Shown: positions 1-64,000 of the stretch, in pieces
How the letters are laid out: each line of letters begins with the position of its first letter
How positions within the stretch are numbered: position 1 is the stretch's first letter
Source of the DNA: Phototrophicaceae bacterium
Lineage (GTDB): Bacteria > Chloroflexota > Anaerolineae > Aggregatilineales > Phototrophicaceae
NCBI GenBank assembly: GCA_965205125.1
Contig: CBDBFY010000003.1
Location: 1,240,179-1,304,178, forward strand
Length of the DNA: 64,000 bases
Direction of reading: 5' to 3'
Program-made: the position numbers and the translations under genes
Notes under the pieces: generated by a model
Database searches by the model: none
Told to the model about the DNA's origin: nothing
What the model saw: the letters and a program-made list of their open reading frames with translations, nothing else

Positions 1-75
1 CGCGCTGGATATTTATTTGCTCTTTCGCGTGATCGTGCCGGGTTTGTCGCCTTGACAACAAGCTCAAACGCAGGC

Positions 76-101
76 GGGCGACCCAATGGCTCGCCCCTAC
101 A
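76..101 (-). repeat. REP-like palindromic element, family TGTAGGGGCGAC-loop-GTCGCCC (reverse orientation)
   Basis: gggcgacccaatggctcgcccctaca read directly. The same palindrome family recurs at many intergenic sites in this window. Confidence 0.8.
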
Positions 102-116
102 GCATTCTAAAGCAAT

Positions 117-680
117 CTATTTGCTGACGCGCGTGACGTACGCTTCTTCTTCGAGATTGATCTTGACCACGTCGCCTACGTTGATGAACATCGGCGCGCT
201 GACTTCAAAGCCGCTTTCCAGCTTGATCTTCTTGGTCGGGCTGTTGGCGGTATCACCGGCGACGGCGGCTTCCACCTCGACAACCGCGTATTCCATCGTC
301 TTCGGCAATTCGTAATCGATGATTTCGCCCTCATAGCTGAGCAGTTTGATCGCCATGCTGTCCTTGATGAACTTGAGATCATCGCCGAATATGGCCCGAT
401 TGAGCTGCGGCTGCTCGTATGTCTCCGTATTCATGAAAGTAACGAAGTCATCATCGGCGTAAAGGAATTCGACCGTGTTGGCCTCCACCCGAATATCCTC
501 CACCCGCTCGCCCGAGTTGTAGGTCATCTCAATCGTTGAGCCGCTGCGCAAATCCCGCACGGTCACGCGAATCGTCGCTTTGCCGCGCCCGGGTTTATGA
601 TGGCGGTATTCCATTACGCGATAGAGATTGCCATTCGCGGTGAATGTCGTGCCTTTGCGCAGTTGATTGACGTCTATCAT
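117..680 (-). CDS. efp: Elongation factor P
   Basis: ORF 117..791 trimmed to the ATG at 680 (MIDVNQLRKGTTF...). It has full-length EF-P architecture with the KPGRGKA tip loop. The 5' extension of the ORF overlaps the upstream gene and has no homology logic. Confidence 0.93.
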   Translation of the reverse strand: MIDVNQLRKGTTFTANGNLYRVMEYRHHKPGRGKATIRVTVRDLRSGSTIEMTYNSGERVEDIRVEANTVEFLYADDDFVTFMNTETYEQPQLNRAIFGDDLKFIKDSMAIKLLSYEGEIIDYELPKTMEYAVVEVEAAVAGDTANSPTKKIKLESGFEVSAPMFINVGDVVKINLEEEAYVTRVSK

Positions 681-756
681 CGGAGGTCCTGTCCTCAGCC
701 AGTATCGTTTGCCTAAGCACACCCAAGTATAACAGTGGTGGTCTCCGCCGCGTAGC

Positions 757-1143
757 CTACGATAACAGCAACGCCACCGCCTCCACCTCAATCAGCGCGC
801 CGATAGGCAAGCCGCCCGCCTGCACCGTCGTGCGCGCCGGCGGATCCTGCGGGAAGAACTCGCCGTAGACCGCGTTGAAAGCGGCAAAGTCCTGGATATC
901 GGCGAGGAAGACTGTTGTCTTGACGACCTTATCGAGCCCGCAGCCGGCCGCTTCCAGCACGCCCTTGATATTGTTCATGACTTGGCGCGTTTGCGCCTCG
1001 ATACCGCCGTCGCGAAGATCCGACGTGCCCGGGATGAGCGGGATTTGCCCGGCGGTGAAGACGAAGCCATTGGCGATAATGCCCTGCGAATAAGCGCCGA
1101 CGGCGGCCGGCGCGTTGCTGGTGGAGATGACTTGCTTTGGCAT
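757..1143 (-). CDS. RidA/YjgF/TdcF family reactive-intermediate deaminase
   Basis: 128 aa. Motifs AVGAYSQG, FVFTAGQIP, FLADIQDFAAFNAVYGEFF and PARTTVQAGGLPIGALIEVE are typical of RidA family proteins. Confidence 0.9.
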   Translation of the reverse strand: MPKQVISTSNAPAAVGAYSQGIIANGFVFTAGQIPLIPGTSDLRDGGIEAQTRQVMNNIKGVLEAAGCGLDKVVKTTVFLADIQDFAAFNAVYGEFFPQDPPARTTVQAGGLPIGALIEVEAVALLLS

Positions 1144-1191
1144 GTTCGTATCCTTTATAGCTTGTTGCCGGAGGTAGCTAAGTCTGCATTT

Positions 1192-1599
1192 TTAGTCTGA
1201 AGGCGGAGGCAATCCCGCGTCCACCCAACGTCGTCTCGCGCGGACGGCGCCGCGGCGGTTTATCCGCAAGCGCGACACAGTTGCCCTGCCCAACGCGGAC
1301 AGCCCGACCAGTTGCGTCTTCTCGTCGTCCCAGCGAAAGTGGTCGTTCCAATTTTGATTTCTAGGGTTGAACAAGGCAGTTTCAGGATCAATGGCAGCCA
1401 CAAAGTCGCGCTTGAACATGTTGCAACCGACACATGACAGACACAGATTGCTTAAGGATGTTTTGCCTTCGCGAGACACCGGGATAATATGATCGATTTC
1501 CATTTCGATCACGATAGTTTTTTGTGTCTGGCAGCATTCGCATTGACCTCGCGCCCGTTCAGTAATCTGTTGTCGCAGGCGGGCAGATATCCACGCCAC
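1192..1599 (-). CDS. HNH (His-Me finger) endonuclease, small stand-alone type
   Basis: CECC...DHIIPVSREG...NLCLSCVGCNMFK gives the CxxC / DH / N / CxxC HNH signature. The GTG start lies 3 nt after the stop of the upstream gene. Paralogue at 8225..8647. Confidence 0.85.
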   Translation of the reverse strand: MAWISARLRQQITERARGQCECCQTQKTIVIEMEIDHIIPVSREGKTSLSNLCLSCVGCNMFKRDFVAAIDPETALFNPRNQNWNDHFRWDDEKTQLVGLSALGRATVSRLRINRRGAVRARRRWVDAGLPPPSD

Positions 1600-1602
1600 T
1601 CG

Positions 1603-2007
1603 CTAAGCCCCAAGTTTGAGCAGTTTGTCGATATTGTGCCCGCGCCTTTTCATCTGAAGCAAAGCCTCTGAGCGCAACAGCACCTGATGATCAAACTTAG
1701 CGACCAAGTCCTCCATTTCGACGATCTCTTCCTCAGTGACCTGTCCCAATTGACCAAGCTGCATAAGTTCGCGCAGGCGCGTGTTGTGCGGCCAAGCCAA
1801 GCGCTGATGCACGACAGCTAACAATTGCTCGTCGCCAAAATCTTTCAACGCCTCCGGCTTTAGCGCCATATCAGTCAACTCGCCAAACAGCATAGCCAAG
1901 CTTTCCAGCAGCACGGATTCGGCAGTCCTATTGGTCTCGCCAGCGATTTCTTCCGCGCGCTCATAAATCGCAGCAGGCACTTTCAATTCCTTAGTCGGCT
2001 CTTGCAT
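1603..2007 (-). CDS. Helical protein of unknown function, upstream partner of the HNH nuclease
   Basis: 134 aa, ATG with GGAGG 10 nt upstream. The C-terminal motif DEQLLAVV...RLRELMQLGQLGQVTEEEIVEMEDLV...LLQMKRRG matches the repeat unit of the protein at 8644..9168. Confidence 0.7.
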   Translation of the reverse strand: MQEPTKELKVPAAIYERAEEIAGETNRTAESVLLESLAMLFGELTDMALKPEALKDFGDEQLLAVVHQRLAWPHNTRLRELMQLGQLGQVTEEEIVEMEDLVAKFDHQVLLRSEALLQMKRRGHNIDKLLKLGA

Positions 2008-2069
2008 AAGCCTTTGTCCTCCGCTTCGTCACATTCATTGTAACGGAGCAGCGCCAGCGCAGTTGTCCG

Positions 2070-3368
2070 CTATTTTCCCCGCCGCCCATGACAACGCTTG
2101 AACTTCAGCCCGCTGCCACAAGGGCAGGGATCATTTCGTCCCGCCGCCGCGAAAGCCCGCTCCAACTCGGCATCGTAGCGCGCCAACTCCAGCATCACAT
2201 TCGCCGGCGGTCGCCGCGCCGCCAATTCGCGCGCCATGAAATTCATCGTGGGGCGCACGTGATTGAAGAAGGCGCGATAACCGGCGCAGAGATAATTCAA
2301 GCCGGGCTCGCCAGCGGGGGTCTCAATGAAGCGATTCTTGGGGCAGCCGCCATTGCATACGAACTTCACTTCACAGTCAAGGCAATATTGCGGCAGCGTA
2401 TCGCGCTTGTCTTGGCCAAACTTGATCTGCTCATCCATCACCACGATATCGCTCAGCGGCACGTCCATGATGTTGCCCAATTTGTAATCGGGCTCGACAT
2501 AATGATCGCAGGAGAAGACATCGCCATTATGCTCCATCGCCAGCGCCAGGCCGCAGGTCTCGTCAAAGATGCAGAGCCCGGGCGGCGCGCCCGTCCAGGC
2601 GGCCAGCGCGATATCAAAGATCTGCACGAAGACCTGCCCAACATCGCGGCGCACCCACTCCTCGTACATATCGATCAGGAATTGCCCGTAACCCGCAGCG
2701 GTGATTGAGCGCTCGGTGACCTGGTCGCCCTCTTGATAACCGGTCTCATTATCGCGCTCGACGATGGGAATGAACTGCATGAACTTCGTACCGACTTCAT
2801 CACGCAGAAATTCATAAACGCGCGCGCCCTGCCCCTCGTTGGCGGCGTGCACCGTAGTCAGGATGTTGTATTCGGCGCCGTGCTTCTGCAGCAGCCGCAG
2901 CCCCGCCATCACTTTATCGAAGGTGGGATTGCCGCCCTTGTCCACGCGGTAGAAATCGTGCACATCAGCCGGACCATCGAGGCTGACCCCCAGCAGGAAG
3001 TCGTTGGCGGCGAAGAATTCGCACCATTCGTCATCCAGCGTGACCGCGTTCGTCTGCAGGGCGTTGGTGATGCGCATATGCGGGCGCTTGTGCTTCTGCT
3101 GATAACGGACCGCCTGCCGAAAGAATTCGACGCCCATCAAGGTCGGCTCGCCGCCCTGCCAAGCGAAATTGATGTCGTTGACCTGCTGCGCCTCGATGTA
3201 CTGGCGGATGTATTCTTCGAGCAAATTGTCCGACATGCGGAACTTGCTGCCGGGATAGAGCGCTTCTTTGGAGAGGAAATAGCAGTACTTGCAGTCGAGG
3301 TTGCAGATCGCGCCTCGCGGCTTGGTCATCAGGTGGAAAGCGGTGGGTTGTTGCGTGGTGGTTTGCAT
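2070..3368 (-). CDS. Anaerobic sulfatase-maturating enzyme (radical SAM/SPASM) with C-terminal SEC-C zinc motif
   Basis: ORF 2070..3596 trimmed to the ATG at 3368 (MQTTTQQPTAFHLMTKPRGAICNLDCKYCYF). It carries the CxxxCxxC radical SAM motif, Cys-rich SPASM region (CDHY..., CLDCEVKFVCNGGCPKNR) and terminal CPCGSGLKFKRCHG. Confidence 0.88.
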   Translation of the reverse strand: MQTTTQQPTAFHLMTKPRGAICNLDCKYCYFLSKEALYPGSKFRMSDNLLEEYIRQYIEAQQVNDINFAWQGGEPTLMGVEFFRQAVRYQQKHKRPHMRITNALQTNAVTLDDEWCEFFAANDFLLGVSLDGPADVHDFYRVDKGGNPTFDKVMAGLRLLQKHGAEYNILTTVHAANEGQGARVYEFLRDEVGTKFMQFIPIVERDNETGYQEGDQVTERSITAAGYGQFLIDMYEEWVRRDVGQVFVQIFDIALAAWTGAPPGLCIFDETCGLALAMEHNGDVFSCDHYVEPDYKLGNIMDVPLSDIVVMDEQIKFGQDKRDTLPQYCLDCEVKFVCNGGCPKNRFIETPAGEPGLNYLCAGYRAFFNHVRPTMNFMARELAARRPPANVMLELARYDAELERAFAAAGRNDPCPCGSGLKFKRCHGRRGK

Positions 3369-3392
3369 GGTGGGGAGTATAGCACGTTTTGG

Positions 3393-3427
3393 TTGAACAA
3401 CAGAGGACGCAGAGGGCGCGGAGAAAA
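3393..3427 (-). repeat. CTCYGYG-repeat / GTNAA promoter-like element (family copy A)
   Basis: The reverse complement reads ttttctccgcgccctctgcgtcctctgttgttcaa. It lies 25-60 nt upstream of the anSME start in sense orientation. Confidence 0.45.
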
Positions 3428-3490
3428 GCGGCGTTAGTGCGGATATGTTAGACTTGTGCCAGATTAGACACCACGATAGGAAAGCAACAG

Positions 3491-4540
3491 ATGAGCTTGT
3501 ACGACGAGTTGGCGAAGATTGGTCAACAGGTGAAGAGCCAGTTGCCGCAAATGAAGAATAACGAAAAGGCGACGATAAATGTGTCTGTACTGCCATTTAT
3601 CCGCGCGCTCGGCTACAACACCGAGGATCTCAGCGAAGTCTTTCCCGAGTATTCCATTCTTAATATGGATGCTGTCGACTACGCGGTTCTGCGTAATGAC
3701 GTGCCAGTTATGTTCGTTGAAGCAAAGTCGGCAGGCAACAAACTCCAAAACAAGGAATGGAAGCAACTCTTCCAATATTTCAATGCGGAAATCGGCTTGC
3801 CATTCGGCATCTTGACCAGCAGCGTCGAATACCGCTTTTACACCGATCTCGAAGCGGAAAATATTATGGACAAAGAGCCATTTCTCACCATTGATATGCT
3901 GAAGCTCGACGAGCGGCTGGTGGCCGAATTGGAAGGCTTAACAATGTCCGGCTTTGATCCCGAACGCGTCGTTGACGGTGCGAGGAAACGGGTCCTGGCG
4001 CGACTGTTGAATCAGGAAATGAACAATCCATCGGATGAAATTGCGCGGTACTTCGCGAAACAATTGACGACAAAGCGCTTGTCTTCCAATGAGTTACGAT
4101 ATTACGCGGGGTTGCTCGGTAAGGCTTGGCAAGGGTTGGTTGAGGCGAAGATTGGGCCAGTCCGGCCGATCGCAAATAATGGTGATAATAACCGGCCAAA
4201 GCCTCCGCCTCCACCCCCACCGCGCGAATTCATCCCAGTCTTTGGCTACTATGAAGGACACAAATTCAAAGGGGAACTGCTACGGACAAGTGTCGAAAAT
4301 GGATTGACCATTGCTGGCAATCAAATACGTTATAACGGAAAGACAACACGGCTTAAGGACGCGGCCATCATGGCCATACGTACCGTCGATCCGTCTTTTA
4401 AGCCGAAGAGAACCTATCCTAATGGATTCCAATTCTGGCATGTGGTTGACCCGGCCGATGGAAAGGAACACGAGATAAGATTTGTTTCTGGATGGGATGT
4501 GACGGACGAAGCGCTGCGTCAGCGTGTACTGTCGTCGTAG
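3491..4540 (+). CDS. PD-(D/E)XK nuclease (HsdR N-terminal-like) fused to Pro-rich linker and C-terminal reader-like (RAMA-like) domain, paralogue 1
   Basis: 349 aa. LPFIRALGY...PEYS...DAVDYAVLRNDVPVMFVEAKSAG...FGILTSSVEYRFY gives an E...D...ExK nuclease pattern. A PPPPPPP linker follows. The C-terminus has IPVFGYYEGHKFKGELL...NGFQFWHVVDPADGKEH. Confidence 0.8.
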   Translation: MSLYDELAKIGQQVKSQLPQMKNNEKATINVSVLPFIRALGYNTEDLSEVFPEYSILNMDAVDYAVLRNDVPVMFVEAKSAGNKLQNKEWKQLFQYFNAEIGLPFGILTSSVEYRFYTDLEAENIMDKEPFLTIDMLKLDERLVAELEGLTMSGFDPERVVDGARKRVLARLLNQEMNNPSDEIARYFAKQLTTKRLSSNELRYYAGLLGKAWQGLVEAKIGPVRPIANNGDNNRPKPPPPPPPREFIPVFGYYEGHKFKGELLRTSVENGLTIAGNQIRYNGKTTRLKDAAIMAIRTVDPSFKPKRTYPNGFQFWHVVDPADGKEHEIRFVSGWDVTDEALRQRVLSS

Positions 4541-4554
4541 CAAACTTTCGCCTA

Positions 4555-4589
4555 TCTTTGTGCCCTCCGTGCCAATAAATTAAATCCCC
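4555..4589 (+). repeat. CTCYGYG-repeat promoter-like element (family copy B)
   Basis: tctttgtgccctccgtgccaataaattaaatcccc. Homologous to 6941..6964 and lies upstream of the 4721 gene. Confidence 0.4.
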
Positions 4590-4591
4590 TT

Positions 4592-4614
4592 CCGCAACTT
4601 CGCCGTCACACTCC
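4592..4614 (+). repeat. Copy 1 of rluD 3'-end-like sequence (att-like direct repeat)
   Basis: ccgcaacttcgccgtcacactcc. 20 of 22 nt are identical to the true rluD 3' end at 7323..7344. Confidence 0.7.
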
Positions 4615-4720
4615 AAAAGACCGCCGGCTACTCGCGCGCCCGCGACTCGGAATCGGCAATTCTTCGCCGCTATGTTAAACTTTCGTTACCTTAACGCAGC
4701 AGCAGATCAGGCGATAACCA

Positions 4721-5806
4721 ATGGACCTAAACGAAAAACTGCAAAAGCTATCGGGCGAAGTCGAGTGGAGACTGCCCGCCGCGAAACGGAGCGAGGCAAA
4801 CACAAGTCAATTCCTGGTGATGCCGTTTTTCGACGCTCTCGGATACAACGTGCATAACCCTAAGCACGTCGAGCCTGAGTTCACGGCCGATGTCGGCATC
4901 CAGCGCGAAAAAGTAGACTTCGCGCTCAAGCAAGATGGCAATCCCGTTATACTGGTCGAAGTGAAATACGCGGGCGCAAGTCTTGATAACCAACACGCTG
5001 CACAGCTAAGGCGCTATTTCAGCACCAAGCTGGAAGTTCGCTTTGGCATACTCACTAACGGTCTCGATTTCCGCTTTTTCTCAGATCTCGAGAATCAGAA
5101 TGTCATGGACGACGAGCCATTTCTAACACTTGATTTGCAGAATCTCGATGAATCCTTGCTGCATGTATTGGAACAGTTTTCTAGAACAAGCTTTGAGAAG
5201 AACAACGCGATTCAGGCGGCGCGGTCGGCGAAAGACAGACAACGGGTGCGCCAGGTTATAAGCGCCGAATTTGACCCACTCTCAAAAGGGATCATAGACT
5301 ACCTTGTCGGTATTCTTCAGCCCGGCCGAATGTCGCAGACGCGGCGAAACGAGTTGACACACTTGGTCAAGCAGGAGTGGCGAGAGTTCATTCCTTTGCA
5401 GGGTTCACGAACAGATTCTGAAACTCACGAAGAGCCGCCAGAGCCAGAGCCCGTCAAGGCGGCTCCGACTCCCTCCCTGTTTCCACTTGACGGTTCTGTA
5501 AAGATTCCCATATTCGCGACGTTTAAGGGTCATGAATTCGAAGCAAAGCTGTCTCTATGGGGCTGGATACACCCAGCCGCAGCAATAGTCTTTTATGAGA
5601 ATGAGTGGTTGACGCCTTTGCAGGCGGGCATAAGAACGCGAGTTTCAGTTGATTCAAGCGCTGGATACTATGTTAATGGAATGAAATATTGGCACTTGCG
5701 TGATACAGCAAACGGGAAGTTGCGCCCGATTAACGACCTGAAGAATGACGAAGCACTACTGCGCCGTCTATTGGGCGGTAGCTCAGCAGCCTCCCCAGCA
5801 AAATAA
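4721..5806 (+). CDS. PD-(D/E)XK nuclease (HsdR N-terminal-like) fused to reader-like (RAMA-like) domain, paralogue 2
   Basis: 361 aa. MPFFDALGY...EPEFT...REKVDFALKQDGNPVILVEVKYAG...FGILTNGLDFRFF. The C-terminus has IPIFATFKGHEFEAKLS...NGMKYWHLRDTANGKL. Collinear with the 3491..4540 protein. Confidence 0.8.
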   Translation: MDLNEKLQKLSGEVEWRLPAAKRSEANTSQFLVMPFFDALGYNVHNPKHVEPEFTADVGIQREKVDFALKQDGNPVILVEVKYAGASLDNQHAAQLRRYFSTKLEVRFGILTNGLDFRFFSDLENQNVMDDEPFLTLDLQNLDESLLHVLEQFSRTSFEKNNAIQAARSAKDRQRVRQVISAEFDPLSKGIIDYLVGILQPGRMSQTRRNELTHLVKQEWREFIPLQGSRTDSETHEEPPEPEPVKAAPTPSLFPLDGSVKIPIFATFKGHEFEAKLSLWGWIHPAAAIVFYENEWLTPLQAGIRTRVSVDSSAGYYVNGMKYWHLRDTANGKLRPINDLKNDEALLRRLLGGSSAASPAK

Positions 5807-5869
5807 ACGTAAATCTCGGTACCCTCAGTAATTCCAAGTAAGTAATTGAAATTTGAATATAGTAACTGA

Positions 5870-6924
5870 ATGGAGAAAAAATCGAAATACCACTTGTCCG
5901 AAGTTCAGGTGCAAGTTCTGGAAAGAGCAATGCATAACGATGCTCGTGCTGAGGTGGCTCTGCGCTGCGCTGCTATACGCCAGTTGCATCTTGGCGAGAA
6001 GCCTTCTGATGTCGCCCAGCATTTTGTCGTCTGCAACACTACTGTATATCGATGGTGGAATCTTTATTGCGCAGGAGGAATTGAGGCTCTTAGCAATCGC
6101 TCCAAGTCGGGGCGTCCGCCAAAGACTGATGCGGCATATTGGCAGCGGTTGGAAGAGTTGATCGAGGAGGACCCGCGCGAGCATAACTATGTGTTCGTGG
6201 TTTGGACAACGGGTCGATTGCGGGACCATATGGAAGTTGAAACGGGTATTCGAATCAGTGCGGAATGGCTGCGCGAGCAAATGAAGAAACTGGGCTACGT
6301 CTTCCGGCGTCCCAAGAAGGATTTGCGCCATCTGCAAGATCCGCAGCAACGCGATGCAGCGGACAAATGGCTGAAAGACGCCAAAAAAAAGCCAGTGCCG
6401 CAGAGGATTTCGAGCTTCTCTTTGTGGACGAAAGCACCGTGACACAAGATTTCTCAATTCGCGCATGTTGGATGAAACGCGGAAAACAGAAGCGCCTACC
6501 AGCGCCGCCTGGCGCCAATGCCTTTCACCATGTGATCGGAGCGCTGAACTGGCGCAGCCAACAGGTCGCCTACACCATCGTAAAAACCAAGAACAGCGAG
6601 ACCTTTATCGAGTTTCTTGAATATCTGCTTCATGTCGCCTATCCGCAAGAGCGGGTTGTCCTGGTCATGGACAATGCGCCATGGCATCGCAGCCACGCGG
6701 TACAAGCCATGCTCAGCCTATACGAAAGTCGGGTGCTGGTCATTTGCTTGCCACCTTATTGCCCAATGCTCAATCCCATCGAGCGATTCTGGCGTCATAT
6801 GAAAGACAAAGCCTATGCCAACACCCTATACAAGTCGATGAATGACTTGCTCGAAAAGGTCCAAGAAGTGCTATCAGCACAGAACACAATCGGCCACCCC
6901 TTACGGATGCAATTTGTTGCATGA
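5870..6924 (+). CDS. IS630-family DDE transposase, two frames joined by a -1 frameshift
   Basis: ORF 5870..6442 encodes the HTH part (SDVAQHFVVCNTTVYRWW). ORF 6265..6924 encodes the DDE part (LLFVDES..., VLVMDNAPWH..., LPPYCPMLNPIERFW). The frames differ by -1 and overlap at the A8 run. Confidence 0.85.
6383..6390 (+). other. Slippery A8 run, candidate programmed -1 ribosomal frameshift site of the IS630 transposase
   Basis: gcc aaa aaa aag in frame 0 (DAKKK). A -1 slip gives ...KKASAAEDFELLFVDES, which continues into the DDE domain. Confidence 0.65.
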
Positions 6925-6940
6925 CTTACTTGGTGTTACT

Positions 6941-6964
6941 TCTGTGCCTCTGTGGTGAATCCCC
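6941..6964 (+). repeat. CTCYGYG-repeat promoter-like element (family copy C)
   Basis: tctgtgcctctgtggtgaatcccc, upstream of the 7080 gene. Confidence 0.4.
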
Positions 6965-6969
6965 ACCTA

Positions 6970-6991
6970 CCGCAGCTTCGCCATCACACTC
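6970..6991 (+). repeat. Copy 2 of rluD 3'-end sequence (att-like direct repeat)
   Basis: ccgcagcttcgccatcacactc is identical (22 of 22 nt) to 7323..7344. Confidence 0.8.
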
Positions 6992-7079
6992 GGCGGCGCG
7001 AGACATGATTGACAACCATGCCGCGGCGACCTACAATTGCGACGTATAGTCGCAAGCATGACCCGACGAGGAGAGACGT

Positions 7080-7319
7080 ATGGCAGTTCAAAGCAACGTC
7101 GAAGACGACTTTGTCCACGAGACCGTCAGCCGCCAGGTCGAACAAATTGCAAAACTAGAGGCTAGCCATGAGCATATGGCCAGTAAGGCAGATATTGAAT
7201 CTCTCCGTACTGAGATGGAAAAGCTGAAATCGGACTTGACCTGGAGAATCGTCATCGCCATGAGTATTATGACAGCCATCTTTGCCGCGATTGTTAGACT
7301 GCCGGCAGCAGGTGCATAG
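7080..7319 (+). CDS. Small coiled-coil protein with C-terminal TM helix (DUF1640-like)
   Basis: 79 aa, GAGGAGA 5 nt upstream of the ATG. ASKADIESLRTEMEKLKSDLTWRIVIAMSIMTAIFAAIV resembles DUF1640-type tail-anchored coiled-coil proteins. Confidence 0.6.
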   Translation: MAVQSNVEDDFVHETVSRQVEQIAKLEASHEHMASKADIESLRTEMEKLKSDLTWRIVIAMSIMTAIFAAIVRLPAAGA

Positions 7320-8243
7320 TCACCGCAGCTTCGCCATCACACTCCGCAACCCCACCGGCAACTCGCTCACGAAAACCAGCCGCTCACCACTCACCGGATG
7401 GTCAAAGGCCAACTCATGCGCGTGCAGGAACTGCCGCTTCATTTTCACTCGCTGCTTCCGATACCCGTAGACCGCATCCCCCACAACGGGACAGCCGATG
7501 AATGCCATGTGCACACGAATCTGATGCGTCCGTCCGGTCAGCAGCTTCAAGCGCACAAGAGCGCGATCGCCCTGGAAGTCATCATCGAGCACTTCGAATT
7601 CGGTCTGCGCCGACTTGCCCGCTCGATGGACCGCCATGCGTTTGCGCTGCCGCGGATCGCGGGCGACTGGCGCGTCGACCGTGCCTCGATTCGACGCCGG
7701 CCGCTTCTCCAGCAGGGCCAGATAAATCTTGTCCACCGTCCGCGCTTGAAACTGCCCCATCAGCGCCAGCAGTGTCGCCCTGTCGCGAGCCGTGACAATC
7801 AGTCCGCTTGTGCCCCGATCCAGCCGGTGGACGATGCCCAGCCGCTCGCCGACCGCCGGGTCGTCCATCATATCCGCCAGTTCCGGGTAGCGCGCCAGCA
7901 GCGCATTGACCAGCGTTCCGCTCTCGTTGCCCGCTCCGGGATGAACCACCATGCCGGCCCGCTTGTCAATGACCGCCAGGTCTGCGTCCTCATAGACGAT
8001 GTTTAGCGGAATGTCTTCCGGCTCTATCGAGGTCTCCTCCTTCGGCGGAAAGCGCACGGTGATCTGCTCGCCGCCTTTGAGTTTGTAGCCCGTCTTTTGC
8101 GCCGCGCCATCAACCAGGACGCAGCCCTCGCGGATCAGAGCCTGCGTCTGCGCGCGCGAAAAGCCTTCCAGATGCGCCAGGAGGAATTTGTCGAGACGTT
8201 GATTCGGTCTGTCTACGAGGAGGGTTAGGAAGTCTTCTGGCAC
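7320..8243 (-). CDS. rluD: RluA-family 23S rRNA pseudouridine synthase, RluD-like (S4 domain + catalytic HRLD)
   Basis: 307 aa. QRLDKFLLAHLEGFSRAQTQALIREGCVLVDG is the S4 domain. HRLDRGTSGLIV is the catalytic Asp motif, with HQIRVH also present. Confidence 0.88.
   Translation of the reverse strand: MPEDFLTLLVDRPNQRLDKFLLAHLEGFSRAQTQALIREGCVLVDGAAQKTGYKLKGGEQITVRFPPKEETSIEPEDIPLNIVYEDADLAVIDKRAGMVVHPGAGNESGTLVNALLARYPELADMMDDPAVGERLGIVHRLDRGTSGLIVTARDRATLLALMGQFQARTVDKIYLALLEKRPASNRGTVDAPVARDPRQRKRMAVHRAGKSAQTEFEVLDDDFQGDRALVRLKLLTGRTHQIRVHMAFIGCPVVGDAVYGYRKQRVKMKRQFLHAHELAFDHPVSGERLVFVSELPVGLRSVMAKLR
7323..7344 (+). repeat. Copy 3 (the genuine rluD 3' coding end) of the triplicated sequence
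   Basis: ccgcagcttcgccatcacactc encodes the C-terminal SVMAKLR on the minus strand. Confidence 0.8.
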
Positions 8244-8647
8244 GGGTAGTTGCCCAGCAGGTATTCCCTAAAACGTTGCCGAATGCGAGAAGCGGCATTC
8301 ATTCGCAGAACGAATACTGTTGTCCGACCTTCGGGAGTAAGACCAATAATCGACGCATCTGGATTGACACGAAAATGTTCATCCCAGCTATCCAATCGCG
8401 GATGAAACAGTCTACTTAGTTTGTCGGTTTGTGGGTCATATCCAGCAACATTGACGCCCTTGAAGCGGTTGCAATCCGGGCAAGCCAGGCAAAGATTCTC
8501 ATCGTTGTCATCACCTCCATGACTACTCGCAATGATATGATCAACGTGAAATCCTAGAGATTGGGATCCTCTTCCAACGCGACAGTATTCGCAGCACCCT
8601 GACGCCAGAATGTGAACTGTATGACGCTGCTGCGCAGAGATCGTCAA
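8225..8647 (-). CDS. HNH (His-Me finger) endonuclease, paralogue of 1192..1599
   Basis: CCEYC...VDHIIASSHGGDDNDENLCLACPDCNRFKG. Collinear with the HNH at 1192..1599, including LFHPR..W..HF and GLTPEGRTTV. The TTG start overlaps the upstream stop (TTGA). Confidence 0.85.
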   Translation of the reverse strand: MTISAQQRHTVHILASGCCEYCRVGRGSQSLGFHVDHIIASSHGGDDNDENLCLACPDCNRFKGVNVAGYDPQTDKLSRLFHPRLDSWDEHFRVNPDASIIGLTPEGRTTVFVLRMNAASRIRQRFREYLLGNYPCQKTS

Positions 8648-9168
8648 GTCTCAATACCTTGCCGTCTCAACTCAGTACTCACTTTCAGCAGCGCCATGAA
8701 TCTGTTTGCTCGAAGGCAATCGTCCAACTCGCGCTCTTCGAGTATAGTCAGCTCACCCTCGCCGTTGCGGTCGAGTAGAAAATGAACTCGCGCCTGTATG
8801 TCTTCGGGAAACATAAATGCGAGTAATTCATCATCTGTAGGATCAGAAGTCAAGAACTCAGCTACTGCATCAGGAGCACTTCGCACTGGCGAATCATTCA
8901 AGGGTTCTTCTCGTCTGTTCTTGCCCTTTTGCCGCAACCTAATCTTTGTTTTGAGCAGACTAATCATGTTGTCGGCATATACGAAGTCATCTAACTCATT
9001 TCGCTGCTCACAGGTCAACTCGGATTCCCGATTGAGGTACAGCAGATGGCTCACGCGCTTTTGCAGATCATCCGGCAGCTTATAGGCGAGAAGCTCGTCA
9101 ACTGTTGGGTCATCCGCAAGAAAGTCGGTAATGACGGCAAAGACATCACGTGCTGGCGTTTCTATCAT
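8644..9168 (-). CDS. Helical two-repeat protein of unknown function, upstream partner of the HNH nuclease
   Basis: 174 aa, AAGGAG 8 nt upstream of the ATG. It holds two internal ~70-aa repeats: DELLAYKLPDDLQKRVSHLLYLNRESELTCEQRNELDDFV and DELLAFMFPEDIQARVHFLLDRNGEGELTILEERELDDCL. Confidence 0.75.
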   Translation of the reverse strand: MIETPARDVFAVITDFLADDPTVDELLAYKLPDDLQKRVSHLLYLNRESELTCEQRNELDDFVYADNMISLLKTKIRLRQKGKNRREEPLNDSPVRSAPDAVAEFLTSDPTDDELLAFMFPEDIQARVHFLLDRNGEGELTILEERELDDCLRANRFMALLKVSTELRRQGIET

Positions 9169-9231
9169 GGCAGTTGCTCCTTTACCTCCGGCCCATTATA
9201 ACCTGAAGTCAAACAAGATTCAGCAAGCGCG

Positions 9232-9417
9232 CTACACGCCGCCCAGCGCCGAGCTCAAAAGCGCGGCAATCGTGCCGGCGACCACAATCGCCAACAGCAA
9301 GATCAAGCCCATGCGGACCAACTGGCGCAAAGCCTGCCGCTCCGCCGGCGTCCAGCCTGCCTCCCTTTCGCGTTCGTCCGTCTGCTTCATCGCTAGCTCA
9401 TCAACATCGATTGACAT
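9232..9417 (-). CDS. Possible small tail-anchored membrane protein
   Basis: MSIDVDELAMKQTDEREREAGWTPAERQALRQLVRMGLILLLAIVVAGTIAALL. It is coding-like with a hydrophobic C-terminus, but there is no clear RBS and the start is uncertain. Confidence 0.3.
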   Translation of the reverse strand: MSIDVDELAMKQTDEREREAGWTPAERQALRQLVRMGLILLLAIVVAGTIAALLSSALGGV

Positions 9418-9549
9418 TGCTGTCAGCAGCAGGTCGTCCACGCACAATTATATACGCTTGACAGTCTGTGTTGACGCGGATGGCTTGCCCAAGATATTCG
9501 ACCAAAGCCAAAGTAAGTTATACTTTGCTGCTGGGCAGGGAGAATGCGA

Positions 9550-10536
9550 ATGAAAGTCCTGGTGACCGGCGGCGCTGGTTATATCGGCAGCCATGTCGTG
9601 CAGTTGCTTACCGAGCGCGGCTATGAAGTCGTCGTCTTCGACAACTTGATCAAGGGCAATCGCGGCGCCGTGCACCCGGACGCGACCCTGATCGTCGGCG
9701 ATCTGCACGATCGCTCGGCGTTGGAAGCCGCCTTCCATGCCCATCAGTTCGACGGCATCTTGCACTTCGCCTCGCAGATCCTGGTCGGTGAAAGCATGCG
9801 GCAGCCCTTCGGCTACCTGCGCGACAATCTCTATACCTTCATCAATGTGCTCGAATGCGCCAGCCTGCACGGCGTCAAGCGCATTATTCTATCCTCCACC
9901 GCCAATCTCTTCGATGAACCAGAGCGCGTCCCCATCGACGAGAGCGAGGCGCTGATCCCCGGCAGCATCTATGGCGAAACCAAGTACATGGCGGAGCGCT
10001 TGCTCGCCTGGATGGATCGGCTCTACGGCATAAAATACTGCTGCCTGCGCTATTTCAATGCCTGCGGCGCCCATCCAGACGGGCATATCGGTGAAGCGCA
10101 CGACCCCGAATCGCATCTGATTCCCCTCGTTTTGAGCGTCGCTCTGGGCCAGCGCGAGGCAATCGAAATCTACGGCGCCGATTATGACACGCCCGATGGC
10201 ACCTGCATCCGTGATTACGTGCATGTTCTTGATCTGGCGCGCGCCCACATCCTGGCATTGGAAGCGCTGGTCGATGGCGAAAGCCGCGTCTACAACCTCG
10301 GCAGCGGCAGCGGCTATTCCGTGCGCGAAGTGATAGAAGCCGCGCGGGAGGTGACGGGCCACGCCATCCCCACCATTGATGCGCCCCGCCGCCCCGGCGA
10401 CCTGCCCGTCCTCGTCGCCGATAGCGAGAAGATCGGGCGCGAGCTGGGCTGGGAGACCGACTTCAACAACCTCGAGACCATCATCCAAACCGCCTGGAAT
10501 TGGCATCGCCGGCATCCTCACGGCTACGAATCCTGA
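9550..10536 (+). CDS. galE: UDP-glucose 4-epimerase
   Basis: [15 protein letters not shown] Rossmann motif, YGETKYMAE (YxxxK) and full-length GalE pattern. GGGAGA lies 6 nt upstream of the ATG at 9550 (alternative ATG at 9544). Confidence 0.92.
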
Positions 10537-10590
10537 GTGGTGAAAAAGCGCGCCCGCCTTGTATCAGCTTCTGTTGAAGGAGGAGCTGAT

Positions 10591-11472
10591 ATGACACGCT
10601 TGGCTGTTTTGGCTGATATTCACGGCAACCTGCCCGCATTAACTGCCGTCATTGACGACATGGCGCCATTCGAGGTCGATCACGTCGTCGTCGCCGGCGA
10701 CAGCATCAATGTCGGTCCCTTTTCCCGCGAAGTGCTGGAAGCCATCAGCGAACGAAACTGGGCGATCATCCGCGGCAATAACGGATACTATGTCACCGAG
10801 TACAATACGCCGCGCATGCCGGCGCACTGGACCCGCTTTACCCTGCCCCCATGGCTGCTTGAGCAGTTAGGCGCCCACTGGATCAAGGTCATCGCCTGCC
10901 TGCCGGATACGCTCTCGCTGCGCTTCCCCGACGCCGCGCCGGTTCGCGTCTTCCACGGCCTTCCCGATAACCCCTGGGTCGCCATTACGCCGCTGTCGAC
11001 CCGCGACGAGGTCGAATCCGCCTTGGTCGACGTGCCGGAAGAGACGGTCATCTGCGCCCACAGCCACATCCCGCTGGAGCGGCATATCGGGAACTGGCAT
11101 ATCTTCAACCCGGGATCAGTCGGCATCCCGCTCGACGGTGAACGCAGCGCCAGCTACATGATACTTGACGGCGACCACCAGGGCTGGAAGCTGATCGCCC
11201 ATCGCCGCGTGCATTTCTGTCATGACAGCATATTCGACGCCTTTGACAAACAGCAATTCGCGCAGCGCTGCGGCGTTACGGCGATGCTGCTGGCGCAAGA
11301 ATTTGAGACCGCTCGCATGAGGCTGTGGCCCTTCCTCCAATGGAAGAAGCGCTTCTATCCCGATCAACCCGAAAGCGTCTCGCTCTTTGACGAGTTTCAG
11401 CGCCTGCAAGACACGCGTCCCTTCATGCCGCCCGAATATCGCGATCTGACGCCCGACCTGTACCGCGACTGA
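10591..11472 (+). CDS. Metallophosphoesterase family protein
   Basis: LAVLADIHGN, VVAGDSIN, RGNNG, CAHSHIPL and NPGSVG motifs. The ATG at 10591 is preceded by GAAGGAGGAG. Confidence 0.85.
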   Translation: MTRLAVLADIHGNLPALTAVIDDMAPFEVDHVVVAGDSINVGPFSREVLEAISERNWAIIRGNNGYYVTEYNTPRMPAHWTRFTLPPWLLEQLGAHWIKVIACLPDTLSLRFPDAAPVRVFHGLPDNPWVAITPLSTRDEVESALVDVPEETVICAHSHIPLERHIGNWHIFNPGSVGIPLDGERSASYMILDGDHQGWKLIAHRRVHFCHDSIFDAFDKQQFAQRCGVTAMLLAQEFETARMRLWPFLQWKKRFYPDQPESVSLFDEFQRLQDTRPFMPPEYRDLTPDLYRD

Positions 11473-11528
11473 TTGCGCTTCACATGATAAAATGAGTACG
11501 CTGAAAAGCTTGGAAAACGGACCAGCCC

Positions 11529-11801
11529 ATGTGCCGCAACATTCGTACGCTCTTCAACTACGACCCGCCCAGCAGTCCCGCCGATGTCGAAGCGGCGGCG
11601 CTGCAATATGTGCGCAAAGTCAGCGGTTACCGTTCGCCTTCCGCCGCCAACGAAGCCGCCTTCCAGCGGGCGGTCGCCGATATCGCGGCTGCGACAGCGA
11701 CCCTGCTCGATTCTCTTGCGACGAAAGCCCCGCCCCGCGATCGCCAAGCCGAAATCGCCAAAGCCCGCGCCCGCAACGCCAAGCGCTTCCGGACGGCATA
11801 A
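11529..11801 (+). CDS. DUF2277 family protein
   Basis: MCRNIRTLFNYDPPSSPADVEAAALQYVRKVSGY is the characteristic DUF2277 N-terminus. Confidence 0.8.
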   Translation: MCRNIRTLFNYDPPSSPADVEAAALQYVRKVSGYRSPSAANEAAFQRAVADIAAATATLLDSLATKAPPRDRQAEIAKARARNAKRFRTA

Positions 11802-11891
11802 GCCGTTTACAGCCCCCAAGCCCTGCGCTAGACTACGGCTGGAAACAGCAGCGCCTGACGGGAAACGGCAATGGCACTCAGCGGTGAATCC

Positions 11892-12908
11892 ATGCGCGCC
11901 ATCATCATGGAGAATATCGGCAAACCGCGCGTTCTCAAGGTGACGAGAATCCGCAAACCGACGCCGGCGCCGGGCCAAGCCCTGATTAAAGTCCATGCCA
12001 CCTCCGTCAACCCCTGCGATATGCATTTGCGCAGCGGCCGCCTGATCATCCGCAAGCCGATGCCGCATATCCTGGGCGCTGACCTGGCCGGCGAAATCGA
12101 AGCGCTCGCCGATGACGTCAAGGGCTGGGAGATCGGCGCCCGCGTCTTCGCTTGCCCCGAGGGGCTGGGGCGCGAAATCAATGGGGGCTATGCCGAGTAT
12201 TGCGCCGTGCCAGCCGACCACTTGATCCCGCTGCCGAACGAGCTCGATTTCCAATCGGCTGTGGCCGCTGGCGCCAGTTTCACCGATGCCCATCTCGCCC
12301 TCCTGTCCGTTGGCAAACTGAAAAAAGCGGACCGGGTCGTTGTGCGCGGCGCGGCCGGGAGCGTCGGCGCATCCGCCCTTCAAATCGCACGCGCGCGTGG
12401 CGCCAAAGTCATCGCCATCAGCCGTGGCCAGTTCGCCGCCGGACTGCATGAAATCGGCGCGGACGTCGTGCTCGAAGATGTCGGTGATGATCTGGTGCGC
12501 CAGGTTAAGGTGGCCACTGATGAGCGCGGCGCCAGCCTCGTCCTTCATTGTCGCGACGAACTTGACCTGGCGGAATCACTGGCGATGCTCGGGCGCGGCG
12601 GCCGGCTTGTCATTGCTGGCGTCCTGCGCAAGCCACAAGCCCGTCTGGACGCCATGGACCTCTACTTGAGAAACCTCAGCATCCTCGGCTCATACGGCGC
12701 CATCAAGCCCAAAGACGGCGAATCTCTGCTAAGAAATCTGGCGAAGGGCGCCTACAAACCGCTGGTGGACCAGGTTATGCCCCTGAGCCAGGCGCGCAAA
12801 GCCCACCGCAAAATGGAAAAAGAGCCCGGCTTTGGCAAGATTGTGCTGGCGCCGGATTCCATCCTGGAAGCGGCGCAGAAACCCGACAATTGGATCCCGA
12901 TTGATTAG
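11892..12908 (+). CDS. Zinc-type alcohol dehydrogenase / quinone oxidoreductase (MDR superfamily)
   Basis: MRAIIMENIGKPRVLKV..., NPCDMHLRSG, and GAAGSVGASALQIARARGAKVIA as the nucleotide-binding motif. An alternative ATG lies at 11871. Confidence 0.85.
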   Translation: MRAIIMENIGKPRVLKVTRIRKPTPAPGQALIKVHATSVNPCDMHLRSGRLIIRKPMPHILGADLAGEIEALADDVKGWEIGARVFACPEGLGREINGGYAEYCAVPADHLIPLPNELDFQSAVAAGASFTDAHLALLSVGKLKKADRVVVRGAAGSVGASALQIARARGAKVIAISRGQFAAGLHEIGADVVLEDVGDDLVRQVKVATDERGASLVLHCRDELDLAESLAMLGRGGRLVIAGVLRKPQARLDAMDLYLRNLSILGSYGAIKPKDGESLLRNLAKGAYKPLVDQVMPLSQARKAHRKMEKEPGFGKIVLAPDSILEAAQKPDNWIPID

Positions 12909-12917
12909 GTCGCCGCG

Positions 12918-13937
12918 CTATTCAAGCCCGGGATAATCAAGCAAGAGCGCGTCCAGCGCCAACCTGATATTGGCATTGGTCGCGAGCGCAGCCATCGTGC
13001 GCCGCGTCGCCTCCAGCGCGCCCAGAGCGGCCTCAGCCGAAGCCCGCGCCGCCAGCGACCGAATCTCGTCCGCGCGGTCGCTATTGCATGGCTTGACCGG
13101 ACAGTCGTAACTTTGCAGCAGCACATCGCGCCAGTACGTCTGCCAGATTTCGAGGATCTCGCGCAAAGCCGCTTTATCATTTCCCACCCGCTTGCTCAGC
13201 TGCTCGGCCGCTTTGATCCGCGCCAGTCGCTTCCCCGCCACGATTTCGCGCAGTTCGTCGAGCATCTCCCGCCGAAATGCCAAGAGTTCCTCATCCTCGA
13301 TGGCATTGAGCGCCCAACCGATGCGTCCGCTGCTCAAACGCGCGATCAGATCGGCGCGGTCTTCATCGCCGCCACGGGCCACCAGCGCGGCTGTAATCAG
13401 CTGCTGCGGCGCCGGGCGCAAGGGTATCGTTTGCGCGCGACTGCGTATCGTCGGCAAGACGCGCTCGGGGGCGCTCGCCAAAACGATCATGACGGCTTGG
13501 GCCGCCGGTTCCTCCAGCGTTTTCAGCAAGGCGTCCTGCGCCTGAGGAGCGACCAGGTCGAAGTCCTCAAAGATGGCGATCCGGTAGCGCGCCGAATACG
13601 GCTTCAGCGCCAGCAAGCGCGCGACATCGCGGATCGCTTCAATCTTTAGCGGCGAGCCATTTTCACCCGTCGCCATAATAAGGTCGGGGTCGTGCCCGCG
13701 GCCGATCGCGCGGCAAGAACGGCAGGCGCCACAGGGACGCCCGGCGATATCGTCAGCCTCACAGTTAAGCGCCTTGGCGAAAGCCAGCGCCAGCGCGCGC
13801 TTGCCCAGCGACGGCGCCCCGGTGATGAGATATGCGTGACGCTGTCGCCGGTTCAGCAGGCTGCGCCGCAGCAAATCCGCCGCCCAACCATGCCCTATGA
13901 TGCCCCAGTTATCCGCCGCTGCCTCTTTACTGTTCAT
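12918..13937 (-). CDS. holB: DNA polymerase III delta-prime subunit
   Basis: HAYLITGAPSLGKRALALAFAKALNCE...CGACRSCR Zn module, then IFEDFD and LKTLEEP (clamp-loader AAA+ motifs). Confidence 0.88.
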   Translation of the reverse strand: MNSKEAAADNWGIIGHGWAADLLRRSLLNRRQRHAYLITGAPSLGKRALALAFAKALNCEADDIAGRPCGACRSCRAIGRGHDPDLIMATGENGSPLKIEAIRDVARLLALKPYSARYRIAIFEDFDLVAPQAQDALLKTLEEPAAQAVMIVLASAPERVLPTIRSRAQTIPLRPAPQQLITAALVARGGDEDRADLIARLSSGRIGWALNAIEDEELLAFRREMLDELREIVAGKRLARIKAAEQLSKRVGNDKAALREILEIWQTYWRDVLLQSYDCPVKPCNSDRADEIRSLAARASAEAALGALEATRRTMAALATNANIRLALDALLLDYPGLE

Positions 13938-14106
13938 GCGCGCATTATACTGCCATCCACAAGCGAAATGAAACCGCGCGCCCCGCAGGGAATGGTAAAG
14001 ATCGTGAGGATTTTCCTAGTGCGTACACAGTACATCGTTTAGCGCTGTCCCTCGCAAGTCACAACTTGGCTCAGACAAAATGTGACTTCCCAAGTTGTCT
14101 GCGTAC

Positions 14107-14132
14107 GGGCGAGCCGGTGGCTCGTCCCTACA
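14107..14132 (-). repeat. REP-like palindromic element (reverse, slightly degenerate)
   Basis: gggcgagccggtggctcgtccctaca. Confidence 0.7.
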
Positions 14133-14182
14133 AGGCTTATTCTGTAATGAATTTGTAGCGTCCGTCGCTCAGCCCGCCGAGA

Positions 14183-14226
14183 CCTCTGTGTTCTCTGTGT
14201 TGCCTCCTTTCCTCTGTGGTAAAAAT
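14183..14226 (+). repeat. CTCYGYG-repeat promoter-like element (family copy D), ends in TGGTAAAAT (extended -10-like)
   Basis: cctctgtgttctctgtgttgcctcctttcctctgtggtaaaaat, 160-200 nt upstream of the 14389 gene in sense orientation. Confidence 0.45.
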
Positions 14227-14388
14227 TTGGCAGATTCTCGACACCGGGCGATTCTCAACGAATTCACGATTCGCGCGCCTCACCCCCAAACCGGCTAGAC
14301 CTCATTTGACTTGCCTCGCCTGGCCTGAACCTTGCCTTTGCCCTACAAATCCGGCCATGCGCTGACTAGAATGAAGGTAGTATAGATC

Positions 14389-16944
14389 GTGAAAACGCAT
14401 TTGCCAGCAAAGGAACTTCCTATGCGATTCCGGCTTGCGCGCGTCCTTTGTCTGTGCGCCCTCCTTGCCTTGCTCGCGGCCAGCGCCATAGCGCAAGATA
14501 CGCCGACGGTAACCATTTCGCCCGCTTCGGGCGAGGTGGAAAAAGCCATCTTCACGATTGAGATTGATGGCTTGCAGCCCGATATGCGCTATACAATCGC
14601 CATCCTTTTCGAAGGCGAAGTCGTCTTCAGCAGCGAAGAAACCAGCGACCAAGCCGGTCACATTCCCTATCCCATCAGCAGCACCGAAGGCGACGCGCCC
14701 GGCGTCTATCAGCTTCAGGTCCTCCTTCTCGGCGAGTTGATTGCCAGTGGCGACTTCACGCTGACCGAGGCCGCAGAAGCCCCCGAAAGCGGCGAAATCC
14801 TGGGCGATGTGACGGTGTCGCCGGCGACCGTTCCCTTCGGCAAAACGCAGACGCTGCGCATCGCCGAGCTCAAGCCGCTCTCGCAATACACCGTGGAACT
14901 CACCGCCCGCGAAACCTTCCAGGTGGTTTATCGCCGTCCGCACAGCAGCGACAGTGAAGGCATCATTGAAATCGAGATTTTCGCCGAAGAAGGCGATGCG
15001 CCGGGCTTGCATGCGATAGCGGTTTACGACGAAGCGGGCGACCTGAGCGCCGCCGGTTTTCTCACCATCTTGCCCCGGCCAGAGCGCGATGTTTCCGTCA
15101 GAATTAATCCAACTGCGGTCCAAGCCGGCGCTGCGGTGGAGATAGCGCTGGGCGGATTGGCCGCCTTCGACAGTGTAACCGCGCAAATCACCACCGCCGA
15201 CGATGTGCTGATCGATACGCTCTTGGCGCGCGCCTCCAGCGACGGCGAGTCCATCCTCATCTTCAACGCGCCCGCTGAACTGGCCGACGGCTTATATGAT
15301 GTTGACATCTTCGTCGAAGGCGACCTGCTGGCCAGCGCCACCCTCCACATCGGCGAGGTAGAACCCGCCGCGTTCGCTGTCACAGCTGCCGTCGATCCGC
15401 CGGCCGGTCCCATCGGCACGCTGCACGTGATCGGGGTTGCGGGTTTGGCCAGCGATGAAACGATCACGCTGATCATCCTTGATCCAAGCGGCGCGGAAGA
15501 ATACAGCGCGGCGATGCAGGCCGATGCCAGCGGCGCTTTCCGCCTGACCATTTCCAGCGCCGATGAAGACGACCCGGGCGTCTACGCCATTGAAATTCGC
15601 GGCGAAGACGGCAGCCAGCTTCTAGCCAGCGCGACTTTCGAAATAACCGCCGCTGCCGACATGGAGTCTTCAAGTACAGCGCCAGCGGAAGAAGAAGCGC
15701 CCGCCCCCGACGCCATCGCCTCAATCGAGCCGCAATCAGCCGTCATCGGCGCCAGCCATTTGATTACCGTGCGACAACTCGGCGCCAATGAAACTGTCAC
15801 CATCAATGTCGTTTTCGCCGGCGCAACCGTTTACACCACCGAAAAGACCGCCGATGAGAATGGCTTGGTGACGCTGGAATTGGTCACCGGCGAAGGCGAC
15901 CAACCGGGCGATTACAGCGTCAATATATTGCGCGAGAACGGCAACCAACCCGCCATCGTCTTGACCGCGATCGCCGAGCAGGCGCCTGCACAGCCTCCGT
16001 CAACAGTATCTGGCGCCCAGGTGATTGCGAGCCAGCTAATCGATGGGGCGGCTGAAATCGAATTTGAGGGCGAAGCCGGGCAGTATGCGCTCATCCGCAT
16101 GGCATCGGCCGACTTTGATCCGGCGGCCGCTCTTATAGACCGCGAGGATTTTGAACTTGCTTTCAACGATGACGGTCGCGGACAGAAAGACGCCATCATC
16201 GGTCCGCTGCCCCTGCCATATAGCGGCGAATACCGCCTCGCGATCAGCGCGGCGCCGCTGATGATGCCGCAGGGCGCTGTTTCCGGCGACTTCACCGTCA
16301 CGATCACACCGGTCGAACCGAGGCCGATCCGCTTCGACGCCGATATCAACTTTGCCCTTAGCGGGGATATGCCGGCGCAATACTACCGCTTGCCCGTGCA
16401 AACCGGCGACAGCCTCGCCATCACCGTCGATAGCGGCGGCGCGCTCGACACGCTGCTGCAAGTGGTATCGCCCGCCGGCGAGGAATTCGCCTTCGACGAT
16501 GACAGCGGGTCCGGCTTTGACGCCGAATTAAGCAACCTGATCTTCGACCGCGCGGCCAGCTACGTCCTCGTTGTCTCGACCTTCGACGAGGGCGCGAGCG
16601 GCGCAGGAACGGTCACTGTCTCGCGCAATCCGGTTCATTCGCTGGACGACGGCGGCGTCACCATCACGCTCAACGACAAAGCCATCCGCGACCTTGTCGT
16701 CTTTGACGCCGCCGAAGACGAACTGCTCATCCTCAATCTGGAGGTGGTCTATGGCGATGTGGAAGACCTTTATGTGACAGCGACGATTGACGGCATGGAA
16801 GTGATGTCCTACAGCACGATGGGCGTCCCGGACGAATTGCCGCTCGCCTTTGTGACGCCAATGAGCGGCGCCGTGGTCGTCACGTTGGAGAAGTTTGGCT
16901 ACGACGACGCCATCGCCCTCGACGTCTCCCTCGAAAGGCCCTGA
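14389..16944 (+). CDS. Secreted multi-repeat protein with Ig-like repeats and two C-terminal pre-peptidase C-terminal (PPC)-like domains
   Basis: Signal peptide ARVLCLCALLALLAASAIAQD. There are at least 5 repeats ending in GDAPGVYQLQV, GDAPGLHAIAVYD, LADGLYDVDIF, DDPGVYAIEIRGEDG and GDQPGDYSVNILRENG. PPC-like motifs are AFNDDGRG...SGEYRLAISA and FAFDDDSGSG...ASYVLVVSTF. An alternative start lies at 14422. Confidence 0.8.
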   Translation: MKTHLPAKELPMRFRLARVLCLCALLALLAASAIAQDTPTVTISPASGEVEKAIFTIEIDGLQPDMRYTIAILFEGEVVFSSEETSDQAGHIPYPISSTEGDAPGVYQLQVLLLGELIASGDFTLTEAAEAPESGEILGDVTVSPATVPFGKTQTLRIAELKPLSQYTVELTARETFQVVYRRPHSSDSEGIIEIEIFAEEGDAPGLHAIAVYDEAGDLSAAGFLTILPRPERDVSVRINPTAVQAGAAVEIALGGLAAFDSVTAQITTADDVLIDTLLARASSDGESILIFNAPAELADGLYDVDIFVEGDLLASATLHIGEVEPAAFAVTAAVDPPAGPIGTLHVIGVAGLASDETITLIILDPSGAEEYSAAMQADASGAFRLTISSADEDDPGVYAIEIRGEDGSQLLASATFEITAAADMESSSTAPAEEEAPAPDAIASIEPQSAVIGASHLITVRQLGANETVTINVVFAGATVYTTEKTADENGLVTLELVTGEGDQPGDYSVNILRENGNQPAIVLTAIAEQAPAQPPSTVSGAQVIASQLIDGAAEIEFEGEAGQYALIRMASADFDPAAALIDREDFELAFNDDGRGQKDAIIGPLPLPYSGEYRLAISAAPLMMPQGAVSGDFTVTITPVEPRPIRFDADINFALSGDMPAQYYRLPVQTGDSLAITVDSGGALDTLLQVVSPAGEEFAFDDDSGSGFDAELSNLIFDRAASYVLVVSTFDEGASGAGTVTVSRNPVHSLDDGGVTITLNDKAIRDLVVFDAAEDELLILNLEVVYGDVEDLYVTATIDGMEVMSYSTMGVPDELPLAFVTPMSGAVVVTLEKFGYDDAIALDVSLERP

Positions 16945-16990
16945 TTGAGCAGCTGGGACAGGCATTCCTAAATCGAATTCAATCGAAAAC

Positions 16991-17058
16991 TGTAGGGGCG
17001 ACTCTGTGAGTCGCCCGCCGGAGCGCAGGGAATTGTAGGGGTGACCCTTGGGTCGCCC
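16991..17058 (+). repeat. REP doublet (two palindromic units)
   Basis: tgtaggggcgactctgtgagtcgccc (16991-17016) and tgtaggggtgacccttgggtcgccc (17034-17058). Confidence 0.85.
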
Positions 17059-17080
17059 GCCCATCAAATCTAGTAGACGC

Positions 17081-18472
17081 TCAATACACCTGCAAGCCAC
17101 GCGCCTCGCGCTCGCCATCACGCCAGGCTTCTTTGTAATTGTGCGATGGCAAATCCTTGACGCGCAAGCCAGACAGCGCCGCCACATCGCGCTCGACATA
17201 CCAGGCATCCAACCGCGCCTTGTATTGCGCCGCTACCTGCGGATGCGCCTCAAAGACATTCTCCAATTCAGCCGGATCAGCCTTCAAATCAAATAGATCG
17301 TGCGGACCTGCCGGATAGCGCCACACCAGCTTCCAGCGCTCATCGCGGATCATGCGCAAGTCGCCGTACTCGCCGTAGCGCGTGTTGTCCCACCTCATGC
17401 TATCCCCGCGCAATAAGGGCTCGTAAGATTCGCCCGCATAGACTTCTTCATCGGCGGGCAAGCCAACCTGAGCCAGCGCGCATATCGTATGAAAGGTATC
17501 GCAATGGTCGACATAAGCGTCGACGACCTGCGCCTCGACGCCGGGCCCCGCGATGATCAACGGCACGCTCAGCGACACCTCATACATATTCAGCGGGCGC
17601 GTGCTGTTGCCCTTTCCGAAAAAACCCCGATGCCCGATAGCGCAGCCATGATCCGAGGTGTAGATGATGATGGTGTTCTCCCATTGCCCGCGCGCTTTCA
17701 AAGCGGCGATGACCCGCGCGATATTCTCGTCAATCTCGGTCACCGCAGCATAATAGCCGATATAGCGATCGACTAGCTCTGCCTCGCTGAGTTCGTTGCC
17801 GCCGCCCTCATTCTTCACCCAGGGATGCGCTTCCCACGGCGGAATCTCGTCAAAGGCGCAGTTCTCGTATTTCGCCGTTTGTCGCCGATCGTGCTCCTGC
17901 TGCCGATAAGGCGAATGGGTGGCGATGTAACCGATATTAAGGAAGAAGGGGCGGTCCGCCGGCGCGGCATCGAGAAACGCAATCGCCTGGTCAGTGATGA
18001 AAGCCGACTTGTTGCCGTCCAACTCGACCATCTCACCGTTGCGCGCGTAGGTATAGAGTCCGTTGTGACTGCCCTGCCAGCCGGGCAGCCCAAAGTGGAA
18101 GTCGGCGCCGCGCGGCGGCAAATGCGACTGACCAAGATGCCATTTGCCGCTCAAGCCGCAGTGATAGCCGCCAGCCGACAGATAGTCGAATAGCGTGCGC
18201 GTCCCGCCCAGCCAGTCACGCTCGCCAACTTCCGCAATCCACTCTTGCAGCCAGTCGTGGATGCCCAGCTGCGACGCCGTCTTGCCCGTCAGCAGGTTGG
18301 CGCGCGCAGGCGAACAGACGGGCGTGGGACTGTAGGCGTTGACGAAGCGCGTCCCCCGCTCTGCCAGCGCATCCAGCGTCGGCGTCCCCACTTCGCCATT
18401 GCCGTAGCAGCCGTTCGCCCAGGCGCCATGATCATCGGTCAGGAAAAGCACGATATTCGGTCTGCCGCTCAT
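17081..18472 (-). CDS. Sulfatase (Cys-type formylglycine motif), no signal peptide
   Basis: PNIVLFLTDDHG, PTPVCSPARANLLTG (the C-x-P-x-R FGly motif), SGKWHLG and YTSDHG. Confidence 0.9.
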   Translation of the reverse strand: MSGRPNIVLFLTDDHGAWANGCYGNGEVGTPTLDALAERGTRFVNAYSPTPVCSPARANLLTGKTASQLGIHDWLQEWIAEVGERDWLGGTRTLFDYLSAGGYHCGLSGKWHLGQSHLPPRGADFHFGLPGWQGSHNGLYTYARNGEMVELDGNKSAFITDQAIAFLDAAPADRPFFLNIGYIATHSPYRQQEHDRRQTAKYENCAFDEIPPWEAHPWVKNEGGGNELSEAELVDRYIGYYAAVTEIDENIARVIAALKARGQWENTIIIYTSDHGCAIGHRGFFGKGNSTRPLNMYEVSLSVPLIIAGPGVEAQVVDAYVDHCDTFHTICALAQVGLPADEEVYAGESYEPLLRGDSMRWDNTRYGEYGDLRMIRDERWKLVWRYPAGPHDLFDLKADPAELENVFEAHPQVAAQYKARLDAWYVERDVAALSGLRVKDLPSHNYKEAWRDGEREARGLQVY

Positions 18473-18612
18473 TTGCCTTCTCCGCCGTAATGCGTGTATT
18501 TGCGTCGGGAAGTGTAATGGAAGCGCGCACGAATATCCTGCCCGAGCTTGCTGGCAATCGTCAGCGCAACTGAGTAGAATTGTCCGAAGAATCCCATACA
18601 GGAGCGAAGCAA

Positions 18613-19374
18613 ATGCCCTTGGTCTCAGCGGAACAAGTGGAACAATTTCAACGCGAAGGCTATTTCATCCTCGAATCCGCGATTCCCGAAAACATTGTGG
18701 GCGCGCTGCGTTCCGAGTGCATGCGCTTTGTCGAAGCGCGTGACCGCGAAATGGAAGCCAAAGGCATCACGACCGACCACATCACCCATTACAAGAAACG
18801 CTACTTCATCCATGGCCGCGATGCCGACAGCACGATCATGACCAAGTTTCTCTTCAGCGATCTGATGGCGGAGATCTGCCGCGCCACCCTCGGCGAAACC
18901 GCCTACCTCTTCCATGAACAATATGTTGTCAAAGCCGCCGACACCGATTCCAAATTCGCCTGGCACCAAGATTCCGGCTACGTCGGGCATTACCACCGCG
19001 CCTATCTCTCCTGCTGGTGCGCGCTGGACGATATGTCGGTAGCGAACGGCACCGTCTACATCCTGCCCTACTCGCGCGACGGCCGGCATTCGACCGACGA
19101 CATCATCGACCACACGGTCGAAGAGCGAACCAACGACAAGGTCGGTTACAAGGGCGATGACCCGGGCATTCCCGCCATCGTGCCGGCCGGCAGCATCGTC
19201 GTCTTCAGCAGCCGCACCTTCCACCGCAGCGGACCCAATTTCACCGATCAGTATCGCCGCTGTTACCTGGCGCAATACTCCGCCGAGCCAATCATGAACC
19301 GCGATGGCAGCAAGTTGTGGGGGCGCGCCGAGCCAGTGCTGCAAAATGGCGCGCGCGTGGGCCCGCCGGTCTAA
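18613..19374 (+). CDS. Phytanoyl-CoA dioxygenase (PhyH) family Fe(II)/2-oxoglutarate oxygenase
   Basis: FQREGYFILE, FAWHQDSGY and FSSRTFHRSGPN. The ATG at 18613 is preceded by AGGAG. Confidence 0.82.
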   Translation: MPLVSAEQVEQFQREGYFILESAIPENIVGALRSECMRFVEARDREMEAKGITTDHITHYKKRYFIHGRDADSTIMTKFLFSDLMAEICRATLGETAYLFHEQYVVKAADTDSKFAWHQDSGYVGHYHRAYLSCWCALDDMSVANGTVYILPYSRDGRHSTDDIIDHTVEERTNDKVGYKGDDPGIPAIVPAGSIVVFSSRTFHRSGPNFTDQYRRCYLAQYSAEPIMNRDGSKLWGRAEPVLQNGARVGPPV

Positions 19375-20879
19375 CCAAACAGCGACGGCGTACCGCGCAT
19401 CTCCATCGGCATGGTGAAGATCTGCCAAGCCGCCAGCATCATCAGCGTGAAGATCAATGCCCAGGGCAGCAAGCCCAGCAGCGCCTTTCGCCGATACAGC
19501 CGCAGCGCCGTCTTCTGCGCCAGCCACAAACTCCAGAGGAAACCGCCAAGCAAGACCAACAATTGAATTGAGCCGATCAGATTCGCATCCAGGCTGAAGC
19601 TCCAGCGCCCCCAGTCGCCCGCCCCACCCAGGAATTCTTGTATCACCGGCACGATCAAGCCCGGTCCCGCCAGCAAGTGAAAGCTGTAATGGGCGAACCA
19701 GATGCCAAAGCCGACCGGCACAAAGGCGGGCGCAAAAGCCGCTACCGTGTCTCGCAGCGAGTCGCGCACCCGGAAGCGCGTTAGGCTCCGGCCGAGCCAG
19801 GCAGCGCCGACCGCCACCAGAGCCGGCAGCAACAGATTCCCCACGGCGAATATCAGCAGCAGCGCCACAAACTCGCTCGTGATGCCCAGGCGCAGCGCCA
19901 GCCCTTCCTGCAGCGCGTAATAAGGCGGAACCATGCCAAAGGCGTTAGAGAGCCCCATGAAAGCCAGCGCGATAACCAGCAGCGACAGGTCCCAGCGCCG
20001 CGCCCAACTGTCCACCCGGCTCAGTTCGGCGCCGGCCGACCGCGTGAACAAGCTGACATTGTCATGGGGGCAGGCGCGCACGCAATCCAGGCACATCGTG
20101 CAATCCAAATTTCCCCGCATCTGCGGCGCGAAGAGCTCGGTGCCGCAGCCCAAAGTTCCGCCCGGACCATGCGCCACCTGTTTCCTCCCCGGTTCAGCGC
20201 CAGCGGCCATTGGAATCTCGTCGATGCGGATCACTGCCTCCCGCGCATAACTCCCGTTCACGCATTCGTGACCGACGCAGTTGGCGCAGACATCTTGCGA
20301 TTTGACCGCGATGCGCGTCGGCGACAGCGTCGAATACACCATATTGAAGGAACCCAGCGGGCAGACATATTTGCAAAAAGCCGACTCGCTGAAGACCGCT
20401 TCCAGCAGGAAAGAAGCGGCGAAATAAGCGACGATCAGCCAGGCGGTCAACCAGGGGCTCGCCCATAAATCCAAATATTCATAGGCGAAGAAAAGCGCAA
20501 ACAGGCTGAAGACGGCCAGCCACTTATTGCGGAATCGTTGCGGAAAGCGGCGACCCCTGATTGAAAGGCGTTTCGCCAGCGTCCGCGGCAACGTAAAGGG
20601 GCAGCCCATGCAAACCAGGTTGCCAGCCAGCAGCAGAACCAGCACAACGATGCCGCGCAGATGCACCCAGGGCGCGACCGTCGCCAGATTGCGCGCCGCC
20701 GATTGCGGACCCCAAAAGCCGTCAATGAGCAAAGCCAGCGCGACGAGCGTGAAAGGCGCTTGCAGCAGCAGCCGCCCGTATCGACCGCGCAAGAGCCGCC
20801 CAAGCAGCGGCAGACTTAATACATCCAAGCCAATGGCGGGAAGGCGTCGCTGTCTCCATCTCCAGGCGCTATCGCTCAT
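19371..20879 (-). CDS. Polytopic membrane 4Fe-4S protein (NapH/MauN/CcoG-like polyferredoxin)
   Basis: CMGCPF and CKYVCPLGSF (Cx3CP-type motifs), then CANCVGHEC and CTMCLDCVRACPHDN (ferredoxin motif), plus many TM helices. The ATG at 20879 overlaps the upstream stop (ATGA). Confidence 0.75.
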   Translation of the reverse strand: MSDSAWRWRQRRLPAIGLDVLSLPLLGRLLRGRYGRLLLQAPFTLVALALLIDGFWGPQSAARNLATVAPWVHLRGIVVLVLLLAGNLVCMGCPFTLPRTLAKRLSIRGRRFPQRFRNKWLAVFSLFALFFAYEYLDLWASPWLTAWLIVAYFAASFLLEAVFSESAFCKYVCPLGSFNMVYSTLSPTRIAVKSQDVCANCVGHECVNGSYAREAVIRIDEIPMAAGAEPGRKQVAHGPGGTLGCGTELFAPQMRGNLDCTMCLDCVRACPHDNVSLFTRSAGAELSRVDSWARRWDLSLLVIALAFMGLSNAFGMVPPYYALQEGLALRLGITSEFVALLLIFAVGNLLLPALVAVGAAWLGRSLTRFRVRDSLRDTVAAFAPAFVPVGFGIWFAHYSFHLLAGPGLIVPVIQEFLGGAGDWGRWSFSLDANLIGSIQLLVLLGGFLWSLWLAQKTALRLYRRKALLGLLPWALIFTLMMLAAWQIFTMPMEMRGTPSLFG

Positions 20880-21949
20880 GCCGCCGTCCCGCTTAGCAGC
20901 GTATAGACGACAAAGGCGCCATAAAGCAGCAGCAAGACGATGCCTTCGCCGCGGCTCAATTCCCGCTTGCTCGTCAGAAACAGCGCCAGAATCAAGGTCG
21001 TCGCCACCAAAATGCCGATGGAAATCCAAAGGTCGCCCGTGCCGACGTCAATCCCGCTCAAGCCCAGCAGCGACAGCGCGATCGTCCAGGGCAGCGCCAG
21101 ACCGACCAGCAGGTCAAAGGTGTTGGAGCCGACCGCGTTTGCCACCGCCATGCCGCCCCGTCCCTCGCGCGCCACATCAAGTGAAGCCATCAAGTCCGGC
21201 GCGGACGTCCCCGCCGCCAACAAGGTCAAAGCCACGATCACCGGCGGTATGCCGATGCCGGCTGAAAATACAATCGTCGATTCCACCAAGGCATAGCTCA
21301 ACGCGACGATTAACGCGATCGAAACGATGAAAGCCCAAACGAAGTTTCGCTCCGGCGCGCCCGTGATGCGCCGCAATATCGATTCGATCAGCGCCTCCAA
21401 ATGATGCCAGCCTGCTACTTTGGCGCTTTCCCGCTCGCTTTCTTGAATGGCTTCGGGCGCCTCCTCCTTATAGGGCTCGGGGTCCTTCAACACGATGAGC
21501 ACGCCCATATACACCACATAGCCGACCAAACCCAGGATCGCTTCGATCAGCGAGACATGGCCATCGAAAAAGACCAGCCCCAGATACAAAATGGAAATCA
21601 GGTAATAGACGATGTCCCGCCCCACCGCGAAAATGTGAATATGCAAGCCGCCGGCGAAAACAGCCGAAACGCCGGTGATCACTAGAATGTTGAAGACGGC
21701 CGAGCCGACGATGGTGCCGATGCCGACATCACTGTGCGCCCCGCCAGCGGTGAAGAGCGCCATCAGGGCAATCGCTAACTCCGGCGCCGACGAGCCAATC
21801 GCCATCAAAGAAGCGCCCGCCACCTCATCCGACAGCTTCAAGCGCCGCGAAATCTCATCCAGGCTGGGGATGAAGAACTTGTCAGTCACAACAGCAAGCG
21901 CGAACACAGAAAGGAGAATCGCCGCCAGACTCAGTAGCACGTCAGCCAT
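20876..21949 (-). CDS. Ca2+/cation antiporter (CaCA family, YrbG-like)
   Basis: Two alpha-repeats (GSSAPELAIAL and GTSAPDLMASL) and about 10 TM helices. Trimmed to the ATG at 21949 (MADVLLSLAAILL). Confidence 0.85.
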   Translation of the reverse strand: MADVLLSLAAILLSVFALAVVTDKFFIPSLDEISRRLKLSDEVAGASLMAIGSSAPELAIALMALFTAGGAHSDVGIGTIVGSAVFNILVITGVSAVFAGGLHIHIFAVGRDIVYYLISILYLGLVFFDGHVSLIEAILGLVGYVVYMGVLIVLKDPEPYKEEAPEAIQESERESAKVAGWHHLEALIESILRRITGAPERNFVWAFIVSIALIVALSYALVESTIVFSAGIGIPPVIVALTLLAAGTSAPDLMASLDVAREGRGGMAVANAVGSNTFDLLVGLALPWTIALSLLGLSGIDVGTGDLWISIGILVATTLILALFLTSKRELSRGEGIVLLLLYGAFVVYTLLSGTAA

Positions 21950-22010
21950 CGCCTTTGCCCCCTGCGCTATCGACCGCTTGACCCTGCTCGAATCATCCTG
22001 GCCCGCGCGA

Positions 22011-22814
22011 TTACCAGCGCGCAATCACAGCGCGAAAGATCATCTCCCGCTCGACCATGTCATCGGGCGCCTCGCAGTCGCGCTCCAACCAATCACGCAG
22101 CGCCCGTGACGCCTCGCGATGAATCGTTTCCGGCAAGCGCCAGTCGCTGCTGAACATGCCGGCCGCCCGCCGTTCCACCATGATGCGGGGCGACACCGGC
22201 TTCTCCAGATAGCGCAGCAGGTCAACGAAATCCGCCCGCGCGCCGGTCGCCTCTATATATTGCCGCATCACATCATCCGTCAGCCAAATGCCCCCGTCAT
22301 CGCCATCATCGCTGACGCCCATGCCGCGCAAGATCTCGTCCCATTTATCCTGTACGATGCCCCAGGGCGGCCGATCGGCGCCCGCCGGCGGAAGCATTTC
22401 CACGATGACCAAAGCGCCGCCGGGCCGCAGCAGACGCCGCGCCTCGTCGATGCAATCGCGCCAATCCGGCAAATGGTGGAATACGCGCACGGCATGAATG
22501 ATATCGACGCTGTCAGCCGCGAAAGGGAGAAATCGCGCGTCAGCCTGCGCCAGCGGCGGACGCCAATCCCCCGCCAGCTTTCCCTGAATCAGCCGCATCA
22601 TGCCCAGCGAAAAATCGATGCCGACATAATGCCGCGCCACCGGGTAGAAAGCCCGCGCGATCAGCCCGCTGCCGATCCCCAATTCGAGGAATCTCGCCGA
22701 AGCATCCGCCCCTATGAAGTCGAGCAGCGCCTCGCGATAGCGCTCGACTACACCGTCGCGGTAGCCGCGCGTCGCATCATAGAATTCAACCGCGTGATCG
22801 TAATTGACTGGCAT
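22011..22814 (-). CDS. Class I SAM-dependent methyltransferase
   Basis: FLELGIGSGLIARAF (motif I) and VDIIHAVRVFHHLPD. Trimmed to the ATG at 22814 (MPVNYDHAVEFYD). Confidence 0.8.
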   Translation of the reverse strand: MPVNYDHAVEFYDATRGYRDGVVERYREALLDFIGADASARFLELGIGSGLIARAFYPVARHYVGIDFSLGMMRLIQGKLAGDWRPPLAQADARFLPFAADSVDIIHAVRVFHHLPDWRDCIDEARRLLRPGGALVIVEMLPPAGADRPPWGIVQDKWDEILRGMGVSDDGDDGGIWLTDDVMRQYIEATGARADFVDLLRYLEKPVSPRIMVERRAAGMFSSDWRLPETIHREASRALRDWLERDCEAPDDMVEREMIFRAVIARW

Positions 22815-22905
22815 AGACCGTAGGCAAACGCTGAATCTCCTGCCAGTATAACGCCATTTACAGCGACATGTATCGCCGCGACCGCAACGCGGCATTGGAG
22901 GAATC

Positions 22906-23904
22906 ATGAAGGTCGAACACATCAAGTTGTATTACGAATATAACGATTGGGCGAACAAGCGCATACTCGACGCAGCGAGCAAGCTCACCGAAGAGCAGTT
23001 GACGGCGCCAAACGAATTCGGCTGGGGCGATCTGCGAGGCGCCCTCGTTCATACTCTCGATGCCGAGTATGGCTGGTTCAGTTTCCTCTTCGACGGCGAA
23101 GATGAAGGCATTCTTGATCCAGAGTCTTTCACCGATATTGCCACCCTGCGAGCACGCTGGGAGGGGCAAAGCGAGATCAGCCGGCGCTGCCTGGATTCGC
23201 TGGCCGATGAAGACTTGCAACGAATCCACAAGAGCGAACGCGATGGCAAAACTTACACCTGGATACTCTGGCAAGTGCTAGTCCATGTTGTCAATCATGG
23301 CACGCAGCACCGCGCTGAAGCGGCCGCTCTGCTCACTGGCTTCGGTCATTCGCCCGGCGACATGGACCTTACCTTATTCCTGAACAGCCGCGATATCAGT
23401 TCGAGCGAGTCCGACCGAGCGAATCGCCAAGACATTGAATTGCTCTTCCGCTACAACGATTGGGCGAACGACCGCATCCTGGATAGAGCCGAGGCCCTGA
23501 CCTCCGAGCAGCTTACAGCGCCGAACGACCTCGGCTGGGGCAGTCTTCGCGGGGCGCTGGTTCATCTGATGGACGCGGAATACGTCTGGCGCAACCTGCT
23601 AGAGGACGGCGAGCACGTCGAATGGCTGCAGCCGGAAGACTTCGCCGATGTCGCCTCCATTCGCGCGCGCTGGCTTGAAGAACGAGCGGCATTCTGGCGC
23701 TATCTTGCCGGTCTGAGCGATGAAGACTTGAGCGCGACCATCAGCTATGAAGGGGATGAGATCCGTTATCGCGTCCTGTGGCATTGCCTCGCCCATGTCG
23801 TCAATCATGGGACGCAGCACCGGGCCGAATGCGCCGCCTTGCTGACCGGCTTCGGTCATTCGCCGGGCAACCTCGACTTCACCGTGTTTTTGCTGGACAA
23901 GTGA
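22906..23904 (+). CDS. Tandem-duplicated DinB-family protein
   Basis: Two ~160-aa halves each carry YNDWAN.RILD, LTAPN..GWG.LRGALVH..DAEY.W and HVVNHGTQHRAE.AALLTGFGHSPG. Confidence 0.85.
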   Translation: MKVEHIKLYYEYNDWANKRILDAASKLTEEQLTAPNEFGWGDLRGALVHTLDAEYGWFSFLFDGEDEGILDPESFTDIATLRARWEGQSEISRRCLDSLADEDLQRIHKSERDGKTYTWILWQVLVHVVNHGTQHRAEAAALLTGFGHSPGDMDLTLFLNSRDISSSESDRANRQDIELLFRYNDWANDRILDRAEALTSEQLTAPNDLGWGSLRGALVHLMDAEYVWRNLLEDGEHVEWLQPEDFADVASIRARWLEERAAFWRYLAGLSDEDLSATISYEGDEIRYRVLWHCLAHVVNHGTQHRAECAALLTGFGHSPGNLDFTVFLLDK

Positions 23905-23945
23905 TGAAGCCCGGTCAGTCACGGAAATCGCCCGTATTGCGGCGT

Positions 23946-23974
23946 TTGACAAGATTGGTTAGACTTTGTATTGA
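23946..23974 (+). promoter_or_regulatory. Candidate sigma-70 promoter for the sugar ABC operon
   Basis: TTGACA (23946-23951), a 17-nt spacer, then TATTGA (23969-23974), about 100 nt upstream of the 24073 start. Confidence 0.35.
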
Positions 23975-24010
23975 AAGGTGAAACTGCTCATCACAGTTTT
24001 AGTTTGGAGT

Positions 24011-24024
24011 CGGCAACGTTGCCG
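24011..24024. promoter_or_regulatory. Perfect 14-bp palindrome with central CG, LacI-family-operator-like
   Basis: cggcaacgttgccg lies between the candidate promoter and the start codon of the substrate-binding protein gene. Confidence 0.35.
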
Positions 24025-24072
24025 TCGACATGTTTCATGTTTCACGAATAGGCTTAAGAAGGGAGCCGTATC

Positions 24073-25362
24073 ATGCGTAAGTTAATGTTTCTTGCTATTG
24101 TCGTGTTCGTCGCGCTTTCGCTCGTGCCAGCGACAGTTCTCGCCCAAGACGCCCCCACAGTCACGATCGTAGCCTGTTGGGGTGGCGCTGAAGGCGTTGG
24201 CTTCGCTGGCGCCAACGCCGTTTTCACCGAGCAGACCGGCATCGAGGTCGAGCACATTGCCGATCGTGACTGCCATCTGCTGCCGCAAATCATGGCCAGC
24301 GCCGGCAATCCGCCCGATATTTCGGCAATGCCACGCCCCGGCGTCATGGCGGAATTGGCGCGCGAAGGCTTGATCATTCCCCTCACAAGCGGCGACGACC
24401 CGGTCATGACGATGGATTACGTCGCCGAAAACTATGGGCAGGCGCTCATCGACCTCGGCTCGGTTGATGGCGAACTCTACGGCATCGTCAGCGCCGTCAA
24501 CTCAAAGAGCACCGCCTGGCGCCGCACCGATGTATTCGAGGATATCGGTGAAGAAGCGCCCGCCACCTGGGACGAGTTCATCGAGTATCTCGATATCCTG
24601 GCGGAAGAGGGCATACCGTCCCTCTCGCTGGGCGCCCTCGATGGCTGGACGCTGACCGACTTCTTCGAGAATCTCTATCTCAATATCGCCGGACCGGAGA
24701 TGTACCACAAACTCTTTGTGACGCATGAGGTTGAGTGGACCGATCCCACCGTCATCAGCGCGCTTGAGCACTTCGCCCAAGCGGTATCGCCAACCGACGA
24801 ACGTCTGGCAGGCGGTTCAGACGGCGAGCTGGCCACCGGCTTCATTCCTGCCATCGACAAGTTCATGGCCGGCGAAGCCGGGATAAACCCAATGGGCAGT
24901 TACGTGCGCAGCTTCGCCGAATCCAACTTCCCAGGCCAGACCTGCCCCGATGATTTCGGCTTCTTCCAATTCCCGACCATCAACGAAATGTACGCCAACT
25001 CGGTCGTTCTCGGTGGCAATTTCTTCATCATGTTCAACGACCGGCCCGAAGTGCGCACATGGATGAATTGGATAGTCGGCGCGGAAGCGCAAATCTTGAT
25101 CGCCACCCAGGAAACGGGACCGATGCTGTCGGCAAATTACAACGTGTCCGCCGATGTCTACGCCGAGCCCTGTGACGGCGCCGCGGCGGCCATGGTCGCC
25201 AACGCCAACCACGTCGCCTTTGACGGCTCCGACCTGGCGCCGGGCGCCATCGGCGGCGATGCCATGTTCACCGGCTTGCAAGACCTGGTTGCCAATCCCG
25301 ATGCGGTGGCTGAGGTCGCCCAATTCATCGAGGATGTCGCCGATACCGCCTACGACATGTAG
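24073..25362 (+). CDS. ABC transporter extracellular solute-binding protein (carbohydrate, family 1)
   Basis: Signal peptide MRKLMFLAIVVFVALSLVPATVLAQD. Family-1 SBP length and pattern, followed by two MalF/MalG-type permease genes. Confidence 0.85.
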   Translation: MRKLMFLAIVVFVALSLVPATVLAQDAPTVTIVACWGGAEGVGFAGANAVFTEQTGIEVEHIADRDCHLLPQIMASAGNPPDISAMPRPGVMAELAREGLIIPLTSGDDPVMTMDYVAENYGQALIDLGSVDGELYGIVSAVNSKSTAWRRTDVFEDIGEEAPATWDEFIEYLDILAEEGIPSLSLGALDGWTLTDFFENLYLNIAGPEMYHKLFVTHEVEWTDPTVISALEHFAQAVSPTDERLAGGSDGELATGFIPAIDKFMAGEAGINPMGSYVRSFAESNFPGQTCPDDFGFFQFPTINEMYANSVVLGGNFFIMFNDRPEVRTWMNWIVGAEAQILIATQETGPMLSANYNVSADVYAEPCDGAAAAMVANANHVAFDGSDLAPGAIGGDAMFTGLQDLVANPDAVAEVAQFIEDVADTAYDM

Positions 25363-25383
25363 GTAAAGCGAAACGTCAGTTCC

Positions 25384-25414
25384 GAGGGCAGTCCAAAGGG
25401 GCTGCCCTCTTTTG
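25384..25414 (+). terminator. Intra-operon hairpin followed by a T-tract (attenuating terminator after the SBP gene)
   Basis: gagggcag (25384-25391) pairs with ctgccctc (25402-25409) across a 10-nt loop, followed by tttt. Confidence 0.55.
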
Positions 25415-25459
25415 CCCTTTCGCTTCCAATCGAGAAGAAACTGTACTGACGTACATAAA

Positions 25460-26365
25460 ATGCAGTCTCGCCGATTCAGCAAACTGATTCCCTGGCTCTT
25501 CGCCGCGCCGGCGCTCATATCGCTGACGCTCTTCTTCGTCTATCCCACCATCGTCACCATTTTCTTGAGCTTCACCCGCGGCACGATCACCACGCCGGCC
25601 AAAGAATTCGTCGGCCTCGACAACTATCGCATTCTCCTGAGCGAAGACCGCTTCTTCCTGAGCGTCGAAGACGGCGTATTCAGCGGCGCGCTGGTCAACA
25701 GCTTCGCCTGGCTCATCATATTTCCGACAGCAATCGTGCTCATCGGTCTGCTAGTCGCCGTCCTGGCTGACAAAGTCAGATACGAAGCCATCATCAAATC
25801 CATCATGTTCATGCCAATGGCAATCTCCGCCACCGCCGCCGCCGTCATCTTTCGCCTGCTTTACAATCAGAATCCCAACCTCGGCTCGCTCAATGCCTTC
25901 CTGGCGGCGCTCTTCCCCGATTTCGAGCCGATCGCCTTCCTGGGCAGTGTTGAATTCGCCAATCTAGCGGTGATCTTCGCCGGCGTCTGGATTTCGACCG
26001 GTCTCTCCGTCGTTGTGCTATCCGCCGCCTACAAAGCCGTTCCCGCTGAAATCCACGAAGCGGGCCGCATCGATGGCGCCAACGCCTGGCAGCTATTCTG
26101 GCGCGTCTCCCTGCCCATGCTCAGCGGACCGGTCACCTTCATCGCCATCACCATGATCATCAACGCGCTGAAGATGATCGATTTGGTGCTGGTGATGACC
26201 AAGGGCGCTCCCCGCGGCGCCACCCGCATTATCGGCTACACCGTATTCTGGGAGACCTTCAACAACAACCGCTCCGGCTATGGCAGCGCCGTCGCCGTCA
26301 TTCTATTGATACTGGTCATGCCCTTCATCATCTATCAAGTGCGGCGCGTCCGCAGCGAGCTGTGA
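25460..26365 (+). CDS. Sugar ABC transporter permease (MalF/UgpA-like)
   Basis: Six TM helices and the EAA-type loop EAGRIDGANAWQLFWRVSLP. Confidence 0.88.
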   Translation: MQSRRFSKLIPWLFAAPALISLTLFFVYPTIVTIFLSFTRGTITTPAKEFVGLDNYRILLSEDRFFLSVEDGVFSGALVNSFAWLIIFPTAIVLIGLLVAVLADKVRYEAIIKSIMFMPMAISATAAAVIFRLLYNQNPNLGSLNAFLAALFPDFEPIAFLGSVEFANLAVIFAGVWISTGLSVVVLSAAYKAVPAEIHEAGRIDGANAWQLFWRVSLPMLSGPVTFIAITMIINALKMIDLVLVMTKGAPRGATRIIGYTVFWETFNNNRSGYGSAVAVILLILVMPFIIYQVRRVRSEL

Positions 26366-26372
26366 GGACGAC

Positions 26373-27968
26373 TTGGACGCGCAAAGCCTAAACGTCAGCA
26401 GGCGCCCAAGCCTGACGGAATCTCTTATCACGCTCACAAGGCGCGGACCGATTCACGCGATATTGCTGATCATTGGAATCATCTGGCTCGTTCCGTCGGT
26501 GGGCTTGGCGGTCACGTCGTTTCGCACCCGCGGCGACATTTCCGCTTCCGGCTGGTGGACTGTCGCCGGCGGACATCGCACCGTCACCGACCAGATCTGG
26601 GAACTTGAAGTTATCGAGTCTGGCGAGAGCGGCGAAAACACGGTCGTCGCTGGCGATTCCTTAAGCGGCGATTTACTGACCGACGCCGTTGAGGGCATTC
26701 CGGCCGCTACCGTTGGCCGCGTGCGCATCCAACAGATCATCGGCAACATCACCGTCGACGCATTCGACCAGCCCATCGAGCTCGCTGACGTCGGCACGGT
26801 TACTGTGCATGAGGACGGCGCTTACGATTTCGCGCCAGCGGAAGGCTATGCAGGCGCCTTCGTGACCGAAATTGAAAGCGCGGAAACGCCCTTCAGCGCC
26901 GAATTCCAGCTGCAAGGCTTCGAATCGATTCAAGGTGAGCTGGAAATCGAGGCAATCGGCGAATCGGAACGCGTGCCCCGCGCCGGCAAGATCATCGTAT
27001 ACGATGACGGCAGTTACGACTTCGAGCCGCGCGCAAGCTTCGTTGGTACTTTCGAGGCGACGGTCGATCCGTCCGTCCTCACCAACCCGCCCTTCACCAT
27101 CCAATACGCCATGGAGCGCGCCGGCGGTTCCTTGCAAACGGTCGACGCTGGAACCACGACAGAGTTGCCGCTGGCCGGGACGCTGCAAGTTAGCGCCGAT
27201 GGCCAGTTCGAGTTCAAAGCCGCGCCCGACTTCGCTGGAACCATCGAGATGGAACTGGGCATTCAGAATCCCCTGCTGACCCTGGAAAACTATGTCGAAG
27301 TATTCACACGCGAGCAGCTGGCTGAACCCGGCTTTGTCAACTTCTTCAAGAACAGTTTCATCATCACCGTGCCTAGCACGCTCTTGACGATCGTCTTCGC
27401 GGCGACGGCCGCCTACGCCTTCTGCTGGCTGGACCTGCCCTTCCGCAATGTCTTCTACCTCTTGTGCATCGCCATGCTCATCGTCCCCATGCAAACCACC
27501 TGGATCCCGGTGCTGCGCATGTTGAACGCCGCCGGCTTGATCGGCACCTTCCCCGGCATCTGGATCGCGCACGCCTCCTACGGTACGCCCTTCGCCATTT
27601 TCCTGCTCTACAATTTCTTCCGCGACCTGCCCGCCGAACTCTTTGAAGCGGCGCGCGTCGATGGCGCCTCCGAATTTGGCATGTTCTTCCGCATTGTCAT
27701 CCCGCTGTCCATGCCCGCCATCGCCTCGCTGGGCATCTTTCAATTCGTCTGGATCTGGAACGACCTGATGAATGCGCTGATTTTCCTGGTCGACCAGCAG
27801 AAGTTCCCGCTCACCGTCGGCATTCGCCAGCTCGTCGGCAAATACGCCAACGAATGGGATATTCTCGCATCCGGCGCATTCATTACCATGGTGGTGCCAC
27901 TGATTGTCTTCTTCAGCCTGCAACGCTATTTCGTCCGCGGCGTGACTGCCGGCGCAGTCAAGGGATAG
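26373..27968 (+). CDS. Sugar ABC transporter permease (MalG/UgpE-like) with ~270-aa extracytoplasmic insertion
   Basis: TM1 is followed by a long non-membrane insert, then the canonical core with EAARVDGASEFGMFFRIVIP. TTG start. Confidence 0.85.
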   Translation: MDAQSLNVSRRPSLTESLITLTRRGPIHAILLIIGIIWLVPSVGLAVTSFRTRGDISASGWWTVAGGHRTVTDQIWELEVIESGESGENTVVAGDSLSGDLLTDAVEGIPAATVGRVRIQQIIGNITVDAFDQPIELADVGTVTVHEDGAYDFAPAEGYAGAFVTEIESAETPFSAEFQLQGFESIQGELEIEAIGESERVPRAGKIIVYDDGSYDFEPRASFVGTFEATVDPSVLTNPPFTIQYAMERAGGSLQTVDAGTTTELPLAGTLQVSADGQFEFKAAPDFAGTIEMELGIQNPLLTLENYVEVFTREQLAEPGFVNFFKNSFIITVPSTLLTIVFAATAAYAFCWLDLPFRNVFYLLCIAMLIVPMQTTWIPVLRMLNAAGLIGTFPGIWIAHASYGTPFAIFLLYNFFRDLPAELFEAARVDGASEFGMFFRIVIPLSMPAIASLGIFQFVWIWNDLMNALIFLVDQQKFPLTVGIRQLVGKYANEWDILASGAFITMVVPLIVFFSLQRYFVRGVTAGAVKG

Positions 27969-28005
27969 CCGGACGATGCCAGCCAGAAGGCAACCTGTAA
28001 TTCAC

Positions 28006-28977
28006 ATGGCGCGCCTGCTCGCCACCCTCTTCATGCTTGCGCTCTCGATTACATCCGCAGCGCTTGTGGTCGTCATCCGCGTGCCGGAAGATTACGAAAC
28101 AATAGGCGAGGCGCTCGCCACAGCGCCGGAGGGGGCCATCATCGAAATCGCTGCCGGAACCTACCCTGAGTCGCTGGTCATCGACCGGCCCGTCAGCTTG
28201 CGCCCAGCCGAGGATGATGGCGAAGTGCTGCTCGCGCCAGCGGCCGACGAACCGGTCATCGCTATTATGGACACGGAGTCTGTAACTATTGAGGGGCTTT
28301 CCATTGTCGGCGGCGAAATTGGCATTTTCGTCACCCGCAGCCAGGATGTCACCCTCCGCGACAACTTCGTCTCTGGTAGCCGCCTGGTCGGCATCAAGGT
28401 GCGGCTGGGCGCGGCGGACATCCTGGACAACACGGTCTTCCATGCCCAACCGCCCTACGGCATGGGCATCCATGTCACCAACACAACGCAATGGCCGCCA
28501 TCGCGCGTCATCGGCAATCTCGTCTTCGGCAACACCCGCAGCGGCATCTACACCAATATGACCGGCATGATTGAAGTTTTCGACAACGTGGTCACCGATA
28601 ACGGGCATCATGGCATCGCCATCACTGAAATGTCGCACGCCGATGTCTTCCGAAACATCGTAGTCGACAATGCCTTAACCGGCATCCAACTGCTGGATAT
28701 GTCGATGGCGCATATCTGCGACAATATCGTCTCCGAAACCCGCGGGTCGAGCGATGCGCCCAAAATACGCCAGGGCAATGGCATCATCATCGACTATCAC
28801 TCGGAAGCGACCTTGTCCGGCAATACCATCCAGGGCAGCGCCCAGCATGGCATCAGCATTCTATTCGGCTCCATCGCCTTCTTGCACGAAAATACAATCG
28901 AGGACAGCGAGGCGCAATCGGTCTACGTGGATGATAGCGAAGCGCTCGCGGGCAGCGGCTGCGCGACCGATGCGTGA
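28006..28977 (+). CDS. Right-handed parallel beta-helix repeat protein (NosD/CASH-like), secreted
   Basis: N-terminal hydrophobic signal (MARLLATLFMLALSITSAALVVV) and periodic ~22-aa repeats (GI.I..S..V.I.DN.V). Confidence 0.75.
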   Translation: MARLLATLFMLALSITSAALVVVIRVPEDYETIGEALATAPEGAIIEIAAGTYPESLVIDRPVSLRPAEDDGEVLLAPAADEPVIAIMDTESVTIEGLSIVGGEIGIFVTRSQDVTLRDNFVSGSRLVGIKVRLGAADILDNTVFHAQPPYGMGIHVTNTTQWPPSRVIGNLVFGNTRSGIYTNMTGMIEVFDNVVTDNGHHGIAITEMSHADVFRNIVVDNALTGIQLLDMSMAHICDNIVSETRGSSDAPKIRQGNGIIIDYHSEATLSGNTIQGSAQHGISILFGSIAFLHENTIEDSEAQSVYVDDSEALAGSGCATDA

Positions 28978-28988
28978 GCGGGGCTAGT

Positions 28989-29957
28989 CTATTCGAATTC
29001 CAACGAATTCAACCCCAATAGACTGTAGTATTCGGCCTTGCGTTCGGCGTCATGCAAAATGTCTTCGACCGTAAACAAGTAGTTCACGCTAAGTCGGCTT
29101 GACTCGATATCGCTCCTAGCTTGCGCAGAAAGAGAAACGGCAGTCATGACAAGAATGGTGATTGCGCCTGGGCTATTCTCTTTCGAACGACGCAAACTCT
29201 TTATCGCCGCGCCGACTCGCTCAAGAACTCCCGCCGGATCGATACCGCCTTTCACTTCCACCGCGGCCTGAATCCTACCCTTTGTGAAGACCTCGATATC
29301 CGGTTCTGATCCCATCCGAACAATACGTCCATCGACGAGATTCAATTCCACTACTCGAGTCCTTATGTCCACCGCGTAGTCGTTCTCGATCAAGCCGACG
29401 CGGTATAACTGAGACACCAAATCCTGCCTCATAATCTCTTCAATGAGATCGCCTTTTCTATTCTGCCAAGATCCCTGCGCCTGGGATCCGGCTGCCATTC
29501 CGCGCCACAAGTCAAACTCGCGTAATTCTATTTCTTGATCCTGTTCAATCAACGCGCAAATCAGCATATTCAGCCGTCGGGCAATGCGGTGCGCAGCCTC
29601 AGTGCTTGGTAGGCGCTCTGTCTGCTCGTATTGAGTTGAAGCAAGACCTATCTGACTCATAGACTTCTGTGACACCATCGACAACATTCTGTAATAGCCC
29701 ACCGAGCGATTTACATTTGTCAATACCGCCGGATGCGCAAATATAATAATGGGCTTGATTCCGCTGTGGATAATCCTATTCCAAGCCATTTCGGAAACAT
29801 TTAGCTCAGGCAAATCCCAAGAAAGTGTTTCACCTGAAATCGCTTCTATCTTCTGCGCCACTTCCAAGAGCTGCCATTCATGAAGACGCTGATGGAAGAA
29901 CAAACTTTTCTGTAACTGGTCAAGCGCCCACGCTTGCTGTTTTTCACTTTGCATCAC
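28989..29957 (-). CDS. Type II restriction endonuclease candidate (PD-(D/E)XK)
   Basis: 322 aa. GSEPDIEVFTKGRIQAAVEVKGG is a classic PD-x15-E-x-K motif. The gene overlaps the upstream methyltransferase gene by 11-14 nt and is AT-richer than its flanks. The start is GTG at 29957 or ATG at 29954. Confidence 0.7.
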   Translation of the reverse strand: MMQSEKQQAWALDQLQKSLFFHQRLHEWQLLEVAQKIEAISGETLSWDLPELNVSEMAWNRIIHSGIKPIIIFAHPAVLTNVNRSVGYYRMLSMVSQKSMSQIGLASTQYEQTERLPSTEAAHRIARRLNMLICALIEQDQEIELREFDLWRGMAAGSQAQGSWQNRKGDLIEEIMRQDLVSQLYRVGLIENDYAVDIRTRVVELNLVDGRIVRMGSEPDIEVFTKGRIQAAVEVKGGIDPAGVLERVGAAIKSLRRSKENSPGAITILVMTAVSLSAQARSDIESSRLSVNYLFTVEDILHDAERKAEYYSLLGLNSLEFE

Positions 29958-31434
29958 GAATTCCGGGCTTCTTCCAAATCAGAATGCTCTTTCGTAGCGC
30001 CTCGCGCCCGTACTTTCCCATCTGCTGGCTGCTGTTTCCCTTTCGCTGGTCGAGAACATGTATGGTTTCCGGCTCGAATCCGAAACTTGCCGCGATATCG
30101 GTCATCAGCAAGTCCACCGGTATGACTTCTCCGCTATACCGAACGTTGTCATTGACGATCCCAACGTATGCGCCGGGCTTACAAACGCGAAACAGTTCCA
30201 ATGTAACAAATGCTAATTCGGTAAAGTAGCCCTCGACCATTGAAATGATGCCTGTGTTGTTCACTTCTCGACGTCGGCTTCGGATTCTCAACGCTTCCAG
30301 AATCTCTTGAAATGCTCTGTTGTGAGAGAGAATATCGCAAACGTGGTCAAAGTCACTTAGACGTCCTAGCGATTCGTACATCTTTCGGAGCCGCATTAAC
30401 TTCGAACGGTTTTCTACAGTGCAGCTGATCAAATCCTGTCTCAGAGCTATGAACTCTTCGTTTGTCATTCCGAGAAATGCCAATTCAAGCGCATAGGTGC
30501 GAGTGTAATCGTATCGGTTGCAGTACGGCGGAGATGTTATCACCGCATCAAACTGCTCTGCCGCCTGACGCGGTAATGTTTCCAACACTGTCCCTTGAAT
30601 GAGTCGCTGCGTGCCAGCGTGATACGACGAGCCTTTTGACAAGTCAATATCAGAGATTATCAAGTCTAGCGCCTTGAGTATTGCCGTCTTTACACCCAGT
30701 ATTGATGATTTGCGAAAATCCTTATAGAGCCGTTTGCCAGCCGCAATGCGCTGTCGATTTCTTTCGCGAACTTTCGTAGAGCGACTGTCCCAACGCAAGA
30801 ATTGACCGTCCTTGCTGGTATAGCTGATGTCCTCAAGTATGGTGAGCAGGACGAATTCGAGCAGGTTATTGACACTGCTGTTTTCATTAAAGCCCGCGAA
30901 TTGCTCTACGTACCACATTAACTGCGCCTCGTGCTTGGCATCAAATGCATGTTGCGTAATTGGCACGTGAGGGAACGGTCGCTCCGATAATCCCGGTGGA
31001 GTCGACTCGACCCATTGACGTATTTCCTTCAGTTTGGATTTCACCTGCGGTCCCGATTGCGACTTTGCCTTCCACACAAGATCGCCAATCGGCAATATTT
31101 CAATACCGGTGGCATCACAATCTAACTCATTGGCAACAAGCAACGTTGTCGACGCGCCGGAAAATGGATCAAGGATGTGGCAAGGCGGATGCAAGTCGAA
31201 AGACTCGATCAGCCTATGAACCAGTTGCGCGGAAAAAGCCTCTTTGAACTTGAACCACCTGTGCAGCTTTACGTCCTTGTTGGCTTGGAAACTTACAAGC
31301 CGACGATTGAAGCTCTGTGTTGGCTGCAAAATTGAACCGTACTTTAGCTCAAGTGCTATACGAGCGTCTGCCAACGTCGCCTTGTCCGTTTCGTAGATTC
31401 TTCTAATGTCACTTTCAGCCGGCGCAAACGTCAT
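29944..31434 (-). CDS. DNA methyltransferase (amino-MTase with motif I before motif IV; SPPY suggests N4-cytosine)
   Basis: 496 aa. ILDPFSGASTTLLVA is the AdoMet motif I. VITSPPYCNRYDY is catalytic motif IV. Confidence 0.85.
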   Translation of the reverse strand: MTFAPAESDIRRIYETDKATLADARIALELKYGSILQPTQSFNRRLVSFQANKDVKLHRWFKFKEAFSAQLVHRLIESFDLHPPCHILDPFSGASTTLLVANELDCDATGIEILPIGDLVWKAKSQSGPQVKSKLKEIRQWVESTPPGLSERPFPHVPITQHAFDAKHEAQLMWYVEQFAGFNENSSVNNLLEFVLLTILEDISYTSKDGQFLRWDSRSTKVRERNRQRIAAGKRLYKDFRKSSILGVKTAILKALDLIISDIDLSKGSSYHAGTQRLIQGTVLETLPRQAAEQFDAVITSPPYCNRYDYTRTYALELAFLGMTNEEFIALRQDLISCTVENRSKLMRLRKMYESLGRLSDFDHVCDILSHNRAFQEILEALRIRSRRREVNNTGIISMVEGYFTELAFVTLELFRVCKPGAYVGIVNDNVRYSGEVIPVDLLMTDIAASFGFEPETIHVLDQRKGNSSQQMGKYGREALRKSILIWKKPGIRDAK

Positions 31435-31538
31435 TAACTGCTTGATGACACTAATTCCTGTCGCTATATGAGAACATATGATTCATTATAATTGATTCGG
31501 TACATCTGTTCAAATGGATGCCTAAGAATCGAGATAAC

Positions 31539-34433
31539 CTATTCGTCGCCCTCATCATCCCGCCGCTTGCGCCGCCGCAACAGCTGATCGCCCAAATTCA
31601 CAACAACCGTTTCTTCCAACTTGAATTCCGGCTCCAGCGCATCCCGGCCTGCGGTCGATTTCGGGATCGCCGGCGCGACAGGCGAACCCGGCGGTGGCCT
31701 GTCGGGGCGGGGTGGACGGGGACGGAAATACGGGCCTTCCCCATATTGCGTCGCCGCGCGACCGCGTCCGCGCGCGCTGAATAGCGCCTGCATCTGCTGT
31801 GACCGCGTTTGGTCCAGCCCGCGCCCAGTCAGAAATGCCCGCAGCCGTTGCAAGTCGGTACGGGTGACAATCAATCGACGCACGGCGATATCGATCGGCA
31901 GCACCAGCAAGGCAAGCAGCACCAGCCGTTCCCAGATATCGGTCGCCGCTTGACGTTCGCCCAGATTATGCGCGAAGGCAGCCGCGGGCTCGTCGGCCAG
32001 GTTTCGTCCGCCGGTGATTTCCGCGATGTCCGCCAGGCTGCGCTCTTCATGAGGGCGTGAAACGTACTCCGGCGAGTAGGACATCACCCAGCCGTTGAGA
32101 TCGGTCAAGCTGGTCGCGCCCGCCTCCAATTGCGCTTCGCCGCTGACCGTTAGGAAATAAGCGCCTTCATTCTGGGGCGAGAAGGTCGCTTCATAGCGCC
32201 CGGGCGCCGTCTGCTGTAGCGGAATGCGCACGCTGCCCCCCGCCGGATTCAGCAGCGCGCCGCTCAACTGCAAGCCATCGAGAAACTGGCCCTCGTCATC
32301 GCGCGCGTCAACCAAGATCCGCGCCTTTTCGTTCTCCAGCGAAATGCGCGTCTCCAGGTTCTGGCTGGCGCCGGCGTTGATGCTCCAAGCCACCACCTGC
32401 CCCCAGAAGCGCGAGAAGTCCTCCCAGGGCACCCACTCATTCGCCCAGCGCGCGCTCGCGTCTGAAGTCCAGGCGACAACGCGTCCCAGCCCATATTGCC
32501 ACGAAGCCAGAATCGGATCAGAGTAGGGCTCGGGTCCGCTCAGGATCCGTTGGGCGGCGATCTTCGGCGTCGTCGCCACGTAACCGCGCAGTGGCGGCGT
32601 CTCCCCGATGCCATCAATGATCGCGCTGCTGCCGGTCACCCGCGGTCTGAAGCTCTCTTCGACAATGTACGAGCGCGAAGCCAGCACCGTCTCCTGGGCA
32701 AAAATCAGGGGAATCTGCTCAACATTTTCCACCGCATAAAAGTTGCCGCCGCCGGCCTCCGCCATCGGTTGCAGCATCCCGCCAGGATTGCGCCCAATCG
32801 CGATTGCCGAAAGTGTGACCTTGAATCGCTCGTGCAGCAGTTCCGTCAATTCCACCAAACCGGTCGGGCTCGCGCCGCCATCCGTCAGCAAAATCAAGTG
32901 CTTGATCTGCGACGGTTCCTCGACGATGTCGCGCTGCACCAGCCTTAAGCCCGCCAGAATATCGGTGCCGCCACCGGAGCGAATTGTGTTGGTCATCGCG
33001 ATCAGCGCCTGCGCGTCATTCACCTGCTGGAAGGGCGCCACCCAGGCGCCACCAGTGTCAAAGGTGCCGATGGCGACGCGGTCGGAGGGCTGCAGCAACT
33101 CGAGCGAAAGTACAATCGCGCGCTTCGCCAATTCCAGGTTGGGCACGCCGCTGCGCCCGATCTGCCCCATGCTGCCGGAGCGGTCGATCAGATAAGCGAT
33201 GGTCAATTGCGGCAATCGCTTCTGGTCCTTGATTTGCATTTCCACCGGCAGGGTGCGCTCCAGCGGCGTCTGATAATAGCCGCCCGGCGCATAGCTCTGC
33301 GGCCCGCCGATCACCACCAAGCCGCCGCCAATATCGCTGACGAATTGATCCAGCAAGCTCATCTGCGCCCCACTCAGGTCGGTCGCCGGCACATTCGCCA
33401 AGATGACACATTTATAGTGCGCCAAGCGCCCCATGTTTACCGGCAGCTCCCCCGGCTCGGCGGTATCGACAATAATGCCCGCCTGCTCCAGCGCCGGCAG
33501 CAGGTGTTCCGCCTCCGATGGATCCGACCGAATCAAAAGCACGCGCGCCGGACCCACCACTTGGCTGAAGGCGCCTAGTTGATTATTTTGCGTGAAATTG
33601 TCGTTCTCGCCTGGCACGACGATCTGCGCTGAAAAATCGAGAAAGCCGCTGTTTTCGCTCGTCTGCGTCAAGCTGAAGCGCGTATCGCCCGCTTGCAGAT
33701 TCAGCGATTCTTCATGAATCAGTTCCCCGCCAGAGAATACCAGCAGCTCCGCCGGACCCCCCTGTTCCGCATGAATCCCCACGGAAATATCGAAACTTTG
33801 GTTCTCGGAGACGCGCCCCGGCGCATCCAAAGCCGTGATGCGCACATCGGGCTCCGCCTCGCGGAAGAATGGCGCATAGCTGATTTCGACGCCGGCGACA
33901 GCCGCCCGCTGCGCCCGCGCGATAGCATCCCCCTGTGTCGCCTGGCCGTCGCTCAGCACCACCATCCGGCGCGAAGCATCCGGCGGAAACATCGACAGAC
34001 CCGTCTGGATCGCGTTGGCGATATCGGTGCCGCTGGTCAGCGGAATCGACGAGAAGCCATCAATCTCACGCGCCATGCTGAAGTCGGTTTCGGGCACGGC
34101 ATTGTCGCCGAAGAGCAGCGCCGCCCATTCATCATCCGGCTGCTTGGCTTTGATCGCCTCGCGGATGAATTCCAGCTGCAAGTCTTCGCTTCCGCTGCCC
34201 ATGCTGTCCGACGTGTCAACGAGGAAGACCACCGCCAGCCGATCAACCGCCTGCACAGTCTGCAATCCAGCCAGCGCCAAGACGAGCAACACAATAATCA
34301 ATGTGCGCAGAATCAGACTGGAAATATCGCGCCAGCGCCGGTAGGCATGCCGCGGAAAGCCAATCGCCCAAACAATGGGCAAGAGCAGAAGAAACAGAAG
34401 CGCGACATAAGGAGCAGTGAGCTGCACAGCCAA
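31539..34433 (-). CDS. Large membrane protein with BatA-like N-terminus, two von Willebrand A domains and a GATase1-like (DUF1355-like) domain
   Basis: The N-terminus has two TM helices. VVFLVDTSDSMG and IAYLIDRSGSMG are MIDAS motifs. The central part reads VILANVPATDL...GGGLVVIGG. A C-terminal TM helix and Arg/Pro-rich tail follow. TTG start. Confidence 0.8.
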   Translation of the reverse strand: MAVQLTAPYVALLFLLLLPIVWAIGFPRHAYRRWRDISSLILRTLIIVLLVLALAGLQTVQAVDRLAVVFLVDTSDSMGSGSEDLQLEFIREAIKAKQPDDEWAALLFGDNAVPETDFSMAREIDGFSSIPLTSGTDIANAIQTGLSMFPPDASRRMVVLSDGQATQGDAIARAQRAAVAGVEISYAPFFREAEPDVRITALDAPGRVSENQSFDISVGIHAEQGGPAELLVFSGGELIHEESLNLQAGDTRFSLTQTSENSGFLDFSAQIVVPGENDNFTQNNQLGAFSQVVGPARVLLIRSDPSEAEHLLPALEQAGIIVDTAEPGELPVNMGRLAHYKCVILANVPATDLSGAQMSLLDQFVSDIGGGLVVIGGPQSYAPGGYYQTPLERTLPVEMQIKDQKRLPQLTIAYLIDRSGSMGQIGRSGVPNLELAKRAIVLSLELLQPSDRVAIGTFDTGGAWVAPFQQVNDAQALIAMTNTIRSGGGTDILAGLRLVQRDIVEEPSQIKHLILLTDGGASPTGLVELTELLHERFKVTLSAIAIGRNPGGMLQPMAEAGGGNFYAVENVEQIPLIFAQETVLASRSYIVEESFRPRVTGSSAIIDGIGETPPLRGYVATTPKIAAQRILSGPEPYSDPILASWQYGLGRVVAWTSDASARWANEWVPWEDFSRFWGQVVAWSINAGASQNLETRISLENEKARILVDARDDEGQFLDGLQLSGALLNPAGGSVRIPLQQTAPGRYEATFSPQNEGAYFLTVSGEAQLEAGATSLTDLNGWVMSYSPEYVSRPHEERSLADIAEITGGRNLADEPAAAFAHNLGERQAATDIWERLVLLALLVLPIDIAVRRLIVTRTDLQRLRAFLTGRGLDQTRSQQMQALFSARGRGRAATQYGEGPYFRPRPPRPDRPPPGSPVAPAIPKSTAGRDALEPEFKLEETVVVNLGDQLLRRRKRRDDEGDE

Positions 34434-34630
34434 TCCAGGTCAGCTATCAAGACTTGCCGAAGCCAAGCGGCTTCACCCTCGATTGTAGCGATTAGACTCT
34501 TGAGTTGACAGGGTGGACGGCCGTGAGCCTGTGGAGGATATCCAGCGCGTCGTCCGAGGCAGTTAAGGCTTTACTCTGCGCCCGCTCTTGCGGCGCGCCG
34601 TCATATTCCATCCTTAAACGCGTCGAAAAC

Positions 34631-34696
34631 TGTAGGGGCGACTCTGTGAGTCGCCCGTCGAAGCGCAAAACTGTAGGGGCGACCCTTGGGTCGCCC
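34631..34696 (+). repeat. REP doublet, near-identical to the doublet at 16991..17058
   Basis: tgtaggggcgactctgtgagtcgccc (34631-34656) and tgtaggggcgacccttgggtcgccc (34672-34696). Confidence 0.85.
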
Positions 34697-34805
34697 GACG
34701 AAGCGCAAAATAATCCAGCATTCGCGACTATATACTTCTCGCCGAAACTGTCCTGTCGTCAGCTCTTTACGGCGGTGGGGGTTTGCCGCCCGCAGCGGCT
34801 CGCAA

Positions 34806-36194
34806 CTACACCCTCGTGATCTGTTTCCGCAACTGCTGCACGCGCGAAGCCAGCAGCGCGTCCAACTCGATCTCGGCTTCGATCTTGTTGCAGCCATGCA
34901 AGACCGTCGTATGGCTGCGCCCGAAAACATCGCCGATCTGCGGCAGCGAGGACTCCGTCATCTCCCGCGCCAGAAACATCGCCACCTGCCGCGCGTGATT
35001 GATTCGCGCCATTCGCTTCTTGCCTTTCAGCGTCTCGCTGTCCAGGTTGAAGGCAGCCGCGATCACGTCAATGATGTGGCTCACCGTGATCTGCTCGGCC
35101 GGTTTCTCATAGCGGTTCAAGGTGGCTTCCGCCCGCTTTACGCTCAGCCCCCCGCCGCCATTGATGCGCAGCCGCGCCGCAATCTGATTGAACAAGCCAT
35201 TCAACTCGCGAATGCAGGTCGACGAGCGCTCGGCGATCACGTGCAAGACCTTTGTCGGCACCTGGATGTCCCGTTCCCGCGCCCACAATTCCATAATCGC
35301 GATCCGCGTTTCCAATTCCGGCGGCCCGATATCGGCGACCAGTCCGCCCTGAAAGCGCGACCGCAAGCGATCTTCCAGCGTCGACAGCTCGCGCGGATGA
35401 CGATCGGAAGCCAGCACGATCTGTCGGTTGAAATTCACCAGCGTATTGAAAGTGTGGAAAAACTCTTCCTGTGTTGTGTCCTTGCCACGGATGAACTGAA
35501 TATCATCAACGAGAAGCACATCGACCGAGCGATACTTTTCGCGAAACATCGGTGAACTGCGGTTGCGAATCGCATGCACCAAGTCATTGGTAAACGCTTC
35601 CGACGAAACGTATAAGACGCGAAGACCCCGCTCCTGGCAGCTATTGGCGATCGCGTGCAGCAAATGCGTCTTGCCAATGCCGACCCCGCCATAAACGAGA
35701 AAGGGATTGTAGACCGTTGCCGGGTGCTCGGCGACCGCGCGCGCCGCTTCCGTCGCCAGGTGATTGGAGTCGTTGACGATGAATCGATCGAATACCATGC
35801 GCGGGTTGATCGCGCTCTCCGGCGGCTCAACCGCCTTTGACTGCCGCGCATCATCGCGCAACGCCGGACCGGGCTCGCTGGATTGCCGCGCCATAAGCTT
35901 GAATAGCGGCATCTCCGCTTCCCTGTCTTGCGGCTCGGGCTGACGATGCTGTACACGGAAGGCCACATCCACCGCGCTTCCCGTCACCTCGCAGAGCGCG
36001 TCCTTGACATCGCTATGCAGCCGATGCGCCAACATATCAAATACATGGCTGTCGGGCACGCCAACAACAAAGGTATCGTTCTCATAGCGCAAGAAACTCG
36101 CCGGGCGCAGCCAGGTCTCAAAACTGGCGCGATCCCAACGCCGCTTCATCAATTCCGCCGCCGCCTTCCAGCTTGCGCGCGCATCTTTCGCCAT
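34806..36194 (-). CDS. dnaA: Chromosomal replication initiator protein DnaA
   Basis: GGVGIGKTHLLHAI (Walker A), LLVDDIQF (Walker B), and a C-terminal DNA-binding domain (HTTVLHGCNKI). The ATG at 36194 is preceded by GGAGA. Alternative starts lie at 36209 and 36263. Confidence 0.93.
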   Translation of the reverse strand: MAKDARASWKAAAELMKRRWDRASFETWLRPASFLRYENDTFVVGVPDSHVFDMLAHRLHSDVKDALCEVTGSAVDVAFRVQHRQPEPQDREAEMPLFKLMARQSSEPGPALRDDARQSKAVEPPESAINPRMVFDRFIVNDSNHLATEAARAVAEHPATVYNPFLVYGGVGIGKTHLLHAIANSCQERGLRVLYVSSEAFTNDLVHAIRNRSSPMFREKYRSVDVLLVDDIQFIRGKDTTQEEFFHTFNTLVNFNRQIVLASDRHPRELSTLEDRLRSRFQGGLVADIGPPELETRIAIMELWARERDIQVPTKVLHVIAERSSTCIRELNGLFNQIAARLRINGGGGLSVKRAEATLNRYEKPAEQITVSHIIDVIAAAFNLDSETLKGKKRMARINHARQVAMFLAREMTESSLPQIGDVFGRSHTTVLHGCNKIEAEIELDALLASRVQQLRKQITRV

Positions 36195-36263
36195 GGTGAA
36201 GGTCTCCATGATTCTCCAAGGTCGCGCTGGCCTCTCTTCGAGTCGGTGCAACGCGCAAGGCAA

Positions 36264-37034
36264 CAGCCTCGCCTTGGCTTCTGACGCAATTGTGATTGAA
36301 TTGGGTGCGTCCGCCTTCTGTTATGCAGTTGACCGGGGTGTTTGCCAACTGCAACAACTCACCAGAATCGCGGACTGTCTTACTGCGGCCTGCGAGCTAT
36401 CATTGCCCCTTCGCGCAACTTGCATCATTTAACGCGAGGCGCGAACGCAATAGTCGCAGGTTCAATTAGTATAATCGATAGCCACTCGCGCCTCAACCAG
36501 AACGCGAAGCAATCACGAAAATTTAAGCTTGGGATTTCTCGCGCCATGCTTTGGGATAAATCAGACCACGCTTGGCATGAGATTTCTGCGCGCATTTTGT
36601 GATAAACGACCAACTTGTCTGCTATGCCGCTTGTTTTTCCCAGATATCCCATGCTGCTCCCCTTCAATGATCGCTTCGATTACCGAACAACGCGCGGAAC
36701 ATCGCGACTGCCCGCTCCTTATATTCGCATCCTGTTCCGATCAATTGCAGTTTCTTGGGATATTTGTAAACTCGCCATCGGCTGCCCGCGCCTGCCCGCC
36801 ACCAGCAGACTGACTTAAACAATTATCTCGAAATCAAAGACGAGCCTTAACCCAAATGAACGCTTTCATAACTACAAACCAATGTGTTTGTGTTTGACTA
36901 ATGCACAGTTACTGCTCAAAACCCTTGATTTTACTCAATATTGGGCAATTGCTAGACATATCGTCGATTAGGATGTAAAATCTTGTTAATCTGATTAGGA
37001 TTGCTCAGTGAGCGTTTTTCCTAGAGGGGGATGA
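36264..37034. other. AT-rich non-coding region between dnaA and spoVS-like gene; candidate oriC / dnaA promoter region
   Basis: 770 bp with no convincing ORF and visibly lower GC. Genes diverge from it on both sides. It contains phased TTGGGAT repeats but no exact TTATCCACA box. Confidence 0.35.
36529..36578 (+). promoter_or_regulatory. Three phased direct repeats of TTGG(G/C)AT at 22 and 21 bp spacing
   Basis: TTGGGAT at 36529-36535, TTGGGAT at 36551-36557 and TTGGCAT at 36572-36578. Further copies lie at 36644-36651 (inverted) and 36755-36763. Confidence 0.5.
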
Positions 37035-37376
37035 ATGTCCGAATACGAAAGCCATGTGTCCTTGTCAGATTCATACCTGGATGACGAGGATGCATTCGCG
37101 GAAGACGGACCGGATATTATCAAGGTATCAGCCCGTTCGCGTTCTACCGCGGTTGCTGGCGCCATCGCTGGCGTCATGCGCCAACATCACGGGGCCGAAG
37201 TTCAAGCGATCGGCGCTGGCGCGGTCAATCAAGCGGTGAAGGCTCTGGCAATCGCGCGTGGTTACCTGGAACGCGATGAAATGGACATCGTTACAACGCC
37301 GTATTTCACCGAAGTTGATATAGACGGGCAGGAACGAACGGCAGTGCGTTTTCGCGTGGAGCCGCGGCCCGAATAG
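37035..37376 (+). CDS. spoVS: SpoVS-family protein with ~25-aa acidic N-terminal extension
   Basis: IKVSARSRSTAVAGAIAGVMRQHHGAEVQAIGAGAVNQAVKALAIARGYL...TAVRFRVEPR is collinear with Bacillus SpoVS. Confidence 0.85.
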   Translation: MSEYESHVSLSDSYLDDEDAFAEDGPDIIKVSARSRSTAVAGAIAGVMRQHHGAEVQAIGAGAVNQAVKALAIARGYLERDEMDIVTTPYFTEVDIDGQERTAVRFRVEPRPE

Positions 37377-37412
37377 CCTCCAGGGCGTCTTCAAGATCAA
37401 TGACGGCAGAAT

Positions 37413-37438
37413 GTGGATACGACGTATCCGCTTTTTTG
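37413..37438 (+). terminator. Rho-independent terminator after the spoVS-like gene
   Basis: Stem ggatac (37415-37420) pairs with gtatcc (37424-37429) across a 3-nt loop, followed by gcTTTTTTg. Confidence 0.6.
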
Positions 37439-37603
37439 TATGCGCCGCCGAACATTCTCCTCGCCAAACGCAAGCCGATAATCCGCGCGCGCAATCCTGC
37501 AATGATCGTTCTGCTCCGCATATTTCCTCCAACCCTATCGCGGCTGTTCAGCGCCGCAATCCCGCCGAGCGCGCCTCTGACCTTTCCGCAGTTGGGCAGC
37601 CGC

Positions 37604-37612
37604 TGCTATAAT
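37604..37612 (+). promoter_or_regulatory. Extended -10 promoter element (TGcTATAAT) upstream of tkt
   Basis: tgctataat lies 41 nt upstream of the tkt TTG start. AGGAG RBS at 37641-37645. Confidence 0.4.
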
Positions 37613-37652
37613 GCCCGCGCTATAACATGGCAGAAATTACAGGAGTGATCCC

Positions 37653-39653
37653 TTGTCCGAATTGACCCAACTTGTGATCAATACCATCCGCACGCTATCG
37701 ATGGATGCGGTGCAACAAGCCAATAGCGGGCACCCCGGTCTGCCGATGGGGGCGGCGCCATTTGCCTACAGCCTGTGGCTGAACCACATGCGCCACAACC
37801 CGCGCAACCCCGGCTGGCATAACCGCGATCGATTCGTGCTCAGCGCCGGGCACGGCTCGATGCTCCTTTATGCGCTCCTCTATCTGACCGGCTACGATGT
37901 CACGCTCGACGACATCAAGCGCTTCCGGCAATGGGGCAGCAATACGCCCGGCCATCCCGAATTTGGCGATACCGCCGGCGTCGAAACAACCACCGGACCC
38001 TTGGGGCAAGGCGCGGCGACCGCGGTCGGCATGGCGCTGGCTGAGGCATTCCTCGCCAATTACTTCAATCGTCCCGGGCATGACATCGTCGATCACTATA
38101 CCTACGTTCTGGTCAGCGATGGCGATCTGATGGAAGGCGTCTGCCTCGAAGCTGCCGCTCTCGCCGGACATTGGGGCTTGGGAAAACTCATCTTTCTCTA
38201 TGACGACAACGAAATCACGCTCGATGGCGCCGCCAATATGACCTTTACCGAAGATGTCGCCGGTCGCTTTCGGGCGATGGGCTGGGCGGTCAGCCGCGTC
38301 AGCGACGGCAACGATCTCGCCGCGATTAATGATGCGCTCGAAGAAGCGAAATCCGGCTCCAATCAACCCAGCCTGATCGCCATTCGCACCATCATCGGCT
38401 ATGGCAGCCCCAACAAAGGCGGCACCAGCAGCGCCCACGGCAGCCCCCTGGGCGACGAAGAAGTCGCGCTGGCCAAGCAAACCCTCGGCTGGAGCGCGGG
38501 CGAACGCTTCCATATTCCCGGCGACGCTCTCGAGCATTTCCGCGGCGCCATCGACACTGGCGCGGCCGCCGAAGCGGAATGGACAAGGCGCTTCGCCTCC
38601 TGGCGCGCCGCCTACCCAGCGCTGGCGGAAGACTGGGATCGCGCGATGGCGGGCGAATTCGCCCCCGGCTGGCGCGACGCGCTGCCAAGTTACCAAGCCG
38701 GCGGCTCCATCGCCACACGCAGCGCTGGCGGCGAGGCGCTGAATGCACTCGCCCAGTATGCGCCAACCATGATCGGCGGCGATGCCGACTTGGCCGGCAG
38801 CACGAAAACGTTAATTAAAGGCGCGGAAAACACCGGTCCCAATCAGGCCGCGGCGCGCAATCTGCGCTTCGGCGTCCGTGAACACGGCATGGGCGCCATC
38901 GTCAACGGGCTGGCGCTGCACGGCGGCATCGTCAAACCATACAGCGCCACATTCTTCACCTTCAGCGATTATATGCGCCCGGCAATCCGCCTCGGCGCCC
39001 TGATGGACATCCCCACCGTTTACGTTTTCACTCACGACAGCATTGGCTTGGGCGAAGACGGGCCCACCCATCAGCCCGTCGAACAACTGATGTCCCTGCG
39101 CGCCATGCCCAATCTCCACGTCTTCCGCCCCGCCGACGCCACCGAAACAGCCGGCGCCTGGGCCGCGATCGCTGTGTTGGATCACCCCGCCGCCATCGTG
39201 CTCAGCCGACAGGACCTGCCTGTGCTCGCCGGCAATGATGAAGGCATCCACGAAGGCGTCTCCCGTGGCGCTTACGTCCTCTCCGAACATGAATCCGGCG
39301 ATATTGACGCCATCCTCTTGGCAACCGGCAGCGAAGTCTCGATTGCCTTGGATGCCGCGGGCTTGCTGGAAGAAGCCGATATCCGCGCGCGCGTCGTCTC
39401 CCTGCCCTGCTGGGAGCTCTTCGAGGCGCAAGATGATCACTACAGAGAGAGCGTCTTGCCCGCCGCCGTCACCTGCCGCGTCAGCATAGAAGCCGGCGCC
39501 ACTCTCGGCTGGACCCGGTACATCGGCGACGGCGGCATCGCCATTGGCGTCGATCGCTTCGGCGCCAGCGCCCCCTACACGCGCATCTACGAAGAATACG
39601 GTCTAACGCCCGGGCACGTGGCCGAGGCAGTCCAAGCGCGCCTGGCTGGCTGA
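37653..39653 (+). CDS. tkt: Transketolase
   Basis: 666 aa. [39 protein letters not shown] (the ThDP motif) and [16 protein letters not shown]. Confidence 0.95.
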
Positions 39654-39671
39654 CGTATTTCGAGGTTATCA

Positions 39672-40448
39672 ATGTCCGCGACGCCGCCAAAGGTCATTGT
39701 CGTTCTGCCGACCTACAACGAGCGCGAGAATATCACGCGCATCGTGCCGGCGCTATTCGCTCTGGAAATCCCCAACTTTCTCCTCTTGGTCGTCGACGAT
39801 AACTCGCCCGACGGCACGGGCAAAATCGCGGAAGAACTCGGCGAAGCAGCGGCATACAAAGGCCGGCTCCATGTTCTGCATCGCGCGGAAAAACAGGGCT
39901 TGGGTCCCGCCTATATCCAGGGATTCAAACAGGCGCTGACGCTTGGCGCTGATCTTGTCATCCAGATGGATGCCGACCTTTCCCACCAGCCCAAGTACAT
40001 CCCGCTAATGCTGGAAAAGGCGCGCCAATTTGACATGGTCATCGGCTCTCGCTATGCCGACGGCGGCAGCGTCGACGCCGGCTGGGGACCTCTGCGCAGG
40101 CTGCTCAGTTGGTGGGCGAATCGCGTCTATACGCCCGCTATTCTAAGCGTTCCCATCCGCGACGCCACCGGCGGATTCCGCATCTACCAGCGGGAATGCC
40201 TCATCGGCATGGATTTGGACCAAGTCAAGGCGAATGGCTACGTCTTCATGGTCGAGCTGGCATTTGTGGCGCACCGCCTCGCCTACCGCATTGGCGAGAT
40301 ACCGATCCACTTTCCCGATCGGCAGCATGGCCTTTCCAAGATGTCCGGCACGATCGCCTTTGAAGCGGCTCTGCGCGTCTGGCAGATCAAGCTGCGCCAC
40401 CGTACTCTGAAACCATCAGACCGCCGCTCGGCAGATTACGACGCATAG
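39672..40448 (+). CDS. GT2 polyprenyl-phosphate sugar synthase (polyprenol monophosphomannose synthase / DPM1-like)
   Basis: VVLPTYNERENI, LLVVDDNSPDGT and QMDADLSHQP (the DxD region), with soluble GT-A length. Confidence 0.85.
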   Translation: MSATPPKVIVVLPTYNERENITRIVPALFALEIPNFLLLVVDDNSPDGTGKIAEELGEAAAYKGRLHVLHRAEKQGLGPAYIQGFKQALTLGADLVIQMDADLSHQPKYIPLMLEKARQFDMVIGSRYADGGSVDAGWGPLRRLLSWWANRVYTPAILSVPIRDATGGFRIYQRECLIGMDLDQVKANGYVFMVELAFVAHRLAYRIGEIPIHFPDRQHGLSKMSGTIAFEAALRVWQIKLRHRTLKPSDRRSADYDA

Positions 40449-40495
40449 CTGCGCGCAGGGTCCTTTCACCGAAACGCCCGCCAAAACACAAATGT

Positions 40496-40600
40496 TGTAG
40501 GGGCGAGCCATTGGGTCGCCCGCTCAATCGAACTTGTTGGGCCAACCTGTCACGTCGCCCGCCACGGCGAAACCTGTAGGGGCGACCTATCAGGTCGCCC
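40496..40600 (+). repeat. Cluster of three REP units (the middle one degenerate)
   Basis: tgtaggggcgagccattgggtcgccc (40496-40521), tgttgggccaacctgtcacgtcgccc (40535-40560) and tgtaggggcgacctatcaggtcgccc (40575-40600). Confidence 0.8.
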
Positions 40601-40621
40601 GCTCGCTGCACAACCTCGCCG

Positions 40622-41278
40622 CTAAAGGCTATCCGCCGCCCATAGCAGCCCGCGCCGCACAATCTCGCGCGCCGCCGGCACATCAAAATCTCCGACTACG
40701 TGACCCAGCGAGCTGTAAAATATCTTGCCTTTGCCGTAATAGCGCGTCCACACCACCGGCATCACGCATCCTTCAATCCAGGGGGCGTGGTCTCCGCTGA
40801 AGGTGGTCGTCGCCAGCACCTCATTCGACGGGTCGGTGTGCAAGTAATACTGTTCCGAATGCATATCGAAATCGGGAATGCCCGCGGTGATCGGATGCTC
40901 TTGGTCGTCGACGTTGACACGATAATCGATGATGTTGCCGGGATGCGCCACCCACTGCCCGCCGACCATGAACTGATACTCGGTATTATTGCGGAAGGCG
41001 TCAGCCATGCCGCCATGCCAGCCGCCGACATTGACGCCGCGCTCCCGCACTGCGTTAAGAAGACCCGCTTCCTGCTCATTGCTGATGCTGCTCATCGTGT
41101 TGATCGGCGTCACCATATCCACCGACGCCATCAGCTCTTCATCGAGAAAACTGTCCAGCGTCTCCGACAAGGTGACGTCAATGCCCGCCTCTTCCAGCAA
41201 TCCAGCGAACAAATGCGTGGTCTCCTTCGGGTCATGCCCGGCCCAGCCGCCGTACACCATCAGTACCTTCTTGCTCAT
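40622..41278 (-). CDS. ThuA-domain protein (GATase1-like, trehalose-utilisation family)
   Basis: [19 protein letters not shown] and FYSSLGH motifs in a ThuA-length (218 aa) protein. Confidence 0.8.
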
Positions 41279-41450
41279 GCGCTTCCTGCCTTTTTTGTAA
41301 CTCCTTTGCCTGTAGCGTAAATATACCCGCTATTCCGCTTCTTTCACAGTCGCGACACGGGTCCTGCCATATACCCTATCCGCTAAAGAAGTTGTCTGTA
41401 GAGGCGCGCCGGCATATTAGCACGTACAAGATCCGTCTCAACCAAGGCGG

Positions 41451-43565
41451 CTAACCCACTTCCATCTCAATGCGGAAGATCGTATTGCCCGACGCGACAT
41501 AGACCATGTTCTGCTCCGGATAAGCCACCACCGCCGAGACCAAGCCCAGCTTCTCCTGGTCGAAGGCTTGGAAGCTGTCCATAAAGGTGCCGGCGACCGT
41601 CGTCTCGAAGATCGTTCGCGTCCGCCGGCTGATGATGAAGAAACCCGGCGCGAACGGACTGTCGTTGAGGAAGAAGCCCTCCGTTCGTACAACGCGCGGC
41701 TCGCTGCCTTCGTTAAACCCGCTGAACACAAAGGGGGACTCGTTGCCGCCGATGTAGGTCTTCATCACGCCGTCATCGTAGAGCACATATACCGTGCCCT
41801 TTTGGCTGATTGTAAAATCGACCACATTGCGCAGATTGGGCCGCGCCGACCCGGCAAAGTACTCGCGCGGCGCGCTGACATAACTGCTGCCCGAGGGATC
41901 GTAGCGCCAGATCTGCCCCGCGTCGCTATCCAGAATATAGAGCTTGCGCGCCCAAATCGTGAGCGCCTTTGGACCCTCCCAATTGTTGGCGTTCAAGACG
42001 CGCTGCGCATCGCAGTTCAAGATGAATTGTGGCGAGCAGCGCACCAGCGTGCCGTTCCGGTCCAGCATCGCCAGGTCGCCCGTATGATCATCAAAGGCGA
42101 TATCGACAATCTGCCCGATGGTGATACCGCCTTCATGCGTCGCGCCAATCCGCATCAGTGATATCGGCTCCTGACGAATCGGCTCCCGACCGTCATCCGA
42201 GAGCTTGATGCTGTAAACCAGATCGTTCTTGTCATCCAGCGCATACAGATCGCTGCCCTGTAGCCGCAGCCGCGTGATCACCGCGTCTTCGAAATTCGCC
42301 AGCGGGATCGCCTGCCGCCGCTTCACGTTGTTGATGGCGTCAATCAGGGTCTGCGCCTCTTCCCGCATCGCCGCCACCGTGGGGTCGTCCCGCCGCATGA
42401 CGTCGCAAGCCTCCGCGACTTGCAGCGCCGCGTTCCAAGCCGATGTGACACTGCGCCGATTGCTCGTATCCAATGAGCGCGCCAAACTCGCCGTATCTTG
42501 CAATTTGCCCAGACACTGCTCGAATTCCGTCTCGCCCAGATTGGACACCCAGGATAAAACCACGATGCTCACTATGATCATCGGTATCAGCAAAATGGTG
42601 AGGATCAATGTGCCGGAAGACAATCGCCGCGTCGGCGCAATCTCCGGCAGCGGGAAAAAACGTTGAAACAAATCGGCGAAGAAGATCAATACGCCGGCCG
42701 CGCGCCCCGCCAATTGCGCCAAGCCCCAAGCCAAGAGCGAGCCGAAATCGCCCCGCCGCGGCCCCTTCCCTCGCGCGCCCTCCATCTCCATTGCCAGCTG
42801 CTGCCGCGCCGCGCCCAGCTTCAGGCTCACTTCATGCGATGATTCGCCCGGCGCCGCCAAAACCGGGCTCTCATATTCCGGCGGCACCAACTCGACCAGC
42901 ATCAATTGGCTCTGTATTTTGATCATGCGCCGCAAGCCATGCAGCACCTTCTCGATATCATTCTCCAGCAGCACGCTCGCTAATCGGTCGAGCGGGACAT
43001 CGGCCAGATTCCCATCCGATAGCACCAGGCGGCTGCCCGCATTGACCCCATAGCGCACCATCGAAATCTCCGGCTCAGGCAGCAAACCCAGCGGCACGCT
43101 GAACAAAGGCTCATCATCCGTGAGATCTTCGGGCAGAGTCAGCGTTAAGCCGGCCGTCTGCAAGACCGAAATGACCGGCCCCACCCGCGCGACATACATA
43201 TCGTCTTCATGCAAAACAGCCGCGATCATGCTCGTTTCAAATTGCTGGCTATCGCTCTCGCTGTGCTCCAGGTTATGCTCGTAAAGATTGCGGTTGATCA
43301 CTTGAAACATGGCGCGCAGGGCGATGGTGACGCTGCCGCCAACGCTGAAATAGCGCTCGGCCGCCAACGTCGCCAGCTGTTCATAAAAGGTGGTCGGGGC
43401 GATCGAGCCGGAGGGCACGATCAACAGAAAAAATGTATCGCCCTCGCGTCCCTGCGCGGCTGTTGGCGGCGCCACCTCGACCAGGGCGCCCGGCGGATTG
43501 ACATTGATAACCCGCCCGCCAACGATGTATAGGTGCCCTACCAGCGCTTCCAATTCAAATGCCAT
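41451..43565 (-). CDS. Membrane protein with N-terminal degenerate PPM/SpoIIE-like domain, TM segment and C-terminal beta-propeller-like repeats
   Basis: REGDTFFLLIVPSGSIAP...MIAAVL...LVLSDGNLADV resembles a SpoIIE/PP2C core that lacks the second metal Asp. TM helix at GTLILTILLIPMIIVSIVVL. The C-terminus has repeated hydrophobic-Asp blades (LYALDDKNDLVYSI, KLYILDSDAGQIWRYD, TVYVLYDDGVMKTY). Confidence 0.6.
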   Translation of the reverse strand: MAFELEALVGHLYIVGGRVINVNPPGALVEVAPPTAAQGREGDTFFLLIVPSGSIAPTTFYEQLATLAAERYFSVGGSVTIALRAMFQVINRNLYEHNLEHSESDSQQFETSMIAAVLHEDDMYVARVGPVISVLQTAGLTLTLPEDLTDDEPLFSVPLGLLPEPEISMVRYGVNAGSRLVLSDGNLADVPLDRLASVLLENDIEKVLHGLRRMIKIQSQLMLVELVPPEYESPVLAAPGESSHEVSLKLGAARQQLAMEMEGARGKGPRRGDFGSLLAWGLAQLAGRAAGVLIFFADLFQRFFPLPEIAPTRRLSSGTLILTILLIPMIIVSIVVLSWVSNLGETEFEQCLGKLQDTASLARSLDTSNRRSVTSAWNAALQVAEACDVMRRDDPTVAAMREEAQTLIDAINNVKRRQAIPLANFEDAVITRLRLQGSDLYALDDKNDLVYSIKLSDDGREPIRQEPISLMRIGATHEGGITIGQIVDIAFDDHTGDLAMLDRNGTLVRCSPQFILNCDAQRVLNANNWEGPKALTIWARKLYILDSDAGQIWRYDPSGSSYVSAPREYFAGSARPNLRNVVDFTISQKGTVYVLYDDGVMKTYIGGNESPFVFSGFNEGSEPRVVRTEGFFLNDSPFAPGFFIISRRTRTIFETTVAGTFMDSFQAFDQEKLGLVSAVVAYPEQNMVYVASGNTIFRIEMEVG

Positions 43566-43682
43566 ACCACGCCACAGCCGCTTCGCTCAACAATAATTCG
43601 ATTTTACTTGAATGCGCAAAGCGCGCTAGCGATGTGCGCGCCGACATGAGTTTTGCCGACGCCCCCCACACCAAACGAAATC

Positions 43683-43707
43683 TGTAGGGGCGACTCTTGA
43701 GTCGCCC
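43683..43707 (+). repeat. REP unit followed by a second GC hairpin
   Basis: tgtaggggcgactcttgagtcgccc, then ggccgtacgggcc at about 43723-43735. Confidence 0.75.
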
Positions 43708-43837
43708 TCAGAAGCGAGACGATGGCCGTACGGGCCGTCTGTACGATTCGACAATTGCCCGCGCCCTAAGCCAAACTTTTCTGTTCCGCCAATCTCGAAT
43801 AGAATAGAGTTAAATGCGCAGCGAGAGGAATCGTTTT

Positions 43838-44926
43838 ATGGTCGCCACCAGATCGGTCGAGGGGCTGTTGCCCGCCACAGCGGCCAAGCGCGCCGTCGCC
43901 GACCGCCCCGCCGATAACATCCGCCTGGATTGGACGATGGCGCTCATCTCTTGCGCCATTGTATTTGGCTTGTACATCGACGGCTGGGCGCATAATCACG
44001 GATTCGTCGATGACAGTTTCTTTACGCCCTGGCACGCTCTCCTTTACGGCGCGGTCGGGCTCTCCGGTCTCGCGCTGATCGTGAATCATTTCCGCAATGT
44101 CAACCGAGGATTCCGCTGGAGCAAGGCTTTACCCGCCGGTTATACGCTCTCGCTGATCGGTTTTTTCGCCTTTGGCGCCGGCGGTGTCGTTGATATGCTC
44201 TGGCACGAAGCCTTTGGTTTTGAAGAGAGCATAGAGGCGCTAATCAGCCCATCTCACCTCTTCCTCGCCTTGACCGGCTTGCTCATCATGACCGGTCCCA
44301 TACGCGCCATTTGGCAGCGGGAAAGCGACGGCAGTTGGGCCAGCCTCGCTCCCGCGATACTCTGCTTCATCTGCATCACTTCGGTTTTTACTTTCTTTAA
44401 TGCCTTCGCGGCGATCGGCGGCGACATGACTATCTTGACCGGACCGCGGCCCGACTCGCACAGTCTGCAAGACGTCGCCGGCATCGTCGCCTTCGTCATC
44501 CAAAGCAATATCCTGCTCGGCGCCGTCCTTTTCATGACCCGCCGCTGGCGCCTGCCCTTCGGCGCGATCACCCTGCTCTTCATCCTCAATTCGCTCTTGA
44601 TGACCTGGTACCGCGTCGGCGAGGCGGGCGAATTCATCTTCGCCATCAGCGCCGCGCTCGTTGGCCTGCTGGCCGATTATCTGCTCGGCGGATCAAAACC
44701 GATTGAAACGGGTCGACTGCGGCTCGCCGCTTTTCTGATTCCCTTCGCCCATAGTCTTGGCGCGATGGTGGTGCTGCATATTCTGGGCAATTCCGTTTGG
44801 AATACCGGCGGACTCTGGTGGCTGATCCACATGTGGCTCGGCGTCCCGATTCTGGCCGGCGCCTTCGGCTATGGCTTGAGCATGATCATGAGGCAGCCCG
44901 CGCTCCCCGCCAGCAAAACGACATAA
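43838..44926 (+). CDS. 10-TM integral membrane protein with conserved His motifs, unknown family
   Basis: DGWAHNHGF, FFTPWHALLYG, DMLWHEAFGFEE and ISPSHLF sit at helix ends. The ATG at 43838 is preceded by GAGAGGA (the ORF opens at 43814). Confidence 0.65.
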   Translation: MVATRSVEGLLPATAAKRAVADRPADNIRLDWTMALISCAIVFGLYIDGWAHNHGFVDDSFFTPWHALLYGAVGLSGLALIVNHFRNVNRGFRWSKALPAGYTLSLIGFFAFGAGGVVDMLWHEAFGFEESIEALISPSHLFLALTGLLIMTGPIRAIWQRESDGSWASLAPAILCFICITSVFTFFNAFAAIGGDMTILTGPRPDSHSLQDVAGIVAFVIQSNILLGAVLFMTRRWRLPFGAITLLFILNSLLMTWYRVGEAGEFIFAISAALVGLLADYLLGGSKPIETGRLRLAAFLIPFAHSLGAMVVLHILGNSVWNTGGLWWLIHMWLGVPILAGAFGYGLSMIMRQPALPASKTT

Positions 44927-44943
44927 GCGCCAGAAGATCCACT

Positions 44944-45831
44944 TTGACGTTTGCCAATCTGCGGCTGCCAACCTTCCTCATCGTCCTCCTGTTTGCCTCC
45001 GCCTGCCGACAGCAGCAAGTCGCCCCGGCCGACGTTCTGCTGGAGTTGACGACGACCAATACGCTCATCGGCGAAACCACCTTGCTGCTTGCCGTCAAAG
45101 ACAAGGACGGTAAGGCCATCAGTGATCCCGGCGCCCTGCGCGTCCGCGGCGATATGAGCCACGCCGGCATGGTCCCCGTCTTCGCCGAAACCGACCAGTC
45201 AAGCAATGGCGTCTTTAGCCTGCCCTTCACTTGGACGATGGCTGGCGGCTGGATCGTCGAAGCCAGCCTCACGCTGCCGAATGGCGAAATCGCCTCGGAG
45301 ACCTTCAGCTTCGAGATCCTCTCCGAGTCCAGCGAGGACGAGATGAACAAGATGGATCATAGCGGCATGAAACAACCGGCGGGCGAAACGAGCGCCGTCT
45401 ACCTGCGCATTACCAACCGCGGCGCAACGGACCAAGTCATCGTCTCCGCCGAAAGCGCCGCCGCCGCGCATATCGCCTTTCACCGAACGGTGGTGGAAAA
45501 CGAGATCGCCCGCATGGAAGCCCTCGATTCCCTGGTCATCCCCGCCGGCGAAACGCTCGAGCTGCGCCCGGGCGGCACGCACATCATGCTTTCGGGGCTC
45601 AACCAAGACTTGGCGCCGGAAAGCAATTTCTCGCTCCAGCTCAAATGCGGCAGCGGCGAGGTGTACGACCTGGATTTCCACGTCGCCGACATGGTCATGA
45701 GCGACCTTGATGACGCCGTCGAATTCGGCGACCTCGTCTTCAGCAATCGCTGGGCGCGGCCAGCAAGAGCCGGCGGCACGGCTCATGCCGACATGCCGAT
45801 GAACGCCGAAGCAGAGGCCGCATCCGGCTGA
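44944..45831 (+). CDS. Lipoprotein fusing a YtkA/FixH-like domain to a PCu(A)C copper chaperone domain
   Basis: TTG start gives MTFANLRLPTFLIVLLFASAC (lipobox). The N-terminal half is FixH/YtkA-like (LLLAVKDKDGKAI...RGDMSHAGM). The C-terminal half is PCuAC-like (AVYLRITNRG...HIAFHRTV...ARMEAL...GGTHIMLSGL). Confidence 0.65.
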   Translation: MTFANLRLPTFLIVLLFASACRQQQVAPADVLLELTTTNTLIGETTLLLAVKDKDGKAISDPGALRVRGDMSHAGMVPVFAETDQSSNGVFSLPFTWTMAGGWIVEASLTLPNGEIASETFSFEILSESSEDEMNKMDHSGMKQPAGETSAVYLRITNRGATDQVIVSAESAAAAHIAFHRTVVENEIARMEALDSLVIPAGETLELRPGGTHIMLSGLNQDLAPESNFSLQLKCGSGEVYDLDFHVADMVMSDLDDAVEFGDLVFSNRWARPARAGGTAHADMPMNAEAEAASG

Positions 45832-45890
45832 TAGCCCGTCTCGGGAACATTGCCAGCGCGCGCTAGAACGTCGCCCGCCCTCGCGCAATC

Positions 45891-45938
45891 TGTAGGGGCG
45901 AGCGACCCGCAGTGTCTACGCGCGGCATTGGGTCGCCC
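45891..45938 (+). repeat. REP unit interrupted in its loop by a 22-nt insertion
   Basis: tgtaggggcgagc[gacccgcagtgtctacgcgcgg]cattgggtcgccc. Compare the intact tgtaggggcgagccattgggtcgccc at 40496. Confidence 0.7.
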
Positions 45939-46227
45939 TCCCTCACGAAATCTGTAGGGCTTGTCCGATAATTCGTCATGCCAGCGGGTTTTTCTACCCC
46001 TTCCCCGAAGCAGCAGGGAAGGGGAGCTCTTGCCAAACGAGCTCGCCCTGAAATGCCTGACAACGGCAGAAACTTCATCGAAATACTCGAGCCAATACAC
46101 CTCGAAACTAGCCTCCCCCCAATGCTTTGGGGGGATTGAGGGGGGTTAAAACAGTGGTAGACACCTAGAAGTCAGTATCGGAAAAGCCTCGATGCGGCGC
46201 GCTATCAGGTCGCCCGCGCGCAAACTC

Positions 46228-49200
46228 CTAACCAGCTTCACCTTTCACGCCCGCCACCCAGCGCAAAACCCGCTTCCCCCGCAGCCCCGCCGGCAACAGA
46301 CGCAGCAGCGCCCCGCCCTCAGCCGCATCCAGCGGACGCAGCAGCAGCAGCACCGCCGCATAAACCGCGCCACTGACAATCAGCGCCAGCAAGGACCCGC
46401 CCAACGCGAACAAGACCAAGAGCATCGCCGCCAGCGCCACCAGCGGCCGCCAAAGCAAACTCAATACCCGCACATCTTCCAGCTTGCCCCGCGCGAGAAC
46501 GATGAAGGGCAGGAACAGAATCACCTCCGAAGCGATTGTCGCCAGCGCCGCCGCCTGGAAGCCGTACTCGGGAATGAAGAGGGAGTTGGCCGCGATGTTG
46601 AAGACGACCGCGGCCGTGAAGGCTCGCGTGACCAGGCGCTGCTGCCCCAGGCTGACCAACGCGTATTGCGTCAGGCTGTTCATCCAGCCGATCGGGATGC
46701 TCCAGATCATCAGCCGCAGGGCGATGGCGCCATCCGGGATATAACGCGCCCCGCCCAGAATCAGCGTCAGCGGCTCCGCCAAAACGGTGAAGGCCACCGC
46801 CAGCGGCAGCGTCGCCGCGAAGAGCAGCTTGATGCCGAATCGATAAGTGCGGCTCAGCGCGGCGCGATCATCCTGCGCCTGCCGAGACATCACCGGGAAG
46901 AGCGCCTGCGTGAAAAACGACGGCACGATATTGATCGCCAGCAGCCATTTGTAACCAGTGCTGTACTGCGCCACCGTCTCCGCCCCCTTCAGCGCCTGCA
47001 AAATCAAGATGTCGACCTGAAAGAACACCGTCGCCAGAAAATGATTGAGCATCAACGGCAGGCTTTCGCTCACCATCGCGCCGATGAGCCGCCTGTCGGG
47101 GAGGCGCGGGCCAATGCGACCGATGAGCTTGCGCCCCGCCCAGAGCAGCACCAGCAAGGTCAGCACATTGTTGAAGATGCTGATCGCCGCCAAGCCCACG
47201 ATCCCGTAACCAAGCAGCAAGGCGATGACGCCGAAGACAGCTTTGTTCATCGTCGTAATCGTCGCGATCGCCGCCGGGCGCTCCGCCTGCTCGTTCGCGT
47301 AGAACAGCGACGTCATGCCCTTCGACAAGCTCGCCGGGAACAAGCCGATATAGAGCAAGCCGATGGCCGCCAGCCCCTCGCTGCTGATCGCTTCCGCGCC
47401 CGAGCTCTGCCAGAGCAGCATGACGCCGGCCAACAATGGGACGCCCGCCAGGCTCAGCGCCAGCCTAAAGAAAGACGTGTTGTAGAGGTAATAGCCGGCT
47501 CGCGCGCGCTGCTGAGACGCCTCGCGGATGAGAAACAGGTCCAAGCCGAAGTTGGTGAAAATGTCGAAAGCGACGAATAGCACAATGGCGAAATTGTAAA
47601 TGCCCACGTCGACAGGCAGCAGCAGCCGATACATCACGATCGCGAAGGCCAAATCAATGCCGCGGTTGAACAAGTTAAGGATGATCGGCGCGATGCTGTT
47701 GCGCGCCACTTTGGCCAGCCCGGACGAATCCTCCGTATTCAAGCCGACAGTCACCCGCCAGAACCAGGCGCCCAGCAGGAACACGATGACCGCGACGCTG
47801 ATCGACGAGCTGAACATGCCCAGCTGCATGCTCGCCGGGCTATAAACCAGCCGCACCGTCCAATCGCCCGCCGGCAATTCAACGCCTTGCAAGTTCGCCA
47901 GCACCAGCCGTACACCCAGCCCAAATTCGGCATCTTCGCCGCTGCCGAAGGGACGGGCGAAGGCGCGCCAGCCGGGCATATAACTCTCGCTGACGACTAG
48001 CCAGCTTTCGTTTGCGACGTTGACATCGATGAACTTCTCCCGCCCGCTGTCTCGGCTGATCTCCGCCTCTTGATAGCGGGGAATGCGCAAGCCGCCGCCA
48101 AATATGTCCAGCTCAGCGAAGCGGAATCCGCCCCCCGCTTCCGCCAGCCAGCGCGGATCCCAATCGGCTTTGTCCACCGTGAAGGCGCGCGGCATGACCG
48201 TCAGGTTCTCCCAAATCGCCACTTCCTGCCGATAGACATCCTCCCAGCCCGGCAAATACATCTCGAAATCGGGCGCCGTCAATACGTAGCGAACATTCAG
48301 CAGGCTCAACAAGTCGGATTGCAGAACGCGCTGATAGCCGACCGGGCTTCGGCCTTCATCCGTATAGAGCGGCGCAATCTGATTGTGATCCAATAGATGC
48401 TGCGGCTGCAGCGCTCGCATCGTCGCGACATAGCCGGCCGGTATGATGCTGTCATAGCCACGGATGTCATCCAATCCGTAGCGCGTGCCCGCGTTTGGAT
48501 GCAGAATCCGCGGGTCGCCGGGCCGCTCCAGGCTCGTCACTCGAAAGCGCCCCGCCTGCCCCTGCAAGAATTCCGCCGAGGGCGGCTTGAAATCCAGCAG
48601 CAAGGGATCGCTCGCCGGATTGAAACCATAAGACGCAATCAGCAGATCGACCGCCGTCACCGCCAGCGCCAGCGCCCCCCAGCGCCACGATCGACGCCGC
48701 GCCGCCCAGAGGAACAGGACGCCACTCGCCATCAGCAGCGCGCCCAGCATCAGCAGCTGCGGCAGCTGATAACTAAAGAACATCCGCCCGCCAGCGAAAG
48801 CGGCATCCGCCCCCGCCAGCTCGGCCACGAGCCGGTTCAGCATGGGTTCGAAACGAGCGAAATCGGCTTGGACCGCCGCCAGACCAATGATCAGCGCGAG
48901 ACCCCCCAACAGGCTGAGCAGCCCCAAGAGCGTCGCCGACGCCTGGCTTAGCCCGCGACCATCGCACAAGATATGCAGCCCCATGCCCGCCAGCGCCGCG
49001 ACCGAAAGCGTCAAAGCGAATACCCAGCGGAAGGGCGAATTCAACTGATTCATCCCCGGCAGCTGAAAGATCAGCGCATAAGCGCCCGTGCCAAACATGA
49101 ATGCCAGCGCCGCCAATGCCAGGATGGCGAACAGAATGAGATAGGGCGCCAGCGCTCGCCGCCGGAGACCGCGCGCCAATCCATATAGCGCAAGCAGCAG

Positions 49201-50331
49201 CGGCAAGAGGCCCACATATAGCGCGCCCTCCACATAATTCTTGACGCCCCAATAAATGAAATCTCGCCGGCTGCCCGCCGCGTCGCGCAAGTCGCTGATC
49301 AGCTCGCCGCTGAAGGCGTCCACATAGCTGTGATGCGCCGGGCTGCCATAGAAGTTAGGCAGCAGAAACTGCAATAGGTCGCGCGCCGGATGCGCATAAC
49401 CCAGCACCATCTCCAGGCTCGAACGCTCCGCCCGCCAGTTGCTACCCACAAATTCGTACAGTGGAATCAGCTGCAGCGCCGCCAATCCGATGCCCAGAGC
49501 GACCAGCGCAATCAGCCACAGCATTGTCGACAGCGCCCAGCGCAATGGCGGTCGCCCGGTTTCGCGCCAGCGCCGCGCAAAAGCCCAGACCAGCCGAAAG
49601 GCCGCGTAATAGCCGGCGATTAAGAGCGTGTAAATCGTCAGCTCGATGTGCCCGGCCAGTATGTTGCAGCCGAGCGCCAGCGCGCCGATGACCACCCACA
49701 GCAATGCCGTGCCGCGGAAGATCCACAAGCTGCGCCCGCGCAGGATATTCTCGATCATCCATAAGATGAGCGGCAGCCAGACCGCCGCCGCCACGATCAT
49801 CGGGAAAACCGCGCTGGCGATCAAGAAGCCAGACAGCTGATAGACAATTCCCGCCAGCCCCGCCCCCCGCCGGTTGACGCCCAAGGCGCGCAGGAAACCA
49901 GCCATGAAGACGCCCGCCAGCCACAGGTTGAGCAGGATGAACCAGCCATAAGCCGCGCTCAAGGGCAGGACGTAATAGACGACGCTCAACGGATACAGCG
50001 CCGAGTGCTGCCCGGCGGCGAAAAATGGAATGCCGGCGAATTGGTGCGGATTCCACAGCGGGATCTCGCCTCGCGCGATCTGCGCCCGAATGAATCGCTT
50101 CCAGGGCAAGTTCTGCAAGACCATATCCGAAAGCAGATGATTATGCGGAACCTTCGGCGCCCGAACCACGTCCCGGTACGCCGAATAGGGCAAATGCTGG
50201 TACAGGTTCTCGCTCGGCAGCAGCGTGCGACCGCCAAGCGTCTGCTGATGGAACATCACCAGCGGCGCAATCAGCAGCATCAATATCAGGGCAAGGTCAG
50301 GCGCGACCCGGCTGCGCATGGGCATCTGCAT
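46228..50331 (-). CDS. Giant fusion of a YfhO-family GT-C-like membrane glycosyltransferase (N-terminal ~870 aa) with a MOP/Wzx-type polysaccharide flippase (C-terminal ~496 aa)
   Basis: The N-terminus has IPLWNPHQFAGIPFFAAGQHSALYPLS (YfhO signature) with many TM helices and a large soluble loop. The C-terminus from LAKVARNSIAPIILNLFNRGIDLAF onward has a 12-14 TM polysaccharide-biosynthesis-protein pattern. Confidence 0.75.
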   Translation of the reverse strand: MQMPMRSRVAPDLALILMLLIAPLVMFHQQTLGGRTLLPSENLYQHLPYSAYRDVVRAPKVPHNHLLSDMVLQNLPWKRFIRAQIARGEIPLWNPHQFAGIPFFAAGQHSALYPLSVVYYVLPLSAAYGWFILLNLWLAGVFMAGFLRALGVNRRGAGLAGIVYQLSGFLIASAVFPMIVAAAVWLPLILWMIENILRGRSLWIFRGTALLWVVIGALALGCNILAGHIELTIYTLLIAGYYAAFRLVWAFARRWRETGRPPLRWALSTMLWLIALVALGIGLAALQLIPLYEFVGSNWRAERSSLEMVLGYAHPARDLLQFLLPNFYGSPAHHSYVDAFSGELISDLRDAAGSRRDFIYWGVKNYVEGALYVGLLPLLLALYGLARGLRRRALAPYLILFAILALAALAFMFGTGAYALIFQLPGMNQLNSPFRWVFALTLSVAALAGMGLHILCDGRGLSQASATLLGLLSLLGGLALIIGLAAVQADFARFEPMLNRLVAELAGADAAFAGGRMFFSYQLPQLLMLGALLMASGVLFLWAARRRSWRWGALALAVTAVDLLIASYGFNPASDPLLLDFKPPSAEFLQGQAGRFRVTSLERPGDPRILHPNAGTRYGLDDIRGYDSIIPAGYVATMRALQPQHLLDHNQIAPLYTDEGRSPVGYQRVLQSDLLSLLNVRYVLTAPDFEMYLPGWEDVYRQEVAIWENLTVMPRAFTVDKADWDPRWLAEAGGGFRFAELDIFGGGLRIPRYQEAEISRDSGREKFIDVNVANESWLVVSESYMPGWRAFARPFGSGEDAEFGLGVRLVLANLQGVELPAGDWTVRLVYSPASMQLGMFSSSISVAVIVFLLGAWFWRVTVGLNTEDSSGLAKVARNSIAPIILNLFNRGIDLAFAIVMYRLLLPVDVGIYNFAIVLFVAFDIFTNFGLDLFLIREASQQRARAGYYLYNTSFFRLALSLAGVPLLAGVMLLWQSSGAEAISSEGLAAIGLLYIGLFPASLSKGMTSLFYANEQAERPAAIATITTMNKAVFGVIALLLGYGIVGLAAISIFNNVLTLLVLLWAGRKLIGRIGPRLPDRRLIGAMVSESLPLMLNHFLATVFFQVDILILQALKGAETVAQYSTGYKWLLAINIVPSFFTQALFPVMSRQAQDDRAALSRTYRFGIKLLFAATLPLAVAFTVLAEPLTLILGGARYIPDGAIALRLMIWSIPIGWMNSLTQYALVSLGQQRLVTRAFTAAVVFNIAANSLFIPEYGFQAAALATIASEVILFLPFIVLARGKLEDVRVLSLLWRPLVALAAMLLVLFALGGSLLALIVSGAVYAAVLLLLRPLDAAEGGALLRLLPAGLRGKRVLRWVAGVKGEAG

Positions 50332-50435
50332 CGCTATTCACCAGTTCTTTTAATGGACCGGTGTCTTGTTTCAGGAAGCTGCTTCTTTTATACACAGACG
50401 GCGAAATTTTGCCTAGCCGAACGGAAGCCTCTGAA

Positions 50436-50487
50436 TTATCCCAAGTCCTCTCGCCTTTATCCCAAGAATTTTGCGATATATCCCTTG
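50436..50487 (-). promoter_or_regulatory. Three phased direct repeats CTTGGGATAA / CTTGGGATAA / CAAGGGATATA at exactly 21 bp spacing
   Basis: The plus strand reads TTATCCCAAG at 50436-50445, TTATCCCAAG at 50457-50466 and TATATCCCTTG at 50477-50487. They lie 105-155 nt upstream of the YfhO-flippase start in sense orientation. Confidence 0.55.
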
Positions 50488-50787
50488 CGCAGCCGTCGAT
50501 TCGGTCTAGAATGGACAGTATCCGAGCGCCCGATCTAGCTCGCGGCGACTTGAAAATGCGATATCGAGCGTGCCAAGCGAGTCTTGCAGAAGGCATCCTC
50601 GCCAGGAACAGGCCCCTTCCGTCGCGCCCTGTCTAGGCGCTGCCAGAAAAGGCGGGAAGGGTGAGCGAAGCGCCGGCGGTCGGTATCGAATGAGAACGGA
50701 AATGAACATGTTAAGGCTTGCGGGAGGGGACTCATCATTACTACCAAGCTGGCAGAACTCAAGCAGCATCCCCTAAGGGAAACGACC

Positions 50788-53700
50788 ATGGCAAATAGCT
50801 TGTTCGACAACCGCTACCGCTACGACTACATCTACCCGCGCGGCCGCTCGGGCGAGACATTGCGCGCAGTCGATACCGCCGCCGATGACCGCCCCGTCGT
50901 CATCAAGCGCCCCAACCCAAACGACGCGCCGCCCATCCGCGCGGGCCAGGAAGTCAGCATCATCAACGAACGCGAAGCGCTCAAGCGGCTCGCCGGGCAT
51001 CCCGTTTTGACCGAACTGCTCGGCAGCGGCCAATTCTTCGTCGGCGGCATCCCCCAGCAATACATCGTCATGGAACGCGCCGAAGGACATGTCATTGCAG
51101 ATGAAATCGTCCGCCTCGCCGGGCAGCATCAACGCCTGCCCGAGCTCGAAATGCTGGAAATCCTCGAGCGTCTGATCGACCTTCTGCGAGCCGCGCACGA
51201 CCTGGACATAGTCTACAACGATGTCGATGCCAAGCACCTCTTTTGGAACCGTGAGCGCTACGAACTTAAGGTGATCGACTGGGGCAACGCCGTCTTCCTC
51301 GAAGGCGATGAAGCCACCCTGGCTGGCATCAGCCGCCAAAGCGATATCTACCAAATGGGCGAGCTGATTTACTTCATTCTTTCCGGCGGCTATCGCGTCG
51401 AGGTCCCGCGCGATGCCGACGCCGATTTCCGCGTCGACTTCCATCAAGACAGCGATTCCATCGACCCGCGCCTGCAAGCGATCGTCACCCGCGCCGTGCA
51501 CCCCAATCTGCGTTACCGCTACGCCTCGCTCAGCGAATTGAATGCCGACCTGCTGCGTTATCGCAGCCCGCTGGAACAAGACCGCAACTCCATCGTCTCC
51601 CGCACCATTGACAAGCTCCGCAAGCCCGATCTCAGCCGCAACGATTTGCAGGCGCTGCAAACCAATCTGAAAATCGCCCTGCGCCAGAACCCCGCCTATC
51701 CCGCCGCGCGCAACGCCCACCAGGAAATCATCGACCGCATGCGCGATCTCGAAGTCGCGGCCGATCTCGACGCCGTCCGCATCTATATGCGGAACCACAA
51801 CTGGGCGAGCGCCGCCGATCTTCTAGCGGAACTTCGTGGACGCGCCGGCAGCAAAACCGGCGGCTTGGTGCACCTCCTGCTGGATTGGTGCCTGATGCTG
51901 ACGGACAGCCAACTCAGCGTCGCGCCCGCCTCCGTGTCAGACGCGGCCGAATTGCTCTTCAAATACAAAGCGGATAAAGCCGCCAACACGCTCCTGTCGG
52001 GTCCGGCGCTGGACGAAAACCACCGGCTGTTGAACTGGCGCCTGGCCGAGCGCGTCTCGTCGCATTTCCCCGATGTGCTGCTGCTTCGGCCCAACCTCTA
52101 TCGGCTCGATAGCGCCATACAGCAGTTGGCGGCGGAAGACATCCCAATTGACGAGCCACTGAGCATTCTGGCTGGCATTAACCGTGCGCTGGACCAGACC
52201 ACCGGCATCGAAGCGCCCGGGGCCGGGCAACTGCGTGATGTCTTTCGCGAAGTGGTCGAAAGCCTTTCCGCCCTCAACGCCAATCTGCAGACGCTCAGCC
52301 TGCAGCATGAATTCTCCGAAGGGCGCTTGCCGCTCAACGCCCTCACGCGCGCGCTCAACGCCGCCATGGCGCTGGCGGACAATATGCATGTCGTTGGCAA
52401 AGCGGCCGCCAACAACCCGCGCGACGCCCTCTCCGCCCTCGACGCCAGCAACGCCATTGATCCGGCCAACCCGGCTTGGGTTAAAATCGAGGATTTCCTC
52501 AGCCTGCTCTACGAAATCTTGCAGAACAGCCAGACCTTTGTGCCCGCCGCCGATGGCTCCGATCTCGAGCGCTGGCTGACGGCTACGCACGACGAGCTCG
52601 AGCCATTCGCCAGCCAACTATTTGACGAGATGCTGACAGAGATGCTCGCTGGCATATCGACCGCGCAAGTCGCCTGGAAGCGCTATCGTGATGTGATCGT
52701 CGCCGGCGACAAAACCGAAGCAACCGGCGTGTTGACGCGCGCCGCCGAAACCGTCAGCACCATCAGCCCCACCCTCTCGAGCTGGTTTAACCAACTGGCC
52801 AGCGTGGTGGAAAACGCCAGCTATGTCGAACGCCACTCGGTTCCGGGCCACTTGGGAAGGACGCTGGCTGACGGCTGGGCTGCCTTTGATCAGGGGCAAC
52901 TGGCCGACGCGCAGCGGCTTGGCCAGCAAGCGATGGAAATCGCCCGCAGCGACAGCGAGCAATTCATCGCCGAACGCCTCTGGCGCGTTTCACGCGTCTT
53001 GCGCGATTGGGTCGAGCGCAACGGCGTCGAAAGCGAAAGCCGTACGCAGCAGGCGCTAATCGATGTGGAAGACCTGTTTACCGAGCACGAAAACCGCGTC
53101 ATTAACAGCTTCGCTACCCAGATGCCCAGCACCGAGACTTACCTCAAAGCGATGGCGCAAGGCTTGGTGCAAGGTTTCGCCACCACGAACACCGCGGCGC
53201 TGCGCATTCTCTTCGCCCATTACATCTTCTCCGGCGTCCTCGACGCCCACGACGGCGCCATTGATGACGCCCGCTTTTGGCATGCCGCCTGCCTGCGCGC
53301 CCTCCCCGAATTCGCCGAACGGCATATCGCCCTGCGCAAGCTCGACGAGTTCATCGAACGCCGCGACAGCTTGATCGCCGCCCAGAACATCTTCGCCGAA
53401 CTCACCGGACCCCACATCACCGACAGCCTCGGCGAGCTCCTGCGCCAGCTCGAGAACAATCCGCAGTCGCGCCTGTTGACGCCGGGCATCCAAAGCCTGA
53501 AGGCATTGGAATCGGCGCTGCAAGATTGGGCTGACGCCGAGTTTCGCGCCGCTGGCAACAAAATCGAACAAGTGCTGCGCAGCATCACCGAAGCCGAATC
53601 CAACGCCAATATCAGCATGCAGGCTTACCGCGCCTGGATGATGGAGCTGCAAGCGGCGCTGGCCGAATTGAGCGTCAAACGGCGCAACCTGCTAAGTGAA

Positions 53701-55068
53701 ATTGACCGCCAGCATGACGAGCCACAGCCGAGCATTCGCGAAGCCATCCACCTGCAAGCCGATGTCACCGAAGACTTGCTGGGTTACAAGCACGCGCAGA
53801 TGATGCTGGGCTGGCGCGATACTTACGAAGCCTTCGTCTCGATCTATTCCGGCGACAAAAGCCGCAAAGAGAAACTCGAGGCGATGGACGAGCTCTTCAA
53901 AGCGATGTTTATCGACCGCAACCCGGCCTATCCCCTCTTCCGCCATTGGTATCGTCAAGTCGAAGCCCTGCCGGAAGAAGCGCCGGAAACGCCAGAAATC
54001 GAGCCGGAAGACCAACCGACCGCCCCGGCGCCGGCGCCCGTTGAGCAGGCGCAATTGACCGAGCCAGCGCCCCCGCCGGAAACGGAAGCGCAGCCAGCCG
54101 GGGTCAACCGCTGGGCTTTTAATGCCGCCCTCCTGATTGGCATCGTTCTCGTCATTGGCGGGCTGCTCTCGCTAGCTGGCAACGGCCGCCTCGGGGACCT
54201 CCTGGCTGCGATCATTCCCGCCTCTTCTCCCACCGTCTCCGCTGCGGAAACAGCGCCCGACCCGTCGGCCAGCGGCGAGGCTCGTGAATCCGAAGCGCCG
54301 GCGGTCAATCCCGCGCCAGCAGCCGACGAATCCGCGGAGCTCAGCGAGAACGCCCCCGCCCCGACATCCGCCCCCGCCGCGATCGCTCTTGCCGAGCCAA
54401 CCGCCATCCCCAGCGAGATCCCGACGCTGGCTCGCAGCGAAGCGCCGACGCCCTTGCCCACCGCCATTCTGCCGCCGGAGGGATTGAAAGGCGCGCAGAA
54501 TTTGCTCGATCTTTTCGCCGAAGCAACTTCGACGCCTTTCTGGGATGAGGAAGTATTCAGCGGCGTCGGCAGCTCCTGGCGCCTGGGACGCAGCGCCGCC
54601 GCCGACGGCGACACGATCTACCACGCCCTGCCGGCCGACCTGCTGGACAGCCGCTTTGGCAATGACGCGCCCGCCCGCATCAATCGGGTTCAAGCCGAGC
54701 TCGCCTTGCACAGCACCGATCCGGCGCTCGCCGCTGAGGACGTTTATTTCGGCATTTTGCTGCAAAACGCCGCTGGCGAGGGCAGTTCCGGCATTCAGAT
54801 TCAGCAAGTCAGCCCAGACGTCATCAGCCTCGCGCTAATCAAAAACGGAGAAGCCGACTTCATCAGCCAGCGTTCGGTCAACAATCTGATCACGCGCCTG
54901 CGCCTGGATCGCGACCCGTCTTCCGGCGCCGTCCACGCCTACTTCAATGATTCGCGCATCGGCGAGCCTATGGAGCTTTTGCCCCCCGATGCCCCGCTCG
55001 AACCGGTCATCTTCGTCAAAGACGGCGTCGTCATCGGTGTCTCCGCCTGGGAAATCACGCTGGAATAA
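50788..55068 (+). CDS. 1426-aa membrane protein with N-terminal atypical eukaryotic-like protein kinase domain, ~850-aa helical region, TM helix and extracytoplasmic Ala/Pro-rich + C-terminal domain
   Basis: VVIKRPN (VAIK-like Lys), EREALKRL (alpha-C Glu), IVYNDVDAKHLFW (catalytic loop variant) and VIDWGNAVF (DFG replaced by DWG). TM helix at WAFNAALLIGIVLVIGGLLSLAG. Confidence 0.75.
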   Translation: MANSLFDNRYRYDYIYPRGRSGETLRAVDTAADDRPVVIKRPNPNDAPPIRAGQEVSIINEREALKRLAGHPVLTELLGSGQFFVGGIPQQYIVMERAEGHVIADEIVRLAGQHQRLPELEMLEILERLIDLLRAAHDLDIVYNDVDAKHLFWNRERYELKVIDWGNAVFLEGDEATLAGISRQSDIYQMGELIYFILSGGYRVEVPRDADADFRVDFHQDSDSIDPRLQAIVTRAVHPNLRYRYASLSELNADLLRYRSPLEQDRNSIVSRTIDKLRKPDLSRNDLQALQTNLKIALRQNPAYPAARNAHQEIIDRMRDLEVAADLDAVRIYMRNHNWASAADLLAELRGRAGSKTGGLVHLLLDWCLMLTDSQLSVAPASVSDAAELLFKYKADKAANTLLSGPALDENHRLLNWRLAERVSSHFPDVLLLRPNLYRLDSAIQQLAAEDIPIDEPLSILAGINRALDQTTGIEAPGAGQLRDVFREVVESLSALNANLQTLSLQHEFSEGRLPLNALTRALNAAMALADNMHVVGKAAANNPRDALSALDASNAIDPANPAWVKIEDFLSLLYEILQNSQTFVPAADGSDLERWLTATHDELEPFASQLFDEMLTEMLAGISTAQVAWKRYRDVIVAGDKTEATGVLTRAAETVSTISPTLSSWFNQLASVVENASYVERHSVPGHLGRTLADGWAAFDQGQLADAQRLGQQAMEIARSDSEQFIAERLWRVSRVLRDWVERNGVESESRTQQALIDVEDLFTEHENRVINSFATQMPSTETYLKAMAQGLVQGFATTNTAALRILFAHYIFSGVLDAHDGAIDDARFWHAACLRALPEFAERHIALRKLDEFIERRDSLIAAQNIFAELTGPHITDSLGELLRQLENNPQSRLLTPGIQSLKALESALQDWADAEFRAAGNKIEQVLRSITEAESNANISMQAYRAWMMELQAALAELSVKRRNLLSEIDRQHDEPQPSIREAIHLQADVTEDLLGYKHAQMMLGWRDTYEAFVSIYSGDKSRKEKLEAMDELFKAMFIDRNPAYPLFRHWYRQVEALPEEAPETPEIEPEDQPTAPAPAPVEQAQLTEPAPPPETEAQPAGVNRWAFNAALLIGIVLVIGGLLSLAGNGRLGDLLAAIIPASSPTVSAAETAPDPSASGEARESEAPAVNPAPAADESAELSENAPAPTSAPAAIALAEPTAIPSEIPTLARSEAPTPLPTAILPPEGLKGAQNLLDLFAEATSTPFWDEEVFSGVGSSWRLGRSAAADGDTIYHALPADLLDSRFGNDAPARINRVQAELALHSTDPALAAEDVYFGILLQNAAGEGSSGIQIQQVSPDVISLALIKNGEADFISQRSVNNLITRLRLDRDPSSGAVHAYFNDSRIGEPMELLPPDAPLEPVIFVKDGVVIGVSAWEITLE

Positions 55069-55094
55069 ATCACCCGCCACGCCCATAAGGACGC

Positions 55095-55273
55095 TGTTGG
55101 GGCAACCCTTGTGTCGCCCAAAGCCCGCCCATTCTGTAGCAGGCCAAGGAAGGTTCGCGTCGCCTTGCGCGAAAGGTCGCACGCCCATAAACGAATCTGT
55201 AGGGGCGACATTGTATGTCGCCCAAAAGCCCGCCCTTTTCCCAAGACAGGCGACTCACAGAGTCGCCCCTACA
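55095..55273. repeat. Cluster of four REP units (two degenerate, one inverted)
   Basis: tgttggggcaacccttgtgtcgccc (55095-55119), a degenerate unit at 55135-55164, tgtaggggcgacattgtatgtcgccc (55198-55223) and ggcgactcacagagtcgcccctaca (55249-55273, reverse). Confidence 0.75.
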
Positions 55274-55340
55274 ACATTCGATTGTGACGGGCTGTGTCGG
55301 CGGCCGATGCATGCGCGACCTGCGCGACCCTTGCGTCGCC

Positions 55341-55387
55341 CTCTCGGTGACCTCACTTTTACTCGGTGTACTCGGTGGTAAAAAAAT
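55341..55387 (+). repeat. CTCYGYG-repeat promoter-like element (family copy E), ends in TGGTAAAAA
   Basis: ctctcggtgacctcacttttactcggtgtactcggtggtaaaaaaa. Confidence 0.4.
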
Positions 55388-55491
55388 CTACGACGCCCGC
55401 CACAGGCGAATACCCGCCATGTCTCCATGACGGGCGATGCTTGTTTCCGCGGATTCGTTATTCCGCGCGCGCCGTGTCCTTACGCGCGAAC

Positions 55492-56472
55492 CTACTCCGC
55501 CAGCTTGTCCGCCTCGCGCGCATCGACGCCGTTCCCGCCATTCGACAGCGCCGCGCCCGCGCCCATCGTGCTGACGAAACTCTGGGCGATGCTCGTCAAT
55601 TCCATCGGCAGCACGAACTTGGTCGACGGGCTGCTGCCGACCTTTTCCAGCATGTCCATATATTGCAGCGCCATCGTCTTGCCATCGACATCGCGCGCCT
55701 GCTCATAGATCGCCTTCAACGCCATGGCAAAGCCTTCGGCCGTCAGCAATTGCGCTTCTCGCTCGCCTTCCGCTTTTAAGATCTGCGATTGCTTCTGCCC
55801 CTCCGCCTCCAGGATCGCCGACTGCTTGCTGCCTTCGGCGCGGGCGATGGCCGCCTGCCGCTCGCCTTCCGCCAGCGTTACCTCAGCGCGGCGCTCGCGT
55901 TCGGCGCTCATCTGCCGATTCATCGATTCCTGAATCGCCCGCGGCGGCTCAATCTCGCGGATTTCAACGGTCGTGATCTTCATGCCCCAGCGCTCGGTCG
56001 TCTCGTCCAGCTTGACCCGCAGCACATCGTTGATCTGGTCGCGGCGGGAAAGCACATCATCCAGCACGATATCGCCGATCACGGCGCGCAATGTCGTGGT
56101 CGCGATCTTGCCGGTCGCTTCCACCACATCTTCGACCTTGGTTACCGACAGCTCCGGATCGGTGATGCGGTAGTAGACCAGAAAATCGATGCCGATCGAG
56201 GCGTTGTCCTTGGTGATGGCGGTCTGCGACGGGATGTCGATGATCGTCTCCCGCATGTCCACTTTGGTCGCCGATTCCACAAAAGGGATGACGAAGGTCA
56301 AGCCCGGGCCGCGCACAGTCTTGAAGCGCCCGATGAAAAAGATGACCAGCCGATCATATTCCTTGACCGCGCGAATCGAACTCCGCAACAGCATGAAAAT
56401 CGCCAATACTACGATGACGAGCAATATGCCGCTAAAGCCCGCGCCCAATGCCTGTGTTAATTCCCCATTCAT
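55492..56472 (-). CDS. SPFH/Band 7 (stomatin-like) protein
   Basis: N-terminal TM helix, then YDRLVIFFIGRF...GPGLTFVIPF...ITKDNASIGIDFLVYYRI and a coiled-coil AE-rich C-terminus. Confidence 0.9.
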   Translation of the reverse strand: MNGELTQALGAGFSGILLVIVVLAIFMLLRSSIRAVKEYDRLVIFFIGRFKTVRGPGLTFVIPFVESATKVDMRETIIDIPSQTAITKDNASIGIDFLVYYRITDPELSVTKVEDVVEATGKIATTTLRAVIGDIVLDDVLSRRDQINDVLRVKLDETTERWGMKITTVEIREIEPPRAIQESMNRQMSAERERRAEVTLAEGERQAAIARAEGSKQSAILEAEGQKQSQILKAEGEREAQLLTAEGFAMALKAIYEQARDVDGKTMALQYMDMLEKVGSSPSTKFVLPMELTSIAQSFVSTMGAGAALSNGGNGVDAREADKLAE

Positions 56473-56526
56473 ATCTCACTCCTCTTTGTTTAACCGCTTA
56501 CGAATCTTGCCTATCCTTCTGCGAAG

Positions 56527-57129
56527 CTACTCGTCTTCCAGCCGCTTCGCCTTCTTGACTTGCAGCTCCAAACCATCCTGGCCGGTCACAACGATCTCGG
56601 CGCCGCTCTCCAGCCGCGAGCGACTGCGCGCCGTCCATAGCTCGCCATGCACCTGGACTGTGCCGCGATCTTCAATCTCCGCCACCACCCGGCCGCGCTC
56701 CCCGACCAGGAAGGCGTCCTTCTGCGTCGATGAAAGCGTTCGCTGCTGCATCAGCACCGAGCGCAGAATCGTCCGATGATATGCCCAAGCCACAATCAAG
56801 CCCAGCACAATCCATATCGGCGAAACCGCCCCCTCGGCGAATAGGAATAAGCTGGCGACCGCCTGTATCGCCAAGCCGCCGATGGCAAAACGCTCCCACT
56901 CCGACTTGAGCAGCGGCAGCAAAAAGAAGAGCGACGCGCCAATCACCAGCGCGATCACGGCGATCCAGTTGGCGGCCGCCTGGCTCAGCAAGAACAGCGT
57001 GCCGATAATCAGCGCCGCGCCGCCGACCTCGGCCACGCCCGTTCCCGGAATATAGGTGCCGGTCGCGCTGATCCACAATCCAGCCATCAGCAGCAGATAA
57101 ATCACGTTAGGATCTGTGAGGAATTCCAT
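56527..57129 (-). CDS. NfeD-family membrane protein (short form, C-terminal OB-fold)
   Basis: Four TM helices followed by GERGRVVAEIEDRGTVQVHGELWTARS...VVTGQDGLELQV. Lies upstream of the SPFH gene. Trimmed to the ATG at 57129. Confidence 0.85.
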   Translation of the reverse strand: MEFLTDPNVIYLLLMAGLWISATGTYIPGTGVAEVGGAALIIGTLFLLSQAAANWIAVIALVIGASLFFLLPLLKSEWERFAIGGLAIQAVASLFLFAEGAVSPIWIVLGLIVAWAYHRTILRSVLMQQRTLSSTQKDAFLVGERGRVVAEIEDRGTVQVHGELWTARSRSRLESGAEIVVTGQDGLELQVKKAKRLEDE

Positions 57130-57139
57130 GATGACGCCC

Positions 57140-57313
57140 CTACCCCGCAGCTGCCGCAAGCGCGCACAGCACCAGGATAATGATGATTGCCCAGAAACCC
57201 AAACTAAGCAGGAAGGACAGCACGGCGATCACCGCCCCAATCAGCCCGGCAAGCAAGCCAAGAATAGCGCCCCGAAAGACAAAAGCCAGAATCAGCAACA
57301 CCAGACAACCCAT
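57140..57313 (-). CDS. Unlisted 57-aa hydrophobic two-TM peptide heading the nfeD-SPFH operon
   Basis: Hand translation gives MGCLVLLILAFVFRGAILGLLAGLIGAVIAVLSFLLSLGFWAIIIILVLCALAAAAG, then TAG. GGAGG lies 5 nt upstream of the ATG, and the stop lies 10 nt before the nfeD ATG. It falls below the 60-aa cutoff of the ORF track. Confidence 0.6.
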   Translation of the reverse strand: MGCLVLLILAFVFRGAILGLLAGLIGAVIAVLSFLLSLGFWAIIIILVLCALAAAAG

Positions 57314-57387
57314 CTGTACCTCCGCGCATCGCTTTAATTCTCAGTATACGGCATAAGTCGGCGCGTTCACCCCCAATTCCTGGGGTT

Positions 57388-58866
57388 CTAGTCGCCCGGA
57401 ACAGTCAGACGATAAGCGATGAAGCGATCGCGCGCATAATCCACCGCGACGCCAAATCCAGCCGCGTCCAGCGCCGCCAGCCATTCATCATGCGGCTGCT
57501 CAACCGGCGCGACCAGGTAGCGGTCTCCGATCTCTTCCAGCGCCAGCGCGCCAGCAACCAGCGCCGCGGCTGTCGGATAATGCACCATTCGCTTGTCGTG
57601 CCACTCGCCCAGATAATAGCCCAGCTCCCAGCCCAGCCAGGGATCGTAAATGACGGTCGCCACCGGTTTCGCCTTGAGATGACCCGCCAGCGCGTCAATA
57701 CCATCGTAAGTGCTGGGGTCGCCGCCGATGGCCGAGCCCGCATTCAAGCTCCATAGCCCGCCCGCCCCAATCAACGCCGCCAGTCCAAGACGCAGACCTT
57801 GTCGTCGCGCGCCGAATTCCGTCAAGCGGGCCATCTGACCGGCGACCAGCACAAAGAGCGGCGGCAAAATCAACAGTAGGTAGCGATCATAAAGATTGAA
57901 TGACAAAATCACCTGCGCGCCCAGGAAGCAAACGATATAGAGCAGCAGCGCCCGCTCGACCTTGAGCGCCCGATTGCCTGCCACAGCCTCGCGCAATCGA
58001 CCCGCGCCGATCAATACCGCCCCCAGGAGCAGCGTGCCCGTCACCAGCGGCGGACCCAGCAGCCACAGGCCGCGCCCAAGCCAGTGCTCCAGACGCCCCA
58101 GCCACAGCGCTGGCTCAACCAGCCAGGTCTCCGGCGAATTATTGACCGCCGCCTGCGCGAAGATGCTCGCCTCAGGCCGCGCGCCATCCCAGATCAGCAG
58201 CGCCGCGCTCAAGATTAGCAGGGGTAGCCACAAGCGCAGCCAATCTTGACGTTTCCCGCCGCGCGCCAGCAGGATCATGACCAGCAGCGGGGCAAAGAGC
58301 GCCGCCTGCTGCTTGCTCCACAAAGCCAGGCCCAGTGCCAAGCCACCCAGCCCCCAGCGACCGGCAAGCGCCATATACAGCGCCGCCGCCGACCAAAACA
58401 GCAGGCTCATGTCAGTCAAGCCGCTGGCGCCATAAACGAGCGTGTAGGGAGAAGCAGCCGCGATCAAACCAGCGAACAGCGCTGCCCAGCGGTCGCGATG
58501 AATCCGCCAGGCCAGCCGCATTAGCAGCGCCGTCAGCAGGATTGCCAGGAAGACATTCGACAGCCGGCCCGCGAACTCGCCCAAGCCCGTATCAAGATGC
58601 AGCACGCCATCTTCGTCCGCCGAGATCCCGACCGCAACCATGCTCAAGGCGCTGGAATAAATGGAGAGCGGCGGCTTGTCCAGCGGTCCCGGCAGCAGCC
58701 AATCACCGTTCACTGCGGCGCCGCGCGCGAAGGTCATGAAGAAGGCTTCATCGGGGAGGAAACGCAAGTCACGCGCAAGATGATGAAACTGGGCGCAGCT
58801 CGTCAACAAGAGGAGCAGAATTGGCGCAAGCAAGCGCCCGCCCGGCCTGAAACGTCTCTCAGCCAA
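57388..58866 (-). CDS. GT-C family glycosyltransferase (GT39/ArnT/PMT_2-like)
   Basis: About 12 TM helices, a first-loop acidic motif (LPDEAFF), and ArnT/PMT-like length and topology. TTG start. Confidence 0.65.
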   Translation of the reverse strand: MAERRFRPGGRLLAPILLLLLTSCAQFHHLARDLRFLPDEAFFMTFARGAAVNGDWLLPGPLDKPPLSIYSSALSMVAVGISADEDGVLHLDTGLGEFAGRLSNVFLAILLTALLMRLAWRIHRDRWAALFAGLIAAASPYTLVYGASGLTDMSLLFWSAAALYMALAGRWGLGGLALGLALWSKQQAALFAPLLVMILLARGGKRQDWLRLWLPLLILSAALLIWDGARPEASIFAQAAVNNSPETWLVEPALWLGRLEHWLGRGLWLLGPPLVTGTLLLGAVLIGAGRLREAVAGNRALKVERALLLYIVCFLGAQVILSFNLYDRYLLLILPPLFVLVAGQMARLTEFGARRQGLRLGLAALIGAGGLWSLNAGSAIGGDPSTYDGIDALAGHLKAKPVATVIYDPWLGWELGYYLGEWHDKRMVHYPTAAALVAGALALEEIGDRYLVAPVEQPHDEWLAALDAAGFGVAVDYARDRFIAYRLTVPGD

Positions 58867-59731
58867 AGCGCTGCCGAAGATACTCCAGAACGACGCGATC
58901 GATGGAATGTCGGTTCTTCTCGGGCGTCCAGCGCATTTCCAGATTCTCGTTGCCGATCAGCATCCGGAAAACTTGCAGGCACACTTCGTCCCAGACGCCG
59001 TTGATCTCGCCGGTCATATAGCCCTGCTCAATCATGATCGCCTGCAATTCGCGCGCGATGTCTTCATCAATCGGGATCGCGTCATCGGACCGCGGCGGCT
59101 GGAAATAGAGATGATGCAGCTTGACCAGCGCTATGAGGTCAGCCACCGGCTCCGCGGCATCATCAACCCGCAAATCGAGATAGCGATCGTTGTCGCCGCC
59201 ATAACCCCCATTCTGGCGCACCACTTGAACCGCCGCCGATTGCTTGCCGCGCTTGTCGCCGCCAGCGCTTTCACCGGCGCGCAAGGCGGCCGCCAAACGA
59301 TCAGCCAATTCGCCTTCGGCCCGCTGGAAGCCGGCCGCCATCGCCTCGATGACCGCTTCTCCCGTCAACAGATTGCCCTGAACCGAGAAGCCATCCCCAG
59401 TCTGATGCCCAGCCCATTCATGACACTCGCCGCCGGTGTGCGCGGCAACCCCGCCACGCGCGTCCACCAGCGCCACCTGACGCGTCTCCCGCCCCTCATC
59501 CGCCTCCAGCAGCTGGCGCAATGCCTCCGCCGCCGAGAGCCCCTCGCCCATCAGCGCCAAACCATCGGGTCCGAATCCGAGTTTGGCGTAGGACTGCGTC
59601 GCCACCGCGCCGGCGCCCGTCCGCGCCCAAGGCACCACCGCCCCAACCGCCGGAAACTTGCTCGCCACCGCCACGCCCCAAGCCTCTTCTTCCGCGCAAT
59701 AGGCGACGATGGAAAAGGTATGCACGCTCAT
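58859..59731 (-). CDS. DUF1028 (Ntn-hydrolase-like) protein with C-terminal peptidoglycan-binding-like domain
   Basis: MSVHTFSIVAY...WGVAVASKF...GAVATQS is a DUF1028 N-terminus. The C-terminus has IARELQAIMIEQGYMTGEINGVWDE. Confidence 0.8.
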   Translation of the reverse strand: MSVHTFSIVAYCAEEEAWGVAVASKFPAVGAVVPWARTGAGAVATQSYAKLGFGPDGLALMGEGLSAAEALRQLLEADEGRETRQVALVDARGGVAAHTGGECHEWAGHQTGDGFSVQGNLLTGEAVIEAMAAGFQRAEGELADRLAAALRAGESAGGDKRGKQSAAVQVVRQNGGYGGDNDRYLDLRVDDAAEPVADLIALVKLHHLYFQPPRSDDAIPIDEDIARELQAIMIEQGYMTGEINGVWDEVCLQVFRMLIGNENLEMRWTPEKNRHSIDRVVLEYLRQRFG

Positions 59732-59941
59732 CGTGATTCCGCCTCTGCCATTCGTCGCTGGATTATAACAGCCCCGCAGCGGTGGCGGTAAGGTTCGGCG
59801 GTTTCCTGATCACCTGCCGACGATGAATGTAGGGCTGGTCCGATACTGTGCCCAATGACCCTGTACACACGAAATAGACTCCATATAGCGAATTCATGCT
59901 GGGAATTACGCCTACGCATCACGATCTCGCTACTAGCGACG

Positions 59942-60176
59942 CCCCCCCCCCCCGAAGCGCAGTGTCTACGCGCCCTGATGCTTCGGCTGAGGACAGGACA
60001 GATCTAATACGTATGGCTAACAAAGCGGCGGCCAACAATCACAAGCGTCATAATTGACGAGAACTGTAGGGGCGACCCATTGGGTCGCCCGTAGAACTGC
60101 GCATGATGTGCCGATTTGAACCTGCAATCCAGCCCAACGAAAAACTGTCGTGTCCTCAGGATGCTTCGGGGTGGGG
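59942..60176. mobile_element. MITE-like element: ~30-bp imperfect terminal inverted repeats enclosing ~145 bp that includes a REP unit; left end is a C12 homopolymer
   Basis: The left arm is cccccccccccgaagc...ctgaggacaggacag (59942-60001). The right arm is ctgtcgtgtcctcaggatgcttcggggtgggg (60145-60176). The arms are nested inverted complements. Confidence 0.4.
60065..60090 (+). repeat. REP unit
   Basis: tgtaggggcgacccattgggtcgccc. Confidence 0.85.
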
Positions 60177-60324
60177 TCGATTTACCGGCAACAGCATCAC
60201 ACTACCGGACAAGCCCTACACGTTTTCGCTTCTGCGAGTTGCCCCTTCTGAGCGAGCCTGACCGTTACTTGAGGGCGGCTTCGGCGATATAATCTTCGGC
60301 AAGGCAATCCGTCCAGGAGGCCAC

Positions 60325-61263
60325 ATGCAATATCGAAGACTAGGACGCACCGGCCTGCGCGCCTCCGTCATGGGCATCGGCGCCGGCGGACCCAGCCGGC
60401 TCGGCCAACGCGACAGCGTCAGAACGGAAGCGGAATCGGTCGCGCTCGTCCTGCGCGGCTTGGACGCCGGCGTCAACTTCATCGACACCGCCGAAGCCTA
60501 TCGCACCGAAGAAATCGTCGGCGCCGCCATCGCCCAGCGCGACCGCCGCAAGATCATCATCTCAACCAAGAAACGGCTGCGCGGCGAAAACATCACGCGG
60601 ACGGAACTGCGCGCGGGCTTGCACGACAGCCTGCGCCGCCTCAGAACCGACTATATCGATGTCTACCACTTGCATGGGCTCAAACCCGATCAGTACGACT
60701 ACTACCAACAAGAAATCCTCCCGGCTCTGGAAGACCTGCGCCAAGAGGGGAAGATCCGCTTCACCGGCGTCACCGAAAATTGGAGCGGCGACCTGTCGCA
60801 CAAAATGCTCGCGCGCGCCGTGCAGGACGGCCTCTGGGATGTCATCATGGTCGGCTTCAACCTGCTCAATCAGACCGCCCGCGAGTCCGTCCTTGCCGCC
60901 GCCATCGATAAGGACATCGGCGTCCTGATTATGTTCGCCATCCGCCGCGCCCTCAGCCAACCGGCGAAACTGAAGACGACCATTCAAAACTTGATTGAAA
61001 GCGGCGAAATTGATGCGGAAGACATCAATCGCGAGAATCCGCTCAGCTTCCTGGTCGAGAGCGGCGCCGCGCCCAGCATCGCCGATGCCGCCTACCGCTT
61101 CTGCCGCGATGAACCCGGCGCCCATGTCATCCTCTCCGGCACGGGCAACCCGCAGCACCTTGACGCCAACCTCGCTACATTCGCCCGCCCGCCCCTGCCA
61201 GCGGAAGCCACCGCTCGCCTCAAACGAATCTTCCGCCGCGCCCATTCCGTCACCGGCGGCTGA
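60325..61263 (+). CDS. Aldo/keto reductase
   Basis: MQYRRLGRTGLRASVMGIG, NFIDTAEAYRTEEIVG and DVYHLHG motifs. GGAGG RBS. Confidence 0.9.
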   Translation: MQYRRLGRTGLRASVMGIGAGGPSRLGQRDSVRTEAESVALVLRGLDAGVNFIDTAEAYRTEEIVGAAIAQRDRRKIIISTKKRLRGENITRTELRAGLHDSLRRLRTDYIDVYHLHGLKPDQYDYYQQEILPALEDLRQEGKIRFTGVTENWSGDLSHKMLARAVQDGLWDVIMVGFNLLNQTARESVLAAAIDKDIGVLIMFAIRRALSQPAKLKTTIQNLIESGEIDAEDINRENPLSFLVESGAAPSIADAAYRFCRDEPGAHVILSGTGNPQHLDANLATFARPPLPAEATARLKRIFRRAHSVTGG

Positions 61264-61289
61264 CAATCCCGCTCTTGCAGCGCGTCCAA

Positions 61290-61359
61290 TTGTAGGGGCG
61301 ACTCTGTGAGTCGCCCGTAAACGGCAGGTCCAATTGTAGGGGCGACCTACCAGGTCGCC
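61290..61359 (+). repeat. REP doublet
   Basis: tgtaggggcgactctgtgagtcgccc (61290-61315) and tgtaggggcgacctaccaggtcgccc (61334-61359). Confidence 0.85.
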
Positions 61360-61383
61360 CGCCTCATCGCCTATGAATACAAC

Positions 61384-61402
61384 AAAAAAGAGGCAAGCCT
61401 CT
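61384..61402 (-). terminator. Weak hairpin with T-tract after the TPR-PPC gene
   Basis: The minus strand reads agagg-cttg-cctct followed by ttttttg. The stem is only 5 bp. Confidence 0.3.
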
Positions 61403-61438
61403 CGACTCGCCCCTTAGGGTATTCCTGGATTCTGCGAC

Positions 61439-63163
61439 CTAGTGACCGCAGCCGTAACCGTCGAATTTGGCCACCGACATCGGCGCCGGTTGCGTCACAT
61501 CGATATCGACATTGAGCGTCCCGTTAGAGCCGCCCTCGGCGTGGCTGATCACCAGCGTGTACTGTCCGCTCTTGGCGATCTCGAAGTCGTTGATGACCGC
61601 ATCATACTCGCTGCGCGAAATATCATCGTCGCCGATCAGCGCTTGACCCTCGGGACCGATCAATATGATCAGCGGATCGACGAAACCCGGCTCAACCGTG
61701 TCCACTGCAATATCCAGCCTTTGACCGTGTTTCGCCTCAAAGGGCACACTGTAAACCCAGCCTTCGCGCATCGGCAATTCAAAGCTGCTGTCGCCCTCCA
61801 GCTCGGCGTGGAACAGCGTCCGATTCCGATTCATCATCGCATAGCGATAATAGTCAGCCGCGCTCGCTTCCGGCTGCCCCATCTCTTCATAGGTGATGCC
61901 CCGCGAGAGATACGGCAGCGAGTAGCTTTCGTCCAACTGCATCGCCGTGCTGATATGGCTGATCGAGGCGTCGTACTCACCCATGTAGCGGTAAGTGACG
62001 CCCATCCAGTTCATCGCTTCCGCGTCATGGCGATTGATGTTCAGGGCGCGGCGGAAATTCTCCAGCGCCACCGTATAATCGCCGGACATCAAGGCGCGAT
62101 AAGCATCGGCTTTGAAGCGGGCGCCGTCATTGCCCAAGGTGAACATGCCCGAGACATCGAGGGACACTTCCACGCGGCCCTCGGTGCTGCCGCCCGCATG
62201 CGTCATGACCACGGCGTATTCGCCGCTCACCGGCGCGCGGAACTGCAAATAGCTGTCCCACCATTCGCCCGTGTCATCATTCGCTGTCAGCGGCAGTCCA
62301 TCCGGATCCAAGATCAGGACCAGGGGGTCGGCATCCAGGTCGCGCTGGCTGCTGATGGCGCTGACCACGATCTCTTGATCGGCGCTGGCGGTGAAGGGGA
62401 AGACATAGACGATGCCTTCAGACATCGGCACATCCAGGCTGCCCTCCCAGGCCAGATTGTCATTGCGAATCACGTTCGTCTTGATTCGCTTGATCCACTC
62501 GACATAATCCTGCATCGCGGCGCCCATATCGCCCATCTTCTCATAGACGATGCCACGATTCAGATAAGGATAATCGGCGTCCGGCGCCAGCGACATCAAC
62601 TTGTTGCAGTCGGCCAGCGCGCGATCGAATTGGCCGATCTCGCTGAAAGCCCAGCAACGGTTGTTCAAGGAGGCCAAGTCATCGGCGTCCTGCTGCAACA
62701 CAACCGAATAATCCTGAGCCGCCAGCGCATGCTCATCAATCATGCTGTAGGCATATCCGCGCGCGAAGATCGTATGCAAATCCGCTTCGCCTTCCGCGAT
62801 CAGCGCATCGTAAAGCGCAATCGCCGAGCGGTATTCCTCGTTCGACAAGCTCGACCAAGCCATATTCTTGGCCGCGCTAGCGCTCAAGAAGGCTTGCGGC
62901 ACAGACGCCGCTTCCGCCGCTTGCGCGATGGCTTCCGCCGCTTCCTGCAAAGCCGCTTCCTGCGCCGCAATGATGGCTTCCAACTCGGCAATCACATCGC
63001 TCTTGTCGTCGACTGGCGTCGCCGGAGTCAGGAATCCGATGGTGACCACGACGGCAACCAGCACCAGCAAACCCTCAATGATCAGAGCGCTTGGGCGCTG
63101 GCTGAGAACGCGGTCTTTGATTGAACGCTTGGGAATATCATATTCCGGGTACGGTTTCTTCAT
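61439..63163 (-). CDS. Membrane-anchored protein with TPR repeats interleaved with two PPC (pre-peptidase C-terminal)-like domains
   Basis: N-terminal TM helix (ALIIEGLLVLVAVVVTIGFL). TPR-like stretches (YRSAIALYDALIA, ALADCNKLMSLAPD, ALENFRRALNINRHDAEA). PPC-like motifs are LILDPDGLPLTANDDTGEW...SGEYAVVMTHAGG and ILIGPEGQALIGDDDISRS...SGQYTLVISHAEG. Confidence 0.8.
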   Translation of the reverse strand: MKKPYPEYDIPKRSIKDRVLSQRPSALIIEGLLVLVAVVVTIGFLTPATPVDDKSDVIAELEAIIAAQEAALQEAAEAIAQAAEAASVPQAFLSASAAKNMAWSSLSNEEYRSAIALYDALIAEGEADLHTIFARGYAYSMIDEHALAAQDYSVVLQQDADDLASLNNRCWAFSEIGQFDRALADCNKLMSLAPDADYPYLNRGIVYEKMGDMGAAMQDYVEWIKRIKTNVIRNDNLAWEGSLDVPMSEGIVYVFPFTASADQEIVVSAISSQRDLDADPLVLILDPDGLPLTANDDTGEWWDSYLQFRAPVSGEYAVVMTHAGGSTEGRVEVSLDVSGMFTLGNDGARFKADAYRALMSGDYTVALENFRRALNINRHDAEAMNWMGVTYRYMGEYDASISHISTAMQLDESYSLPYLSRGITYEEMGQPEASAADYYRYAMMNRNRTLFHAELEGDSSFELPMREGWVYSVPFEAKHGQRLDIAVDTVEPGFVDPLIILIGPEGQALIGDDDISRSEYDAVINDFEIAKSGQYTLVISHAEGGSNGTLNVDIDVTQPAPMSVAKFDGYGCGH

Positions 63164-63275
63164 AATTTACCCCCCGCTCTTTCAGCTACCGACCGTTGAA
63201 CAAAACTACTTGACGCTTAGTATACCACATCTGGCGCTACCGTCGTCAAGCGGCATCGCCAGCCCGCTGCCATCC

Positions 63276-64000
63276 TTAACCATCCGCCAGCCCTACGGCT
63301 TCGCCACGCGCCGCATCGCCCCCAAGCAACTCGCGATACTGCGTATAACTCGACCGCGCTGCCGATTGATAACCGAGTGTATCGTATATCGCGCCGATTT
63401 CCAAATACATCTTCGGATAATACGATCCAATCCGTAAAGCCTCCTGAAAATGCGGCAATGCCTTATGGATTTTCCCCTGCGCCACATAGACGCGGCCCAT
63501 GTTGAAGTTGGCCAGCGCATGCGCTTCCTTATATTCCGGCGCGTACTCCAGCGCAAAGCGGCAATACTGCGCCGCCTGCTCATATTCGCCCATTTCCACC
63601 TGCAGCCAGCACCAATTCTCGATCGCTCTCGCGTAATTCGCGCGGTTGCCGGCTCTGCGCAATGCTTGCTCGCAATGCGCCCTCGCCTCGGCGAAGTCCT
63701 TGGTTTCGCCATAAGCCCAACACAAGGCATTGTGCCCATCGAACTCCGCCGGCCGCAGCTCGAGCAGCTTTAGATAATCCGCCTGCGCGCCAGCATAATC
63801 GCCGGACTGCATCTTCACATAGCCCCGCCAGGAATAGCTATCGGCGTCTTCCGGCGCCAGCGCGATCGCCCAAGCGAACATCGCCTCCGCCGCGGCAAAG
63901 CGTCGATCGCGAACATGGTCCTTGCCGCGCTGCTTGATGAATGCCAGCGGTTCCCGGCCGCCCAATCCCTCAACCTCTACGACCGCCGCTTCCGTTGCCG
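63276..64000 (-). CDS. TPR-repeat protein, 5' end probably beyond the window
   Basis: Repeated TPR units (YSWRGYVKMQSGDYAGAQADYLKLLELRP, ALANFNMGRVYVAQGKIHKALPHFQEALRI). The frame stays open to position 64000. Confidence 0.75.
   Translation of the reverse strand, partial: ATEAAVVEVEGLGGREPLAFIKQRGKDHVRDRRFAAAEAMFAWAIALAPEDADSYSWRGYVKMQSGDYAGAQADYLKLLELRPAEFDGHNALCWAYGETKDFAEARAHCEQALRRAGNRANYARAIENWCWLQVEMGEYEQAAQYCRFALEYAPEYKEAHALANFNMGRVYVAQGKIHKALPHFQEALRIGSYYPKMYLEIGAIYDTLGYQSAARSSYTQYRELLGGDAARGEAVGLADG

Follow-up and report, generated by a model that had tools for sequence, protein, structure and literature searches.

The window analyzed in this study, a 64,000-nucleotide stretch of DNA from a Phototrophicaceae bacterium, contains two copies of a two-gene unit in which the gene for a small DNA-binding or helical partner protein is followed by the gene for a stripped-down HNH nuclease. 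In module 1, partner A1 (positions 2007..1603; ATG start, 134 aa) is predicted to combine a ribbon-helix-helix (RHH)-like domain (approximately residues 1-41) with a helical C-terminal domain (approximately residues 50-134), and nuclease H1 (1599..1192; GTG start, 135 aa) features a CxxC...CxxC zinc finger and represents a putative equivalent of the nuclease domain of PtuB. Module 2 comprises partner A2 (9168..8644; ATG start, 174 aa), composed of two tandem helical units (residues 1-83 and 84-174), and nuclease H2 (8647..8225; TTG start, 140 aa), which matches the HNH family of Pfam and the PtuB family of PADLOC. The coordinates, gene order and common strand given in a preliminary description of this region proved correct, with all four genes lying on the minus strand, and the same applies to the non-ATG start codons of the nuclease genes and their abutting or overlapping junctions. 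In module 1, the junction reads TAG-CGA-GTG, so that H1 starts 3 nt past the A1 stop codon; in module 2, it reads TTGA, with the H2 start overlapping the stop codon of A2. The stop codon of H2, in turn, lies within a 19-nt overlap with the start of an RluD-like gene, an arrangement that is also found at the corresponding locus of a relative (L002). When all six-frame open reading frames of the window were searched with a hidden Markov model (HMM) of the A1 family, only A1 and A2 (the latter at E 6.5e-5) were retrieved, and there was no third copy of the module.

Both partner genes are equipped with strong Shine-Dalgarno sequences, as had been reported (GGAGGA for A1; GGAGG and AAGGAG for A2), and a -10-like hexamer is located about 30 nt 5' of each ATG. 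The nuclease genes lack separate ribosome-binding sites. The leader of module 1 (2008..2069, minus strand), which probably includes the promoter, contains the hexamer TACAAT (2042..2037) and the sequence GGAGGA (2022..2017), which lies 9 nt 5' of the A1 start codon. TACAAT was the sole conserved intergenic block before A1 in an alignment of 11 orthologous loci, and a promoter scan of the region before module 1 gave no full match to the sigma-70 consensus. In the putative leader of module 2 (9169..9208, minus strand), the hexamer TATAAT (9200..9195) is followed by GGAGG and AAGGAG before the ATG. A search for inverted repeats that could serve as an operator returned nothing before A1 and a single weak palindrome within the start of A2; together with the orthologue alignment, it revealed no conserved palindromic operator upstream of the modules. 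The proposed AT-richness of the two units is clear for module 2, whose GC content of 0.486-0.492 corresponds to the 2.5th percentile of the window (0.591, sd 0.041, in 800-nt windows), and only mild for module 1 (0.526-0.547; 13th percentile).

Within this family-level lineage, the window copies are old residents that keep one chromosomal position in the midst of housekeeping genes. Closer loci share their flanking neighbors with the window, and a 4.47-Mb relative shows the gene order GalE-like, A2, H2, RluD, HSDR_N, radical-SAM/SPASM/SEC-C, A1, H1, RidA and EF-P without any IS630 element. Thus, the modules bracket the IS630 island by position, as previously noted, but they do not constitute the ends of a mobile unit. 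At one orthologous site (L005), A1 is intact and the position of H1 is taken by two pairs of small genes; their larger product, judged by eye, reads as a RelE/ParE-like protein.

Minimal HNH nucleases resembling PtuB

H1 and H2 are members of the Pfam HNH superfamily (PF01844), with scores (E 1e-9, 38.6 bits for H1; E 9e-11, 42.2 bits for H2) above the gathering cut-off of 21.4 bits, and their collinear, paralogous relationship, suggested previously, is borne out by a pairwise identity of 38% (E 3e-26). An alignment of 28 family members identified C20, C23, H37, N51, C56, C59, N60 and K63 as well as a C-terminal block (F77, R80, W84, H87 and F88) as invariant. All of these residues are retained in the window proteins, including the catalytic D36-H37, N51 and N60 and the four zinc cysteines. 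H1 deviates from most of its relatives by a four-residue deletion after the DPET sequence and by the substitutions Y22C and H131P. Despite these changes, its dN/dS ratios of 0.07-0.16 in comparison with ten orthologs indicate a constrained gene (the value for the nuclease genes of the window and locus L010 was left out as a misalignment artefact). A1 yielded ratios of 0.16-0.26, and both genes are thus under purifying selection. Owing to the GTG or TTG start codon, gene callers often predict these nucleases at a truncated length of about 105 aa, and they leave the partner annotated as 'hypothetical'.

The best PADLOC family for both H1 and H2 was PtuB (E 1.6e-12 and 1.8e-13, respectively). Residues 7-126 of H1 align to positions 46-164 of the 216-position PtuB profile, leaving 9 residues over. 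PtuB consists of an HNH domain with a four-cysteine zinc finger (residues 1-152) and a C-terminal domain (residues 153-216) (PMC12673091). Judging from these lengths, H1 seems to correspond to the PtuB nuclease domain alone. A Foldseek search with an AF2 model of H1 (pLDDT 85.2) returned PtuB chains from retron Ec78/Eco7 and E. coli Septu as the best hits (TMq 0.60-0.68, probability 1.0). These chains match H1 over its whole length, whereas Cas9, McrA and Cap5 only match its core (TMq 0.33-0.42), which in the case of McrA comprises about 70 residues (TMq 0.42). H1 contains no domain that reads modified bases.

Partner proteins with a common helical core

The AF2 model of A1 (pLDDT 83.7) shows an extended or strand-like N-terminus, two helices (residues 12-25 and 29-41) and a five-helix C-terminal domain, which was modeled confidently (pLDDT 86-95) and shows the strongest conservation within the partner. 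Among 65 A1-family members, eight contain N-terminal matches to the Pfam families RHH_5 and FitA-like_RHH and four to RHH_1, with Arc matched as well, and the family profile retrieved Arc/CopG chains from the PDB (E 0.007-0.05); the window's own A1 has no Pfam RHH match. These profile matches and the model suggest that the N-terminus of the A1 family adopts a ribbon-helix-helix fold, as in antitoxins of the RelB/ParD/FitA type. Fold searches with the A1 model produced no significant match in the PDB or among viral models, with only local similarities to Arc/CopG and the YnzC hairpin, so that the helical domain, as modeled, is without known structural relative in these two collections.

A2 is an internal tandem duplication of the helical unit and lacks the ribbon-helix-helix part. 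Its halves, each 83-91 aa long, are 44% identical (E 5e-22). The similarity previously proposed between the two partners was recovered at the profile level but not by BLASTP, which gave no significant match between A1 and A2 (E 3.4): an hhalign comparison of the 65-member A1-family profile with the A2 family yielded a probability of 76.6% (E 2e-5) over 54 columns. Moreover, the HMMs of A1 and A2 both recognize short partners that are encoded in Chloracidobacterium and on cyanobacterial plasmids. We therefore take the two proteins as members of one putative superfamily that are related only at the profile level and share the core ..E(L/Q)L...(L/F)P...Q.R...L......G.LT..E..EL..L. Relatives carry tandem modules with single-unit A2-type partners (L006, L007 and L010), and in a set of homologs (P0102-P0106) the two A2 units occur in the opposite order, which suggests that the double unit was probably born by fusion of tandem modules. 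A 207-aa apparent partner-HNH fusion (P0110) reads as a frameshifted, low-quality sequence and was, for this reason, not used as Rosetta-stone evidence.

The preliminary description had regarded the partners as an uncharacterized family, and this assessment holds: our literature search yielded no paper on them. A1 has no curated family in Pfam, PADLOC or PHROG, and neither A1 nor A2 matches a PADLOC family. Of the catalogued families, only DUF7667 and DUF7161 match the helical core of the partner at all. DUF7667 is weakly matched by 5 of the 65 A1-family members in the region beyond the N-terminus; A2 shows weak matches as well, and precomputed matches to PF23720 exist for two A2 homologs. All matches of the window proteins fall below the curated cut-offs, and neither domain has a function on record or a paper that our literature search could retrieve.

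Distribution and conservation of the pair

Among 1.84 billion representative sequences, the partner profile detected 1,246 clusters at 50% identity (E <=1e-3), 389 of them at 1e-10. A genome scan located 42 loci, all in Chloroflexota (Anaerolineae, Aggregatilineales, Phototrophicaceae), and the pair as such recurs in Chloroflexota, cyanobacterial plasmids and Acidobacteriota. All nuclease homologs with 44-50% identity have a partner-family gene directly upstream; these homologs come from Ktedonobacterales, Chloracidobacterium and other assemblies. The sequencing runs in which the window sequence or a close relative of it occurs include sponge metagenomes. Only three runs of unspecified type contain the locus, all as contigs; they show its presence and the copy number of the insertion sequence, but no ends of transcripts.

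A tblastn search of plasmids with H1 produced 35 records, all of them cyanobacterial. In 11 of the 12 records examined, the HNH gene is abutted or overlapped on its upstream side by a gene for a 'hypothetical protein' of 79-135 aa, and all 11 of these proteins match the partner HMM; in the exception (L192), an IS4 transposase takes the place of the partner. The corresponding search with A1 gave no match in plasmids, whose partners were reached via the nuclease. Several plasmid pairs (L181, L183, L184 and L187) adjoin ParA/ParB, Rep or relaxase genes, and tandem duplicate modules are present in L010 and L180. The modules thus show the multicopy, patchy and plasmid-borne distribution that is a trait of type II toxin-antitoxin systems. 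Other neighbors include HicAB, DUF433/DUF5615 and PhdYeFM, and defense genes (TIR, NB-ARC, type III res, Cas1/2, HSDR_N) are frequently found nearby.

A1-H1 pairs in other genomes are separated by a 3-nt gap or share a 1-nt overlap (TAATG or TGATG) in 31 of 33 cases, pairs from soil metagenomes show gaps of -8 to +2 nt, and wherever the pair was found, its genes overlap or lie no more than 3 nt apart. The pairwise identities of partners and nucleases are correlated (r = 0.84), which indicates co-inheritance and nothing more. With two small, co-directional genes that abut or overlap, the partner in first position and the pair conserved, the modules have the layout of type II toxin-antitoxin systems.

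The partner does not always co-occur with an HNH gene. At 90 partner loci with room for a nuclease, the HNH gene is intact in 66 cases, truncated in 7 and absent in 17; conversely, 27 of 28 HNH genes are accompanied by a partner. The difference between nuclease loss (24/90) and partner loss (1/28) reaches p 0.0075 in Fisher's exact test if truncated copies are counted as lost and p 0.07 if they are not, for an HNH-anchored set that is small and includes 9 syntenic H2 orthologs among its 28 members, so that the events are not independent. The asymmetry, with the nuclease often and the partner rarely lost, is therefore suggestive, not decisive. At some loci, 33-63 aa of the nuclease N-terminus remain; at L129, the final 15 residues of the deleted HNH protein survive as an extension of the partner; and at L131 and L174, insertion sequences adjoin the remnant. 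These losses look like cases of decay.

A putative toxin-antitoxin-like function

In its genomic behavior, the unit of partner and miniature HNH nuclease resembles a toxin-antitoxin system, with a function that is putative. We consider it reasonably probable, if far from certain, that each module represents an uncharacterized type II toxin-antitoxin-like pair with an HNH toxin. The preliminary description had likened the modules to toxin-antitoxin or immunity-nuclease pairs. The former comparison gains support from the gene order, coupling and protein sizes, the predicted RHH N-terminus, the multicopy and patchy occurrence, the par and rep genes next to plasmid copies and the asymmetry of loss. 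The latter does not, because the nucleases carry no delivery domain and their genes are preceded, not followed, by the partner gene.

From what was observed, namely the arrangement of the genes, their domains and folds, and the conservation and spread of the modules, we infer a scheme for binding, inhibition, autoregulation, toxicity, substrate and trigger. The downstream gene would encode a minimal HNH nuclease that, when free, damages the cell's own DNA or a tRNA. The upstream partner would act as its neutralizer, with the helical C-terminal domain binding the nuclease and keeping it inactive; two helical domains per unit may be provided either by RHH-mediated dimerization, as in A1, or by tandem duplication, as in A2. 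The N-terminal RHH domain of A1 could dimerize and repress the module's own promoter. Since A2 lacks a DNA-binding domain, autoregulation could not work in the same way in module 2. Tight coupling, a weak GTG or TTG start codon and the lack of a Shine-Dalgarno sequence for the nuclease gene may keep the output of the nuclease below that of the partner. The nuclease would then be set free when the partner is lost or degraded, when the plasmid disappears or when a phage attacks, and the cell would be arrested or killed, with stabilization of the plasmid or locus or abortive defense as the outcome.

Several points count against a toxin-antitoxin function, among them the lack of a DNA-binding domain in A2, the search for a conserved palindromic operator, which came up empty, and the non-independence of the loss events. 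The fixed chromosomal site of the window copies is more stable than that of most toxin-antitoxin loci. In addition, an argument by analogy may be drawn from PtuB, which is structurally closest to the nuclease: its toxicity in Septu and retron Ec78 depends on PtuA, the protein encoded upstream, and separate expression of the two proteins avoids killing the cells (PMC12819146).

Alternative explanations

This dependence of PtuAB toxicity on both proteins (PMC12819146) is one of several points in favor of the main rival explanation, in which partner and HNH protein are the two indispensable subunits of one nuclease, a small version of Septu PtuAB that does without the ATPase. The partner would serve as a scaffold or targeting subunit, and the complex, not the nuclease by itself, would be the active enzyme in defense or DNA processing. 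We regard this explanation as rather unlikely. The two helical domains would clamp the HNH protein, and the RHH domain would place it on DNA. Such an arrangement is consistent with the PtuB chains being the best whole-length structural matches of H1, with the partner-then-HNH gene order, which equals the order ptuA-ptuB, and with the frequent presence of TIR, NB-ARC, type III res, Cas1/2 and HSDR_N genes in the neighborhood. PtuB is sandwiched by two three-helix C-terminal domains of PtuA (PMC12673091), and A1, as an RHH dimer, and A2, as a tandem protein, would each offer two helical domains. However, the three-helix C-terminal domain through which PtuB docks on PtuA (PMC12673091) appears, by length, to be missing from H1, and the partner is similar to PtuA neither in sequence nor in fold. 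Furthermore, partner-only loci are common and nuclease-only loci rare, whereas a mere cofactor would not persist alone, and the par and rep neighborhood of the plasmid pairs suits addiction modules. The more specific proposal that the partner, instead of being an inhibitor, is the assembly and targeting subunit of a minimal, Septu-like nuclease without ATPase, whose RHH domain directs the complex to nucleic acid, appears similarly doubtful to us. If true, it would establish a new and very compact defense or plasmid-competition system that is common in Chloroflexota and cyanobacteria.

It is improbable that the modules are restriction-like units in which the RHH protein merely controls the transcription of an McrA-like (type IV) or otherwise self-safe HNH nuclease and does not neutralize it. 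Some sources name homologs '5-methylcytosine-specific restriction', the HNH core is common to McrA, a -10 box is conserved upstream of the pair, and HSDR_N proteins are encoded between the two modules. However, A2 and many of the cyanobacterial partners lack a DNA-binding domain and yet have retained both the helical core and the close coupling to the nuclease gene, and no part of the partner is better conserved than its helical C-terminal domain. In addition, H1 has no reader of modified bases and matches McrA in its core only (TMq 0.42), and the frequent loss of the nuclease fits a costly gene. An explanation outside the readings considered here seems about equally improbable.

Finally, it is very improbable that the modules are mobile elements of the homing-endonuclease or phage-packaging HNH type, accompanied by an accessory gene, or the decayed remains of such an element: HNH genes are common in phages, and A1 weakly matches the Pfam family Terminase_2 (E 0.03, below the cut-off), but no PHROG family covers the partner, a search of GenBank phages with H1 came back empty, the neighborhood contains neither terminase or portal genes nor introns or inteins, and purifying selection acts on both genes at a position that is conserved in synteny. 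Only 1 of 77 HNH matches in viral contigs is of the full-length type, and this copy is degraded; the others share just the HNH core. The pair is thus essentially absent from phages and not a phage feature, and the possibility raised earlier that the modules might be fragments of a homing-endonuclease or prophage context was not borne out.

Significance and comparison with known systems

A literature search, albeit incomplete, found no report of a toxin-antitoxin or defense system built from a stand-alone HNH nuclease and an RHH or helical partner, and the single mention of HNH in the NetFlax network concerns the PtuB node of Septu, which is paired with an ATPase. If the toxin-antitoxin interpretation is true, the toxins of type II systems would come to include an HNH nuclease, and their antitoxins a neutralizing domain of a new helical kind. 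The partner family is large and common in groups in which such modules have been little studied, namely Chloroflexota, including sponge symbionts, and cyanobacterial plasmids. Moreover, a 135-aa stand-alone relative of PtuB with a small partner would offer a simple system for studying the target of this fold and its restraint.

The closest known relative of the nucleases is PtuB, as found in Septu PtuAB and the type I-A retrons Ec78/Eco7, whose fold matches H1 over its whole length. Both PtuB and H1/H2 contain a four-cysteine zinc finger around an HNH core with the catalytic histidine following an aspartate (PMC12673091), and in both cases the nuclease gene is located downstream of the partner gene. 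However, PtuB comprises 205-234 aa, whereas H1 and H2, with 135-140 aa, appear to end where the nuclease domain ends and to lack the three-helix C-terminal domain; their matches to PtuB cover its nuclease domain only. The partners differ even more: PtuA is an ABC/SMC-type ATPase of about 550 aa, the protein encoded here a helical protein of 134-174 aa, with an RHH domain in A1, and no ATPase gene adjoins either module. Retrons additionally contain a reverse transcriptase and a non-coding RNA, neither of which is part of the modules described here. The substrate of PtuB itself is debated, with tRNA-Tyr and DNA as candidates (PMC12673091).

Type II toxin-antitoxin systems with RHH antitoxins (RelBE, ParDE, FitAB and CcdAB-like systems) share with the modules a bicistron of small, abutting or overlapping genes with the antitoxin in first position, as well as multicopy and patchy spread, a location on plasmids and the occurrence of orphan antitoxins; A1 is, in addition, predicted to have the two-part build of their antitoxins, with an RHH N-terminal domain and a second domain. 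They differ in that their antitoxins have a short disordered tail in place of the stable helical C-terminal domain of unfamiliar kind that is predicted for the partner, and in that partners of the A2 type lack a DNA-binding domain. To our knowledge, an HNH nuclease is not among the established toxin folds of type II systems, nor did we find one.

The layout of polymorphic toxins and colicins is different from that of the modules. Colicins carry their nuclease at the C-terminal end of a large secreted protein, whose immunity gene follows immediately downstream. Each module in the window, by contrast, encodes two small cytoplasmic proteins, with the gene for a free-standing nuclease of 135-140 aa (H1 or H2) preceded by that for its partner. 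The partner shows no similarity to Im proteins by sequence or fold. Helical proteins can neutralize HNH domains by direct binding, as exemplified by the DNase domains of colicins E7 and E9 and their immunity proteins Im7 and Im9, and the modules described here likewise pair a small all-helical protein with an HNH nuclease.

Divergence and variation of the nuclease gene

Among close orthologues of module 1 (window 1192-2007), the nuclease and partner genes differ in how far they have diverged. When compared with the related loci L003-L013, the nuclease gene has a synonymous divergence roughly double the value for the partner gene, as exemplified by the window against L011, for which the two adjacent genes show dS values of 1.09 and 0.41, respectively. 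For three protein homologues of the nuclease H1 (P0285, P0279 and P0297), the public gene calls comprise 105-109 aa and start at an internal methionine, Met34 (MEIDHII..), thereby leaving out the first CxxC motif. The conservation of a GTG start codon 3 nt past the partner stop shows these calls to be truncated.

A different arrangement is found at locus L168 (2145-3423), where a full-length partner gene is followed, after 14 nt, by a gene for a 275-aa protein in place of the HNH nuclease. Locus L043 is a further case. Judged by its sequence, the 275-aa protein of L168 reads as NYN/LabA-like, and these gene pairs may represent an exchange of the nuclease partner.

Genomic neighbourhood of the two modules

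Immediately 5' of module 1, separated by a gap of 62 nt, lies a gene on the same strand (2070-3596) that encodes a radical-SAM/SPASM protein bearing a SEC-C zinc motif at its C-terminus and keeps this place in relatives. Its longest open reading frame includes an N-terminal extension of ~60 aa that is missing in the relatives (464 aa in the syntenic locus L002). At the other module, the stop of nuclease gene H2 and the GTG start of an RluD-like pseudouridine synthase gene (7320-8243) share 19 nt (8225-8243), an overlap that is identical in L002. This housekeeping gene may thus be expressed from the transcript of module 2.

Between the modules lies an IS630-family element (5852-6935). Its transposase is divided between two open reading frames that overlap, one containing HTH domains (5870-6442) and the other DDE_3 (6265-6924). 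Since contig depth over the element is ~3-4x that of its flanks (735 vs ~200; sequencing run X1), the genome carries several copies; L002 and L005 lack the element in their syntenic regions. A plus-strand open reading frame of 79 aa (7080-7319), located between IS630 and the RluD-like gene, encodes a coiled-coil region and, at the C-terminal end, a hydrophobic helix, with weak Pfam matches to CCDC90-like, DUF2730 and XhlA, each under the cut-off. Contig depth is also ~17x higher across the first ~100 bases of the window (1-106; 3580 vs 213), with numerous distinct loose ends beginning at positions 72-106, which suggests the border of a short element that is repeated many times.

Two paralogous proteins of 349 and 361 aa are encoded on the plus strand (3491-4540 and 4721-5806); the relatives L002 and L005 each contain only one gene of this type. 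In both paralogues, an N-terminal HSDR_N domain, the PD-(D/E)xK-like N-terminus of type I restriction R subunits, precedes a C-terminal half that is uncharacterised and includes a proline-rich linker, and the second protein weakly matches the PADLOC family mad2.

Follow-up and report, generated by a model that had tools for sequence, protein, structure and literature searches.

A variable array of HsdR-N-type nuclease cassettes in a fixed slot beside rluD in Chloroflexota

Genes and repeats at the locus

The window that we analysed is a stretch of 64,000 nucleotides from a Phototrophicaceae bacterium (GCA_965205125.1, CBDBFY010000003.1:1240179-1304178); in it, two adjacent genes on the same strand, P1 and P2, lie between two anchor genes, that is, a gene for a radical-SAM/SPASM/SEC-C protein and rluD (Table 1). 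The two ORFs (349 and 361 aa) are present exactly where the first-pass annotation had placed them, and BLASTP bears out its view that they are collinear, diverged paralogues with N-terminal regions about one-third identical: the proteins share 30% identity across their full length (E = 4e-50), 33% in the N-terminal parts and 30–31% in the C-terminal domains. The motif strings that it had read, PEYS..DAVDYAVLRNDVPVMFVEAKSAG in P1 and EPEFT..REKVDFALKQDGNPVILVEVKYAG in P2, were found in the translations, as was the run of seven prolines in P1. The three-part build that it proposed for the proteins is seen in the AF2 model of P2 (pLDDT 87.7), in which the linker is disordered (pLDDT <50 at aa 234–257). 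The closest relatives of P1 are just 55–56% identical to it; P2 has orthologues in nine related loci, with 45–71% identity.

Table 1. Features of the locus; positions are counted from the first nucleotide of the window.
Feature	Position	Strand	Basis
Radical-SAM/SPASM/SEC-C gene, anchor opposite rluD	2070..3368	-	Pfam
P1, cassette gene 1	3491..4540	+	ORF, 349 aa; Pfam HSDR_N/HSDR_N_2, family HMM for C-terminal domain
P1 segments (about)	nuclease aa 1-135; helical middle 136-228; Pro-rich linker 229-245; C-terminal domain 246-349		
Seven consecutive Pro codons, P1 linker	4202..4222	+	translation, aa 238-244
R copy i1, degenerate rluD 3' end, P1-P2 spacer	4589..4637 (approximate)	.	repeat alignment
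P2, cassette gene 2	4721..5806	+	ORF, 361 aa; Pfam, AF2 model, Foldseek
P2 segments (about)	nuclease aa 1-138; helical middle 139-232; acidic Pro-rich linker 233-258; C-terminal domain 259-353		
IS630-type insertion sequence	5827..6940	+	HTH_32/33/29 ORF and DDE_3 ORF
R copy i2, rluD 3'-end copy; closes P2 cassette, precedes p79	6969..6994	.	repeat alignment
p79, 79 aa, coiled-coil and hydrophobic tail	7080..7319	+	ORF; sub-threshold CCDC90-like match
rluD-type pseudouridine synthase, anchor gene	7320..8243	-	PseudoU_synth_2 and S4

The radical-SAM gene is divergent from P1; its ORF extends to 3596, and the start at 3368 agrees with the homologues (432–434 aa in relatives). Across related loci its product is 82–96% identical and that of rluD 68–87%. 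The G+C content is 0.47–0.54 over about 3250–7250 and 0.56–0.65 in the nearer flanks, so the region is AT-richer than those flanks, as had been noted. The borders described for the region (an IS630 element, att-like repeats and HNH modules) are also real. The IS630 element, with its HTH and DDE_3 ORFs, carries 20-nt terminal inverted repeats (5827–5846 and 6921–6940) and interrupts the short spacer that separates P2 from its R copy; none of the 20 related loci has it at this position, and it is not part of the cassette system. The att-like repeats are copies of the 3' end of rluD, which we call R (Table 1). Both flanking HNH genes are genuine; the modules to which they belong (HNH plus p134) are present in some related loci and absent from others, and they are flanked by 36–77-nt copies of the 3' end of the radical-SAM gene. 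Between an R copy and rluD is p79, a small unrelated cassette; the same order, R–p79–rluD, occurs in three related loci (L007, L012 and L015). Duplicated gene ends bound three unrelated cassette types at this locus.

No gene for a methyltransferase, ATPase or specificity subunit lies beside the pair or, in the syntenic relatives, within ~10 kb, so the first-pass statement that none is adjacent holds for the window and for the annotated syntenic loci. The nearest methyltransferase is ~24 kb away, in a type II R-M pair at 28989–31434; we rejected it as a partner because a restriction enzyme of its own lies next to it. A functional link to the radical-SAM gene was also rejected, since that gene, which is strongly conserved, shows no co-variation with the cassettes; its family is not among the 25 listed families of neighbours of cross-phylum relatives. 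A link to the HNH modules was rejected because several loci have the cassettes without these modules.

The nuclease core and its family

Both proteins score above the Pfam gathering cut-offs (25.1 for HSDR_N and 25 for HSDR_N_2), P1 with 45.2 and 28.3 bits and P2 with 51.4 and 41.5 bits, respectively, and both profiles are matched by each of 94 diverse homologues. In an alignment of these homologues, E25, D63, E77 and K79 are invariant and E53, Q92 and Y96 are conserved in at least 90%; the equivalent D66, E80, K82, Q95 and Y99 are invariant among 55 close homologues. The residues of the D...ExK and QxxxY motifs are the conserved catalytic set of the core, and they are kept in every copy examined, that is, they are under strong constraint. 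Using Foldseek, the P2 model matches an HsdR fragment (3h1t, E 6e-4) and DrdV (7lvv_C, E 8e-4), with further matches to Cas4 (4r5q), EcoR124I HsdR and BpuSI. Profile, structure and residue conservation thus all agree with the first-pass assignment: the N-terminal domain of P1 and P2 is an HsdR-N-type PD-(D/E)XK nuclease with a restriction-endonuclease-like fold, for which cleavage itself is predicted. A type I enzyme (HsdR subunit) was ruled out; proteins of 349 and 361 aa contain no ATPase domain, and no N6_Mtase or Methylase_S gene is adjacent in the window or in the syntenic loci. Because motor domains and hsdM/hsdS partners are missing, ‘type I restriction endonuclease’, as databases call these proteins, is a mislabel at the level of the domain.

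The core belongs to a very large known, uncharacterised family with >3,000 representatives at 50% identity in many phyla, and it also occurs in 19 phage records and on 68 plasmids; one phage copy lies in a lysogeny module and adjoins an integrase. NCBI uses the type I name for the relatives and JGI ‘predicted type IV restriction endonuclease’, with which the first-pass view of a type IV-like core agrees; COG4748 is listed among restriction endonucleases. The literature searched held no experimental demonstration of cleavage or defence for any member. The first-pass annotation had also called the module undescribed; for the core this does not stand, since the family, with its >3,000 representatives, is already on record as one of putative restriction endonucleases. 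Among the 115 genes immediately next to cross-phylum relatives there is no recurrent partner (no family was matched by more than five) and, in the 25 neighbour families listed, no methyltransferase family; serine recombinases (5), integrases (2) and transposases (2) do occur. No methylase is annotated under or beside the match in the phage and plasmid entries and the one locus inspected. P1 and P2 have no significant whole-protein match in PADLOC-DB 2.0.0; partial matches are confined to the nuclease domain (mad2, E 7.7e-7, P2 aa 48–130; REase_MTase_IIG, E 0.0016 and 0.028). Since the methyltransferase of the window matches mad2 as well, this model appears to describe a nuclease–methylase fusion.

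The C-terminal domain

The C-terminal domain is ~95 aa, alpha/beta and basic (pI 9.0–9.4), and is modelled in isolation with pLDDT 92.4; that of P1 matches the family HMM. It diverges faster than the remainder of the protein: in orthologues, the N-terminal part is 74–81% identical and the C-terminal domain 59–64%. One protein, P0022 of locus L007, is a mosaic with an N-terminus 72% identical to that of P2 and a C-terminus 74% identical to that of P1, and P0122 is a mosaic in the reverse sense; the breakpoints fall within the linker. C-terminal domains have, on this comparison of sequences, been swapped between nuclease cores by recombination at the linker. Some family proteins carry the domain in tandem duplicate; in the wider family, other domains (DUF4357, SeqA_C, DUF4268 and others) take the same position, including a genuine DUF4357 in P0258, from a branch of the same nuclease family (50.9 bits; cut-off 38.4). 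The P1/P2-type domain was found in Chloroflexota only, and a search of a large database with its alignment returned four short proteins and no new architectures. Homology of this clade's domain to the widespread one was rejected (hhalign E 0.26).

The first-pass annotation had likened the domain to RAMA, a resemblance that survives as a motif-level, sub-threshold signal. P1 and P2 have no Pfam match to RAMA at E up to 1; 12 of 44 diverse C-terminal domains have sub-threshold matches (best E 0.003), and the one listed in detail reaches 13.7 bits (cut-off 35.2) and aligns to model positions 75–98 only. With Foldseek, no PDB entry matches the domain model at E of 0.001 or less, and BFVD yields nothing; the solved RAMA structures (CcrM 6PBD, MPND 7YDT/7YDW) are absent among the best 50 of 92 matches. 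An hmmsearch of the domain profile against PDB sequences gave nothing. An hhalign comparison with a DUF4357 profile built from 11 sequences of the same nuclease family aligned only the NG..W motif (E 0.056, probability ~1%), and the comparison with a 2-sequence DUF4357 profile was not significant. RAMA membership thus has no significant support from any of five approaches (Pfam, Foldseek against PDB and against BFVD, PDB profile search, hhalign). The best PDB match is to SAND (1oqj, E 1.5, TM about 0.4); this match is weak, with a probability of 0.82 for the whole protein and 0.35 for the isolated domain (TM 0.41–0.51), and the literature searched held no link between RAMA and SAND. By these comparisons, no known fold of a reader or DNA-binding domain could be assigned to it.

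The slot as a cassette array

The organization of the slot between the radical-SAM gene and rluD is the most interesting part of the locus. Of 20 related Chloroflexota loci, 19 have one to four tandem copies from several sub-lineages in this slot; the combinations of sub-lineages differ between loci, and single copies are common. An obligate pair is thereby ruled out, and with it the two-gene system that had been proposed; because the slot holds one to four copies of mixed sub-lineages, often single, P1 and P2 are independent cassettes. The cassette proteins are 31–71% identical to P1/P2, whereas the flanking proteins are mostly 80–96% identical to those of the window. The wider synteny comprises efp, ridA and the radical-SAM gene on one side and rluD, an epimerase gene and holB on the other, and the slot appears to be vertically inherited throughout a whole clade. 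Homologues thus do sit at a fixed position between housekeeping genes, a setting that the first-pass annotation had counted against defence; we do not take a defence role as refuted by it because what lies inside the synteny is a variable cassette array.

The R copies (20–75 nt) derive from the 3' end of rluD (from 7320; repeat copy 7322–7347) and lie 3' of the cassettes; they are present in the window and, at E below 0.001, in 12 of the 18 related loci that were examined for them. Copy i1 is ~75% identical to the true rluD end in a 48-nt core and 91% in the best 23 nt; copy i2 is 96% identical over 26 nt and 100% over 23 nt. Some internal copies are closer to the rluD end of another genome than to their own (L004_i1 is 94% identical to the L003 end and 81% to its own). 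On these alignments, the R copies look as if they were footprints of repeated insertion. A role as a terminator or structured RNA was ruled out (fold z-scores −1.4 to +1.05); no Rfam or tRNA match was found within 1–12000, and scans for promoters and terminators found sites no more numerous than in shuffled sequence. Neither in the window nor in the annotated syntenic loci does the slot contain an integrase or recombinase gene.

Proposed function and alternatives

In our best explanation, P1 and P2 are independent cassettes in an array, each a stand-alone restriction-type endonuclease with a C-terminal domain that likely picks the target, acting in a manner like that of type IV or type IIM enzymes; we hold this with about even confidence. 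The role of the cassettes is most likely defence against foreign DNA, as judged from their sequences. An accessory, defence-like character is suggested by the variable copies in the slot, the fast divergence relative to the flanks, the lower G+C, the phage and plasmid copies of the core, the recombinases, integrases and transposases beside cross-phylum relatives and the restriction-type names of relatives. The nuclease would be a metal-dependent PD-(D/E)XK enzyme of the HsdR-N-terminal type, joined by the helical middle and the flexible Pro-rich linker to the C-terminal domain, most likely the selector of the DNA target. The confident fold of this domain, its basic charge, its faster divergence, its exchange between cores, its tandem duplication in some proteins and its replacement by other domains in the wider family all speak for such a targeting role. 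Because they come with no motor, no methyltransferase and no specificity subunit, P1 and P2 probably work by themselves; like other nucleases with this fold, they would presumably form dimers. The target would be DNA with a feature that is missing from the host; modified bases are likeliest, which would follow the type IV or type IIM logic of DpnI. The one argument for modification dependence is that no methylase is linked. New cassettes would join the slot by recombination that duplicates the rluD end, C-terminal domains are exchanged between nuclease cores at the linker, and two cassettes with different C-terminal domains would broaden the range of targets.

The rluD 3'-end copies that bound each cassette recall the att repeats of elements that enter a gene end and rebuild it, and the cassettes could also be primarily selfish mobile units. 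The nuclease would then act, in the style of homing or addiction, to get itself inserted or kept at that end, and the array would be a series of successive invasions instead of a product of selection for immunity. The affinity of L004_i1 to the rluD end of another genome fits this reading, as do the polymorphic HNH+p134 modules with their radical-SAM gene ends and the core relatives that are found beside recombinases, on phages and on plasmids. However, p79 shares the insertion point but encodes no nuclease, so a cassette's own nuclease is unneeded for insertion, and no integrase or recombinase accompanies the cassettes; a homing nuclease with a fixed target is not expected to swap and diversify its targeting domain, and the catalytic residues are kept in all copies examined. 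We consider this origin improbable; selfishness and defence are, in any case, compatible.

Less probable again is that modified DNA is not the target, that is, that the enzymes are blocked by modification in the manner of classical type II systems, or spare the host in another way, with protecting methyltransferases that are unlinked or with some other form of self-protection. Cassettes that are often gained, lost and recombined would then kill on arrival without a co-transferred methylase, and no methylase is linked in 19 related loci, found among the listed families of the 115 cross-phylum neighbours or annotated with the phage and plasmid copies inspected. Among enzymes with HSDR_N-type domains, classical type I and type IIG/IIL ones do cut unmodified DNA, as the Foldseek matches to EcoR124I, BpuSI and DrdV and the PADLOC matches to REase_MTase_IIG and mad2 recall, and the host has DNA methyltransferases (e.g., in the type II R-M pair). 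We give the least credence to housekeeping nucleases at a fixed position in the core genome, where paralogues would split tasks in DNA repair, recombination or nucleic-acid processing. A slot amid housekeeping genes that lacks a copy in only one of 20 related Chloroflexota loci, conserved synteny, apparent vertical inheritance and strongly constrained catalytic residues would fit a cellular role too; however, copy number, sub-lineage content and the type of C-terminal domain vary among close genomes (flanks mostly 80–96% identical), such divergence and module shuffling are unusual in housekeeping enzymes, and across phyla the core family keeps no fixed set of neighbours and is also met in phage records and on plasmids.

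Returning to stand-alone restriction-type cassettes, a more far-reaching proposal, which is tentative and in our judgement unlikely, is that the rluD slot is an integrase-free rack of innate-immunity nucleases: diversified nuclease cassettes, together with small unrelated ones, would be stacked via copies of the rluD end and the targeting domains reshuffled at the linker, which would yield a repertoire that needs no methyltransferases and uses an unclassified DNA-reading fold, and the same mechanism would move the HNH modules.

Implications

Stand-alone HsdR-N-type nucleases are routinely labelled as putative restriction enzymes, and none is characterised in the literature searched. The slot is a natural experiment, with one nuclease core, exchangeable C-terminal domains and arrays of one to four copies at a single site; because one core is combined with exchangeable C-terminal domains, the idea that these set the target is directly testable by domain swaps. 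The cassette array points to a route by which defence loci could be assembled and diversified with no dedicated recombinase, and the duplication of gene ends around three unrelated cassette types would be of general interest for the formation of defence islands. If such a rack exists, the lineage gains heritable, expandable restriction specificities without methyltransferases; if the C-terminal domain reads DNA modification, a new fold or a very distant branch of RAMA joins the short list of readers.

Comparison with known systems

The closest comparison is with other stand-alone HSDR_N-domain proteins (putatively of the COG4748/COG2810 type). They share with P1 and P2 the ~224 N-terminal residues (nuclease and helical middle), the invariant E...D...ExK and QxxxY residues, a length of ~350–385 aa and the occurrence as single genes with no conserved partner. 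Most of them differ in having another C-terminal domain, not detectably homologous to that of P1/P2 by hhalign, and two copies occur in only one of 62 cross-phylum loci (L047), in contrast to the tandem cassette array of P1 and P2.

DpnI-like type IIM/type IV enzymes combine a PD-(D/E)XK catalytic domain with a separate domain that senses DNA modification. P1 and P2 are alike in plan, in that one polypeptide has a PD-(D/E)XK nuclease at the N-terminus and a small DNA-binding domain (putative in P1/P2) at the C-terminus, with no need for a methylase or ATPase; the likeness is one of design and does not come from a homology result. They differ in belonging to the HsdR-N subfamily, in an extra helical middle domain and in a different, unclassified C-terminal fold. 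Among two-domain enzymes of the DpnI-like kind are the wH-fusion enzymes (PMC11037411).

Fusions of restriction endonucleases to RAMA domains have been described (Iyer, Zhang and Aravind, 2016; PMC4738411), and RAMA/DUF4357 fusion endonucleases have been flagged (PMC11037411). Their logic is the same, that is, a nuclease and a small proposed DNA-reading domain without an attached methylase. The NG(W).(F/W)W motif of the P1/P2-type domain and its number of elements, two long and four short strands with three or four helices, are similar to what has been published for RAMA (PMC9963953); the domain differs in having no significant RAMA match. A preference for methylated DNA is unconfirmed even for true RAMA domains (PMC9963953).

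At the level of the locus, the general comparison is with variable restriction loci at fixed chromosomal positions, where, as here, conserved flanks hold variable restriction-type content. The immigration control region of E. coli is one such locus. Islands can also stack at the 3' end of a gene with repeated att sites, and both there and in the P1/P2 slot, one unit is set apart from the next by direct repeats of the target gene's 3' end. Unlike stacked islands, the slot contains no integrase and stacks the same gene family one to four times, and its repeats are 20–75 nt of the end of a protein-coding gene rather than of a tRNA gene.

P1 and P2 share an intact HsdR-type nuclease core

The adjacent genes P1 and P2 encode full-length paralogues (30% identity over 361 aligned columns, E = 4e-50), with 33% identity between their N-terminal regions and 30-31% between their C-terminal domains. 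The first-pass annotation described this ORF pair accurately: its coordinates and lengths match exactly, the motif strings that it quoted occur in the proteins, the run of seven Pro codons is found at 4202-4222, and the region is lower in G+C than its flanks (0.47-0.54 vs 0.56-0.65). Both N-termini score above the Pfam curated cut-offs for HSDR_N and HSDR_N_2. The AlphaFold2 model of P2 was built on 55 homologues (mean pLDDT 87.7; domain boundaries in the table); Foldseek groups the N-terminal domain with HsdR nuclease domains (3h1t, EcoR124I), DrdV, BpuSI, and Cas4.

Across 94 aligned, diverse homologues, four residues do not vary (E25, D63, E77, and K79, numbered as in P1; D63 and K79 are D66 and K82 in P2), and E53, Q92, and Y96 are kept in at least 90%. 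Q92 and Y96 correspond to the QxxxY motif described for HsdR nuclease domains. Thus, the catalytic apparatus is intact in both P1 and P2 and is under strong constraint. Neither protein contains an ATPase domain; the name that databases give them, 'type I restriction endonuclease', therefore stems from nothing more than the domain they have in common.

Features of the radical-SAM-rluD slot and nearby modules (window positions unless marked aa)
Feature	Position	Strand	Description
HNH+p134 module	1192-2007	-	135-aa HNH endonuclease and 134-aa protein without Pfam match
P1	3491..4540	+	ORF, 349 aa
R copy, older	about 4589-4637		P1-P2 spacer; about 75% identity over 48-nt core
P2	4721..5806	+	ORF, 361 aa
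P2 nuclease domain	about aa 1-138		alpha/beta (AlphaFold2 model)
P2 helical region	about aa 139-232		AlphaFold2 model
P2 linker	aa 234-257		disordered, pLDDT below 50 (AlphaFold2 model)
P2 C-terminal domain	about aa 259-353		compact (AlphaFold2 model)
IS630-type element	5827-6940		20-nt terminal inverted repeats; two overlapping transposase frames (HTH ORF 5870-6442, DDE_3 ORF 6265-6924)
R copy	6969-6994		96% over 26 nt; after IS element, before p79
p79	7080-7319	+	coiled-coil, hydrophobic tail; sub-threshold CCDC90-like match
rluD true end, source of R	7320 onward
HNH+p174 module	8225-9168	-	directly upstream of rluD; 140-aa HNH gene and 174-aa protein
Type II R-M pair	28989-31434	-	496-aa methyltransferase and 322-aa restriction enzyme

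The C-terminal domain is an unclassified module

Modelled alone (pLDDT 92.4), the C-terminal domain, which in P1 spans aa 246-349, shows a pair of long antiparallel strands, four short ones, and three or four helices. Its composition is basic (pI 9.0-9.4), and it carries a conserved strand IPV(F/Y) and one invariant Trp within the motif NG(W/M/F).(F/Y)W. The earlier likening of this domain to RAMA was not substantiated. Pfam RAMA gives sub-threshold matches in 12 of 44 diverse C-terminal domains (best E 0.003), each other Pfam family matching at most two of the 44; the one RAMA match listed in detail scores 13.7 bits vs a cut-off of 35.2 and spans the Trp motif only. A Foldseek search of the PDB with the model returned no significant match (best, SAND domain 1oqj, E 1.5, TM 0.41-0.45), and the solved RAMA structures 6PBD and 7YDT (PMC9963953) are absent from the best 50 of its 92 matches. 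Neither the viral structure library, searched with the same model, nor a profile search of PDB sequences yielded anything significant, and hhalign against a DUF4357 profile, drawn from a branch within this nuclease family whose tail is a genuine DUF4357 domain (P0258), gave E 0.056 and a probability of about 1%. Because the Pfam matches are sub-threshold and the structure and profile searches non-significant, the putative link to RAMA is at the level of a motif; a small alpha/beta module, so far unclassified, is the most fitting description. Genuine RAMA domains, for their part, bind the DNA backbone in the available structures, and the published work did not confirm that they prefer 6mA (PMC9963953, PMC11037411).

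Within the sample analysed, full-length carriers of the domain are confined to Chloroflexota. Three metagenomic relatives (P0155, P0144, and P0156) contain it twice, in tandem. Four short proteins of 99-172 aa (P0141, P0160, P0262, and P0263) are made of it alone; each may come from a gene that encodes the domain by itself or from the remnant of a disrupted gene. The sole PDB sequence touched by the domain profile is chain 9jsb_D (DREN-APAZ), the nuclease-APAZ partner of a short Argonaute, in which residues 205-234 include the segment 'VINGGTFWSFHDPRTS' with the same motif; with an E-value of 0.3, this match is probably due to chance.

The slot is a cassette array

We fetched 20 related Chloroflexota loci from Phototrophicaceae, Aggregatilineales, and Anaerolineae MAGs; in 19 of these (L001-L015, L017-L020) the neighbourhood is largely as in the window. 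The order on the first side of the slot is efp, ridA, (HNH+p134), and the radical-SAM/SPASM/SEC-C gene; beyond it lie rluD, (HNH+p174), and the epimerase, metallophosphatase, DUF2277, and ADH genes. In all 19, the nuclease family occupies the slot flanked by the radical-SAM gene and rluD, in variable copy number: one in six loci, two in most, and three or four in L001, L019, and L020, some copies with a different C-terminal domain. The tree of cores has several deep sub-lineages that are combined differently from genome to genome. The two-gene system first proposed is therefore not borne out; instead of a pair, the locus contains an array of cassettes. Most flanking proteins share 80-96% identity with those of the window, the cassette proteins 31-71% with P1 or P2; P2 orthologues occur in nine loci (45-71% identity), and the nearest relatives of P1 reach 55-56% at most.

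The array carries footprints of insertion. The repeat R starts exactly at the rluD stop codon and reaches 20-75 nt into the coding end; copies follow cassette genes in 12 of the 18 related loci tested (E below 0.001; e.g., a 75-nt copy at 85% in L004, with further examples in L011 and L012). L020 has two internal copies with ~98% identity to its own distinctive rluD end, and 8 of 16 internal copies best match the rluD end of their own genome. Others are closer to the rluD end of another genome, as is L004_i1 (94% to L003 vs 81% to its own); such cases suggest that some cassettes arrived with the rluD end of a donor. No significant secondary structure was seen in R, and no tRNA or Rfam RNA was found within 1-12000. 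Most simply, the pattern can be read as a series of insertions through recombination at a gene end that has been duplicated, either by Campbell-type integration or by unequal crossover.

In the window, L007, L012, and L015, a copy of R likewise lies ahead of p79, so the insertion point also serves an unrelated cassette; lying there between the repeat and rluD, p79 behaves as a separate cassette (68-84% identity in L007, L008, L012, L015, and L017). The IS630-type element interrupts the ~47 nt that separate the P2 stop codon from the following rluD-end repeat, and none of the 20 related loci has it at this position; its transposase is split in two frames, so it needs a frameshift or is inactivated.

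Further modules flank the slot. HNH+p134 is a presence/absence insertion at the 3' end of the radical-SAM gene, bounded in L004, L007, L013, and L019 by 36-77-nt direct copies of that end (95-100% identical); no such repeat is detectable around it in the window. It is stacked twice in L007, six loci have an empty site, and loci without any part of it have a short gap of 108-487 nt. HNH+p174, whose HNH gene overlaps the rluD start by 19 nt, is missing from some relatives and doubled in L007; its 174-aa protein appears to be an ~85-aa unit repeated within one chain.

The radical-SAM/SPASM gene (2070-3596, -) has a SEC-C motif at its end, and its listed ORF begins about 76 codons upstream of the homologue-supported start (3368), overlapping the start of P1. 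The true intergenic region is 3369-3490, a divergent promoter region.

Nuclease cores and C-terminal domains have been shuffled

The histories of the nuclease core and of the C-terminal domain do not agree. The N-terminus of P0022/L007 copy is 31% identical to P1 and 72% to P2, its C-terminus 73-74% and 33%, respectively; P0020 follows the same pattern (37% and 76%, then 66% and 34%), and P0122 has the reciprocal one (62% and 37%, then 36% and 59%). In a sliding-window comparison, the similarity changes over at residues ~226-250, within the low-complexity linker, and the helical middle region stays with the nuclease. Among P2 orthologues the C-terminal domain evolves faster (59-64% identity vs 74-81% for the N-terminal part). 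Such shuffling, fast divergence, and tandem domains are what would be expected of an exchangeable target-recognition module.

Function and the wider family

An exhaustive search with P1 returned 3,316 representatives at E up to 0.001. The conserved part of the family is the first ~224 residues (nuclease and helical region), found across many phyla, and the C-terminal position is variable: in our sample, a cross-phylum type without Pfam match has 182 members and the type of the P1/P2 clade 134, with no detectable relatedness between them, and rarer tails include DUF4357, DUF4268, SeqA_C, TerD, and HEPN_Swt1.

We favour, at about even confidence, a reading in which P1 and P2 work as independent stand-alone restriction-type endonucleases. 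The C-terminal domain would choose the target, and host DNA would be spared because the enzymes recognise something that the host lacks; modified bases would be the likeliest such feature (type IV or type IIM logic), and two cassettes with differing C-terminal domains would give wider coverage. Several relatives are named 'predicted type IV restriction endonuclease' by JGI.

That the cassettes are instead selfish mobile nucleases is improbable in our judgement. The core does occur in 19 phage records and on 68 plasmids (in Streptococcus phage IPP25, in the lysogeny module with a repressor on one side and an integrase on the other), and mobile-element neighbours of the cross-phylum relatives comprise five serine recombinases, two integrases, and two transposases; the slot itself encodes no recombinase gene. 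Protection by unlinked methylation, which we rate as less probable still, can be set beside the type II R-M pair, located 23 kb from P1/P2. Its methyltransferase (PADLOC MTase_II, E 6e-142; Pfam N6_N4_Mtase; motifs DPFSGAST and SPPY) comes with its own nuclease, which overlaps its 3' end by 14 nt (REase_II, E 2e-7), and no methyltransferase family is among the 25 neighbour families listed for the cross-phylum relatives. A housekeeping role in repair or processing is the least probable of these readings; the genes next to 60 cross-phylum loci are a mixed set, with scattered defence matches and ordinary metabolic genes, and no partner recurs, every family being matched by at most 5 of 115 neighbours.

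Comparative surveys grouped COG4748 and COG2810 with HSDR_N and restriction endonucleases (PMC3424549, PMC8649781), and our literature search found no experimental study of the nuclease family; the core is a member of a known, computationally predicted, uncharacterised family. The array architecture and its directly testable predictions set the locus above the ordinary, although the core was already annotated. Methylase-less fusions of a nuclease and a reader are an already described kind (PMC4738411, PMC11037411); new here are the unclassified C-terminal module, its shuffling between cores, and the tandem array of cassettes delimited by gene ends in duplicate.
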